From positions 1 through 64,000 of the forward strand of contig JYFJ02000538.1 of NCBI GenBank assembly GCA_000934665.2: a stretch of DNA of 64,000 bases. The letters are read 5' to 3'. Positions 1 through 64,000 of the stretch are shown one piece after another; position 1 is the stretch's first letter, and each line of letters opens with the position of its first letter. The notes under the pieces were generated by a model. The model saw only the letters and a program-made list of their open reading frames with translations, did not search any database and had not been told where the DNA came from. Made by a program: the position numbers and the translations under genes. Source of the DNA: Catajapyx aquilonaris (taxonomy: Eukaryota).

Positions 1-41
1 TTAGGGCGTTTCTTTCATGTAAAAAAAAAAAACCCTACATA

Positions 42-196
42 CAGGGTGTCCGTACAGTCCTTGGGAGATTCTCATAGTAGTGTTGTGGTAATATTATGCA
101 ACCATAATAACAGTATAGTGATTATGTAAACTTGTTAGGCTTATCGACGTTATGTGAGCCAAACGATACTTAAAAAATTATTTATGGAACACCCTG
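42..196. mobile_element. Tc1/mariner-type MITE
   Basis: TA|CAGGGTGTCC ... GGAACACCCTG|TA: terminal inverted repeats with TA duplication, non-coding interior. Confidence 0.6.
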
Positions 197-2270
197 TAGA
201 TGATTTTTTCCTGGCATTTTACATTCAAAAGGACCACCACGTATTAAAATGATTAATTTTGGCGCGAAGTTAATATCACTCCTACATCAAATTTTGGACA
301 AAAAAGAAGAAAAACAGCCCAAAAACCTGCCAAAAACTCCGCCGTCAACAGGTTAAAGCATAAAGCTATACATATGTGTATTACTTTTGTCTATAAAGCT
401 CTCTTTAAGAATTTCCCTCAAATATCAATATAGTCTCATGATGACATGTATCTTTTGTGACCACTCCACGCATCCACCATGATGATTGAAGCATTTTCAA
501 ACAGTGACATCAGATTTTGCAGGTCTATATCAAGAACCCTCTCTGCCAAGCCTCCATCTCTTGGTCATTAGATATTTCACATTATTAAGCTGCTGTCTCG
601 CAGCAGTTCTATTTTGTACATGCTACATAGTACATTAATTATTATTTGGTCATGGCTTGGCAATTTAATTGAAGACCTGATAGCAAAAAGGGCAGATGTC
701 ATGAAAAATGCAAATTGCAGATAGCGACGCCAAGTGGTAGTCAGTAGCAATGCGGAGGTCCCCACAAATTCCATTCTGTGAAAATGGCAGTAGTCTGGTA
801 GAAATAATATAATAATAATAGAATAATATCACCTGGCTGCATGGGAAGCAGGAAAGTTTTTCTTTGTTTTCTCGAAACTATCCATCATTGACATCTGCCC
901 TTTTTGCTATCAGGTCTTCAATTGGAACCATGGTCCTCTTTCAGTATGTTCTGTTATAATTAACCCCAAAATGAATAAGTTCTCTTACATCGCAGTGACT
1001 TCTTTCCTATTCCGGAAGTAGTGGATTCAGATATGCTTATGGCTGACGTCTTGCTTCGCGTGAGATCTACCGTGGAATTATTAGCTGCCAATGAGCTTCG
1101 ATGTAGTTCCATCTGTGAATGAGAAGCTGACTGCACGGACAAAGCTGATTTGGATGCAGGTGTAGCATGGCTGATGTTGCTTAGGCTGATGTTGCTTTGG
1201 CTCATGGTTGCCACTACCTTTTTGTTAGCCCCTGAAACATCGGACAGATCTCATTCAGGAGTGATCATAAGTTCATAACATTAATGTGGTGAAACATTGC
1301 CATGTAAGTCAAAATCGTGCCTTGAAAAACCTCAAATTTTAATGAATCTATCAGGCATGTCATAGATTTAATAATTTCAATGTTGCAATATTATGAATTT
1401 ACAAGTCATATTGCACATTAACTTGGGTTACCACTTGTCTTCACTTTCATTCACCCAATTCATTTGAACAAGGTCATAAACAATGCAAGATGTTGAGAGG
1501 CAGCATGATCTCATAATATGAGCAGCACTATTACTCTATTAGTAACATTGCTCTTATTCCAAGGTACTCCTTGGGCAATAACTGGGTTGAGCAGCCTATC
1601 CTGCATCCTCACAAACACAATTTATTCCATGAGAATGTTCCAGGAAGCATTACTTCCGAGGTGATTCAAATGAAAGCAAGCCAATGTGAGATAGTTACAT
1701 ACACAGTAAAAAATACAGTCAGCATGAAAGCTAGGAGCGTGATTCATAAACTATATCTACCCACTCGCCAAGTTTGATTTTAGCAGAACAAAACTGGTGT
1801 TAGTACTGGCCAGAGTTCAACTCTGCCTAGAAAGTAAAGCGCCCTCAGGGAAACAATGCATGAACAGCAATGAACTGACTAGTGATGTGATCGGCAGGAG
1901 GAAAGGCTCAAAGAGTGTTGTGATGGATGCAGCCTGCAAATGGTGACAGACTGCAACTAGGAGTTGGCAGAAACATCCACATGCAATCCAACCAATGCAC
2001 TTTCTTCATGGGCACCTGCGTGCAAAATAATGCAAAACAGGCACAAATTAAACAGAACAAAATGTCACAACTTAACTATTCTAATGTAAAATCATTAAGT
2101 CCATTACCTCTTCCTAGTGTTTTTAAAATAGGTCATTGAAATTTCAGATGGAAGGCAGTGATGGAACAGCCAGTGATGGAAGAGCTGAGTGTTTGTTGTT
2201 CACTTGTTTGTTGACTTGTCAAAACTTCTATGGTAACTATCTTACTCGTGTTACTAGTTTACTCTTCTCA

Positions 2271-2418
2271 GGGCCAGTTGCACCGACCTCAGTATATCTT
2301 AGAACCTCGGGTATATCAAGAATTGCCATAGCAATCATTGTTGACCAACAATGATTGCTATGGCAATTCTTGATATACCCGAGGTTCTAAGATATACTGA
2401 GGTCGGTGCAACTGGCCC
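2271..2418. mobile_element. PIF/Harbinger-like fold-back MITE (perfect palindrome)
   Basis: Arms 2271-2343 and 2346-2418 are exact reverse complements around a 2-nt loop; termini GGGCCAGTTGCACC; 3-bp TCA target duplication on both sides. Confidence 0.8.
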
Positions 2419-2796
2419 TCAATGATCTTGTTGGTACAGTACGTACATAGCATTATGCTGGACCTCTGGAAAGAGTAAACTAGTAATATGAGTAGAAAAT
2501 AATGTGCAATGTCTTTGGCAGAAAGATTAACATAATATGCTTAGGGTTAGTCTGACAACAGGGTGAGTTAATTTTTACAGGTTTTTGTTGACAAGCTGTG
2601 CCATGTCATTCACCACTGTCAAGATCATATTTTATGTCACCATTGGTTAACAATTCAATTAAAAATGTAACATGTGCAAAACAGATTGGTGGTAAGGCCG
2701 TGTGACCAATACTGTTCCAATGTAGCTCACATATTTTGGTTCCAATGTAGCACATGTTACAAATCTGAACAACAGGTGACAACATTCAGTGCCAAG

Positions 2797-2961
2797 GAGT
2801 GGAATTTTTGTCCTACTGCTAGCATACTGCTAACTAGTGCTAGCCACTGTCAGAAACTGACAACCATGGTAACCCGTGAAAAGCTAATGTAACAATCCTG
2901 ATTATCAGTCGCAGGCTGCTAGCAGTAAGAGTATGTTAGCAGTGGGACGAAAATTCCACCC
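2797..2961. mobile_element. MITE with GTGGAATTTT-type TIR (same family as 26087-26194)
   Basis: gtggaatttttgtcctactgctagcatact ... agtatgttagcagtgggacgaaaattccac imperfect inverted repeat; related copy in an NDUFA11 intron. Confidence 0.55.
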
Positions 2962-3186
2962 AAAGTAAATAAATAAATAAATAAAAGCTGGTCTTCCAAA
3001 ACAATTGGCAGTTCAATTACCCACTGGCATTTATTTCTGTTACCTGTAAAACATACTTCTTACAGACAACATGCAAGATGCAAGTAGGCCACAATCTACA
3101 CGATCATTCAGTAACAAGGATGGATTCAAAATCTAGTCAACTTATATGCGAAACACACTAACAAGTAACAAAATAGACTATATTAA

Positions 3187-6100
3187 TCAGTCTGCAGTTG
3201 AGCCACTGCTAGGTACACTATCCAACAGTTTCCCATCGTCACCACAGAGAGACAATTTCTCACTGTCCAAAAGAGGACACTTCCTTTCCTGCAAAGAAAA
3301 TAACAACTTGTGCTTAAATTTCTGTAATGAGACACCTGAAGAACAGAAGTAGTGTCAGAGATAGTTCATTCACGCAACAGAACTTCACACAATTTAAGCC
3401 TTTGGCCAATCCATCAATGGATTGACCAAAGCTTAAATTGTGTGAAGTACTGTATATCAAATTTTTTACTTTTACTAACCTGAAACATAGGTGCCTTTTC
3501 CCACAAACTTCCACCACATTGTTGGCAAGAATGCTTTGGCAGTCTATCCAATGCAACAGTACGGCTGCCACAATCATGGCAGCGAAAAAATCTTTTCACC
3601 GTATTAAACACCTTCAGGGGATGTTGTTCTTTGCGGCACCTTTCTGTTGCTGAAAAGGCTCTGTAGCGACACTGTAAATATAAAAAAGTGTGGTTAAAGG
3701 GGGTGTTCAATATTTTGGCAAGATGGTCTTAAAATATCAGGCAAAAATCACGGAATTCAAATATTTGGTTTGTACTAGAATTTCATGATGCGTAAGCTTG
3801 CAAAATTGGGAAGACGCCAAAGCATTAAGGGTATCTGGCTATTGTAGTGTCCTGGCAACCAGGCTGTTGTCTGTTGCCCTGGTTGCCAGTATGATGTTGT
3901 TGTTGATTTGAATGTAAAGGTTAGTTCTCGTTCTACCGTCCTCCTGGACAGATGTGTTGTACGAGTTGTGCCGAATATAGTCCACAGTGGTGGTTTTTAC
4001 CCTCTTCCCCGATGTGTTTCCCTGGGTTATTTTGTGGTGTCTCTTACGCCTAATCGTGAGGCACTACACTATTGAAAGAAACAAATATGGGACAGATGGA
4101 GACAGAAACAAAGTGAAAAAAGAAGAGAGGAAAAACCGGTAAGTACAGAAGATAATTAATTTTTAACAATGGCACAGTAACATGAGATCACGTGAACAAT
4201 CTCATAATTCTTTCAACCAGATTTGTCAGAGTTGTTCAATACCTTCAGGCAGCAAACAGCCTTTGTTGGAACTTCAAAGGTAGAGGCCATTTTAGCCTCT
4301 ATGGCCTCCTTCTTCTCCAGATTCTCCAGGTGCTGTTCCAAGGCCGACTGTTCCCTGTTTTCTACCAGATCCTGGTGGGAGGAACGAGTTTCTAGCAGCT
4401 TTCGAAAGTCATTTGAGAGAAAGGTCCGCTTCAGTTCTGCCTCTCTGTCATTTTCAGGGGTAGGAGTTTCTGAATCTGTGCGTTTGCGTTTCTTGGAGCC
4501 CGTGGCATTGGGGTCTTCCCGCTCAAGGGAAGCACCCTTGGACTTCAGCACTTGCAGAGCTTTATACTGGATAATAATAAAAATTGTTGTCACTTCAGGT
4601 GCCTACAAATGCTGCCTGTTTCTACAATAGACAGGTTCTGCAAACAAAAACACATGGGAAATCCAGTCTTGGTGCCAGGCCCACGAAGGTTTTCTACAGC
4701 AAGCAAGTTTCCGCTATATCCAAGGTCCGCTAGAGATAGGTTTCAATGCACTAATATTTCTCTCAAAATATGAAAGGTGTAGGATATTCTTATAACTTTT
4801 CATGAAACTTTTTTTGTTCAAAGCAAGATAAGCAAGACAACTGAAAAATTTTAAACCGTTCCAAGCATTTCATATTACTTAAAATGCCGGTGGGATGGTG
4901 AGGCACAATATTTCAGGGAGGGACAATTCAGAGGGAATGAGGCTGCTCACCTTGGCACGATCAATTGTAGTTCTCTTGGCTACGGGAGTGACGTCCAAGT
5001 CCACCTGTCCACCATTATCAAATCCTTTCCCAAACAGTGGCTGACTCAGGTTTTCACTGCTCTTGCGCTCCTTCTTCAAATCTTTCAACATGTTTGAATG
5101 CATATGCAACACTTCCTTTGCTGACACAGACATTGTCCTGGCTTGTTGTGGTTCAACCTTATCATCAGTCTTCTTCATTGACTGGAGAAGGTTTCGAGAG
5201 CCAATAGTTGGCATTTTCAACTGATCTTGGCTGCATAACAGAAAAATGTAATGATAACATGTAATTAAACACTGGTTAATAAAAATACTGTACGTCCATA
5301 TACAGTACCTCATAATACTATTATTGTCCATCATTAAAAGGCAGCTCCAACCCATGGCCTTATCCAAATCCACTCCAGACTGCCCACCACAATGACTTAA
5401 TTCTACACGAGGCTCCGAAAGCCACAGTTGTCATGCTTTGCTTATTATTATTTCTAAATTACCTTGCATCAAACGCATGATGTATGATAATGTCACGGCT
5501 TTCCAGATTATCTCTGCATACAATCATGTATGGCAGCCTGTAGTCCTCTCATTCAATATTCATTACATGTATATTTATCAATACAACTTTCATGACTTGA
5601 CCAAACTTCATGGATCAACCAGTTGTTCTGAATTTAACACTGATTGCACAACTGGGTCTCAGAAATGTCTTTTTACTCACAAGGTTTGACTGGAGTTGGC
5701 CAGAGAATCACGCTTCACTTCCGTTTTCACCTGCTTGAGAAGGCTGTCTGCCTTCTGTTGTAGTCCCAGGCTTGACAATCGGTTGCGGTCCTTTTCTATT
5801 TGTCTTGAGTTTGGTCGAGATGCAATTGTTCCAAGAGGTAATTCTGCAGCCATCCTCTGAAAGATTTTATAGTAGCAATCATGTTAAGATATGTTTGCAT
5901 ACCCCAGGCTTATAACACAGGGAGACCATTCAATGCCCCATTCCTAAAGCCTCACCTCTCTGAGTGAACCCTTCCCCTTGGCTTTTCCTTTCTTCCCAGC
6001 AGCTACATTGACCCCCTGAAGTTCCATCCTCTTGCTGCCTAACTTCTTATACTCTGACTTGAGGTGGTAAATGCAATATTCACATGATCCCATGTTCACA

Positions 6101-8374
6101 AAAGATCCACAGGTCTGTCCATCCCTTCGTTTTCCTTTGCACCATCCCAGATCCTTAGCTGTACCAATCTCCATTAACTTCTGGGGGTTGTCAAGTGAAA
6201 GCGTCACATCTGACGAAGGACCGTTATCACAGCTGTCGCCCATGAATTTGGGATTGAGCAGGCCAACTATTGTACCCACAGGTATCTTCCAATGGTCCTT
6301 GTGAGAATCACCAAAGAGGAACAGAGTGACTGTGAAGGAGCAGTCACGCAGGTCACTCAAGCGCCAAAGTGAGTATGTCTTGCCCTAAAAATAAAGGAGT
6401 GTGAATAACACAACCTGCAATGCATGTGATGGATACAAAACAATAATTATGAAGTTCAATCATCTAACCTTCTGGGAGACCTTGGGTGGTGCCTTGAATA
6501 CAATGGTTCCTATAGTGACCCAATCTGCATCACTAACATTCCTATTTGTTTTTAGAGTGAACATTTGGACCATGCGCCGTCCTTCCATCCTTGCTTTCAT
6601 CAGTTGTGATGACAGCTTGGGATTGCTGTTGAAATTTCAATCTTTTATTATGTCTTTAACTCGAAAAGGGCAGCTATTGATTTACACCTAAATTATGTCT
6701 GTAAAAAACGCAGACTGAAAATAGTGAAATGAGAAGCGATGGGAAGGAGAAGGAATGGGAAGGAGGCAGGATTGGTGACAGGGGATCTGATATAGACGAC
6801 AGGGCTACCCAGAAACATATTGTAAAGACATGTAGGCTCACGTAACCATAATTTGCCTGATGCACTTGGTCCCAGGTGCAGTTGCGACTTTATCTCAATC
6901 ATTTCAAAAGGAACATGTACATCTGCCGTTACGTATTACAGCAGTTTCACATGCAGGCATCTTCAATGTCCCATGTAAGCCGACTGAATTACTCACCAAA
7001 TGCGAATTCCTGAGAATGGCTCGTTGTAACAGTCCCCTTGCTCTGATGTCTTATTCAAGGCACTTTTATTTGCAGAATTTTTTTTCCACGAAGCAGTCTG
7101 TTGGATCCGCTGAACACTCTTCTCAAATGCACTCGGTGATGGTGTATGAGCTAAGCGTCGCTTCACAAACTTTCCAAATTCATTGTAATTTGGCTCAAGG
7201 GGGTTACGGTTATCCTCATCATCTGATGAATCAGTATCCCCCTTGTGGATTATTGACGGGATGTTCTTCTTTGGGGAAGGCACTTTTGGCGAGAAAAGGT
7301 CCATGTCCACCTCTTTGAGGCATGGTTTTGGCTTTGATGGTTGACTTGCAGCCTGCTTCTTTGCTTCTAAGGCACGACGCATTTCCTCCATTTTGGCTTC
7401 CATTTTCTTCAATTCCAGCTCCATCTGTGCAGCTTCATCCATGCTGTTGGGAAAAACATTGCCACAAATTTATAAATCTGTGCAGATATCCTGCGGCTGT
7501 AGATTACAAGATTTTATAACATTTTTTTCTTCTTACCCATTTGTTTCCGTTTCTTTGTTGGGCTGCTGTGCAACTGGCGGCGGCGACTTCTGCTTTGCAC
7601 TGATCTTAGGTGTTTCATTTTCGACCGATTGGCTTGCTGACAGAATTGACAGCATTTCTTCCAAATCACAGTCATTGTCTGCAAAATTGCAGGGTTAATT
7701 AAAACACTCACACATAACATAACAATGGCTCTGTTCTTGTTTGTGCAATAGCCACTAATTAGGCATGCTTACAACAAGTTCAGTAATTAAAAGGTGCAAG
7801 AATAGCACTACACAATGAACATTCAGGTTTCATTTACATCTCATGCCTAGGAAGAAAGACCTTTGGAAATTGAGTCATTGTGATTCATGGCTTCTTCACT
7901 TTTCAAAAACAAATAAACTCGTTTCTCATAAATCTGATAGCTCATTTACTGAATGCGACTGTGAATTTAACCCTTAAATCCTGCATCGCATGCATCATCA
8001 TTGAGGTTGTCTTTCTTTCATCTCTAACAGTAATGAATTGTTTTAATTCGCCTTTACGTTCATCATATTTAAAAACAACTGTCCTTTCTCCGCACAAAAC
8101 GGCTACATATAAACACAAGTTTGCAATACGTCCTTTCCTCCCGGTGTCCTGGCTAGAATTTACTTTTAATACATTCCAAAAATTAACTGTCAACAGATTC
8201 TGACATCCAATGGCGACAATAACGGCCGACCGGCTCCAAACAAAAGGGGAGGGCTCAGTATCCATCACGACTAAAATTTCCCCCGCAAAATAATTGCACA
8301 AGTCTGAAGCCAGGTTGCCCAAATGGACGGCCATCCTTCCAATGTGCGCACTCACCGCTTCCAAAGTCATCCAT
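3187..8374 (-). CDS. MCM10: Protein MCM10 homolog, multi-exon
   Basis: OB-fold/Zn-finger motifs (DWVTIGTIV, YSLWRLSDL, GTIVGLLNP, CKGKRRDGQTCGSFVN..CEYCIYH) and C-terminal CRY..C..H and KRFFRCHDC..C..CG; exon 1 MDDFGS at 8374; last exon ERKCP..STAD* ending 3187. Confidence 0.92.
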
Positions 8375-8459
8375 GGCTGGCACAAAAATCGGAAGAAGGT
8401 GAGAAGACAGCAGCACGAGGAGTCTCCCTCTTTTACAACAAGTCGGCCATGATGAATTA

Positions 8460-8471
8460 TTTGGCGCGAAA
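8460..8471. promoter_or_regulatory. Overlapping double E2F site in MCM10 promoter
   Basis: TTTGGCGCGAAA matches TTTSSCGC on both strands, ~90 bp upstream of the MCM10 ATG. Confidence 0.7.
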
Positions 8472-10293
8472 GAGGGAGCCACAGAGAGTGGACCATGACT
8501 AGAGAGCTTGGAAATCGTTGGAAATAATTGAATGGGTTTGGCGGCCATTAGACTGAGGCCAGAAAGCAACGGAGGGAATAGTGAATTTGCAGCGATGTGG
8601 ACCGAGCACGGCACGATTTTAGTGGAATAAATTTCGTTGTACCCATTAGTTGATCACAATGTCCACTGCTTGGCATTTTACTGTCTGTTTACAAACACAA
8701 ATGGACTACAGGCGGGTATCTTCATAAGTAATGTCACCGTTATGACTGCTGATCAACCGGTATAGCCCTTACATTGAAACTCCCAAAAAACTAGATCTGA
8801 AGAGGATTACTTAACCTTCAATTGGACAGTGTTATGCAATAATGTGTCAAAATGGGCAAAAGTGAGGTAAGCCCAGGAACATACTACCCAAAGGATCGTA
8901 CTTCAATCAGTTCAAATTAATCTAGCGAAATCTTCTGCATACTTCTGCCATAACTGACTGAAAAGGACACCAAATTAATTTCACAGTTGTGACGTACAGA
9001 GCCCTTTTTCTCAAAACGGTTCTCATGTGGGTTGACTCATTATTGTATAACAGTCACATTTGGATATAAATTTTTCCCAATGTGTATTACCAAGAGCTCT
9101 TGGTATTACATTAAGTATGCCGACAATGCAGTATCCAGAGGATTACGACAGTTTAACATGATGGGTGGGCCTAAGATGTAAGACACCGCTAGGTACTTGG
9201 CTCTGAAGTGTTTTTTATGCAGCTTCGTACACCCACATGCCCATACTGTTCTAGATAAGCAGGAGAATTTCCCTGCAACGAACACAATCACAGATCTGCT
9301 CAACTCTCATTGGTGTACAATGTCCTCATGCAATCGCATGTCGAGCAATAACGCAGCCCTTTCCTGTCATGCTGCCAGTATTCGTCAGCATGGAGAAAAC
9401 AAGACCAGCCCACAACTCGCATTACAACATTGTTTTAACAAAAATGAACTCTGCAGAATCACAGCTGGAAGAAAGCCTTGGATTCACAATCTAGTTGGAT
9501 CATACTCATAAAAATCGTATTCGTGCAAGAAAACTCAAAAAAACGTCATTTTGGAGCATGAGTTTTACTTTTATCCAAGCCGTTATTATCCTACACCAAA
9601 GTATTTATGCTAGACCATACAATTATAGCCATACCAGGGGGAGGGATAAAAATCACCCAATGTCACTGATTTGTTTTCCATTTCACAGCAGCTCCTTTCA
9701 CTGGAGAGAAACAAACACACTCAACTTGTACACATATTTCCCAAAAAAGAAGCGTCCATCTAATGAAAGGAACTTTTTTTTTTACCTTCTTTCTTTGTAT
9801 TTCAAGCACTGGTATCAGACAAGGGAGTCCTTAGCCTTTTTATTGAATGGAATGCCAAAGGCGGTCTCCACAAAATAATCAAGGGAAAAAAACAAAGCAA
9901 CAGTGGGAGGGATCAAAGCTGTCATTCTTTCATCCTTCACAGCAACTGTAACTGTGAACATGCTTCTCGTAACGTTTTTTAATACATTTCTTGGAACGCA
10001 AATATATATATTTTTAGGAGAATTGGGGGGGGGNTGAGGGACGGGTGGGGGGGAAAAAATTGACATCTCAGCTTCTGCACGTGATTGTTTGGGCCGCTCT
10101 CCTCATCAAAGCAGCAGCACCAAGGGGGAAAAGTGTGTGCTATGTAGCCAATCAAGCCGCAGGGGTTTACCAGGCAAAAGGAATGCAATGGGGGCAAGGC
10201 AACTGGGTACGGGATAAAGGTGTGTTTTTTTTTTTTTTGCATGATTTACGATTTTTTAAAGAGACGCGGGAAGTTTGTGTTTCCTATAGGACA

Positions 10294-13200
10294 CTACTGA
10301 TCCTCCTCGCCCAGGTCAAGTTTAACCTTGGAGAAGTCAAAGTCCTCTCCTGTCCCTCGGCGGAAGATGTCCAGCACATCCAGACAGGTGGTTTCAAAGT
10401 GGGTCGTCGCATCATACGACTTTGAGATAAACACCTGCGAGTCCCGCCCGTCCAGTGTAGGCTCGTAGTAGTCGCTTACACTCACGAATCTATAAGAAGA
10501 TACGATTATTTGGACCATTAATGACACAGCTCCTTATTCATAAATTGTCAGAAACATCAGATATCATTTAAAACTAATACCTCAATAATCCCTAACTATA
10601 TAACCTATGTGTAGCTCATCTGCACATGAACATCCACAAACGAAGGACATTTTCAACTCACTTTTGCTTGATGGGTCCAAGCAACTCCAACCCAGGCTTG
10701 ATCTCTGACTCAGGGTTATCTGTCTCCACAGTAGTGGAAACCATGGCAATGAACCACCCCTTCGCTGCCACTTGATGGGTGTAGCTCACCACTGACACAT
10801 ATATATCTGCAGCAGAAACAGCAAGCCAGTAAAAATACTGATGCCCATAACAACCACATCAAGTGTGTCCTCACCTGACTTGCGCCCAACTTGCTTCTGC
10901 GGGATGATGATTTGTGTTGAGAGAGCGTCTCGTGTGTTGCTTATGGGATGGTCAAGCAAGCAGATGCAACGCACCACTTTCCCAGTCTGAAAGAAGTGCA
11001 CAATTTAGTCATTGACGGTTACATTCTTGCAATTGCTAGATGGGAACTTACCTTGCGTACAGATCCACGCATATAGGATGGATCACAATACACCTGCTTG
11101 CACTTGGCCACTTCATCTCCAGAGCGGACTCCAACTACCCTGCCACCATCCATCACAATCTCATCGACAGGCTTGTCAAGCATGTAAGTACCACCATATA
11201 TGGCACTCAACCTGAGTAAGAAGATGGCCAAATTTTTATTCCAGTCATGAGGTTGTAGTTTTGTACAAGGTTCTGACTCGGAATGTAGAGTAAGGGAATA
11301 GTCTCACCTTGCAAATCCCTGAGGCAGCTCTCCAAGCCCATACATTGGGTACAGGTAGGGTGACTTCCCATAGCGAGCCAGGGAATCAGAGTAGAGCTTG
11401 ATACGGCGAATCGTCTGCAGGGCAGGCTGATTGAGGTAATCATCGTCCCGGTACAAGGCCAGGGCATGACCAGTGAAGTCCTGTGTGTTCTTGTCGAGAC
11501 CAAATTTGTCATACAGCATGGTCATTGGGTGGTTGTTGGCATCGATCTCCTTCCAGGTCTTGGGGTCCTCCTCACGAAAATCCTGCACATACACCAGGAA
11601 GTTTTTGAAGCGACGCTTCTCAAACATGCCCATCAGGTCGGATGCCAAGGCTTCCTTCTCATCTACAGGAACCTGTAAAAGTTTAAAAGGCACGCTATAA
11701 TACAAAGTAATGCAAATGATGAAACGAATGGTAAATAATTGACATTGGGGGTTACTGTAACATTACAAATACACTGACCTTGGAGATCTTTCCACCCTTG
11801 TAGACGTAGCTGCCTTCCACAGATTTGAACTCAAGGTACCGGGTGACACCAGTGTGAATGAGCAGCTTCACCAGCTGACCGTTGGCCATAAGGAACTTGG
11901 GAATGAGGTCCACATTCCAGTCCCGTCCCCGTCCATATGACTCGTCTGGTGGGGGGGCTCCGAAACGGGTGAAGAGCTCTTCCAAGGGGGTAATGGAGGC
12001 AGACTCACCACCATAGTACTTGTTACGGTCTATGTGCAGCACCTTCTTGCCTGAGACGCTCAGCATCCCACTCAGGATACATTCCTGCAAAAAATATTAG
12101 TCAAATATTTTAATGCTGTTGAATGACTGTTGGTGTCGCTGCTAAACCCTTTGAAATATTTTTATTATTATTTTACATCAAACAGTAAAACAGATCTGTA
12201 GCTGATACTGCAAACTTGTCAATAACTGAGCAACACCTGCATCTGGAGTTAACAATATCACATACACCCTTCATAAGAGTGGCTTTGTTGAGTATTGACA
12301 GTTGGTCAAGTATTGGATGTTAAATGAAAATTTGATTTTGAATAATCCTGCATCACTCTGAATAACCTTTAATGATCCGGAGGAGGGCCATCTGTTATCA
12401 ATTTTCGCCTGTAACATGATATTCGAACCGTTGCCTTAACGATATCATGCATATGACTATCAAAAGCCACATGAGAGGAGTTTGATAAGTTCGCAGCTCA
12501 GGGTTGAGCCTCTCCAGCATAACAATGGAAATGGTTCCAAACGTGTCCGAGGTAAAGGGATGCAAGGCGGATGTGATGGTGCTAAAACATGTTTTGGCTG
12601 GAGGTTGTCTGCTTAATTTACGTGTATGTGGTTTTGTGAAGAGGTTGGCAGCACTCCAATTTTGGGGATTGTAGGATACATGCTACATTTTTTTCTTACA
12701 CCTTCTCATGCGGGTGTTGAGTGAGGTGGAAAGCGTGGTAGTACTTTTATCACTAGTTAACAGGCGTGTAAGCTTACATACACACCATGAGGGATTCTAG
12801 TCAATGGATAGTTTTTTGTAGTTTTCATATCACTTTTTCATTTGCTACACTACACTGCATACACTATACACATCCCCCGCAGAGAAAGTTCCACAGTATG
12901 CTCACCGATTTCCCTTTGAAAATATGTGTTCAGGCTCAATGAAAATTGAAATTCTGCAGATGGTGAACAAAACCTGCTTTTCCTATTCTTAATGGCACAA
13001 AATGAATACAAACGACAACACTTTACAATATCTTCCAATCACAACTGGTGATTTAAGTTAAGACTGAATTAGCCTTTTAAATTGCAAATATTCTGCATAA
13101 TGAATATTTTATCGAATTCTCGAGCAGGGTGTTTAGTCAAATAGGAAGGTTCAATTTCAGAACCACCACATAATTGAATAATATGGAGAAAAAAAACCTT

Positions 13201-14926
13201 CAAGAATGCACGTATATTTGCATTTCAGAATCTTACGCTGTGTAGGGGGGGAAGCGTTAAGATGGGTGGGAAGGGAAAAATATCCTGAGAGATACGAAAG
13301 TGGAGCTTTCCTTTTTTCATGCCACGATTCGGTCTGATGGACACCAGGAACTTTGCGGTCTCTTTTGCAATGGAAAAGGTGCGCTCAACGTGGTACAAAG
13401 CAGGACTTCTCTCCCTATATTTCAATGCGCTTGCTGTAACTATGTAATGTTGAAAGTGGATATTAAGTTCTGATAACATGTCATTAATCACTACCTGTGA
13501 GCAATAGTGCAAGTCATGGTTTTCTCCATTGTTCACTGCAATTCTCACGGCATAATCCTAAGTGTAATAGCCACCTGGATGAGTTAATATATGCACATGT
13601 ATGGCTTTTTTAAAAATGCAGCAGGCCAGTGTTTATAACTGCATTCAACCTTCAGACATTCAATATGTGTGGTTATCTAGTTGCAGATAGGAAGTTGGTA
13701 AAATAAGCCTAATTGAAAGGCTGATATGAACTGTGCAAAAATGAACATGTTTACAATAGAAAATTGCCTTTTGTTACTGGAGGCAGTAAAAATCAATATC
13801 CCCTTCATAATGTTCCTTATCAACTAAAAATAGCTGACTAATTGAATGTGGGTACTGGTTATCAAAGAAAATTAAATAATTGTATTCAGCTATTTCATTG
13901 TGGTTTAAGGTGTACAAGCAGGGTTTGCAGGTGTAAATTTTTCAAAAACCCATAATAAACTTGTACATTGTGCTAGCTTTACTTTAGTGCTACAAACTGT
14001 TTTGTGCTCCAAGGATGTATAAAGCAATATATTTTGCTTATTGTTACTCTAGTTGATGATGACTAGAGTATACTGGAATACGGCATGGCAAATAAAATGT
14101 AATTGAGCGGAAAACCAAGTAGAAGGGGGTACATCCCGATAAAAATGTCAACTGTGGCAGACCTTGCTTCTGCCCAACACACAGTTGGGGGGAAAAAAGG
14201 GGGGGCTGACCCAGAGGTCGGTTGGGAAGGGCATCAGGCTAAATTGGCTGCTAATTATTTCCTCTCGAAAGGGTCTTAGTCCTGAAATTTTGACAAACTC
14301 CCCAGGCTCATTACTAGAGCCAAATCCAGTATTTATCCTATTCAAAAATGCAAGTTTCCTGTAATAAAATATCGTACTGATGTACAAAAGTACCATATTA
14401 CAAGTCAATGTAACATTGGTCCTAGACACATGATTTACATGTGCGACAACTGTCAGCAGTACCCAATAGGATAGCACAAAGTATATGTTCATTTCATAAG
14501 CGAACGTGTTATCCTAACCGATCCTAGTGCAACATTGCCACGTCCCTGTTGCAATAATCCTCAATTACAGTACTTTTTACAACTCATGGTGTGTATGTTG
14601 TATCATTTTTTTAAAGCATATATTTCTAATTTAACATGGTTCACTTGTATTGCGGACTGCCTCAACAGAGAAATGTCATGACTTGTTTGCTTAGGGTTGT
14701 TCCAATAAAGGGTCCGATTAATATGCTGCGTACACATGTCAGTTTGTACTAATGACCTACCAGAACCTGTTGGCCCCACAGCCTCCCAGGGTGTAATACC
14801 GGCACACGTCAATCATTCCCCCNTCAACCAGCCCAGGCCTGGCTTCGAACGAGGGAGAGCGATTCCAACAACCAAGCCTACCTTGAGCCCGGTGCCCAAC
14901 ACGATGGCGTCGTACTCCTCATCCAT
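10294..14926 (-). CDS. GDI: Rab GDP dissociation inhibitor, multi-exon
   Basis: [92 protein letters not shown]; canonical splice sites. Confidence 0.98.
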
Positions 14927-16719
14927 GGTTCACCCGATCGGCTGGAAGCAGACGATGGGAGGGTCTGTGCCGCACCAGTGCCACGCTCGGAGACACACGC
15001 AAGGGGATGGTTGGTGGGTCCGAAAGGGTGCAGACCGGCTGTTGTCGGCAACGTCGGTGTCCTCCTTGGCCGAGCGAGGTGGGATGGGTGACGGGGAACG
15101 GGGGAGGGAAGGTGGGTGGGGAAGGGGAGGGAAGTGGGGAGTGGGAAGGGCAGGGGGGGGATTAGATCATAGATGGCGCCGGCGCGACGGGAAGGTAGCG
15201 GGATCTAGCGACCCTCTTCAGAACCTGTTCAGAACTACCACGTAACTTAATATAGCAGCCGCTGTAGCCGCTGGGGGGGGAAATGTAGCAGTTAATAGCT
15301 TCTCAGGCATTGGCAGTGAAACTACTGAAACATGCTCAATTTTGCATTATCAGAACTAGTGGGCTAGCTAGTAGGTATGAACCGATCATAACTGTTCCGT
15401 TTCATGAGACATGTACAGATTCATGAGACATGTTTGCAGATTGGCACTTGGCAGTCAGAAATAATAGTTAGCAGGCACTAGCTGTTATCGGCTGTATGCT
15501 ATATAATATAATAGTTACATAATATAACTCCAGATCGCAGGCGTATCCTTCTGCTTACTTAATTCGATTAGCTGCTACTAGATGGAGAGATTAACAACTT
15601 TGGTCGTTAGGTACGGATATTGAATGTAGATGGCGGGACATGCTGCGTTTCGGCACGTTTGTCGATAAGGGAAATATGAGACCGTATTTTTGTTTAAAAT
15701 CATTTTAATACAGTTGAATCCGGATGTAACAGACTTCCCGCGGGGTGTAGTCTGTTACAGCCAAATTGCAAATTTTGCAGAGAATACACAGTTTTCTGTT
15801 TTTTATATGCCTATAACGCAAACTACTGCATACTGCTGATTAATGAAATCCGTAGCTCACCCAAATATCATGCAGGGCAAAAAAAAATAATAATAAATAA
15901 ATAATGCTATTTTCTACTCCCGTCTCCTCCTTGCCAAATATCGAAGAAAATGCATCATTTTTATTTTTTCGGCACGTGCAAAGGAGAGCCTAGGTCAGTG
16001 GCAGATAGGAAAATCACAGACGATCCAGTATGCAATACTTTACTAATGTGGGAAATTTAGCCAGGTAATCTATAACAGCATATTTTCCCACTGAGGGGCC
16101 AAGAAATGGTCTGTAACATGAAAGTGAGTCTTTTATATCAGGAGTAAAAATATACGGGGTCTTGTGGAAGTATGCCGGGATCAGCCATTCGAGTCTGTTA
16201 TTGCTGTTATATCCAGATTCAACTGTAATATTTAAATAAATGAGCTGTCTGGAATAAGAGGCAGTGTAAATTACCACCTGTTTTGCAGGTGCTGCAATAT
16301 GGGGTTTTGTAGGACACATTAATGGTCGAATGTGATAATTCATTTGTGCTAAAAATACTTTCATTTTAATGTTGGTTCAACATTGTAATACATGACCTCT
16401 TAATGCTAAAAAAACAACTAAATGCATAGATTCAAGTAACAATAAAATTACAACTTGGACGAATTAGTTTAAATGTTGAATGTTTTAAAAACTTGCAATG
16501 TCTTAACCGTTGAGATTCTCTACTATAAAAATATATAAAAAAATTACTCCACCCGTGACCCTTTTGCAATGCTGCCTTTTTAGCTGCCACGATTGTTTAA
16601 AATCCTCTCGAGATTCATTTTTGCACTGCTGCCAGCAAAAGGCACTTTCACCCCCCTTTCCTGATAAGTTAACCAGAAAATTGTAACTAACACATGAAAA
16701 TGGACGGAATGTTGCGAAA

Positions 16720-19700
16720 TCACCAGCCAAAGATTGCGATGCTTGCTGCAAGCAGCAGAACACAAGGGCTGGAAAATGCTCCGCTGGTGGCAAAGTTGAG
16801 GACCTTTGGATCTCCCATTTGGAATTCCCATGCTGGCGAGGACATCTTTCCGTCGCCTCCTTGAGAATAGGCCAGGACACGAAGCATGTACACTTTTCCT
16901 GGAGTCAGCCCAGTCACACGCACCTCCAGCTTGTTGCCTATGGCCAGCTTTGTATCGTTGGCCGTTGACATGTCCTGGTCACTCTCCCAAACCCGCACCT
17001 GCACATGACGAAACATTTACAAAACTGGCAATGTAGCATTTGATCTACGGTATTTAATATGCCATCTTTTAATGGAGATATGAACTGTGCACATAGCACA
17101 GATAGGCACTCCTCTGGTAATTAGTTAGTAGTGTAATGCAGTGTGAACATGAACAACTGACCTTGTATCCAATGAGCGGTTCTTCCTCTATAGTGGGCGA
17201 TACGTATCTCCATGTCACTACCACAGTAGATGGATTTTCTGCTCTTACCACCACCGCAGTTGGTTGTTTTTGCGGTGCTTTTTTAAACGTTCGTTCTGAA
17301 AAGCAAACCAAATATTGCCTTACTGTCACCAGAGTACATTGTACATTTTGCAATAAAATATACAGCAAATTCTGCACACAAAATAATGCCTACAAAGTGG
17401 GATTTGATCAGCTCAGGCTTGTTATATCATTCAATAATTACGACATTTTCAAAAAGGAGTACATCCTATAGTCCACAAGGTACATTAACATTGAAAAGTT
17501 GAGAGCAGTGATTTCCAGCGTTCGAAACTTAGTCGTATAAGCAGGTCGCCAAGTGGTGTCTGAAACCAAGGTGTGGTCGTCAAAACTGAATGTCTAATAG
17601 CCATTCTTGTTTTACACATTGTCACTTTTTAAATGCCGGTATTATATTGTTAATTGGGCCCAACAAAAACCACAGGGTCACCAAGAGCTTCGGCAGGAAA
17701 CAAATTGAATATATGGGACCAGAAGCTCAGCAATAATAATTAGTTTACTATTGACAGAAATTCAATTTTGGGAGGAAAAAGCTGGTCGCCAAAAGTGCCG
17801 ACTAGATATCTTACTTCGATGGCCAACTGATAATTTTAAGTCACAAAATGCAACTGATGACAACAGCTAATTTTGAACCCTGGTGACTTCACGTACCAAA
17901 TGAACGAAATCTATGTTGGTAGAAATGGAGAATTGAACATGTGATGCTCTGAATTAACTTCTGATACCTCATTAAGTGCCTTACCTAAATATCGTTCACT
18001 CTCTGGCCCAGGACCAGCTGCGTTGTATGCCATCACCCGCACCCAGTAATAAGTGTCTGGCTGCAACCCAACAATGAGTGCCCATGCATGGGTGTTCCGA
18101 CTTAGCAGATACAGAGCAGAGTCCTCTGGCTTGTCCTGCAGCCAGTACTTGAGCCTGTGTCCAATCAGCTTTCCTCTGACCTTCTCTCGGGTCTGGTCAA
18201 TAGGCAACCATGACACTCTAAGTGCTGTTGAATTGTATTGCCTTGAGGACACCTGGGCAGGTGCAACTTGCGGCATGTCCTCTGCACTGTAAATCTTGGC
18301 ACTCCTTGACACTGGTCCAGGTCCCAGGTCATTCCAGGCCTGCACTTTGACCTCATACAAGGTGTAGTAGAACTGTGACTGTACTCTGACATTAGCCAAT
18401 CCCTGGTTTCCCTGGTGCTTGAGGGTCTGGTTTTGAAACTCGCTGTCTTGGTCACCTTCAGCACGACGCCAGAATATGTTGTAATATATCCCTGGTGCAT
18501 TCTGGTCTTGCGGTGGCAGAGGATCCCAGGTAATAATGAGGTCACCAGTTTTCCCACCTCCACCACCAATATTTTTAGGTGGCTTTCCAGGTCGGGCTGG
18601 TCGAGTGTTGTATTGAGGGGATGCAGTTGAGGGAAGGCCATAGCCATACCAATTCATAGCTTTAACACGGAATTCGTATGACGACCAGGGAGACAGCACA
18701 TCCTTCAGGACTGCCTCCTTACGACCAGTTAAGCGATCCACTTCCCTTGCAATTACATCTGAAACACAGATCACAGACACAATTAAATGACGTATTGGAT
18801 TAAGCACATTCTTAATTCACATGTTTGCGTTTTAATATGCTTTTGACAAAACAAATCACATTACTGGAATAAGCACTATTAGAATTACCCTCTTGATTCA
18901 CTTGCTCTAGCAATAAGTTGAGAAATTTCATCACAGGAAGAAACGTGAGAACCTCAAGAAAACCCACAAGAACAGGGAGAGAACCCAAGTTTGCATGTGA
19001 GAAATTCCTCTGCACAATGCAGGGATCAAACTTGGGATCCCATAGGTGCAAGGCTCTGGTGCTAATCCCTACACTGTCCAAGTCTAGTCTAATAATATTA
19101 GTCTACCTCTCCAAATAATTAAGCTGCAGATCAGAGAAACGCACTGAAAAGGCTTACTTTCATCCAAAACTCGCCAGGTCTGGTTCCAGTTGGTCCGTCC
19201 CTCAACTGTGTAGTAAATGATGGGCCTTCCATTGAGCGTCCCATCAGTCCAGTGCACAGTGGCAGACCGAACTGAGAGATCAATGGCTTGAACACCACCT
19301 GGTGGACCAGGAGGCCCCTCCACTATGACTTCCGTATGGGCCGTGGCCTTCCCTACCCAAGTCTCCACCGTGCAGTCATAATCACCACTTTCGGCATACG
19401 TTGTATTGATGATGTACAGAGTACCATCCACATCACTCTGCAATGAAAAAAGCAACGTATGAGGTTCCACTCGCACAAGGGTAATTCTTCCGTAACTGAC
19501 GCAACATTTGGAAAGGGCTGCATTTATATTTATTGCAATGGCAAATGTCAATGGAAAGGGAATTTAAAATTATTCCCATGTGGCTGCCTCTAGGCAGCTT
19601 ATTGCCATATTTTTAGAAGGGATCCACCTTCGAAGTTCATCAAAATCATAATGAAACCACTAAATATTTTCCCATGCTCCCTGAGAAAATTCAAATTCAC

Positions 19701-22700
19701 AGATGACATCTTACGCTAATTTTACATCTCTTTGAAACATTTATTTGACTGGCTATTAAATAACAAAACATTACAAAATTTAAGACTTACGATGAAGTAT
19801 CGTGGATTATCTTCCGGCCTGATTCGTATCCCGTTGTGATACCAAATCATGGCCATGTCCAGTGACTCCTCAGCAGTAGCCTGGCAACCTAAGGTGAGCC
19901 TCTGGTCCACAGAAGTCACCATCCTGGGCTGAGGGTATCGGATCAGCTGTGGTCCCCTCAGAACGACCAGCCTGCCACTGCTCTGGTCCATTCCGTACAG
20001 GTTCTGTGCCTGGCAGATGTACGTTCCCTGGTCATCACGAGACACTGGGCTGATTATTAGGTTTCCATTAGGGAGTATGCGGCGTCGACCTCCTGACCCA
20101 AGGACATTTCCATCTTTTCGCCAGGTAAAGGTAGGGCGAGGGGCAGCCTCCGGATTGCACAAAATGGTCACGTTTCCCCCCTCTGCTGCCAAAGTCTCAG
20201 TCTCCAAGGGATGCTTCAGAAACGAAGGCTGCAATGCTGTAGGATAAAAATTACTTATTAAAAATGGTTTCATTGAAAGCTTCTCACCTGGTATTTCTAA
20301 GGGGAAAACATTGTCTCTTTCCTCCACAATTATCATGCAGAAACTTCAGTTATTGTTTAATATGCATTTGGACACCTATTCACACCACTGACTAGCACTT
20401 ACTTAGGACCCGGAGCTGTCCAGAAGAATACTTGGCACCCAGGGAATTGTATGCCTTACACTGAATCATGGCTGGATCTCGATCTGGATCCAGTTCAGAC
20501 AATGTCAACACATTGTCCTGTATTCTATACCTCCTTTGATCCTACAACAAAGAGAACCAACATTTATACACTTGCTCATATTAAACACAAGCAGTTGCTT
20601 CCTTACCTGGTAATGCAATTCATCATAAATAATTGGAACCCCATTTCGTAACCACACGTATGAGACATCTGGGATTCCAAAGGCCTCGCATGTCCAGGTT
20701 ACATTCCCGTCCTTGTCTGCAATGCGGTCTCCCAGAGGGATGGTGAAGATAGGCTCTGACTGGATGCTGAGAGTAACAGAAGCCTCAATGGATACTTTGT
20801 GATTGTAAGCCCTGCAGATGTATTCTCCTTGGTCCTCCACTTTCACATTGGGAAGTATCATCACCCGGTTGTAATTTGTAATTATTGAGCCACGGGGAAG
20901 GTCAGATCCTCGCCGAGTCCAATTGTAGACAGGTACCGGGCTAAATAATTTAGAAACATCAGTTAATTCCTCCACTGGACAACAGCAAAAAGGTTTTCCT
21001 CTATCTCTACAAAAATACTTGAATCACAAAATCTTCATCGCAAGAGCCACACCACAATGAAATAGATCTTGTCACTCGCTTTTAAAACCAGCAAGTTTCT
21101 TTCACACACATTCTTAGGGCTACAGGCTGAAACTGAACGGCAAACCAAATGTTTAACTATTAAGAAGCAAGACTCACTATCCAAATCCGACGCATTCCAA
21201 CCGAACATCTTGTCCAGCCCGAGGTGACTCTGGGAAGGCCTTAGGGAAGTTATTGGGGAATTTCAGCTGCTGATAATTTGCTACAAATTTGAAAGACATG
21301 TGTGAAAATACAATGTCAATGACATCTTCCTACAGAAGAAAAGTCAGTGATGCTGCATGGATCACATCTCAAATAACAATAAATTCTCTTACAGTGTGGC
21401 AACACTTCCAGGTTGAAGAAAGGTCCATTTCTTCCCATGTTTGATGCAGTGCTCTGGACATTGCAGCTGTACCTCCCACGGTCAATGTTATCCAGGGAGC
21501 TAATGTACAAGTTCCCATCGTAGGACACAAACGTGCGGGGATCCTCCTCCACTAAGTTGGGGAAATAGTCCCTTGCCCAGTAGTACAGCACATCGGGAAA
21601 ATGTTGCGGAGGGTCGCAATATATCGCCTTTCCCCAGTTCTGGTTGCCCACCTCAGTCGACCTCTTCAGGTTGAACTCTCCAATGTACCCAAAGCTAAGC
21701 TGGATACTCTCAGACACTATTGCACCATAACGGTTGGCAGCCACACAATGGTAGTTTCCTCTGTCCTTCTTTTGGTCTGGATCGTGGATGATGAGGGTTC
21801 CACCACTCAGAGTGTACCTGGGGTTTGGGAATGTGAAGAAAACTTGCAATAATATGAGCAGCAAACTATCTTCCCAAGATCTGATGTCAATTCACAATAG
21901 GAAGTTTTCAATATCCAGCAATAATGGGGAGACGGAGTGGCGCCGCGGTAACGCGCGCGCCCACGGAAGTTAAGGTCCCGGGTTCAATCCCCACCCGGGG
22001 TTCCCACCTTCTTTCGTGCAGAGTTGGGCCATCTCTGGCTTCGTTTCGGGTGGCAATTTCCGGCAGACTAAGCCACCCGGGGGAGTTCACAAAATGACGA
22101 TTAGGGACATTGCACTTGCACTTTGCACATCCCCTCCCACCCACCCTTGGAGCATACTAATTAAGATTCTTCTTAAACTCGCTCCAAAAACAATTCCAAA
22201 GGTGGCAACCCACCCCCCCTAAGGAGTAGTATAACTCCCCCCGTGGGGTAATGAAAAAAAAAAAAAAAAAAAAATCCAGCAATAATTGCTTGAAAGTGAT
22301 CCACGGCAAGCCATTAAAGAAGCAGATTATAGTAGGATACTACTGGTCTTCGTCTTGCAAGGCAATGCAATTCATAAGGTGTTCATGCAAGTGTACAGAA
22401 AGCTGGTTGTAAACGTATTCAAAGATGCTTTCAATTAAGAATTCAAAAATATCATTGGCGAATAAGGATTTTCTGCCGAACTATTTTTCTTCTACATTAA
22501 CAATAAGCACAGTAAATTTCCCTTTTTTCCCCCTGGGAGTTTGTAATAATTTCACTACTCACCTTGGGTTTGATAGTGGATCAATTCGCCGAGCAATAAG
22601 ACGGTCATCATCAAATTCCTCTTTTAACCACTCGTAGGTAGGAGTGGGATATCCACCTGCTAAGCAAACCAAGTTGACGTAGTTTAACTGTTGGTGTCTG

Positions 22701-24436
22701 GACAAATCATACACCACTGGAGTGGGCTGCCGAATAAAGAATGGTCCTCGCTGAATGTACCGGGGATCAGTCACTATCTGACCATAATCCGGACCCCTGT
22801 CATCATCATCCACCAGTATAAGGGCCAGCTCGCGTCTGGGAACTTCACAGATGAACAGCCGAGGAAAGTCACCCGTCACTTTGAGCAGACCCCAGCGGTT
22901 TTCTTTATCTGAGAAGCTGTAGCCCAGGAAGTCCTTTCCACTAATGGCAGCTTGGTCGTCCAGAAAAGCTGGATCCATGTTGACCAATTGGGTGCTGTCC
23001 CGAGCATTTATCCAAGCACCAGGACCACGCTGGCGGATCCCAACATACCATATGCGGTGCTGAGGATCTATGCGCTGCAGGTGATTCACTAAAAATGCAT
23101 GCTCATCGAGGCTCTCCAGGGACACCAGATCAGCATTGTAAGCCTGGAATTGTGTTTTTTGGACATATTAAATTATGAACAGCACCAATTCCTAGTTACC
23201 ATCTTTTGATGTGTGCGAGTAACAAGCTGTACAAAAATCAACCAGCCAGAGTATATTTCATTGAAAATGCTTTCATAAATATGGGCTGTTCATATAAAAT
23301 ATAAAAATTGTTGCCATCATCATGCCATTGAATGCATTGAGGCTGGTGCATGAGTGTCTAAAAATGCACAGTACATAAATTGTGTAATGCAGGTGAAATG
23401 CAAAAAATTACTCATAGTGAGAAATGTGTCATCAAATTACTACTACTAACGAAACCATCCTGTTCAAAATGGGCAACATGGGCAGACACTAATATCAGCG
23501 TTTTAAAAACAAGATGACTCATAATCGGAGATTCAGTGATTTTCAACCTCCCAAAAACAATCATTGCCAAGCTCAACGAGAACAATTTATGCAATTATTG
23601 TAGTAAGACAGGATCTACCATATTAATTACCAAGACATCGGGGCAAGCTCTGAATGTCGAACAATTCCAAATTCAGCATAATACGATGCTGAACATTAAT
23701 CAGCATGATTTTTCTTTTCTTTTCCCAAGTTATAAGATCCCATTGTTTTAATATGTTGCAATGCTTTTGTGCGAGAGAAAACTGACTCACACTTTTAATC
23801 TACAGAAAGGTGTGCTGCCAGAGCCCTAATCACTAATTGCTGTAGAAAATTAACACAAAATTGACTCCACTTACCACAGCAATTTAACTTTTTGTAAAAA
23901 AATTCCTAACAAACCACACCTGTGCCACAAGAAGCCATCCCGTCACCTAATTGGCAATTAATCCAACTAAATGCAACTGTGGGCACCTGTAATATCTGAA
24001 CGTTAACATAATGGTATGTTATGACATTATGGGCCACGTTTATGTACTGTATACACATATGCAACAGCAGTTGTAGAGTTGCATACCCCTTTCACCTCGC
24101 TTTTTACCTGGTCTGGGTTGCACCTGTACTTTATTAACATCCCCCCTTCCCTGGCAATGATGACTAAATGTGTCAGCATAAGTCTGTCCACTCAATCCAC
24201 GCAACAAAGTGCAACCCTCGAAATAAAAATCCCCCTCCGTAGTCGCTCACCCTGCAGTTCCTCCTGGCTCCTTCCCAATCCCTCTGCGGACTTCGGATGA
24301 ACCTGTAGCATGCGTCCAGGTACTCCACCCAGTACCTGGGACACTTGAGATCCTCATCCAGCTGGTCCTGGTACCTCTGTGCGCCAGTGGATCCCACCAG
24401 GAGCCAGTAGAGCAGCAGCACCCACCAGCCCTCCAT
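16720..24436 (-). CDS. Cont: Contactin (signal peptide, C-type lectin, 6 Ig, 4 FNIII, GPI signal), multi-exon
   Basis: MEGWWVLLL signal, CPRYW..CYRF lectin start, Ig exons (GNYHCVAAN, GEYICRAYN, GTYICQAQN), FNIII exons (LSPWSSYEFRV, LQPDTYYWVRV, LTPGKVYMLRV) and hydrophobic C-terminus; architecture of arthropod contactin. Confidence 0.93.
18935..19079 (-). mobile_element. Degenerate tRNA-derived SINE relic, V-SINE-like core
   Basis: Minus strand: decayed tRNA-like head (..agtttgatccc..) followed by gggttctctccctgttcttgtgggttttcttgaggttctcacgtttcttcc, resembling the V-domain as I recall it. Confidence 0.35.
21926..22273 (+). mobile_element. tRNA-derived SINE, copy 1 (contactin intron)
   Basis: A-box TGGCGCCGCGG, B-box GGTTCAATCCC, poly(A) tail, 13-bp TSD ATCCAGCAATAAT (21913-21925 and 22274-22286); highly similar copy at 46046. 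Confidence 0.93.
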
Positions 24437-25114
24437 GCCTGTCCGCACCTGCCTGCGAGGATCAGAGGGGGAATAATGACAAGGTGTGGCCACCCTCTGA
24501 GTCATCCACAGGTGTCCCAACGGGGAAGGGGTGTTCCCGGCAAAACACGGGCGTTGCCTCCTCCTCCTCCTCCTCACCTGGTCCCTCAAGAGCAGGGCCT
24601 CGCCGGGGTCTCACTGGACGGACATGAGACAGGGAAACGCCATCGGGAGGTCGCTTGCTTGATGCCACACCTTGATTATTACCTTGTTTGTTTGGGGTGG
24701 CGGCCGCACGAATGGGGCCACGGGAAGGATAGGCTCGCTCCGACAGCTCCCACAACTGGCGTAGTGCAAGTAGCGGCTACTTTCGCACCTAACATGCACC
24801 TGCTGATTTTAACTACTGCGCTTTTTATATCCAGCTGATAGATTAGAAGGCTGGATGCGAGTGCCTCTTTGCGTTGCATGCATGGAGAGAATAATTCCCA
24901 AAATCCCAGAATAATATTCGAGAGAGGGCATCAGATATGGCGGAGGGAGGGGAGAGGAAGATGCCCCCTGCGAGGGACTGGGCCTGGTGCTTCATCCCTA
25001 GGAACCCTCACACCCGACCGGTGAGGACTGGGGGTAAAGCCTAGTGACCTTATGACCTGGTTTGAACGAGGGTTCGAAGTTCTGCACGGCATCGAATAAA
25101 CAGCAGAGTTTCCA

Positions 25115-26614
25115 ATGGTCAGTCGGTCTGGGTCAGTGTCGCGTGACTAAGTTCCTCTCCTGACGGGATATGACAAGTGTTACATAAAATAAATGATCTG
25201 TGGTACAGTTATGACATTATGGTAGCCACAGGCAAAGTAAGGTCATATTCTCACCAAATTGACAAATCATGTAGTCAGACACTTTGAATAATTTAGCCCG
25301 TGATAGGCCTCTAGAATTATTGCTAAAGTTCCCGCTGTATTCATTGCCTGCGCTGCTGATCAGTTTTGATAGTCGGAGGCCTTAGAAGACCCATGCAAAT
25401 ATTCAAGAGATCCTCTTTCTAAACTACCCCACCGAGGGACCAAACTCAGGATCTGGGAGATGGAAGGATGGCTCATTTATCACTACAACACCATGCTGGC
25501 CTCTCAGATGCTTAAGCTCATATAATATTTTTATTTTTTCAGTTTAAGGAATGAAAATAATTTTTCTTTCAGCCTCCCAAGAAGTCTTACAGCTACTATG
25601 ACACACCAGATGGCCACGATTGCTTCCACAAGACCTGGTACCTCTCCAAGTATGGAGCCATGGCAGGTAAAACCTTTATGATGTTACACGATTTTACGTG
25701 GTTGTATTAATGCAAATTAAGAGAAAGTCTGAGATTTTCCTAATATTTGCTTAACTGGTCCTTAGCCCTTTGCACATTGGAGTAAACGGTTTTTGGCATT
25801 TCAGGTGGAGTCTGGGCCATGTACGATGTCCTGTTCTACTCGCATCCCCAAGGGTACTTCCAGACTGCAGCCCGAGTGGGCTACAGCGTTCTCCCATTTA
25901 CATTAGCTGCTGGCACCTTTGCTGCCATGACATGTGTGTCTACATCACTGCGGGGAAAGGATGACCCTTTGAACTACATTAACGGGGGTGTAGCAGCTGC
26001 CAGCATCTTGGGAGCATGGAGTTAGTTGGCATTTTTTAACATACAGATATTATAGTTCACCCTGGCATGCAAGTATCATAAACATTGGGTGGAATTTTGG
26101 TCCCACTGCTAGTTACTGCTAACTTAGCAGCACCAGTGTTGGCAATGGTACTGCTAAGTTAGCAGTAACTAGTAGTGGGAAGAAAATTCCACCCATTGTT
26201 ATTTTCTTTTGAAACCACCTCTCTTCAGTTACTGTAGACATCCTGAAACACGTGTTAACTGTAAGTCTCCTGTAACGGATCTACTTTGACTGATTTTTTT
26301 CTTTCGGACAGATGTCTCAAAGTGCAACAATCATTATTTGGACACCTTTTGTCGCTCATGTACATTTTCATGCTCCAAAAGGATGTGCTGCTTCGCTATA
26401 AAGCATGTATTTTACAGAGCGCAGCATCATGTTGGGATTTGTTGGTGCCATTGTCCTGGGAAGTGCTGGTGCCATTAAAAAGTTTCAGAAGATTGAAGGT
26501 TGGGACTTCTACAAAGAAGGACGGGCCAGGGAGTACACGACAGTCTTTGTGGAGAAGCATAACTACACCCTGTTCAAGGATGGAACTCGGGGCTGGACCA
26601 CCGGAAAGGACTGA
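25115..26614 (+). CDS. NDUFA11: NADH dehydrogenase 1 alpha subcomplex subunit 11 (Tim17-family fold)
   Basis: ATG-only first coding exon (25115-25117, donor gtcagt), then PPKKSYSYYDTPDGHDCFHK, CVSTSLRGKDDPLNYINGGVAAASILGAW, K..EGWDF; start exon inferred. Confidence 0.88.
26087..26194. mobile_element. Fold-back MITE in NDUFA11 intron
   Basis: gggtggaattttggtcccactgctagttactgctaacttagcag ... ctgctaagttagcagtaactagtagtgggaagaaaattccaccc; ATT on both flanks. Confidence 0.7.
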
Positions 26615-27724
26615 GCAGTTTGTCACCTACAAGAGGTTCTCTTGTAGCAGTTGTCTAGGACAAGCATGTAGTATGGGTTCAGTTTGTACAAAAGAGACAT
26701 GTTAATAAAAATTGTGACTCAGTAGCAGATCTCTTGAAAGTCTGGCATGACCACAAATTGAAGAATTTTCTAGACCACTCGTCAAAAGCTCACAGAAATT
26801 ACCATGCAACCCCAAGTGCAGAAAGCTGGTCATACATGACATGTTGGGATTACGTATTGCTTTGTTAGTTTACGAGATTTGAAAGAGGGATGAACAGTTA
26901 TTTCTGACATGATACAGCCATTTCAAGGGCAGGAACCATACTGGAATTGACCTGGAAGGCACTGAGGGAAACTATAGGTCTTTGCATGATTGTTTATCCT
27001 GACATGGGGGCAACAAGCATGACACACTGGCAATGCTAAAAGCCTAAATGTTAGGATGAAGATGCAGCACTTGCTATCTGACCTTGAGGCTTCCCTGTTG
27101 GAGCCCTCAACCAATGAGTGCAAATCTTGTGCCAATATAGAGCTCCAATATGGCTCCCTGGAGCGGGGAATTACACTATAGTACCTCACTGAAGAAGTGG
27201 CATGTGATAGGTCTTGATTGATGTGATGATGGAGGAGACAGCCCAAGCAAGAGTGGTTCAAGGGATGGAGCATGGGATGGATGGTCAGACTAGTGGATGT
27301 GACCACCGCGCTGCAGAAAAATGTCAGTAGTCAGTTCATTCACCAAGGGCATGCCAAGGGTGTATGCAGGCACACTGAAATTAAACAGGTTGTATCACAT
27401 TGATACGTGACTTACTTGGTAAGGCCAATAAACATCGGACCTTCATCGCAATGAAGTATTCCTTAACTGACTTGTTCAGTCCAATCATTTGCCGATATTT
27501 CCACTTGCAGAAGCTAAGAAAGGGTATTAATCTTTTGATGTTAAACATACAAGATTAATGGTCTCAAGGTGTAATGCTATTCATTGGATATCGAGCAGCA
27601 GTAATATGCTGAGTAGCGTAATAACTTGTGACTCCTACAGGAACTTTGTACTACCATAATTTTTTTGTTCCCAATAGTGAATGGCAGTGTGGATGAAGAT
27701 GAAGATGAAGATGAGCTAGTGCCG

Positions 27725-30700
27725 ATGGCAGAGAAGAGAAATGTGGAGGAGGAGGAAGCTAGATGGGCCAGGTTTGGTCTCATGCCAATCTATAAATGCA
27801 ATCAAGGTGAGTTCACTGTCAAGATTGCAAATTAGAAAAGCTGTAACTGCTGTTGTATAATAGGAAAATCATGAGGGAACCTTCCTCGTTTTCCTTCAAG
27901 AATATAAAGAGGTATGTTCTTCCTTTAACAGAACTTCAAGAAAATGCTGCAAATATGATGCGTCTGGTATTTGCTATGTACAACAATAATGAGGACTTCT
28001 TCTTTTCTGTTGTCAATTCCATTCCACACTTCCTCTGGCGATTTGCTATGGTGATGAATAACCTAGCCATCAACATCCATTGGCAAACACCATTGCATGT
28101 ACGTTAAGTATTTTCAAGTTAATTTCAAATATTGAGGAGTCCAGTGGAGTCCATTTCTTAGGAGGCTTCCCGTTTTATGGTTAGTTCTCCAGTTTAAACT
28201 GATAAACCATACTTCTCTTTTTTTCTTTTAGCTAGCTGTGGCTATGGGATCTGTAAATATGATAAGGGAGCTCTTAAAACGTGGGGCTGACCCGACCTCG
28301 CTAACTCACAACACATACGCCACTGCATCAGACCCGACCATCTTACACTGTGCGACATTACGGACACTGGTTGATAAGCTAAAGTTTTTGCTGGAAGAAG
28401 GGGTATGTCCTGTGGACTTGACCGGCTGTGATGGAAAAACCTCACTGCATGAGGCCATAAGTGTGGGTTCCTTAGAAATGGTTAAGCTTCTACTGGACCA
28501 TGGTGCAGATCCAAGAAAAACAACTGCATCACATAGAATAATGACCGCAGGTCTTGAAGCATTATTTCCCACCGTTGAGAACCATCAGTGGAACTCATTA
28601 ATGTTGGCAGCTGCAGATGCCCAATGTGAAATAGTTGATCTTCTACTTGAAAACCACTTTCACGATGGCATTAACATGACTACAAATAATGGAGCTACAG
28701 CATTGCACTGTGCAGTCAGGTGTGTAACTGTAAAATTATAATGGGGACTCTGTGCTTCACCTCCTTCCTTTAACAACCACTTTCAGAGGTGATTTTAGTG
28801 TCATTTTAACATTTTTTCTTTGAGTATAAGGACTTCAGTGTAAGCAACTTACCTTTTTCCTCGTAGACTGTGTGACTCAGAATCACTGGACAGTCGGAGA
28901 GCCACTCTTCAACTCCTTCTGGACCATGGCGCTGATCCCAACGCCCAAGTAACAAGCAATGGCTGCACTCCTGCACATGTGATCCTTCAGGATACTAGTT
29001 TCACTGAGGATGTCAGGTTGAATCAGGTGCTGGACACCTTGGCACTGCTTCACCACTGGAAGGCAGACTTCAGCATTCAGGACATGTGTGGGAGAACGCC
29101 CCTCCACTTGGCTGTGGCCTCGGGGTTCTGTCAGTACGTGCAAGCCCTGCTGACGTATGGAGGCAGGAATGAAAAGCGAGACAGGGATGGAAACACACCA
29201 CTATTACTGGCAGCTCTGCATGGGAATTCTGACACCTTTGATCTGCTGATGCAGAGTGAATCGTTTGATATGAACACCCATGTTGTAAGTTCTTTGAATA
29301 TTTTAACAGGTGGAGACCATGTCAAGATTTAGAGATTACTAAGAAAATGGTGATACCTGAAGGTATAGTACTACATGTCCTGAACTTGTCTTCCTTTAGA
29401 ATTCTTGGGGACACAACCTGCATCATGCTGCTGTCTTGGGCTTGCATGTAAATCCAAAAGGAGCGAGCATTATTATGAATTGTGTCAATGGCCAAATTGA
29501 CCCGAAAGAAGTGGATAAACAAGGAAGGACACCCAATGATTATGCTCATCATGTTGGATTTTTGAATGACCTGGACATCACCAAATATGAACAAAGAGAG
29601 TCATCCAAGAAAGACGATCCAAATATATTTGACCTAATTCGAAGTTGCCCTGACTACAAACCCAGTGAGAATGAGACATATGATCCGGCAGTGTGCAGTC
29701 ATTACCTTCTTAGGCTCTCTGAGCATCGAAGACTTGGAAAAATACACGATGACCCAAAAATGTGTGGGCATGAGCGATGCCTTGTGGCCAAGCAGGTATA
29801 CACTATGATGACATCTCTTTGGTCAACTCGAATCACTATAAATTTTTTAGTACTGCAGTAATGGGCTGTGTACTGCAAACAATTGGAGACATCCATTACT
29901 CATATCCATTTGCAATTGCTCCTTACTGTTGCAGGTATATGACACAGTAACCAGCCTTCTGAGGTGTGCATGTGAAGTGGACCAGCGCTTCAAGGGAGAG
30001 CTGCTTCGGACAGGGAGCATCTATGAGGGCTTCCGACTGGATGCTCCAGATGAGTTTGACCTCATGTATTCATTGGAAGAACTGACTAGTGCACTTACTG
30101 TTCGGAGCAGTGATGTTCCTGGATTTGTGTATGTAGAAGTGGCGGAACCAATGAGGAGTAAATACCAGGATCTTATTGACGACCATAACTTACTGAATGC
30201 TCAGAAAGTCAAAGAATTGATGGTCCGACTCGTATGGGAGGCTGCCAACCCAGAAACATGGAGCCTTTTGCCTGGACTGCATGCCAGTTGCACCAAGTAC
30301 CACAAGAATTGTGCTGTTTGCAAACCTATGGTGAGAGACATTTATTTTTTTGTGGCCGTGCTTTTGCTGATCTGTGATACCCTGCAGGTGGATTACACAT
30401 GTCCTGGAATCCAACTTCAGCTGATTTGGATCGGCCAGGAGTACAAGTGGCTTGCAATAGATGTGGATGTTATTCCCACCCTGAAAGTTGAGGGATGGCC
30501 AGAGGAAGCAGTTAAACCACAAAACGTAGACTGCTCATTCTACTACCTGGTGATTATTATTTTCAAAATATCTTTTGAGAATCATACAACTTATCCCATA
30601 TTTTCAGCCGAGGGATTTTTCATTCTAAATGTGTCATTCTTCATGATGTATACTCCAGCTTTGAGCTTGAGCATGATTTGGTACTTGACATTTGTAGTTT

Positions 30701-31470
30701 CATTGAAATGTCTTATTCATATTAATGAAATAATGATCATTATATCGATACAATTATTAATGATAATCCCAAACAAATGACTTTTTGTTGTAGAAACTGA
30801 ATATACACTCGCAGTTTGATGCTGATCATTTTCTCTGAATTTAATGCAGGTGCCAAAATCTGAAACCACCAATCCACTGCTGTGGCGTTTGTCTTTTTCA
30901 CACCAAGAGATGCAGATACTTCGCAGCCTAAACTATGAAACCCAGCATGCCTGCTACGCTATCTTAAAGATCCTGAAGGAATGTTACCAAACCATAAATA
31001 CTCTCCACACATACGTGATGAAGTCACTGTTATTCCAATCGCTAGATCAATTCAAAGACGAATCAGATTGGTCCCCAGATCAGCTGGCTTTGAGAGTGCA
31101 GCATATCCTCCAGATCTTGTTGCAGACAGTGAGTAATGAGAAGGAATCGATTCCATCCTACTTCCTACCGAATTATCATGTTACATCAGACGGTCGCCAC
31201 CAATGGAAACAGGCTGTAACAATAGGATTCTTCAAGTCTGCAATCAAGTCCATGCTAGATGATTTGGAGCTGTTGGGGAAGGGAGAAATGTGTTGGCCTG
31301 TGAAAATGGATGCAGCATTGGAGAGTCCTGTTAATTACAGTGACACTGATTTACAAGATTTCTCAAACAGTCATGATGTTGATGATGATTATGATGATGG
31401 GTTAGTGTTGATTGACACTGATGGTGTGCGCTTGGTAGTAGGTACCCCTACTACACTTGAGGATGATTAG
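27725..31470 (+). CDS. Ankyrin-repeat + Mab-21/cGAS-like nucleotidyltransferase (cGLR) fusion, ~8 exons; 5' start uncertain
   Basis: Ankyrin motifs (QTPLH|LAVAMG, GKTSLHEA..LLLDHGADP, GATALHCAV, GRTPLHLAV, GNTPLLLAA) spliced in frame to a Mab-21 core: TGSIYEG..PDEFD, IDVDVIP, VPK..WRLSFSHQE, ILKILKE, LHTYVMKSLLF, IPSYFLP. Confidence 0.88.
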
Positions 31471-31870
31471 CGCAGGAGGCCTTAACTACTCCAACCAGTC
31501 GGAGTGGACCGAAATGGTTCAAAATTGCCCGCTAGGTAAGAAAGACACCACCTACCTCGGGTTCCAAGACTGAAGCTCAAACCCCCTCAGTGGCGGAGAT
31601 CAGCTAAAGTGCACAGGGGGAGCAATAATCTATAAGGTATATGAGTGTCCGGGGATCTGCGTCCACTATTTCCAGGGTAATAGTAGAGATTTCACTGTAC
31701 TGTATTTGGTGATTTATTTATGCAGTATCTTACACACATGAAAGTGGCAGTAACAACTGGACAGCAATGGGCATTGTTATCACATAAACCCTCACATCAT
31801 CAGCAGCTGATAGGACAATTCTTCAAAATTGCACATAACTTAGTTTACTCTTGTTGGCTGACTTACCTGT

Positions 31871-31987
31871 GGTTGCACCAACAAAATTACCGGTCCGATA
31901 GCTCCTAATGGACAGATAGGTAGACCTTTTAACATGTGCTGTTGGTCTGTTAGGAGCTATCGGACCGGTAATTTTGTTGGTGCAACC
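31871..31987. repeat. Perfect 38-bp inverted repeat (probable Harbinger-like MITE remnant)
   Basis: 31871-31908 and 31950-31987 are exact reverse complements; termini GGTTGCACCAA resemble the 2271 and 54348 elements. Confidence 0.8.
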
Positions 31988-32014
31988 AGGCATTAGCCTC
32001 AGCTGTTGGTAACT

Positions 32015-35000
32015 TTATGGTGAGCCTTTGGAATATTGTACACTAATTCCTTTTGCCTTGGCCCACTCTTGCAAGGCATTTTTGGCATCGTTTGCATTTG
32101 ACTTGTTTTTGCAGTAGACAAAGACTACATGCTCTTCATACCTGGTAAAGAAGTTGTTTATAAAATAAAAATATTAATGTGGACAAAACATTGCATGCAT
32201 AATGAAGGAAAATTAGTACTTCTTTGGTAATGTGGATGGGAAATCACATTCTGTCAAGTACGTTGCAATGTTTTCTCTGTACTTGCTGAAAAACCGAGCC
32301 CGAAAGATTGGGTTCTCATTATTGTTCCCATAGTCAAAGTGACCTGAAGTGACAACAAGGTCATTTGCTTGGAAGTTGACCTCAATATCTCGCTTGACTT
32401 TTTCTGCATCCTGAATGTAAACAAAAAAAAAATATGTAGGGCTACTGGACAACATTATGATTCAACTTACTGCAATAAAATGTCCCTCTCAAACACTAAC
32501 CTCCATTTCTTCACTCTCCATCCGAAACTTTCCTATGAAAGGATAGAACTGCCTCCTCTGAATACGCTCTAGGATTTCCTTAGCCTCAATACACCCATTC
32601 CCATGAAGGATCTGATGAAATGTGTAGTCGCTAAGTTTTTCATACATGGACATGTCATTTGAAGCTTCGCTGAATTTATAACTGAAACAAGAGAAAATTT
32701 TTCTAAATTAGACATCTATACAGTATACATGAACAGAATTTAATTATTTTAAAATGTTGTTTTGATTACTAGTGTGAAGTTTACTAATGGGGTTGACAGG
32801 TTAAACCATGTCTACATTAATGCAGACAAGGTTAAGAAAGTTTGTCACTGCATGCCAGATAGCAGGGTGTACCAGCACAGCAACATTGAAGGCGACATTG
32901 GTGTATGATAATATATTATGTCACAAGCATGGTCTTATAATACTAAGGTCTGGTCACTACCTCTTATCGCCTGCCAGGGCGTTTTGCATGAGGTGCTCAC
33001 TTGAGATTGCCATGAGACCGCCTTAGTTTCACTGCTACATTATGTGACGACCCTACCGGACCGCGCTGAACTTAGGTAGAAGGGAAGCAGCTACATGCGG
33101 GCCCAACACGGCCACTGGCGATCATGTTGGGTCCCCCAATGTAGCGCTTCCCTTTTGTACCTATGAAGTTCAGCAAAGTCCGGTAGGGTCACCACATAAT
33201 GTAGCAGTAAAAGGCGGTCTCATGGCGCTCTCAAGTGAACACCTCATGCAAAACACCCCTTCAGGCGATAAGATAAGATTATAGGGGTAGTGTCCGGGGG
33301 TTGGTCAGAAGCAAAAATTCAGAATTTGAGAGAACACTGCTGTTGGTTGAGGCATGTCAATGCCGTCCCATACCACACTTGAGTCAAGAATTCCAGCTTG
33401 TGTAAGTATTGCCAGATAATGGCATGTCCTTCAATGACTGCCATCATCACTGGCATACCAACTAAGTTCTTGAAGTGCTCACATATAATTTTATGCCCCC
33501 CATAAAAATTCAAACACCTTTCTACATTCAGCCTCCATTTTGACATACTACTGCTACCCTATGTCTGTGGTGATGAAATCTGTTGAATATTGGTGGGATG
33601 GTGTTTTCTCATACCATTAAATTTTGTATAAAACTTCCTACTGATTAAAAAATGCATGCATTACTTTCAGACTTCTCTAATATCCCCATCAAAATATTTT
33701 AAAGGTCGCAACCAATTTTTTACTATTACATCGAGATCCACACCTACCATTCATTGGCAGCGATGAATGCATCCAAAATCATTTCCTCGATAACTTTGCA
33801 CACCCGATGTTGATATGCATGCCGATGCAGCTTTTCCCTCATGGCATACATTTCAATCAGATTGTTGACTTCCTTGTTGCGGTATGTTATGTGCCCATTG
33901 TTGACACGTGAGAATTTCATGATTCGAGTGTAATCAAAAGATGTCTTGATATTCAAGTGCAAACCATCCCTAAGGAGGTAATCCCACTTGTCCACATCTA
34001 TGCCTGTTTCTTTGTTGCTGACAATCTGGAACAAATACCAATTGTCAGAAGGATACTCACAAGTAAGGTGTACAATAGTAACAACATGGGAACTCACCTC
34101 ATACAGGTAAGATTTCTCAGGCCTCAGCATTGGCTTGGTTTCATTCCGCCATATCAACTCTCCAATGAACTCCATGTCATCATTTGTGAGAATCCAGTAT
34201 GGCCTTTCTCTCAGATTGTTTTGGTCAACAATATGTGTGAACATTTCAATAGAGAACCTTTCATGCTGTGAAAGCAATTTACACCTATTAGAGATCACTT
34301 TCTGGGTTAATGGGAGCTTGTCACAATGTTTGAATCCAAAAACAAACTGCCAAAAAAACAGTGCAGCCTGGACCCTGGATGGGGAGAAATAATTTTGCAC
34401 ATCATGGGACTTGCTGTTTGGTCCCAATGGAGGATTTCCAATACATTTCCATTACATTAACATTTGTCAAGCATAAAGCGGCATTTACATGCGAGCCATT
34501 TGACAAGCGAAGTCATCGCGAGTGACGTAACAAATATTTTGCTTGAGGTGAAAGTAACAATCGATTTTCGCCTCAAACAATACTGGTTACTCAGGTTACT
34601 CAGCATTGTTATCGCCGGTGATCAAATCACTCACATGTAAAGGCAATGAATCTCAATTCCACTTTAGACAAGTTTCACTGCATTTTCTTATTGGTAAGCA
34701 CATGGAGAATTGCATTACTACCGCTTGATGCACTGCAACAACAGAAGGGGTGATATAAGGACAGTTTATTCCAGTAACTAAGTTAATGAGAGTGAACAAT
34801 CACAATTTGTGAATGCAACTAACTATTGCTTTTCTCCAAATTAGTTTCTGCAGTGAAAAATACAAAACCTCTCCCCATTCTACCCACTTGGACTGTAGAT
34901 GTGGCACCTCCCTACATGTGACGTATGCTTACCTTCCAGTTGGTGTCTGGTTTCACCCTGAGCATGAACCTTTCCCACAGGTGTGAAAAGGGACCATGGC

Positions 35001-35909
35001 CCAAATCATGGCAAAGACCTGCTACCTGCAGGCAGAGAATGTCTTTCTCCGTGATTCCCAATTCAGGTTGCTGGCGCTGCAAGTGCATTCCGTATTCTCC
35101 TGCCAGGTAACATACACTGAAAATTATTGCAAGAGCACATTACTAATTAGGCTGATATGTGTGAGAGGTAGACAAAGTTTCACTTTGTATTTCTCATGTA
35201 CACAAGAGTCAGTGCAAAATTCCTCCTGACCATCACACTGATTTTAGCAATTTCTACTATATTTTTCTCCACGCATGATAAAATGACATATCTATGAGTA
35301 TAAATTACCAATCTCCTATTTTGTGGCTCATTTCAATTCACTTTAGTCTCAAAATTAGTTAATCAGATCTGCCAAATCTCCATGCAAGGGGCATAAGCTG
35401 TAGATAATCTTCAGGTTATGTCATAATGGTTCAGTTTGTAAACAGCTTGTCAGATAATAAGCTCATGCTGGTTCAACTGTCAAAAAGAAAAGTTTTTGAA
35501 TTTTTACTGTCAAGTAAGAAGTGGTCACATGTTTTCCCCCCTTCAGAAAAGTTTCTCATCAGTACTTCCATCAGAAGCAAGAAGACCGTAACTCAAATAC
35601 TAGTTTTTGAGTTAGAGTCTTCTTGCTTCTGACGGCAGAGTAGATGTAAGCTTGCACAAAGGGAGCTATTGAAAATCATGCTGGAACACCGCTCTGAAGT
35701 GGATTTTATTTTGGTACGTGAAGCATTAAAATCTGTAGCTACCCAATGCTGTGCTCAAATCTGTTGTGGGATGCTCCGGGATAGACATAGTAGGCACTTC
35801 CCAGCTGCTTCAGGTCACGTAGTCGTTGAAATTGAATGGTGTCCACTATGGCCATGCAGATGCAGGGTAGCTCAATATGGCCATGGACACTGTCATTGAT
35901 TATCTTCAT
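32015..35909 (-). CDS. SAMHD1: SAMHD1-like HD-domain dNTP triphosphohydrolase (no SAM domain seen), multi-exon
   Basis: [91 protein letters not shown]; stop TAA 32015-32017. Confidence 0.92.
32963..33272. repeat. ~310-bp imperfect fold-back element in SAMHD1-like intron
   Basis: cttatcgcctg..gttttgcatgaggtg..ctgctacattatgtg..ccctaccgga pairs with tccggtaggg..cacataatgtagcag..cacctcatgcaaaac..caggcgataag along the whole length. Confidence 0.8.
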
Positions 35910-38812
35910 GCTGGTCACTCTCTCTAGAGACGGGAAAAAACACATCTCACATTCATTCAAATTTATCAGCAATAGTAATAATGCTACAAAATTAACTCGA
36001 AGGTGTGTTAGATTTGTGTAACTTATTTTAATGGCCTCATTTATCTTTTGCTACAACATAATTACAGTAGTGTTACAGCCAGAGTCTGCCGGAAGTCACA
36101 TTTCCTGAAATGATTCTCATGTGATAATCTGTTATCTAGTTATTATCACAGAAATTGTGCTGGTGGTGCAAGTCCAAAACATAGTCTTCCGCAACAACTA
36201 TATGTTGCTCTGATTCCAACTTGTAATTTTTCACTACAACACCACGTGCAAGCATTACCGGTATCAGGTATCAAACTCAAATTATTTACATCCAGTATTA
36301 TGCTGTCCATTTACTACCAATGTATAGCACGTATTCTCTCATACATTCCTCCTCTGGATATCTGCATATTATGCAGAGTTGAATGTTTCATGAACATGCC
36401 GCAACGTATGGAGGTACTTTTGCAATATTGGCAATTTCCATAATTACACACACAACAACCCCACATGCGTACCAACCTCTAGTGACATGCATGCATTGCT
36501 GGTACTGCATTGTTGGAACAGAATGCTAAGCAAGCCTATTGAGCTTGACACCACCACCAGAGGCCACAAATCAACACTGACAGATCCCAATCAGTACGTT
36601 ACCCCCTCTGCTCTTATCACTCACTTATTATCGTTTATCACCAGCAGCCATGTGGGGCCATATATGCAATGAGACTGACCGGGTAGTGCAGCAATGACCT
36701 AATAAAACATGCTATTGAGTCACAAATTGAACTATCGTCATCTGGGGGGGTCTTTGCCCTCCGAAGAAGTTGCCCTTCCTTTTACAGCCACACTGCTGAT
36801 ATGCCAAGCTTGGTGTACTTACCCGGCACACTCGACGAATGCGGTGCTACGTACAATGCCTGACCGCCGAGTCTTTGTTTACAGCAACGGAACAGAACGA
36901 CTGACTCATACTCCAGACGGGTAGGCGCGACAGGACGAGGCGCCGACAGGAAACGAGACACTTACCGGGAGCTTATTATCCTGAAAGTTAGACAACCAAA
37001 TGGCCTTTGTCTCACGTGCTCTGCTCTTGTCCTCGGGATCAATTCGGCAACCTCTGTACGTGACGTCGGTGATTAGCATGTCAACAAATGCAAATACGTC
37101 ATTTGACAATTATTTGCGTCGAAGTAAAATGAAGTTTGTATGTCGCCGTTGCAAAAAAAATAACTGCCGCAGATGGGTGGATGGACACGCTTCCCACGTC
37201 TAGGACGAAGGCAGGAGGCATGGGTTATCAAAATAATCTGTATAGATGTGCATAATTTTTTAAATAATCATAATAACAAAAAAATATTTATAATCCAAAA
37301 TAAAATATTCAGTGTCATTATAATACATCATTCACGTGCATTTCAACTGATGGCTATACTTGGACAGAGTGCAAGTTAATTATGTAATTAATTATTGCTT
37401 GCCCGAGTGCTGCTTATTGCCATATTGTTGAAGGCGCCAGTACAAAGACCAATATAACAATGGCGCATTGTTGCATTAATAAAATTAGTTTCCATGTGCT
37501 CTTACATACAAAACCCCCTTCGTCTTCCCCAGATGGCGCATACCGGCATACGTGCGGTAACGTGGTAATAATCACGCAGTCACAAACATGTCACAAAATA
37601 GTCTCAGAGGCGGGCAAGGAGGATATTGCAACGTCTCAGGCTACTAATAAGATAAGAGTAGGCCTAATCATTTTCGAGTGGCCCCTGCCTCCAGGTCGGA
37701 TAGGCGTCCTTTGTAATGAACTGTCTGTGGCCAGTACGTCGCGACATGTAGTCATACCTCTCGACATGTGTCCCTTTGCAAATAGGCTAGATGGTGTATA
37801 TAGGCCTAATCCGGCTCTCAAATGATTCCGCTTACAACTGGATAACATTGCTTACAAATTACAATCATTAATTTTTGTGTTAAATTTTCTACCTAATGTC
37901 ATGCACCATTGCTGCCATTTCTAAGTTGCAATCAGTAACAATAGCAACAAATAAGACGAAGCTATAAAAAAGCGGCATGATGTTCTGTTGCATATCATAT
38001 ATATTCGTCAACGGTGCCATTCAATGCCCTTGTGGAATTTCGGCATCTACTTGCTTGTCACGTAAAATGCAATCCACGAATTCTTGTACTTCCGTCGTAT
38101 AGAGTTAGTTATGCGCATAGTGCTTATCTGTGTTTTCCAGAAAGCAAAAGGCAACAGACTGAAACTGCTGTTTTCCAATAAAGGAATGCACCTTTTTATC
38201 GCAAGTGGAGTAATGTCTCCTTGTCAACAGCAAATACCTTCCATTCCTCAAAAGACGACTCGACCTGGCCAGAATGTAATGATAAATAAGCAGCAAAGCC
38301 CGCAATTACGATAAATCAACGATTAAAAACATGGATATATATGCGAGTTGAGTTATTAATCCCCCACATGTATCATGACACTTTGTAAGAAAGTTTACAT
38401 TTCGCTTCTTCTGGCGTTGGTGTTTCAGTGTACAGGTATACTTGCGCAATTTTTTACAAATGTAATTAATTAATCGATTAATTACTTTATTGCATGTACC
38501 AGGTGGCCTAATCGACCCCTTAACGTACGATTGTCCCTGGGACCTGGAATCTTGCCAGGCTTGGTGTGAATGCCAAGGTTACAGTGCCGGTCGGTGCATG
38601 GGATTCATGTGGTCCATCTGCCGATGCGGAGCTGCGGATGTTTGAGATGCCATACTCAGCTGTTGTTTGACGTTATTATAGTCGTGCCCTTGCTGGAGAA
38701 AAACAGCGTGCTTGGAGTTGCTACAATACCAGGGTCGGTCTTAAAAGGAGGTTGTTGAAGGTTCCTTCGTCAGTTGCGAGTGACAAGAGCAGCAGTATAT
38801 AGTCACAGTGAG

Positions 38813-39070
38813 ATGTCCAAAATGGGTCTGGTCTACCGCTTCGTGGTCTTCTTGTGCCTCATTGCCGTGCTTAGTGGTAAGTATGGTGTTGCCGACGCGA
38901 CGGTACCGAGCAGTGGGATGACATGTATATTGTGTGTTGCAGAAGTGGCTGCTGACCATGGGTGTCCCTGGAGTCCCGTGGAATGCGCCGAGTATTGCCA
39001 GCTGCTGACCAGACGTGCCGGTACTTGCACCGGACTCTTCTGGCTCTCCTGCACTTGTATGGGGAAATAG
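38813..39070 (+). CDS. CS-alpha-beta defensin 1 (signal exon 38813-38876, exon 2 38943-39070)
   Basis: Hydrophobic signal peptide, phase-1 66-nt GT-AG intron, mature DHGCPWSPVECAEYCQLLTRRAGTCTGLFWLSCTCMGK with C-x6-C-x3-C-x9-C-x7-C-x-C. Confidence 0.85.
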   Translation: MSKMGLVYRFVVFLCLIAVLSGKYGVADATVPSSGMTCILCVAEVAADHGCPWSPVECAEYCQLLTRRAGTCTGLFWLSCTCMGK

Positions 39071-39692
39071 ACACAGATTTGCATGTAAGTCGCAATGTTG
39101 CATGTAAGCAGCAACAAGTTTGTAATTCAAGTTTGTAATTACAGGACAGATTCATCTAGCGACTTCCGCGATTGACTATCCAGCGATGACCAACTTGTGA
39201 GATGTGACCAATAGGACAGCATCTAATAGTCTCACGATTGTACTCAAGTAATGAAGACATGCCAGTTGGATAGCTGTGAACTTAGATGAATCAATAAATT
39301 TTTGTCCATAACATGTAGTCCCAAGTGTTGTGCTTATTTTAAGATCCTTGCATTCACAGATCATACGGTTTACTACAATGCATTGTGTGTACCGAGCGTA
39401 TTGTACAACGAATTGTTCTTGGAGACAGAAGCGCGGGCCAATTGTTTCCTTTCTAGACCAGCAACAATTAGCAACTGAATAAGACGCTCAAGTACGCATC
39501 ACAGGGCATTCTCACACGAACAATGAAAAGTAATCAAACGAGATACAATTATTTAGTACTATAGCATACCCTTTACTTTGCGTTCATGCTTCCGTTGGAG
39601 TTGTGTTACAATCTAATCAACTGTTCACAATTACTGAATAAAATGACGGTGTTACTCTGATTAGACAATTGCAACAGGGCGGCGTCCTCTAT

Positions 39693-39699
39693 TATAAAA
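39693..39699 (+). promoter_or_regulatory. TATA box of defensin 2
   Basis: TATAAAA ~85-90 bp upstream of the ATG at 39783. Confidence 0.5.
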
Positions 39700-39782
39700 C
39701 AGGAGGTTGGTGACAACACTCTTGCACTTCACATCCACACTTTCCAGTTCTCTCCCAAACTGGAACATTCTGGTAGAAAACC

Positions 39783-40523
39783 ATGCTGAAGCTTTGGATG
39801 TCCATCTTGTTCCTCTTGGTCGTACTCTCAGCAGGTAAGCATACCATTTAATTATGGTACCTTTAAAATTACTGGCAACAGATAGTCCAAACACTGTCTC
39901 AGTCGCTATCATAAAAGTTTCTAGATATTATAAAGTTCCTCTTCGCGAATTTCGTTTTGGTACATGCTTTTTTGTATAGGTTTAATCTATGACGTATTTT
40001 TAAATCCCGGTAGAGATGACTCACAACTAAAAACTCATATTTCAAAATTGGTTGAACAGACATGTATCCGGATTCAACTTGATGAGTATACCATACATTC
40101 AACTTTCTTCTCAACATAACTGTTCAATATACAGGGTGCGAAAATTTAACGTAGGTATATCATCATACGATGGTAGGCAGGTTCTAGAGTATCTAGAGTG
40201 TTCTAGAGTCTAGACGATCATTTTAAGTAGGCCTATAGTTTTCGCAGCCTGGTTACCGAGATAATGTGGTTCAAACATAAGGTATAAGATATCCTGGCAG
40301 GTATGCGTCCCTCCTGACCTCCGCGACCCGACATTTTTCATTTATACAGCAATTAAAATAATTATATAATAATTATTGCCTTTGCACATTTCCAGTGTCC
40401 GAGGCAGGCTTTGGGTGCCCAACAAATGAACAGAAATGTTACCTACATTGCAAGGCCATTCCAGGATACAAGGGAGGCTACTGCGACATCTGGACAGCCA
40501 GGCTTAGGTGCATCTGTTTTTAG
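39783..40523 (+). CDS. CS-alpha-beta defensin 2, GFGCP type (exons 39783-39834 and 40396-40523)
   Basis: MLKLWMSILFLLVVLSA/VSEA signal split by a phase-1 intron; mature GFGCPTNEQKCYLHCKAIPGYKGGYCDIWTARLRCICF; absent from ORF track. Confidence 0.92.
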
Positions 40524-40706
40524 CATAACTTATCTGCATTTTCTGTGAGAAAAATGTCCTAGTCTAACTGTTGTATATACCTGCAGTCAATTAAAGAAAG
40601 TCATAATTCAATGTAAAATCAGCATATCATATAGGTTGATTTTTGTGCCAATAATTTTTTTTTGCAAATCTAGGCAAAAAAACACCAAGGTCATATGCCA
40701 TGTAGC

Positions 40707-40757
<51 letters not shown>
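40707..40757. repeat. (TGA)17 microsatellite
   Basis: Perfect trinucleotide run. Confidence 0.95.
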
Positions 40758-41112
40758 CACAGTCGTAGTGTTTGTTTACGTATAGCACAGATCTTTATTA
40801 TTTTTCGTCATGTATTACATTTGCTGATTTTGAGGTTGAAGGTAGGGTTCATGAGTATAATTTTATAATTCACGACACTTCAGACCCTCTTATACGGTCA
40901 TACCTTTTCTCTTGGTCCAAGGTAGAGAAGGAAGTTAAAATTTGCTTCAGTATATTGTTAGAAAATTTGGAAAAGACCCAACCAAGCAAAGGTAGTGGGG
41001 ACAGGATTTGAACCTCCACTTGCTTTACTAACCTGCTGTGGCATAATCACAAGTCCACCTTGCCCCCTTATACAGTTTTATAGATGCAATAGTAAGTTTC
41101 TTCCATTACAAA

Positions 41113-42418
41113 TTATTTCTCCCGTGGATGAAAAGATGGCTGTACACAGTATGCAGGACCATTAAGGCATCTTCTGCAGCACTTTAAGTCACCTGGACAA
41201 GTGTAGTCACCGATACAGCTTGCTTCCAGCCCTGGGCGAAGAACTGTGCCAGCAGGAAGGGTCTCCAATGGAGGGCAAATCCCAGGTTTCCATCCTGGCA
41301 TAATATTCAGATGTTAAAATTACGTTCATCACTGATAATGGCACTAAAGCAAGCCTAGCATTTACGGTACCTCCGCACTGGTATTTGGGGCAGCAGTCAT
41401 GATCATCTTGAAAACTCAAACACGATGGATCCTCAGGAGCTTCTGGGCAAGTCTCAATTTGACATGACCACAATGCTGGAAATGTTACATTATATAGTGA
41501 TGTTTCTGCTCCAATAACTTGCAACAATCAAATAGCCTATTTGTGTTTAAGAAATAATGGGTTTACCTCCTTTTCCACAATAGTACTGCTTGCAACATGA
41601 TTCTGAAGGAGAAGTGGATGCCCAACAGGTTCGGTTGTATGGTGGTGGTGGACATTGGTGACCTAAGCATGGGTCAGGCTCTGACACCAAAGGACAATCC
41701 ATCCAAGGTGCCAGCAAAACCAAAGCATTTGAACTAGCTGCTTGGCCTGGGCACAGCTTCAGTGGGCCTGATCCTAACTGAACATTTCTGCGCAGCACAT
41801 AACCCTGACCTTAATTAAGAGGAGAATTAGGTCCAAATCTTGCAGGCCAAATTGCACTTATTAACTTACGAGGACACAGGGCCATTGTATAAGATGGTTC
41901 CCAAGGAAACTTGGCAAAAACACAGTTGCGATTCAGAGCAGCTGTCATCTCTGCAGGAAGAAGCTCTTCTGCAGACTCTTCATCAGCTCCTTCGGAGTCC
42001 ACCAAATCAGATTCAGTGACTCGTTCAGGAAAACCAAATTTAGGATTCCATCTGCTTGTTCTGGCTTCAATTCTTTCCATAACAGTCCGTGAATCAGGCA
42101 CCTGTGATTCAAACCATCTACTCTGACCACTACACACGAAGAAGCCGTATAGTTCAGACTGAAGTAGGAACTACATACAACCTGAACTCCTTCATGCCCT
42201 TGACTGGCATCCTGTGGCCTATGTCCATGTTCCGCATTCCCTGCTGATCTTTGAAGATGCCTAACATCATAAGATGGCCAGTTCAGTTGCGAAAACGGTC
42301 GTGAAAATTCACTGATGGTCCTGTCGCGTCCAAAACGAAGGACATCCCAATCATCCTCTGTTGAAGACGCTACCAGAAGAGCAGTGGCAATAGCTGCCAC
42401 CAGTGCTAAGGAATCCAT
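41113..42418 (-). CDS. Secreted cysteine-rich protein with C-terminal WAP-like domain, ~5 exons
   Basis: Signal MDSLALVAAIATALLVASS; two CP..C..CC..YxC modules; terminal KPGICP..SCIGDYTCPGDLKCCRRC..YCVQP. Confidence 0.7.
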
Positions 42419-42677
42419 TTCAAGAAAGGCTGAGAGCTCCCAGAGCATTTCTATTTCATAGTTCTTGCTTGCTGATGCTGTACATTCTAACCAGGTAATT
42501 GATCCAAGTTCAGAGAGAAGGAATTTGAATGACAACATCCCCACACAACGTGACAATAGCTGACATGATCCTTACTCTGCAACACAGTCAATAACCCTTC
42601 AGTCATACCCCAGGATATGTGCATGACAATGACAAATAATTCAGGAGATCAAAGCTGATTTATTTAGCCTCATCTCA

Positions 42678-43889
42678 TCATCCCCGACAATCAGCCAGTG
42701 CCTGACATTTATTTGCCCATTGTTGGAGAGAAATGGGCAGAGAATCTATCACACGCTTTTGCTTGAACACAGCCCATAGTGAAATGTCAGCCAACGATGG
42801 CTGCTTGCCTTCAGTCAGCCATCCCCACCTCCCAATAGACTTTTCTGCTTCTTTGGCTGCAGTCTTCCACCATCCACTTCTGATTCTTGATTGCTCCGCT
42901 ATGTCCAACCAATAGTCTACTTGTGCAGCGCTTTCTGGCCCCTTGCATTCATACTTCAGCAACTCAGGGAATTTTCTGGATCCACCCAGGCAGCTGGATT
43001 CACACAATCGGACCAGGAATCGCACCAAGACAGACTCACCCTTTAGCGTAAGTCTCTGAGGGTGTACTACAACCTGCAATAATGTAATTACCTTGGGTCA
43101 ATATTATACTTGTATTAAGGCTGGCTTACCTAAGAAAAACAGAGCTTTGTTGGAATTGACCTGAGTAACCTCCAAATAGTTTATGACTTCTGGTTCTTGC
43201 TCATAAATGAACAGCAATTGTCATAGTTTTTCTAAAGTTGTCCTGTTCAACAGTGTGGCACATTATTATCAGTATTATGAACACACAAAAATTGGGAACA
43301 ATTGGTTTAGATAATACTGAGGGTATGCTCAAAATCATTCTAGCAAATTTTCACGGAAGGTAAAATCAGGTATTAGCCAACGTAAAAGTAAATGTGACAA
43401 TTTCTATGAAGACTCTTACGCGTACTAGATTTTCTTCGCACTTGCTTGACCGAAATAAAAACACTATAATCACTGTACCATATACTAAAATTATAAAAAT
43501 TATAACAGCAAACCTGTGGTTCAAGCCCAACTCGTTTCCAGATGAGCCTAATTCTGACTTTCATTGGCCCATTAGTGGTGCTGGGAATGTCCAGGAAGTG
43601 TTCCAACTTTTCAGGGAGCTCCTTGATAGATGAGTGCATATGTGTATATGCAACTATGGGGTAGACTTGTGCTATTTTACGAGCAAGGACCTGCAAGACG
43701 TACGGAGGGTGATGTGGATCTGCAAACACAGTAAAATCAGAGGGCAGGTCTGCCCTCGCGCAACCCTCAGCAGAGAGTAATTGGTGTCGTAAAGCGGAGA
43801 CTTGTTCAGCCAATGCCTTAGCTCGCTCAAACACTGAATCCCAATTCTCTTGTAGGGAAGATAATAAAGCTGCAGTGTTGTCCCCATGC
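42678..43889 (-). CDS. AIMP2: Aminoacyl-tRNA synthetase complex-interacting multifunctional protein 2 (two exons; no own start exon found)
   Basis: DFTVFADPHHPP, THMHSS..LPEKL, LIWK, LKGESVLVRFL, VDYWLDIA, WL..PSLADISLW GST-like motifs; exons 43889-43514 and 43073-42678. Confidence 0.87.
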
Positions 43890-44088
43890 CTGAAACAAAT
43901 TCATTGTAGTCAAGAACAGGAGTGAACAAAAAGTAGAAGCAGGATAACAAATCACAAGTGCTTTAATTTTGAAACAAAAAATTACAACCATGCAAATAAT
44001 GTGCAAAATTGTGTAACAGAAAATACTGCCACATGCAACTAAGATAACAAAGGATCAAGAGAAATGTCATTGAAAACACTGAAGGCAG

Positions 44089-47726
<3,638 letters not shown>

Positions 47727-48053
47727 CTTGGATGGAGTGGCAGCCGCATTCGAAAGCCCATCATCACGAAAAAGATAGCGAATATTCAGTTTAAAATATT
47801 TAAAAATACAAAATAGCCCCGTGTTTAAATGAGCTATAATACCAACTTATATTTAGTAAATGAGCGTGCATTATTAAATTTTGTAATCAGAGATTCCGGG
47901 TCGTCATTGGCCAATCACGAGCCATGCTCTCAGTATCGTATATGTTATTACGGTATCCGTACTTTGCTTCTCTGTTGGGTTCACTTCACTGGTTTACTTA
48001 TCTTTTAATTACTCTCCATTTAGCTGGTGGTGCTTGGAACAAACAGACGCAAC

Positions 48054-48434
48054 ATGCCCCCTAAGCTCAAGGCTGCTAAGATTCTTCATGTCACATTCGT
48101 ACTTGAGAGGAACCAGCAAGAGTCTGAAGCGAAAGGTGACACCTCTGCGGTCGCTGCAAGCACTGAACCTGCAGCTACTTCTGAAGGCACTGGTGATCGT
48201 GCAGGTGAAATGAAGAAGTATGTGTGCGAGTACTGTGACACGACGTATCCACACGAGTCCTTGCTGTGCTGGCATATGAAGGTGGTGCACAAGATTAAGG
48301 TGCATGAGGACTCGTGCATCATTTGCCAGGAGCATAATTCCTACAGTGGGTCACTCAGTGTGACCTTGGATTCTGCAGAAGGGTCACTGCTGTGCTTAGA
48401 AGATAAGGAAATAAACGAGGTGGAGTTTGATTAA
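48054..48434 (+). CDS. Small protein with a single C2H2 zinc finger, divergent from FARSA
   Basis: YVCEYCDTTYPHESLLCWHMKVVH; acceptor just upstream, donor gtaagg 7 nt after the stop. Confidence 0.5.
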   Translation: MPPKLKAAKILHVTFVLERNQQESEAKGDTSAVAASTEPAATSEGTGDRAGEMKKYVCEYCDTTYPHESLLCWHMKVVHKIKVHEDSCIICQEHNSYSGSLSVTLDSAEGSLLCLEDKEINEVEFD

Positions 48435-50723
48435 TTTGAAGGTAAGGTCTGAGAATGTTTGGCAGGATCCAAAACATACATGTGGTATGTGTCTGCTAGC
48501 GGTATGTAATAGTAATCTGATGATAAAAATATTTCGCATTGCAGAAGTTGAAGAATAGCTGCAAGAATAACAGGAAGCAGGATATAATAACCTGACTGAC
48601 ATTTACGACAGGAGAAAAACAAAGTTTTTAGCAATTACTTATGTGTACTTATGTGTCCGCAGCAGCAGACTGGGAGGAATGGACAGGTCAATGCTTGTGA
48701 AAGACTGGTTACTAGCTGTCTCAGTTGTGGCAAAAATGGTTGAAGGAATCGGATTGTCATGTATTACGTACAGTATGAACATCATGGCCGCTCATCTTGG
48801 TCACCTGGCATATTGACAGACCCTATGCACCGCAATGCTATATAGGTTTGTAATACTTTTTTTGTTGTTGATTTTTTGTAAATTCAAATTAGTCCCCAAA
48901 CTAGCATACCTCACATAATGCAGCAATATCATTTATCTGGTTAAATATTCCGATTTCATATTTCAGCAAAACTGCCATCAGGGGTGTCAATGTGTTGCTG
49001 GCCGAGATTCAACGTCTGTTGGTCCTGATTTTCAAAGGATTGACATTGCTACCATACGTGATCTACAACATCGGTCAGGAGCATGGGATTCAACATGAGA
49101 ATGACAATGTGAATATGTAGAATCTCACGATGGTGGAAGTGTTTCAGTTGACTAATTACTTTTTGCCAAAACAGAGATTGTTAGTATTGAAAGGAAAATA
49201 ATGTAAGACACAAAGCTGCACCTAGTGACCCTGCATAAAAAAATAAAGTATACTTAAATGTAAAAATTTCAAGCATGGACGTATAGGGGCATTTTAGCAC
49301 ATGTCATGCTAAGCAAACAGCACAAATGGAGGGTTGTAATCCCAACAGAACTTATGAAGTCAGTTACTGCAGAGGCACATGCAAGAGTTAGAATGAACTA
49401 CAACTGTAATGAGTGTGAGTGTATAGGAACAGGTAAATTGACGGTGGGTTTAGCAGGAATTAAGTAAAAGAGGTTCATGATGTGAAAGAAGATTATCAGA
49501 GCATCTGTCAAAAAAAAAATTTATTATGTTTGCTGTTTGCTTACATATGTGAAGGCTGCCAGATATGCTATAGCCACCTGTAGTACAATATACTTGTCAT
49601 GATGACTTTAATTGCTAGTGTCCGATTATTTTTGCAATATGTATGTTCATACTGTATGTACTACACATCTCAAGCTGCCAAAGCTGTAACATATGTTGCT
49701 CTGTCTAGATAAAAATGTTTTTGAAGAACAAAGGACTTTTCACAAAACTAATGCACAAAATGTCAGTTCCTAAAAGTGAGTGGGAACAGGGCTAATGGAA
49801 ATTTTGTGATAATTTTGATGTGGTCAGGCCAATCAGTTTGTCACGGAAAAGTCTAGATGGAACAGCCCTCAATAATATGGTCCTACTATTGGCACACAAA
49901 TGACTAAGTTAGCTGGAGAGGAAACGCTCATGGAAAGAATTCCTTGCTCATTTTCAGTTCAGAAAATGCAGAGGGAAAAATTGATAAGGAAATAATATGT
50001 TTGTTTTTGTACCTTTTCATTAACAGAGTTGAATGTGTTGAACTTACACGAGTAATATACAGAAGTACCTGAACTATGTTTACGATGTGTTCAGACATGT
50101 GTCGACTGAGAATTAAAAGTGGCTTTTGAATAAATCATAATTAAATTATGGCAATATTTGTCCCTTCATCGCGAAATCCCTTTTTAACCCATTGTATGAA
50201 GTTGTGACAAGTATTTTCTGAAGCTATATATACCGACAAATGTAATGTTCCGTTAGCATATCACCAGACTTTTTAAAAAAATCACCACAATGTAAATTAA
50301 AATATTAAATCATATGCGGGATTTGGGTGTTCCAGATCAAAATATTGCAGGGTAGTCATGTTACAGGGTCAGTTATTGACCTCTGTCCACTCCATATATT
50401 TTTGACCAACTATATTCTGTAAAAATAAACTCTCCTAAATTCGAATTCAGTGCCCATTTCGAGTCCCATAAAATGTCCGCCTGGCGACACTGCCGTCGCC
50501 GTACTGTTTTCGGTCATGTGTACCTATCATTTACTTGTCGATTTTACTTTCAATGGTGATTAATTCCGCTCGTAATCGAGTGATATGACATGTGACGTCC
50601 ATGCGAAGTTTGTTGGCTGGATTCCAAGGCGTGCCCTTCAATTTATCTGCGAACTTTTGAGTCGTTACGTGTGCTCCTTCTCTCAGCTGCTTCTCGTGCA
50701 GTACGACGGAGGTGTGTCCGACG

Positions 50724-52861
<2,138 letters not shown>

Positions 52862-53385
52862 GACCAAAGATTGACTTTTACAAAATGGAATAAAGCATTT
52901 ATTATTGCAATGGCAGTGTCTGCATTGCAGATTCACACATGCTCCAGAACCACATTTTGTGTGAGAACATTCACCTGTAACTGATGTCAAACCGTGAAGT
53001 TCAGACCTTGCCACTTGTTTCATTCCGTTAAGTAAAATCAAGAGTATGCAGTGCCTTTCTCACAAATTGTTTGTAGTTGTGTTTTGCACTGAAGTGTCAC
53101 TGGGCACTAATATCATGCTTGGGAATCCAGCCTTTGCAATGGTGCCATTTAATATCAATTGAAGTGACTGGTAATGTGGCCACATCACTGAAATTCCATG
53201 TGCATATAAGTTAACTCATCAGTTGAGGTAAACGTGTTTTTAACATGCCGTGATCTTATAGTAGCCACCTCACTCATCAACAGTCCCTCAATTTGTGTCA
53301 GTTATTCTGATGTTTTATCTTATTTTTTGTGCTCTTAACATGGTCACATCATTCACATTCCATTTAAACATGCGAACGGTTGTTG

Positions 53386-56300
53386 CTAGCTGTGATAGAA
53401 GGCAAAGGCTGGTGATGGTGCTGGTGATGGTGAAGGTGGGCGCCCTGTGTTGGTGGCGATTGCCATTGATGACACACTCCTGGGTGGCACCACTGGAGCC
53501 ATGTTCCCTGTTCCACTGCCACTTCCTTGCGGGCCTCCTTCCTTCCCTTTCTCATCTTCCCTGAGCGGCAGCAGGAAAACGATTGCTAGTGCCATGGCTA
53601 CATGCCATGCACTGTGAACGAACAAGTAGTTCTCTTTGGTCTCCAAAAATGCAAAGCATGCCAAGCCAGTGCCGACACAGGCAAGTCCTGGTGGCAGGCA
53701 TAGCAGCCAATATCGGCCGTGGGGGTAGCACGCCTTCTTGGTGCGGCACCGGATGGCCCACGAGAACGTCAGGATCCCCATTCCTATGATGGCAGGTACC
53801 ACAAACAGCCAGAGTCCAGTGCGGTCGCTCTCTACGCCCAGAGCAAGACCCACAGCCCCACCAACATGCAAGACTGAAGCCAGGCCCGTGGGCAGCTTGG
53901 CCATGGCAATCAGAGTGACCCACAGAGAGAGCACAGCAGAGAAGAAATCACCAAACTGGAGCACCCCCAGTTTTAGGAGGCAGAAGGAGTAAGCATCCTC
54001 ATCACAAGCATGGTAGAACTGCAATGAATAGAGTATGTAAAATAATGCATGTCATGAGTATTCAGTGCTGGTAAACTTACGGTGGAGAAAAGCATGGTGC
54101 AGGTGTAGACCAATGCCTCGGTGAAGAATCGCCTCCTGAGTGCCACGAAGAGTGCAGGCACAAATGCGAGGTTGCTGAGTGTCAGTAGTAGTGTCGCCAG
54201 GAGAAGCTCTGACTGTGGGATAGCCTCCCTGTCATCTGTGCATCCCCAGCCTCGGTACCCTGTCCCAAAGAATAAGGGTCCTCATATATTTCATCTGCAT
54301 TTCAACCAGCACAGATCGCGTCTATGTGTTTAATAAAGTGTCACTAAGGGCCGGTTTCACCAAGACCGGTTTTGATAAAACCCCGGAAAATCCCTGCAAA
54401 TAGAATAGAGATTTTCCGAAAGAACCAGGGTTTTATCACAACCGGTCTTGGTGAAGCAGGCCCTAATATACAGTTAAAAAATAGTAAACACTGTAACAAA
54501 TACTACTGTCTGCTGTAAATAGGAACTGGCTGTGATCAATTAACAAGCTTAGGTGTAGCAGAATTTTCCACCTGCCAGTCACTCCTTACTATAATAGGTA
54601 CTAATAGGTAGGCTATAATAGGTAATAATAGGTACTATAATAAGTAATAACAAGGTAATAAACTGCTACCATTGGAATCTTTGCATTTATCATACTAATG
54701 AGAAAAGCATGAGATAATTTCGATAGAGTCATATAAGGAGGCTGGTAAATAAATTCTGTCACACCCAGTATTTCTCATCCTCACCTGCAGAGCACACACA
54801 GGTTGAGAAGATAATTCCACCTGAGATGTACTGGTAGCACTTTCCATGCCGTCCACACCTCCCATACACGCATGAGGCAGATGACAGCCCCAGAGCCACA
54901 CGTGTCTTTCCTTCACACTCGACTTCCGTTTGATTGGGCTTCCCATCATTCCCGGTTCGTAGTGTGTAGCAAAATGCCTGAATGGACACATGCCACGTTC
55001 CAGGAGCTGGGTATGGGATCAGTGCCGAGTCTCCCATGGCAACAAATCGGGTCGAATTAACCTGCAGTGCTGTGATACCAGAAGGGCCAGGCCCACAGTT
55101 TCGGGGCAACCTTGGCTTTGAACGAGCCCCATGACTCAAACATGCGACGACACTTGTGTTGTATGCAGTTGTGTTCTGTTTGCACAAAGAAGAGAGATTG
55201 CATTAATGGATGGGTAATGTGGATGTTAGATTATAGGGAGCGGGCTCACCACGGTGGGATCCAATCCCAGTTCGAATATGAGGGTCCCTCCACTGTCCAA
55301 CACTGGAGCAAGATCAAAGGTCAGGAGTGTTGGGATGTGGCTGTCCACTAGGAACTCCAGGCCGGAGCCAGTCGTTGTGTTGATGACAGATGCACGTTCA
55401 AACTCAAACAGGAAGTTACCTGCCATTGATTTCCGTAGGAGAGGTTCTCTGCAATAAAATCATGCACCACGTTTCATGGTTGAATGAGTTTGTCATGGTT
55501 AGTGTGAAATATGATGTCCTATCTCATCAGAGCAAGAGATCATCTAAGGAAATGGACCAATGTTGCTCAGATAATAATATACTGTATTTCTACCTTGTCC
55601 AGCAATCTTGAGCAGTGGGCTTGGGTGTTGGTCCCCCTGGGAATAGAACCCTAAGTTTGCTGGTCTTGTTGATGGAAGAGCAGATTTGTCTCGCATCTAG
55701 ATCGTTGACTAGCAAATAATCTGGCAAGGGTGGTGCTGGGATGCACGCTGAAAATTAAGTGCACAAGATGAGTCCTTTGTCAATGGCTTGTTACTACTGC
55801 ACTTACATTCGTACCCAACCTTGATCCCAAGCTGCAGTTGGGGTGCAAGGGGTGTGAGAGTGATGTAATGCCAGGCCTCCTCATGTGGAACCAGGCTCAA
55901 AGGGCAGGTCTCACTCTTGGGCCAGAAACTGCAATTCACCGAGGTGCTGCAAAATAAAAGGAGCACAACATAATACTCTTACCTCTTCAGTACTTATAAA
56001 CTGGCATAGCAAAATGAAGTGTCATTGGAAATTCTTAAGGTCCACGTTGCTAGTTAAAAACATCTTGAAATATACCATTTGCCCATCTGCACTCAAAGTT
56101 AATTTTTAATCAAACCATGAAGAAAATAACAATTGCTTATTGCAACTCGACTGGTATGTTGAGTGTTGACAAAAAATAAGTCTTCGCCAATTGTAGGCAT
56201 ACCTAGCTGGGTTAGCTGGATCAGGCAATGCGAGTGGACGGGCTGAAATGAGCAATGGACAGTGGACGTCCCCTAGTGAAGGCAAGTTGATGGAGCAGCG

Positions 56301-59300
56301 ACTGACATTCACTACCACCCGCCATGTTCCCACAGGGACATAAAACCTGGAAGAAATTCAGATGACATTGGCAACATCTATTTATGATGTCTTGAAAGTT
56401 AATTAATTCCATAAGTAAGAATCAGTCCCAAGTAACACTCTGGATGCTACAAAAGTACTGCTCACAACGCACTTGTAAGTGATGGGTGCAGGAAGCTGTT
56501 GAAAAAGCTGAAGATCCTGGGCCAGCCCTGGGTCAGGAAGCAATGGAGGCACCCTAGCTGCAGGTGTGATGCTGAGGGAGGAGGATAGAGAGGCTGTGCA
56601 AGATCTGAAGAGTCCCTTTGGAGCAATGGTCTCTGCCCCGGGCTGGAGGAATGCAGCTGCAAACCACTCCCCCGGCAAAGGGTTGGAGATGTTGAGAACC
56701 CTTGGATGCCCATCGCTCAGCAGGCGGATGTGGTATGGCAGTTGGCGGGGAAGTATGAAGTGGTCAGGGAACAGCGTCCCATCTGGATTCACCACTGGAA
56801 AACTCCAGGGTTGAATGTACCTGGAATGTGCATTAATGGTAGATTTGTAGCACATGTAGTGGTGCAGTTATTGCCAGTAGACGAGGTTGATTTCAGATAC
56901 ATCTATTTTGGATTCTTTTCATATTTTGGATAAAGTTTCACCTAGCAGTGCAGATGATATTCATGATAACATTTTAAAGCTAATTAAATTTATCAGGAAG
57001 ATGATGATTCCCATAGCCTAGCATTGGGTGAGCTACATACTTTTCTCTATTGAAAGTGCCAAAAGTGCAGATAACTCTTTGCCGTAAACCCCTTGAATTA
57101 GTGTGTTACGAATACTTACCATACATTTATGTTTTTAAAAATGGTAAATGGAATGCAGCATTAATTTAAAACCTCCTTGGAAAGTGAAATTGTTAAAAAA
57201 AAAACCCAGCAATTTCAGGGGCCAAACACTAACAGGTGCCTCAACTTGTGCCTAGCATGCCAGATTGATAAGGATTTCTTTTTATGGCCTACGAGGAGTG
57301 TTCCAAGAAATAGAGCTCCTAAGGTGATAAAGCTCAACCTGCTGAACCACATGTTGTTGAGGAGATCTGAATTTTGATTTGTCTTTTTCAAAGCAATTGA
57401 CTTCAGTGTTGCAAAAAAGTTGCATATTGTCAACACTCGTTCCTATTTGTTATTTACCTCAAATGTTGGAAGTGTCAGTCACTTTACTGCCCTTTCAGGG
57501 AGAAATAGTGTCCAGTAGCTACAAATATAATACATACATGACAGTAGTAACAAACACTAGCTATTGGCTCTGTACAACAGGTGTCTTGATATCATCCTGT
57601 TGTTTATGTTTGATCAGATCTTATTAATTCCCACTGTGCACGTAACACATGTGCATGAGATAACCCTAATCACAAAGTCATGACCTTCCTAAATGCAGGA
57701 GAAAATTTTTTATCGCAGGTGTACTGTACGGATAGTAGCCTACAAGTTTTTAAAAAGGCCACTGTAACGTTGTTATTCTTATGAGTGAATTAAACCTTTG
57801 AAGCACCATTCATACACACAAATAGCTTTGAAATTGTGAAGACCCCTTGATTAGCGCATCTGCAATTGATGTACTGTATGTATATGCTACACGAAAAAAA
57901 AGGCGCATACAAGTGTGCCCCTCCGAAAGCCTGCAATTACCCCAACGTGCACCGCCTATAATTAGCCCATTTGTGTGAGGCAAGAGCGCGACTTCAACCC
58001 GATGCGAAACGGGTCACGCCCTTTGCTATTAACAGTCTGCCTAATTTTAAACCGCGTTGTGGGAACTGGGGCTCAGATAACATGAGTGGGTATCATATTT
58101 TTTGTGTGCGCTCAGCAGGAGGCAACACTGTCCCGAAAAAAATCTGCAACCAAGGACTTCAAGGACTGATACCACCTAATCTTGAAACAAACATATGATA
58201 AAACCCTGTAGATTCGAGTGCATGCGGGCAAAGGCAGGTGATAATATTAATTAACTTAAAAGTTGCAGTGTTCCCGAGACCAGGCGGGTAGGGTCGAAGT
58301 TATTGATTGTTTGTCCCAGCAACTAGTTTTAAAATATCATGAGCCAAATGTGTGTTTTTTTTCACGCAGCGCAGCGATTTGAAAGAATACATCGTTAAAC
58401 CTAATGGAATAGGTGCTAACAATTCAGATAACCACTAATCGAAAGTGACTGCTTAATAATCGTCTTATAGCCTAATAATCGCTAACCACTCCGTTTTTTT
58501 TATACCCCAGTTGGGAAAATATAAAGTACGCTTTAATCGTAATGTCACCACTAATATGCTGATTGGCTGCAATAAATATGTTCAATTATTTACGTCCGAT
58601 AATGAGTCATTCCTAATCGAAAGTTCATTGCAATTCAGATGGGCCTATACCAGCAGCTAAATAGCAGCACTCCAAAGTAGCTGCTTACAAATACACTGTA
58701 CTCCCGATTATCCGGATGCGGATTATCCGTACATCGCCATAACAAAGGAAAATAAATAAATGTCCGAAAAATGTCAGTGTGGCATTGCTTTTTCCAGGAG
58801 ACCAATTATAAAAAATGTGGTAAGTTTGCCGATTATTAGCCCGGATAATCGGGAGTACGGTAGTAATATCAGGTCGGGTTGTATAAACATTTATCGTAAA
58901 GTTCCCACAACCGGTCCTTATAGTGCCTCGTCCAAAAATGTGAAATTAGGATGGACCTACAGCGAGACATTCCTCGGATTGCACCCTCTGGTTTCGTTGG
59001 CCACGAAGGTCCAATCGGCCGCCAGGGCCTCTGGAGACACGTCGTACCGAAACAGCTGCACGTCCTTGTACCCCCGATAGGCGAAGAGCTGGACAGCAGC
59101 CAGTCTTTGCTGCAGGACAGCCTCGTCTGAAATCATCCGGGTGTGAAGGGGGGGGGGGGGGGGNGACAATCAACACAAACATATCTTTGGGTACTATATG
59201 GGAAGGAGAGGCTATTATTCATCCACACGACTCCTTTTTCCATGTCCATAGTATCCCGCCCCCTTTTCCCCAGTGGGGTCGATAACACCTCTTTCCCGGA

Positions 59301-59843
59301 TTTTCCTTGTTCCGGATCAAGAGGGGTGGAGACCCGCCCCCGGAGGAGGAAGAGGGTGGGAGAGGCATCCACCCCACCCCAATTCGACCACTTTAAGAGG
59401 ACCGGAAGTTGCAGGATACATCTCCAGAAAAAAAGGAAAGTCGATACAAACCCCTCTTTTGATTACGGTCGTCAATGTCAATGAATAAATCCCAGTCCGG
59501 GCCTCCAAAACCCCCTGAAAATCCGGAGCTCCCCACCCGGCACCACCCACCCCCAAAAAAGACAGAAATCGATAAGTTGAGAAAATCTAACTGTTGTTAT
59601 GGGTGCCGGTCGAACCAATTGCAATGTATTGATTGCATATGTACTTTCCAATTGAAAAAAAAAATTATTGAAGGGCAGGGTCAGCCACCCCCTAACCCAC
59701 CCACCCACCCACCAACCGGCATACAGCCCACACCCCAAAACAACCAAAAATATTTTGAGTGACTGACCTTCTGGCGCCAGCGCCAGTAAAAATACGAGGT
59801 GAAATGCAGTTGGAGTAATCCATCTCCTTGCTGAATCCAACAT
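53386..59843 (-). CDS. TMEM8: TMEM8/PGAP6-family membrane protein (EGF-like plus 7TM region), multi-exon
   Basis: Signal-like exon 1, NPLPGEWFAAA, DSGGTLIFEL, IPYPAPGTW, C.C.AGYRGWGCTD, LLTLSNLAFVP, FYHACD, HSAWH. Confidence 0.88.
54348..54463. mobile_element. PIF/Harbinger-like MITE in TMEM8 intron
   Basis: TAA|GGGCCGGTTTCACCAAGACCGGT ... ACCGGTCTTGGTGAAGCAGGCCC|TAA. Confidence 0.8.
58696..58860. mobile_element. pogo/Tigger-like MITE
   Basis: gtactcccgattatccgg ... ccggataatcgggagtac 18-bp inverted repeat; TA at right end. Confidence 0.55.
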
Positions 59844-61241
59844 TGTTAATTCACGGGGCCCGGCTCTCTTGGTCTTTTTCCCTTAATAGAAAAAGGGGGA
59901 GCCGGGGGGATATAGATGGGGAGGGGTCCTATGCGTGAATGCCCGTCGTCGCCGTCGCCGTCAGCCGGCGTCGTCGGCCCCCGATCAGAGCGCGCCGCGC
60001 CGCCTGCGCAACCCGATCCATTGCCTAGCTCTCTACTACACACACTCGAGGCACATACTGAGAGCTCTATACACACCACACATGCTGGGGGACAGTGGTG
60101 GTGGTGGTGGGGGTGAGACCTTGGCAATGTCCATAACAAGGCGGGGTTGTGGGGATGGGACATGACGTCCAGGAGAGGTTATGTAATCTAGACAGATATA
60201 AGGGCGGGGTTTTGACATGCGATTCGAAGGTGGCGCGGTAGACATGAATTTGACCATGCTGAAACATTTTCCATTTTTGGGTTCAGAAACGCTGAAGATG
60301 GCCTTCCATTTTTAGTGCACAAATGGCATACTGTATGTCTGCACCTGAAATATCAATCCCACAGTGTCTCATATTCTGAGAAATTCTACTGTTACAGTCA
60401 CCCATAAATTAATGGGAGCATGATGTGGATCTCATAATTCCTTAAAATAAAAATGGAAGACCTGTTGTACAGTACAGAACACATTGGGTCAGCTGCATGC
60501 CCTTATTGCTGAAATTGTATGTAGTCAGTTGAACATATTGACCCAAGGCCGCAGGACCTTGAATTGGATATTGGGCTTTCCAGTAAATTATTGGTTCTGC
60601 AGACCATGTGCAGAATGTTTGCTTGATATCTTATTGATCTTCTACGCACAAGCCCTACATGAGGCCAGACAAGTGCCTCAACACAAATATCACTATCGTG
60701 ATGGATTTTATTCTGCAACGGTGTTTCCAAAAAACTAAGACTGGGCATATTGTAGTCCCTAACAGCTAGGATAAATTAAATCTGTAAGGGAAATAGCCGT
60801 ACATTGCTCAACCAATGAGAATCAAGTCGTAATATTTTTCAAGCAGTGGCAGATGATGCTTGATTTTTAGAGTTCCATATTGTTCCCCTAAATGAGGTTA
60901 TGACACAAAATAAATTGAAGACCTCGGGGGAAGTACGATCAAGGTCCACCCCAGGTGAAACTGACTGAGATATTCCAATTTTAAATTTCGAAGGCCCACA
61001 AGGTTCTATTGTAAATCCCAATTTCAGGGCCTTCCATGATCATTACTCCACAACCACAATCAAACCACCATACACTACACTAGTGAAACTATCTTCTGAG
61101 ATATGTGACTCATTTCTGACAAAAAGTGGCCCTTGATCGTGCCCCCCCCCCCCTAAGGACTTCAATTATATTATAATATTATATTATTATTATAGTATAT
61201 TGCAAGGTATATGCAATATACAGTATAGAGTGTGTAGTATA

Positions 61242-61865
61242 CAGGGTGTAAATGAAACAAGTGAGCACATTTTGAGGACTGACTGAGTGACTAGAAAGAA
61301 TTTTTTTGTTAATACACTTATTGGTGATACAGGTGCATTGTTCCATCAGAAGGATTTGCGACACATCACACACTTCTAAATCTGAGTAACCAAAGTAACC
61401 ACCATGGGCATGGTAACTATACTACAGTACTGCAACACGACAATCTACAACGAGCTGTCTTCATCTTTTCTTACATTGGTGCTTTTTGTTGCTACTGTTT
61501 ACTCATGTTGTTCTGTGAGGGTATTTCCATGGAAACCTTGATGACGTCTGATCGCTGTTTCGTTTTCCGCACTGTAACATGTCAACCTCTTATTAACTAT
61601 AGTAACCACCAGAAACATTTAGAGGTCATTCATCAGAAAAAGAGGGTTTTAGTTGCTCCTGGGAGGTAGGCATAGAAACGACTTATGTAATACTATGGCT
61701 ACCGTGGTGGTTACTAAGATTTCGGCACATTTCTGTGAACAGTTACAAACCCACATTTAATGGTGAAGCGACGCATCTGTGAGACCAATTGTATTGGCAA
61801 AAAAATGTCCCTTTCTAGTCACTATCATTCCTCAAAATATGCGCACTTATTTCATTTGCACCCTG
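61242..61865. mobile_element. Tc1/mariner-type non-autonomous element
   Basis: TA|CAGGGTGTAAATGAAACAAGTG.. and ..CACTTATTTCATTTGCACCCTG|TA; long imperfect TIRs; no transposase ORF. Confidence 0.75.
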
Positions 61866-63193
61866 TATGTAACAAGGGGCTACATAATATTAAAATAGGA
61901 TAATATTGTACATTGAGAGGGCATGATTTTGAACACCATTATTTTAGTCAACAGTTGGCATTTTGAAAAGTGAGTGTCTATTAATGCTTGAGAAATCAAA
62001 ATATAAATGATCCAATGTTCTTAGCCCCTCCTGCCACGATATTGAGTGGAAACAGTCACAAAATGAAGAATTTGAAATGCAGATTTATAAGATACTGTAC
62101 CAGGGTATTTAATCACCCAAGTTTAATTTTTTCATCTGATAATATTATGAACAACTGCCATTAAAAATTCTGGCAGTCTGAGGAAGGTCTCTCCTGGAAG
62201 GGTTCCTCCCCGAGAATATCACCAAAATATTTTCATACTTCGACACATTCCACGACAAGGGATCACCATTCTTTCATGATGCAAGAAAATGCATAATTAT
62301 GGAATATTGTGCACATTACCTTTGGATGTAGGACCCTTCGTTCACAATGGGCAACCTTGCCTCATGAACTTTCCTGTGTGTTATGATACCATGCAATTGA
62401 ATTTCTCTTGCAGGCCCGAAAGTAAAAAAATATATTCCAGTGTATCATGATTGTATAGTGCTATATGGCAAGATAAAGTCATCATAGCATTGCTTTATGA
62501 AGAATCCTAATCATGTTTTGCAAGCAAAATGCAGAATACCATTTAGCTGTGACTTCATTTTAGTGCAGCAGTTCGAAAGCAAATTCCATCAGTAACATTG
62601 GTTTTTATTTTTATTTGAATTTGCCCACTCTAAAACAACAGCTTCCAACAACCGAAATCTGCCAATGGCGTAAGGCTGTAAGTGATAAGACACCAAATCC
62701 CGTCATATTTTCATTTGAAGGGTTTGGATGTGTGCTGTAAAGGTATGATCTGCACCCTATGCAGCTCAACTCACAGATAGATTGAAAGAGACCGCTAGAA
62801 GGTTTTAATATCTCCATTCATCTGAACTATTCTATCAGGTTCTGCAGGGAGTTTTAAAAAATGCCCTCCACAATAAATTGAATATACCTTTAGAACACGC
62901 TTGTAATTAAGCAGCTTTATTTACTTATTAATGGGAGCTGGAGAACAAAAGGGAGGTCCAAAAACAGGTGGTAAAAGTTGGGGATAAATCCACGGATGGG
63001 GGAAAAATACAAAATAAAGGCCCTCTCCCAATCCTCGTATGAAAGATCACTAGAAAAAAAATGGGATGCAAAATTGTACCCCGCCTGTAAACCTTCCCTT
63101 TCTCCCCTCCAAACTCTCTCTCTCTCTCTCTCTCTGCCCCATTCTTTCCCCCTTGCCCACCCCCCCTCCCGAAAAACAGTTTAATTACACCAA

Positions 63194-64000
63194 CTAGTTG
63201 GCAGCTTGTCCTTCTTGAGACCCGGGAAGCACATAGCGGACATACGGCACCTCCACATCATTCCCGTCGTCATCATTGCAGCACAGCTCAAATACTAGGG
63301 CACGCACATGCGGCTCAATTGGTCGGCGAGATACCTTTCGAACCACATCTGTCATCCTGGAAACACACAACATTAAATGCCATTGTAAATTAATAATTTT
63401 GCTTTTAAAACACACAATTGGCCTCACAAATCATGAGGGTTAACTTACTTGAGGTCCATTCGCTCATCGGTCTTGGCTTTAGGTAAGAAGAAAGCGTACA
63501 GCATGCAGACACCATGTGACAACATGGTGATCTGGAGGCGGTGCTCCCTCTGGAAGTATTCAATGAACTCCCTGAGAGTCATTTCTCCATCGACATCAAA
63601 ACGGTCCCATTGGGTCCAAACTTGGTCGTAGTACTTCTGCTTCTGGGCTGCAATTGGCTCTGAGAATGCCACCATAGGCAGAGCCAGGTTCACGAACCCA
63701 TTCTTAAATCGAGTGAGATGCCTCTCCTCTCCTCCTGCTGATACTCCGGCCCAGCCTGATGCACCTAGTTCAATCTTCTCCTGAACGAGTTTGATAAGCT
63801 CCAGGCAGGCCAAGCCTGACACTACCGCAGTGGTGGTAGCAATGGCAGGAATGATCTTCCCGGCAATCAGCTTGGAGGTGAGACGGTCAGCAGGAGCAAT
63901 ACCATAATTTTCTGCACGCGAGTTGGAGGCAGCCACAATAAAGTCCATGTGGAAGTTGGTGTCATCATCCTTCTCAAACTCTATTGGGCTTATGGAAACA
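63194..64000 (-). CDS. UBA1: Ubiquitin-like modifier-activating enzyme 1, 3' part
   Basis: [77 protein letters not shown]. Confidence 0.97.

Follow-up and report, generated by a model that had tools for sequence, protein, structure and literature searches.

Our analysis shows that a 15-kb stretch between NDUFA11 and AIMP2 holds one cGAS-like gene, one SAMHD1-like gene, three defensin genes and one WAP-domain gene, as identified by Pfam and PDB-sequence searches. All six of these consecutive genes belong to immune-type families, compared with none of the nine other recognised genes in the 64-kb window (the whole stretch of DNA that was analysed). A preliminary description had reported five consecutive immune-family genes, two of them defensins. 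Its family assignments are upheld by the Pfam and PDB-sequence matches, but the gene count is six, and three defensins are found at 38375-40523 on the + strand. In the reading that we favour, to which we give about an even chance, the locus is a lineage-specific neighbourhood of fast-evolving immune-family genes in an old housekeeping block of an arthropod-like genome, with six independently transcribed genes and no mechanism linking them.

Layout of the locus and its flanks

The six genes are separate transcription units, which occur in convergent, divergent and tandem orientations. The cGAS-like receptor (cGLR) gene on the + strand and the SAMHD1-like gene on the - strand are convergent, and a repeat element separates their 3' ends. 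This element (31866..31992, no strand assigned) reads as an inverted-repeat, MITE-like sequence; in X1, DNA word depth is very high in the bin that contains it, and contigs have loose ends at 31993/31995. The SAMHD1-like gene (-) and defensin A (+) are divergent, with ~1.4 kb between them. Defensin C and the WAP gene point towards each other, the latter lying ~280 bp past the defensin C stop as measured to the end, at 40804, of a contig from one public run, X5. At one junction of the cGLR gene and seven of the SAMHD1-like gene, the X5 contigs skip GT..AG introns exactly, and in this one sample they lie over the cGLR and SAMHD1-like genes, the bin of defensins A and B, and the exon with the WAP domain. 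Coverage in a single sample carries no information on co-induction.

Housekeeping genes flank the cluster on both sides. On the left, NDUFA11 (25572..26614, + strand) matches the PDB sequence of NDUFA11 (E 4.7e-17) and has a weak Tim17-family match in Pfam; X5 contigs skip its GT..AG introns at 25663/25802 and 26020/26418. On the right is a FARSA::AIMP2 fusion gene (42678..47726, - strand) with a tRNA-synt_2d match of 1.5e-54. Its AIMP2 part, at 43889-42678, matches Thioredoxin_16 in Pfam (3.3e-15) and AIMP2 in PDB (1.2e-4). The identity of this flank as AIMP2, proposed previously, is thus correct, but the AIMP2 part lacks a separate start and is joined to FARSA by in-frame splicing: at the X5 loose end at 43889 the letters are identical to the window from 44093 onwards.

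The remainder of the window is occupied by non-immune families, namely MCM10, GDI, an Ig/FN3 gene, FARSA, a C2H2 gene, acyl-CoA dehydrogenase, DUF3522 and ubiquitin E1. No second copy or fragment of the cGLR or SAMHD1-like gene is present in the 64-kb window.

The cGAS-like and SAMHD1-like genes

The cGLR candidate is an ANK-repeat plus Mab-21 gene (27725..31470, + strand), modelled from Pfam matches and splice sites as a 909-aa protein encoded by eight exons (27725-27806, 27932-28098, 28232-28719, 28867-29284, 29400-29795, 29935-30330, 30388-30549 and 30850-31470). The + strand ORF pieces at 28232-31470 match ANK (E 3.8e-23 and 5.2e-18), Mab-21 (1.4e-9) and Mab-21_C (1.5e-11) in Pfam. In particular, both the Mab-21 nucleotidyltransferase and the Mab-21_C helical domain, which together define the cGLR class, are present. 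The 57-nt intron is confirmed by the X5 joint 30329/30387, exon 4 is matched by an X5 contig piece at 28865-29284, and the bin depths agree with the exon model.

The nucleotidyltransferase core (29935..30549, + strand) carries GS, D-E-F-D and I-D-V-D acidic motifs. The core exon matches human cGAS in PDB (E 1.8e-5), with GS and D-E-F-D aligned to the GS and N-E-F-D of cGAS. The third acidic motif, I-D-V-D, falls opposite the I-D-V-D of cGLR1 in a weak alignment (E 0.41), so that its residue is the least certain one in an active site that, judged from these motifs, appears complete. In PDB, the C-terminal exon is closest to MiD51 (3.5e-6), with cGAS second (8.9e-5). The GS..[DE]h[DE]h motif is kept in 108 of 124 library relatives, and the ANK + Mab-21 architecture recurs in 15 of 19 scanned relatives, which were hand-picked from ranks 1-39 of the 124 matches. 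The core is only 33-35% identical to the best library relatives, and the nearest named ones are jellyfish and lungfish proteins.

ANK-cGLR fusions have already been described by Li et al. (2023), for example in the coral Stylophora pistillata. The candidate has the same order of domains as the fusions reported there, with N-terminal ankyrin repeats followed by the Mab-21 nucleotidyltransferase and then the Mab-21 C-terminal domain, and it likewise carries GS and [DE]h[DE] motifs. A difference lies in charge: the nucleic-acid-sensing cGLRs noted in that paper are basic, whereas the catalytic core of the candidate is acidic (pI 5.16). An acidic core (pI 5.2) combined with a long ankyrin arm suggests a protein or other non-nucleic-acid trigger. 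We propose that the ANK-Mab-21 protein would be a cGAS-like nucleotidyltransferase with a complete active site, which would respond to such a ligand by producing a nucleotide signal.

The SAMHD1-like gene (32015..35909, - strand), a candidate HD-domain dNTPase, has a 431-aa CDS that was defined from PDB SAMHD1 matches, the Pfam HD match and X5 joints. Its coding exons (35909-35743, 35116-34933, 34265-34098, 34025-33748, 32681-32500, 32409-32217 and 32138-32015) are supported by X5 joints at all seven junctions, including the joint 35923/36823 to a 5' non-coding exon (36823..37000, - strand, the upstream end at 37000 being approximate). The HD domain is matched in Pfam at E 9.1e-7, and SAMHD1 in PDB at 4.9e-30 and 3e-22. 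All tested exons match, and the H..HD..D residues, which we take to bind metal, align with human SAMHD1, as does an N-terminal stretch that presumably corresponds to the allosteric site.

The preliminary description was right about the HD domain and the SAMHD1-type sequence of this gene, but there is no SAM domain. An N-terminal SAM domain is ruled out by the spliced upstream exon, which has an in-frame stop and no ATG; the first ATG lies 5 residues ahead of the HD-domain match. Compared to human SAMHD1, the 431-aa protein lacks both the SAM domain and a counterpart of the vertebrate C-terminal regulatory tail. Over the part tested, identity to the best matches reaches only 42-43%. Among the named matches, many of which are arthropod, SAM-less SAMHD1-like genes are frequent, with several in one species. 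The conserved residues suggest that the protein would act as a nucleotide-regulated dNTP triphosphohydrolase. At the level of sequence, neither enzyme has lost its catalytic motifs. Among the papers listed by our literature search, we found none on an immune role of SAMHD1 in arthropods or on its antiviral activity in invertebrates.

The defensin and WAP-domain genes

The defensin genes lie in tandem, and each begins with a separate ATG and has a signal exon followed by a phase-1 intron. Defensin A (38375..38645, + strand) has its signal exon at 38375-38435 and its mature exon, with seven cysteines, at 38503-38645. The corresponding exons of defensin B (38813..39070, + strand; six cysteines) are at 38813-38876 and 38943-39070, and those of defensin C (39783..40523, + strand; six cysteines, GFGCP start) are at 39783-39834 and 40396-40523. 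Defensin C matches Pfam Defensin_2 at 1.1e-9 and mussel MGD-1 in PDB at 1.2e-8. The Defensin_2 scores of A (16.9 bits, E 0.0061) and B (18.6 bits) are under the gathering cut-off of 20.4 bits. In PDB, A matches 'Arthropod defensin' 2ru0 (E 1.2e-4), and B matches scorpion BmKDfsin3 (4.1e-5) and oyster defensin (1.7e-4). All three genes encode the cysteine framework C..CxxxC..GxC..CxC, as do MGD-1, oyster defensin, BmKDfsin3 and arthropod defensin. Known CS-alpha-beta defensins differ from A, which is anionic (pI 4.05) with an additional, seventh cysteine, and from B, which is also anionic (pI 5.53); C is cationic (pI 8.27).

Defensins A and B are identical at 12/34 positions (35%; E 6e-8), and B is similar to C at E 0.003. 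The common gene structure and detectable similarity point to tandem duplication. The three genes would be old tandem duplicates encoding secreted CS-alpha-beta peptides, only one of which is cationic.

The gene for the WAP-domain secreted protein (about 42418-41113, - strand) has as its last exon (~41294-41113) a WAP domain, whose Pfam match (5.5e-7) spans the full profile, positions 1-41 of 41, and scores 30.2 bits where the cut-off is 20.8; an X5 contig covers 40804-41189. This exon has seven cysteines versus the eight of its class; the eighth may sit in the preceding candidate exon. Upstream on the - strand, the candidate exon chain includes two Cys-rich modules (~41746-41567 and ~41475-41371), neither of which matched a Pfam family, and a signal-peptide-like start at 42418. 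That position had been given as the end of the cluster, and it is indeed the ATG of a signal-peptide-like ORF. With its Cys-rich modules ahead of a C-terminal WAP domain and its signal-like start, the gene may resemble crustin-type antimicrobials, in which a Cys-rich region is followed by a C-terminal WAP domain. The product may be a secreted cysteine-rich inhibitor or antimicrobial.

Possible origins of the cluster and bacterial parallels

In the regions upstream of the six genes, we counted 0 occurrences each for the kappaB, Relish and STAT motifs and one for ISRE, against 0.26 expected, which is no enrichment. No 7-mer, 8-mer or 9-mer is shared by 5, 4 or 3, respectively, of the six regions. 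This promoter test is weak, as it covers only six regions whose start sites are not mapped and uses motifs taken from flies and vertebrates; at this level, the shared regulation expected of a defence island was not seen. Among 80 SAMHD1-like metagenome loci from unnamed organisms, none has a Mab-21, defensin or WAP neighbour, a weak test because only 14 of the 80 have at least 5 kb of flank. No paper describing cGLR-SAMHD1 linkage in animals was found among those listed by the literature search. The evidence that could be tested does not favour coupling, and the defence-island idea of the preliminary description is neither supported nor refuted.

In a lineage-specific neighbourhood of independent genes, each gene would act by its own family's mechanism. 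The genes would lie together because lineage-specific genes were gained and kept at a single permissive site, or simply by chance, and the locus would not be an operon-like defence system. By our own estimate, which was not computed, a genome in which a fraction f = 0.04 of ~20,000 genes belongs to immune families would contain N*f^4, or ~0.05, runs of four independent immune units. Such a run would therefore be rare in one genome and expected many times when many genomes are scanned. A counterpoint is that four unrelated immune-type units (cGLR, SAMHD1-like, defensin array and WAP) in a row, with none elsewhere in 64 kb, are unusual. The run would be more unusual if this animal has the 1-5 cGLRs that most animals typically carry, according to Li et al. 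(2023).

It is conceivable, if somewhat unlikely, that only the effector half is a unit, with the three defensins and the WAP gene forming a co-regulated antimicrobial-peptide array next to unrelated cGLR and SAMHD1-like genes. In animals, genes for antimicrobial peptides often form tandem arrays, and such an array would account for the one gene structure and detectable similarity across the defensins and for a WAP gene within ~280 bp of the defensin C stop. However, the defensin and WAP upstream regions have no motif in common, the anionic defensins A and B are atypical for membrane-active peptides, and the WAP gene runs on the other strand from a separate start. We consider it distinctly unlikely that the locus as a whole corresponds, in an animal, to a defence island, with selection keeping a sensor (the ANK-cGLR), a dNTP-depleting restriction enzyme and secreted effectors next to one another and with their joint induction perhaps following from the signal that the cGLR itself makes. 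In mammals there is a functional link between SAMHD1 and cGAS-STING, and in bacteria relatives of the two occur in the same defence islands. The unbroken immune-type run (6/6 genes, versus 0/9 others in the window), the apparent retention of catalytic motifs in both enzymes and the X5 contigs over four parts of the locus in one sample are consistent with this explanation. The separate units, mixed orientation, lack of common promoter motifs and absence of linkage in all 80 metagenome loci argue against it, although the promoter and metagenome tests are weak. So do the populous architectures to which both the ANK + Mab-21 and the SAM-less SAMHD1-like proteins belong, and a literature search that listed no paper on animal cGLR-SAMHD1 linkage or on an arthropod immune role of SAMHD1.

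Finally, we regard it as very unlikely that family names mislead in part, so that some of these genes are wrongly labelled 'immune' and the run of true immune genes is shorter than it appears. The SAMHD1-like protein would then be a housekeeping regulator of dNTP pools, the WAP protein a protease inhibitor or structural protein, and the anionic defensin-like peptides non-antimicrobial. WAP domains are found in many non-immune proteins, and the two Cys-rich modules of the WAP gene are without a Pfam match. SAMHD1-like exon 2 is very near human SAMHD1 (E 3e-22), as expected for a conserved core enzyme, and there is a single copy in the window; the charge of defensins A and B also fits. However, the missing SAM domain and the 42-43% identity to the best matches would also fit a SAMHD1-like gene that is a diverged paralogue and not the core orthologue, and defensin C is a textbook cationic defensin.

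The locus, read as our favoured neighbourhood of independent genes or otherwise, offers an ANK-cGLR with an acidic core as a candidate non-nucleic-acid sensor, a candidate SAM-less SAMHD1-like enzyme, a three-member defensin array with two unusually anionic members, and a clean set of coordinates for co-induction work. The existence of defence islands in eukaryotes is posed as an open question by Culbertson and Levin (2023; PMC10732462). An arthropod-lineage defence island between NDUFA11 and FARSA::AIMP2 is in our judgement improbable; in it, an ANK-cGLR that senses protein, a dNTP-depleting enzyme without a SAM domain, a diversified array of defensins and an effector of the WAP type would make up one selected, induced module. 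If true, no earlier animal example would be known in which relatives of a CD-NTase and of a dNTPase lie together as they do in bacteria. If the linkage were conserved and the genes co-induced, animals, like bacteria, could keep unrelated defence genes together, and neighbourhood could be used to find new animal immune genes, which PMC10732462 treats as open.

The locus resembles bacterial defence islands, with their CBASS CD-NTase operons and dGTPase/dNTP-depletion genes, in that distant CD-NTase and dNTPase relatives adjoin here in the company of other defence-type genes. However, the bacterial arrangement is an operon, whereas promoter, introns and orientation are individual to each gene of the cluster, and the cluster is framed by conserved housekeeping genes instead of the hallmarks of mobile elements.

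Gene content and flanks of the locus

Pfam and PDB-sequence searches recovered all of the named families between 27.7 and 42.4 kb, and no family was assigned to 13 of the 25 ORF pieces profiled with Pfam. The preliminary description had listed five consecutive immune-family genes between NDUFA11 and AIMP2. This observation is real, with corrections. The run itself stands in Pfam and PDB matches, which also uphold the families of the ankyrin and Mab-21 gene and of its defensin and WAP neighbors, but the count is six genes, with three defensins. The proposed SAMHD1-like homolog has HD and SAMHD1 matches but no SAM domain, and both flanks are matched, although AIMP2 is not a standalone gene, being fused to FARSA. 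The six genes are contiguous, and no others of immune families occur among the ~15 genes in the window. They are the candidate cGAS-like receptor (cGLR) gene (27725-31470, + strand), the SAMHD1-like gene (CDS 35909-32015, - strand), defensins A, B and C (38375-38645, 38813-39070 and 39783-40523, + strand) and the WAP gene (about 42418-41113, - strand).

The window is gene-dense eukaryotic DNA with short spliceosomal introns and a GC of 0.38-0.50. Elsewhere it contains MCM10, GDI, an Ig/FN3 gene, FARSA, a C2H2 gene, an acyl-CoA dehydrogenase, a DUF3522 protein and a ubiquitin E1 (3 of the 15 pieces in this survey of the remaining window had no family). Neither a further copy or fragment of the cGLR or SAMHD1-like gene nor an additional recognizable Cys-rich peptide gene was found in the window, and an Rfam search of it gave 0 matches. 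Origin by horizontal transfer or as a mobile island was rejected, because each of the six carries spliceosomal introns or a eukaryotic signal exon, and their GC resembles that of the flanks.

The left flank, NDUFA11 (25572-26614, +), has a PDB match at 4.7e-17. In particular, it matches 8esw and 8b9z, which we take to be fly complex I, at about 5e-17, versus about 6e-7 for mammalian chains. In the right flank, FARSA::AIMP2 (42678-47726, -), the AIMP2 part matches Thioredoxin_16 in Pfam (3.3e-15) and AIMP2 in the PDB (1.2e-4). Splicing joins the last coding exon of FARSA in frame with the exons of AIMP2 (44196-42678, - strand, junction 44093|43889), as given by a contig of the public sequencing run X5 whose loose end at 43889 equals the window from 44093 onwards. 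The FARSA stop codon, TAA, sits within the GTAAC donor and is read only when the intron is retained, and no separate ATG opens the AIMP2 part. Among the 120 FARSA matches listed, 4 have a PF01409 plus PF18569 architecture (Daphnia, a water flea; a fig wasp; and two unnamed entries), and a literature search for a FARSA-AIMP2 fusion found nothing on point. These listed matches are about 77-85% identical (48% for one multi-stretch match) and span fishes, a hemichordate, an annelid, insects and a sponge, and thus do not resolve the taxon. An arthropod source is plausible, though short of proven: it is favored by the NDUFA11 match to 8esw and 8b9z, by the shrimp and HD-only arthropod matches of the SAMHD1-like protein (see below) and by the FARSA plus AIMP2 architecture in the water flea and fig wasp entries.

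Two neighbor pairs bear on the age of this neighborhood. FARSA lies near the acyl-CoA dehydrogenase, which has a glutaryl-CoA-dehydrogenase-like translation (44092-52700), and MCM10 lies near GDI (3400-12100). The human counterparts of both pairs are presumably also linked (at 19p13 and 10p, respectively), and this linkage suggests that the immune genes may sit within an ancient housekeeping linkage block.

Gene models, transcript evidence and repeats

X5, whose kind is unrecorded, contains 0.39 of the sampled words from 27600-37599 and was mapped on 25500-44000. Its contigs skip GT..AG introns and thus behave as transcript-derived. In the SAMHD1-like gene, they give the - strand junctions 36823/35923, 35743/35116, 34933/34265, 34098/34025, 33748/32681, 32500/32409 and 32217/32138, and the resulting CDS encodes 431 aa. 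An upstream spliced exon has an in-frame stop and lacks an ATG, so that the protein begins five residues ahead of the HD-domain match (- strand, Pfam 9.1e-7) and lacks a SAM domain. Against solved SAMHD1, the exons score E 4.9e-30 and 3e-22, and the alignment with human SAMHD1 spans the H..HD..D motifs plus an N-terminal stretch that we take to be the allosteric nucleotide site, with residue roles assumed from the human enzyme. From these aligned elements, the protein would likely be active as a regulated dNTPase. Ranked by full-query identity, decapod shrimps give the best matches (42-43%), and the arthropod matches commonly have the HD domain only; a literature search on SAMHD1 in shrimp found nothing on point.

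The cGLR gene model encodes 909 aa, and its + strand ORF pieces match ankyrin repeats (E 3.8e-23 and 5.2e-18), Mab-21 (1.4e-9) and Mab-21_C (1.5e-11) in Pfam. X5 gives a 57-nt in-frame intron at 30329/30387, and a contig piece at 28865-29284 coincides with exon 4. The X5 bin depths agree with the exon model; in bin 28585-29201, for example, 6.13 x 470/617 = 4.67 is predicted and 4.67 is observed. X5 has eight joints beyond those listed; the other cGLR introns, as well as those of the defensin and WAP genes, come from splice-site models. X5 depth in bin 40308-40924, which contains defensin C exon 2, is wholly explained by the WAP 3' contig, and that in the bin of the putative first WAP exon (42418-42266) is explained by the AIMP2 contig; neither part has X5 cover of its own, which counts neither for nor against it.

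One gene structure is common to the three defensins, consisting of a signal-peptide exon, a phase-1 GT..AG intron (67, 66 and 561 nt in A, B and C) and a mature-peptide exon. The defensin C ORF (40362-40523, +) is unambiguous, with matches to Defensin_2 at 1.1e-9 and to mussel MGD-1 at 1.2e-8. The ORFs of defensins A and B (38466-38645 and 38759-39070, +) score 16.9 and 18.6 bits, under the Pfam cut-off of 20.4, and match solved defensins at 1.2e-4 and 4.1e-5, respectively; the two are identical at 12 of 34 positions (E 6e-8). On the - strand, the WAP domain covers the full Pfam profile at 30.2 bits versus a cut-off of 20.8, and the last exon of its gene is clear (about 41294-41113). Upstream of this exon are two Cys-rich modules and a signal-peptide-like start at 42418, and the exon chain joining these parts is ambiguous. 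Four pieces of the WAP gene searched against Pfam at E up to 10 gave no match besides the WAP domain, and the two Cys-rich modules gave no usable match in the ESM Atlas.

A near-perfect inverted repeat, MITE-like and high-copy, occupies 31866-31992, where the convergent cGLR and SAMHD1-like genes face each other, between their stop codons, and DNA word depth in its bin is about 80-fold above neighboring bins in X1, another sequencing run. From 31471 to 32060, AATAAA/ATTAAA is absent on the + strand and occurs once on the - strand, at 31713. Together with an X5 contig spanning 31272-31899, these hexamer positions indicate that the 3' UTRs of the two genes may overlap in antisense. Three further stretches of bins, located in SAMHD1-like introns and around NDUFA11, are very deep in X1 (32904-33520, 34138-34754 and 25500-26733; 3,000-9,000 versus about 35-40). 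Their depth suggests that the compact locus contains high-copy short repeats. Triplet repeats coding for acidic runs lie just upstream of the cGLR ATG, (GAA/GAT)n at 27682-27723, and between defensin C and the WAP gene, a long (GAT)n at 40698-40765; both were left out of read mapping as repeats.

Co-regulation, linkage and chance

The locus had been read as a co-regulated, defence-island-like arrangement. Its orientation is mixed, and the genes form six separate units: cGLR and SAMHD1-like are convergent, SAMHD1-like and defensin A divergent, the defensins tandem, and defensin C and WAP convergent. No kappaB, Relish-type or STAT motif occurs in the six upstream regions, each 168-600 nt long, and ISRE occurs once versus 0.26 expected. 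No 7-, 8- or 9-mer is common to 5, 4 or 3 of these regions, respectively. This is a weak test, since it depends on unmapped transcription start sites and on motifs taken from other animals.

For linkage, 80 SAMHD1-like metagenome loci (377 kb), kept from 96 confirmed relatives, were searched by tblastn with two query sets, the 124 relatives of the Mab-21 core and the translations of nine exons from this locus. None of the 80 has a Mab-21, defensin or WAP match, but the power of this test is low because flanks are short (at least 3 kb in 28 loci and at least 5 kb in only 14) and the source organisms are unidentified. Two loci match two of the queries, solely in their N-terminal portion outside Mab-21.

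Immune genes are known to cluster where gene turnover is rapid. If ~4% of roughly 20,000 genes are assumed to be immune-type and the defensin array is counted as one unit, we estimate that ~0.05 four-unit runs would be expected per genome. Such a run would be unusual for a single genome, yet expected repeatedly across very many windows. In our literature search, no paper describing animal cGLR-SAMHD1 linkage came up, and nothing on point on animal defence islands; eukaryotic defence islands are posed as an open question in a passage of PMC10732462. The limited tests run lend no support to a co-regulated defence-island-like locus, which is neither supported nor refuted. The individual genes belong to known kinds, and their arrangement is a lead.

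Comparison with known cGLRs and defensins

When the cGLR core exon is aligned with human cGAS, its GS loop and D-E-F-D fall on the GS and N-E-F-D of cGAS, and the I-D-V-D that follows matches identical letters in cGLR1, weakly (E 0.41). A word-index homologue search with the core gave 0 of 2692 candidates at E 0.001 or better. HMMER against 1.84 billion representatives gave 124 relatives at E <=0.001, six of them at <=1e-10 and none at 1e-30. The best is 35% identical, so the protein itself is absent from the searched library. GS..[DE]h[DE]h is kept in 108 of the 124, and 15 of the 19 relatives that we chose from ranks 1-39 and scanned have the ANK plus Mab-21 architecture. Names, available on 2 of 8 clusters, are those of one jellyfish and one lungfish protein.

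Passages of Li et al. (2023; bioRxiv 10.1101/2023.02.22.529553) describe ANK-cGLR fusions, 1-5 cGLRs per species in most animals and >200 in some bivalves, and a high pI for dsDNA- or dsRNA-sensing cGLRs. Unlike the latter, the Mab-21 core here is acidic (pI 5.16, charge -12.5), from which we infer a non-nucleic-acid trigger, received probably via the ankyrin arm. The mature peptides of defensins A (38503-38645) and B (38943-39070) are anionic, with pI 4.05 and 5.53, respectively, and A carries a seventh cysteine; compared to antimicrobial CS-alpha-beta defensins, both the charge and the extra cysteine are atypical.

Follow-up and report, generated by a model that had tools for sequence, protein, structure and literature searches.

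Contigs of a public run and domain matches support one spliced gene of Catajapyx aquilonaris in which an ankyrin array and a Mab-21 nucleotidyltransferase domain are joined. The gene, here called ANK-cGLR, lies on the plus strand of the window (the whole 64-kb stretch analyzed, positions 1 to 64,000 of the forward strand of contig JYFJ02000538.1); its eight exons run from ATG 27725 to a stop codon at 31468–31470 and encode 909 amino acids. We hold with high confidence that it is a real fused gene of the cGAS-like receptor (cGLR) type. Its product is predicted, with somewhat better than even confidence, to be an active synthase of a nucleotide signal. Putative activation through the ankyrin arm by a non-nucleic-acid cue is put forward tentatively.

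Gene structure and contig evidence

Joining the exons at canonical GT..AG borders gave 2730 nt and 909 codons with zero internal stops. All seven GT-AG introns were skipped exactly at the predicted borders by contigs of one public run, for which the kind of library is unrecorded. In the same run, contig depth was zero in two intron or flank bins (27522–27695 and 30654–30827). Intron-skipping contigs together with empty bins are the pattern expected of cDNA; a processed DNA copy may also be the source of intron-less contigs. As the contigs are overlapping pieces, none of which reaches across the whole gene, we infer the single full-length transcript from their succession.

Exon 1 (27725–27806) supplies the start codon and residues 1–27 and ends in phase 1; a contig joins 27804 to 27930, skipping 125 nt, with GT..AG at a cut shifted by +2. 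The N-terminal capping helices and the onset of ankyrin repeat 1 (WQTPLH) are encoded by exon 2 (27932–28098), which aligns with the cap at the N-terminus of P0125, a homologue from a jellyfish. Contig record 1 bridges exons 2 and 3 (28098 to 28232), and record 2 bridges exons 3 and 4 (28717 to 28865). By our own parse, exon 3 (28232–28719) holds ankyrin repeats 1–5 and exon 4 (28867–29284) repeats 5–8. A further joint, 29284 to 29400, leads into exon 5 (29400–29795), which comprises repeats 9–10 (29400–29594), the linker (29595–29699) and the N-terminal helix of the Mab-21 domain with a His/Cys cluster, HDDPKMCGHERC, at 29745–29780.

Exon 5 carries the fusion itself: one open frame runs from the end of the ankyrin array through the linker into the conserved Mab-21 N-terminal helix. 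The 29795/29935 junction between this ankyrin exon and the following Mab-21 exon is crossed by a contig of the public run (record 3, with 29484–29791 joined to 29931–30220). The original prediction that the ankyrin repeats are spliced in frame to Mab-21 is borne out by both observations.

The nucleotidyltransferase core, with T-G-S, E-F-D and a CxxC at 30310–30321, lies in exon 6 (29935–30330). A contig joint at 30329 to 30387 skips 57 nt to reach exon 7 (30388–30549), whose beta strands bear the third catalytic aspartate, D676, within AIDVDVIP. Intron 6 (57 nt) is in frame and stop-free and was considered as coding sequence; this was rejected, the 19 residues it would add being absent from homologues and the contigs skipping it. 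The joint between exons 7 and 8 (30548 to 30849) skips 300 nt. Exon 8 (30850–31470) encodes WRLSFS, TYVMK, the Mab-21_C helix bundle, an acidic C-terminal tail (31321–31467, pI 4.05) and the stop codon. The 3' untranslated region begins at 31471 and reaches at least to about 31899, contig record 5 being unbroken over 31272–31899.

At the 5' end, positions 27678–27724 contain GATGAA repeats and are open in the coding frame (VDEDEDEDELVP) with no in-frame ATG. Three-frame translation gave a 12-codon upstream open reading frame here in another frame, from ATG 27681 to TAG 27717–27719. ATG 27725 is the only in-frame ATG and puts the N-terminus within about 10–16 residues of the N-termini of homologues. 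Because those N-termini fit this start, the acidic VDEDEDEDE stretch is probably 5' leader rather than protein; the contig comparison skipped 27682–27723 as repeat. Of the acidic tails proposed at both ends of the protein, the C-terminal one stands and the N-terminal one probably falls before the start codon. An upstream coding exon spliced onto the acceptor-like 'ag' at 27676–27677 was also considered and found unneeded, given the fit of homologues to ATG 27725 and the bins over 27000–27695 without contig cover.

Elsewhere in the window, a neighbouring GDI gene best matches hexapod and Daphnia GDIs (79–85% for one exon, ~80% over all HSPs), which hints at arthropod affinity in a gene too conserved to be decisive. 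Pfam searches found no STING- or TIR-type match among 114 open reading frames of at least 90 aa across the rest of the 64-kb window, nor among 32 of at least 45 aa between 31.8 and 38.3 kb.

Ankyrin array, Mab-21 domain and relatives

Pfam matches were obtained on the open frames for Ank, Mab-21 and Mab-21_C, in agreement with the architecture first proposed (roughly 8–10 ankyrin repeats plus Mab-21). Frame 28232–28741 matched Ank_2 (E 3.8e-23) and Ank (E 3.2e-20), and frame 28844–29332 matched Ank_4 (E 5.2e-18) and Ank_2 (E 3.8e-16). On exons 3 and 4, the only ones in which Pfam itself marks ankyrin repeats, the families Ank, Ank_2, Ank_3, Ank_4 and Ank_5 all scored above threshold. Our own parse, guided by colinear homologue alignment, gives about ten tandem repeats of the 33-residue ankyrin type at residues 77–450. 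Both halves of the nucleotidyltransferase were matched on separate exons, Mab-21 (PF03281, E 1.4e-9) on 29851–30780 and Mab-21_C (PF20266, E 1.5e-11) on 30826–31470, and PDB matches cover each half.

An exhaustive phmmer search with the catalytic core gave 124 matches at E ≤ 1e-3. An ankyrin match N-terminal to Mab-21 was found in 71 of these 124 by a local phmmer proxy, which was queried with the C. aquilonaris ankyrin region and undercounts (it misses P0029, for example, which has Ank by Pfam). With Pfam, 23 of 30 chosen relatives had both Ank and Mab-21; the sample combined the 10 best matches with 20 long proteins of ranks 15–41, so the fraction is biased to long proteins. All 36 relatives of P0004 (36/36) carry both domains.

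Residues 76–405 align colinearly with the ankyrin arrays of homologues, and the ankyrin region is colinear as a single stretch with those of P0004, P0002, P0003 and P0001. Whole-length identity to the seven relatives compared was 30.7–34.5%. The nearest relatives, colinear over both domains, are uncharacterized ANK-Mab-21 proteins of corals, a jellyfish and a lungfish: Stylophora pistillata LOC111336267 (P0301), Orbicella faveolata LOC110065914, proteins of Montipora capricornis and Oculina patagonica, Rhopilema esculentum XP_065060866.1 (P0125) and Protopterus annectens XP_043939976.1 (P0016). A shrimp ANK-Mab-21 protein (Penaeus indicus XP_063612337.1, P0120) clusters with ANK-cGLR in a weak tree. 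This was a quick tree of 36 Mab-21 domains, leaving out P0019 and matches covering fewer than 250 query positions; in it the branch that joins the C. aquilonaris protein to the shrimp protein and the jellyfish/coral clade has SH-aLRT 84 (not starred). At least four changes of the ANK label are needed on starred branches, and short rows without ANK beside near-identical ANK rows resemble partial gene models, so we take no count of fusion events from this tree.

Colinear domains, the catalytic residues and an acidic, disordered C-terminal tail are common to these relatives and ANK-cGLR, and the nearest of them also have the N-helix His/Cys cluster and the CxxC. The linker differs, at about 35 residues in C. 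aquilonaris versus a 67-residue disordered stretch in P0301. Judged by alignment, ANK-cGLR belongs to an old, colinear ANK-Mab-21 clade.

Predicted active site

The predicted active site is complete and strongly conserved. T-G-S is encoded at 30010–30018, DEFD at 30049–30060 (E-F-D at 30052–30060) and DVD at 30460–30468, with E557 and D559 (of E-F-D) and D676 (30466–30468) as the catalytic acids. Among 123 aligned relatives, G544 (120/120), S545 (120/120), E557 (119/120), D559 (120/120) and D676 (112/112) are nearly invariant, counts biased by retrieval of the relatives with the catalytic core as query. The G-S (30013–30018) and D-E-F-D motifs named in the original prediction are thereby located and conserved. 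Its third acid does lie in D-V-D, where the conserved residue is the second aspartate; the first, D674, is Asp in just 23/112 aligned relatives. WRLSFS (30883–30900) and the YxxK motif, as TYVMK (31009–31023), were likewise found as described. The TGS...EFD region of exon 6 aligns to human cGAS (E 3.1e-5), WRLSFSH is identical in mouse cGAS, and AIDVDVIP aligns to PIDVDLVPAIRIECWPKPA of oyster Cv-cGLR1. An alignment of ten relatives showed the N-terminal helix and His/Cys cluster to be conserved in all.

The residue motif given for cGLRs by Li et al. 2023 (PMC9980059), h[QT]GS ... [DE]h[DE]h ... h[DE]h, corresponds to R-T-G-S (542–545), E-F-D-L (557–560) and V-D-V (675–677) in ANK-cGLR, the residue preceding the T of R-T-G-S being arginine and not hydrophobic. 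The same source gives spacings of X8-20 from GS to the acid pair and X50-90 from the acid pair to the third acid. The first spacer (11 residues) lies inside its range and the second (114 residues, 561–674) outside. Since the corresponding interval in coral P0301 (E615/D617 to D735) is about as long, the 114-residue spacer is read as a clade trait and X50-90 as a heuristic, with no residue of the site missing.

Ligand sensing and comparison with known systems

The Mab-21 core of ANK-cGLR has a pI of 5.18 and a net charge of -12.5, within a whole-protein net charge of -44. According to Li et al. 2023 (PMC9980059), cGLRs that sense dsDNA or dsRNA have pI > 8.5, and acidic cGLRs are proposed to have non-nucleic-acid ligands. 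By that analogy, the acidic core is consistent with a putative non-nucleic-acid cue for ANK-cGLR. The coral, jellyfish and lungfish proteins listed above have less acidic cores, and a few more distant relatives have cores as acidic or more so. Across 60 relatives the core pI had a median of 7.2 and spanned 4.6 to 9.6, so acidity is not a clade trait and the pI argument, a crude one, applies to the C. aquilonaris protein only.

The reading we prefer is a catalytically competent ANK-cGLR under ankyrin control, a blend to which we give about an even chance. About ten ankyrin repeats are tethered by the short linker to a Mab-21 nucleotidyltransferase, and the enzyme would make a second messenger, a cyclic di- or oligonucleotide, by analogy with cGLRs sharing its active site. 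Docking of a nucleic-acid duplex in a basic groove would not turn on the acidic core. Control would instead pass through the ankyrin solenoid, either as the binding site of a ligand, protein or otherwise non-nucleic-acid, or as a brace that keeps the enzyme in a fixed and regulated pose.

Structure models of homologues ~32–35% identical to the C. aquilonaris protein bear on the fold and, weakly, on that pose. The AlphaFold2 model of coral P0301 (32% identity) had Cv-cGLR1 (8gjw; E 2.6e-12, TM 0.77 by target) as its best non-ankyrin PDB match and also matched ankyrin-R/B and DARPins. Two full-length homologues had pTM values of 0.75 and 0.72 despite disordered linkers, where independent domains would give ~0.5 by our own arithmetic; pTM being the model's own confidence, these values hint weakly that array and enzyme hold a fixed pose. 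A complex prediction of P0301 ankyrin (12–463) against Mab-21 (531–920) yielded no answer (score 0.00) and is evidence neither way.

An ordinary nucleic-acid-activated cGLR, with dsRNA or dsDNA as the switch and an array that just localizes the enzyme or recruits downstream partners, is unlikely but the best placed of the alternatives. In the sections of PMC9980059 available, all cGLRs whose ligand is defined are sensors of dsDNA or dsRNA; the nucleotide-binding motifs here are cGAS-like, and near-basic cores occur in the clade (pI > 8.5 in 8/60; 7.9–8.6 in many coral members). Against these stands the acidity of this particular core, far from > 8.5. Less likely still, the synthase could be auto-active and ligand-free, its output set by transcription, turnover or ankyrin placement and its ankyrin arm no sensor. 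Six cGLRs are described in PMC9980059 as active without added ligand, including very acidic ones such as Pd-cGLR (pI ~5.0); the paper's own suspicion is that a ligand co-purified, and a large ankyrin array conserved in colinear form from cnidarians to a lungfish argues for a specific binding role. A non-enzymatic scaffold acting by protein-protein contact (for example with a TBK1/IKK-epsilon-type kinase), with ankyrin repeats adding contacts, has precedent in three cGLR-related shrimp Mab-21 proteins that reportedly bind no dsDNA or dsRNA, make no cGAMP and activate IKK-epsilon directly (PMC12928593), and exon 8 matches non-enzymatic MiD51 slightly better than cGAS (3.5e-6 vs 8.9e-5), yet it is improbable, as G, S, E, D and D kept in 112–120 aligned relatives and a cGAS-like WRLSFSH are hard to explain without catalysis.

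Extended to the clade, the preferred ankyrin-controlled reading yields a speculative scheme that we think unlikely to hold in full. The clade (corals, jellyfish, shrimp, lungfish and C. aquilonaris) would be an ancient protein-sensing cGLR, its solenoid posed on an acidic nucleotidyltransferase by a clade-specific Cys/His (perhaps zinc) clamp from N-helix to core, and a pathogen or danger protein in the ankyrin groove would release cyclic-nucleotide synthesis. If true, this would give the first demonstration of a cGLR turned on by protein rather than nucleic acid. Ligands beyond double-stranded DNA and RNA are a question raised by Li et al. 2023 (PMC9980059), and ANK-fused cGLRs are obvious candidates for sensing proteins or other non-nucleic-acid ligands. 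With its unusually acidic enzyme core and short linker, the C. aquilonaris protein would be well suited to experiments on whether the ankyrin arm acts as a sensor, as an inhibitor or just as a localizer.

Vertebrate cGAS (human, mouse) is alike in the Mab-21 fold family and in the TGS...EFD and WRLSFSH stretches. It differs in lacking an ankyrin array, whereas C. aquilonaris has one and a core that is acidic rather than basic; the acid-to-acid spacing of 114 residues also sets the C. aquilonaris protein apart. Its Cys/His cluster, in the N-helix and before the third Asp, is unlike the zinc thumb of cGAS, which is positioned after the third Asp. Oyster Cv-cGLR1 (PDB 8GJW) aligns with the C. aquilonaris motifs through IDVDLVP and LLWRISFTH; it is a stand-alone enzyme of ~355 residues and, according to PMC9980059, a dsDNA-sensing cGLR. 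The 'auto-active' Pd-cGLR of Pocillopora damicornis, for which a non-nucleic-acid ligand is proposed there, resembles it in its very low pI, the portions of that paper available making no mention of an ankyrin fusion. Inactive Mab-21 relatives resemble the C. aquilonaris protein in the sequence of the C-terminal helix bundle, with PDB matches of exon 8 to MiD51 (best), cGAS and then MAB21L1 (2.8e-4). The Mab21L group lacks a predicted functional active site (PMC9980059, Fig. 1 legend); because the C. aquilonaris protein has the complete GS, ExD and D set, it is not placed with MAB21L1/2 or MiD49/51 despite the MiD51 match.

The closest comparison is with ANK-fused cGLRs, already an architecture class in the text, Fig. 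1C and 4C legends and supplementary tables of PMC9980059, so the novelty of the original prediction was overstated. Its catalogued members, for example Orbicella faveolata XP_020601746.1, Procambarus clarkii XP_045605232.1 and Actinia tenebrosa XP_031557634.1, likewise combine ankyrin repeats with a nucleotidyltransferase whose active site is predicted complete, a likeness of architecture. The locus names and six peptides of the coral homologue gave no match in the partial supplementary-table cells. The ankyrin repeats of cGLRs are proposed there as 'ligand-interacting', with no function of any ANK-cGLR reported in the text available; a full-text literature search for functional studies of ANK-fused cGLRs found none, Li et al. 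2023 alone being relevant. As that paper lists ANK-fused cGLRs, the C. aquilonaris gene adds one more member to an established class. Taken alone it is a divergent member without a new principle, and a compact ANK-cGLR example with splicing backed by contigs.

Gene structure and start of the protein

The window is eukaryotic sequence, and its forward strand has, from 27.7 to 31.5 kb, a series of open frames that matched ankyrin families followed by Mab-21 and Mab-21_C. Pfam placed Ank_2 at 28232–28741 (E 3.8e-23), Ank_4 at 28844–29332 (E 5.2e-18), Mab-21 (PF03281) at 29851–30780 (E 1.4e-9) and Mab-21_C (PF20266) at 30826–31470 (E 1.5e-11), all on the + strand, so that a profile search recovered both parts of the ankyrin-fused cGAS-like receptor (ANK-cGLR) put forward by the original prediction. 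Eight + strand exons (27725–27806, 27932–28098, 28232–28719, 28867–29284, 29400–29795, 29935–30330, 30388–30549 and 30850–31470) with canonical GT..AG borders were joined to 2730 nt, encoding 909 codons and a stop with no internal stops.

The sole in-frame ATG lies at 27725. Counted from it, the first ankyrin motif, WQTPLH, falls at residue 77, compared to residue 61–67 in three coral homologues, and the preceding capping helices are shifted by 13 residues relative to those of the jellyfish homologue. An acidic N-terminal tail had been proposed, but the segment concerned (VDEDEDEDE, 27678–27724) is upstream of this ATG and is most simply 5′ leader. A coding exon further upstream may exist, since 27682–27723 was passed over as repeat during contig placement; the leader remains the simpler account. 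A 12-codon upstream ORF (27681–27719, ATG...TAG), consisting mostly of GATGAA repeats, lies immediately ahead of the main ATG in a different frame.

Exon 5 is a single open frame that encodes the final pair of ankyrin repeats, then ~35 residues of linker, then a helix (HYLLRLSEHRRLGKIHDDPKMCGHERCLVAKQ) that ten relatives also keep at the N-terminal boundary of Mab-21. The ankyrin and Mab-21 parts are therefore joined inside an exon, not merely across a splice. Splicing was assessed using contigs of one public run (library kind not on record), in which 53% of sampled words of 27600–31600 were present. All seven introns were skipped exactly where predicted, each with GT..AG ends, and one contig crossed the junction between the two parts, joining 29484–29791 to 29931–30220. 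With the shared exon 5 frame, this contig across 29.8–29.9 kb upholds the claim that both parts belong to one gene. Contig depth was zero in bins 27000–27695 and 30654–30827. Skipped introns and zero-depth bins form the pattern of cDNA; a processed DNA copy is formally possible as the contig source. No contig among those listed covers the whole gene, and the single transcript is thus inferred from overlapping pieces. Intron 6 (30331–30387, + strand; 57 nt) is in frame and stop-free, and its retention would add 19 residues to the core. It was rejected as coding since the contigs skip it and the 19 residues are absent from homologues.

Active site and protein family

The catalytic motifs were found where they had been predicted: GS at 30013–30018, DEFD at 30049–30060 and DVD at 30460–30468, along with WRLSFS (30883–30900) and a YxxK motif, TYVMK (31009–31023). 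WRLSFSH is identical in the window's protein and mouse cGAS. The stretch LLRTGSIYEGFRLDAPDEFDLMY aligns with human cGAS (E 3.1e-5), and AIDVDVIPTLKVEGWPEEA aligns with PIDVDLVPAIRIECWPKPA of oyster Cv-cGLR1, an alignment weak alone that lies inside a larger listed match.

An exhaustive phmmer search with 29935–30549 as query against 1.84 billion representatives yielded 124 proteins with E ≤ 1e-3; identity to the top one was 35%. Most are 800–1100 residues long and match around residues 500–800. Conservation was counted for 123 of the 124 aligned to model residues 481–870, using only rows with a residue in the column; because the catalytic core had served as the search query, the count is biased to sequences keeping that core. 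G544, S545 and D559 were unchanged in 120/120 and E557 in 119/120. D676 was Asp in all 112 aligned relatives versus only 23/112 for D674, placing the catalytic set at T-G-S, E-x-D and the latter Asp of D-V-D. The gene is confirmed as a genuine ANK-cGLR whose active site is intact and conserved.

Thirty relatives (the top ten plus twenty long proteins of ranks 15–41, a sample biased to long proteins) were examined with Pfam: 23 carried Ank and Mab-21, five Mab-21 only, one Ank only, and one was unrelated. By a local proxy, 71/124 have an ankyrin match ahead of their Mab-21 domain. The window's ankyrin region (76–405) is colinear with residues 79–430 of P0004, an uncharacterized relative, in one stretch, and single-stretch colinear alignments were also obtained for P0001, P0002 and P0003. 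Whole-length identity to seven relatives was 30.7–34.5%. When the Mab-21 part of P0004 was used as query, both domains were present in 36/36 of the proteins retrieved; those with names come from Stylophora pistillata (LOC111336267), Orbicella faveolata, Montipora capricornis and Oculina patagonica. Relatives were also identified in a jellyfish (Rhopilema esculentum), a lungfish (Protopterus annectens) and a shrimp (Penaeus indicus). A quick tree placed the window's protein with a jellyfish/coral group and the shrimp protein (support 84, unstarred).

E-F-D-L and V-D-V are separated by 114 residues, a distance about equal to that in the coral homologue P0301 and outside the X50–90 of the cGLR motif as given in the accessible parts of the published catalogue (Li et al. 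2023, PMC9980059). The extra length is partly a loop with CxxC (C643, C646; 30310–30321) ahead of the strand bearing the third Asp. The nearest relatives keep these cysteines as well as H501, C507 and C512 of the N-helix (29745–29780) of Mab-21; the cluster is absent from the P0040/P0041 subgroup. Judged from sequence, the cluster resembles a metal site, perhaps for zinc, and differs in position from the cGAS zinc thumb.

The 3′ end and neighboring genes

The predicted acidic C-terminal tail was borne out (31321–31467, pI 4.05); a hydrophobic patch, DDGLVLIDTD, closes it. In coral relatives a similar tail, rich in Ser, Asp and Glu, precedes a short hydrophobic segment and is disordered in models. 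The patch may be a candidate short linear motif.

The ANK-cGLR gene is followed, tail-to-tail, by a gene for a SAMHD1-like dNTP triphosphohydrolase on the − strand (32000–35300), with an HD domain at 34915–35139 (E 9.1e-7) and a frame matching SAMHD1 structures at 33747–34451 (E 4.9e-30). The two 3′ ends are at most a few hundred bases apart, so that two antiviral-type genes adjoin, possibly by chance. Across 31870–32200 contig depth rises approximately fourfold (to 59.8), and four loose contig ends and a single A>G difference (at 31900) occur there. The SAMHD1-like transcript, being convergent, probably has its 3′ end here, or the stretch is a repeat.

Neighbors in 1–26000 and 41000–64000 are housekeeping genes. 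The − strand carries Mcm10 (3.3–6.4 kb), Rab GDI (10.3–14.9 kb), an Ig/FN3 protein (16.7–21.9 kb), PheRS alpha (43.4–47.8 kb), DUF3522 (53.4–54.3 kb) and the UBA1 E1 enzyme (63.4–64.0 kb); a C2H2 finger (48.0–48.4 kb) and an acyl-CoA dehydrogenase (51.2–52.7 kb) are on the + strand. The Rab GDI exon for residues 14–120 (gene at 10297–12090 and 14861–14926) is 96% identical to a protein of the silverfish Thermobia domestica, and the best database matches of this gene are hexapod and Daphnia GDIs, a hint, short of proof, at an arthropod source. No second Mab-21 gene was seen among ORFs of at least 90 aa within the window.

Domain pose, charge and comparison with known cGLRs

AlphaFold2 was run on two full-length homologues, coral P0301 (pLDDT 78, pTM 0.75) and jellyfish P0125 (pLDDT 74.9, pTM 0.72). 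Both models comprise a confident ankyrin solenoid, a disordered linker (464–530 in P0301, 457–495 in P0125) and a confident Mab-21 domain. By our own arithmetic, a pTM of around 0.5 would be expected for two domains of such size placed freely; the higher values therefore hint, at the level of the program's own confidence and no further, that the ankyrin array may be fixed in pose on the enzyme in these homologues. The best non-ankyrin PDB match of the P0301 model was Cv-cGLR1 (8gjw; E 2.6e-12, TM 0.77 by target).

The ANK-cGLR architecture is already known. According to the accessible parts of Li et al. (2023, PMC9980059), stand-alone proteins make up 87% of cGLRs, ankyrin or TPR modules occur in some (Fig. 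1C), and three members from S. pistillata are fusions with ankyrin repeats or death domains (Fig. 4C). The supplementary tables hold ankyrin-named or Ank-annotated cGLRs from sea anemone, corals and a crayfish, and further Ank-annotated accessions. P0301 was not matched by locus name or six peptides in the available part of these tables, which has no bearing on its membership. Full-text literature searches found no functional study of an ANK-cGLR. The gene would make a tractable test case.

Computed values for the Mab-21 core (residues 518–860) are pI 5.18 and net charge −12.5, and for the whole protein pI 5.19 and −44. The 60 relatives whose core is nearly complete had a median core pI of 7.2, with 26 below 7 and eight above 8.5; acidity is therefore not a fixed trait of the clade. 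In the same accessible text, dsDNA- and dsRNA-sensing cGLRs have pI > 8.5, acidic ligand-independent cGLRs such as Pd-cGLR (pI ~5.0) are described, and a positively charged non-nucleic-acid ligand is proposed for acidic members (Li et al. 2023, PMC9980059). The enzyme core of the window's protein belongs with this acidic group, and the originally predicted mechanism, triggering by a non-nucleic-acid cue, is a reasonable inference that matches an idea already in print.
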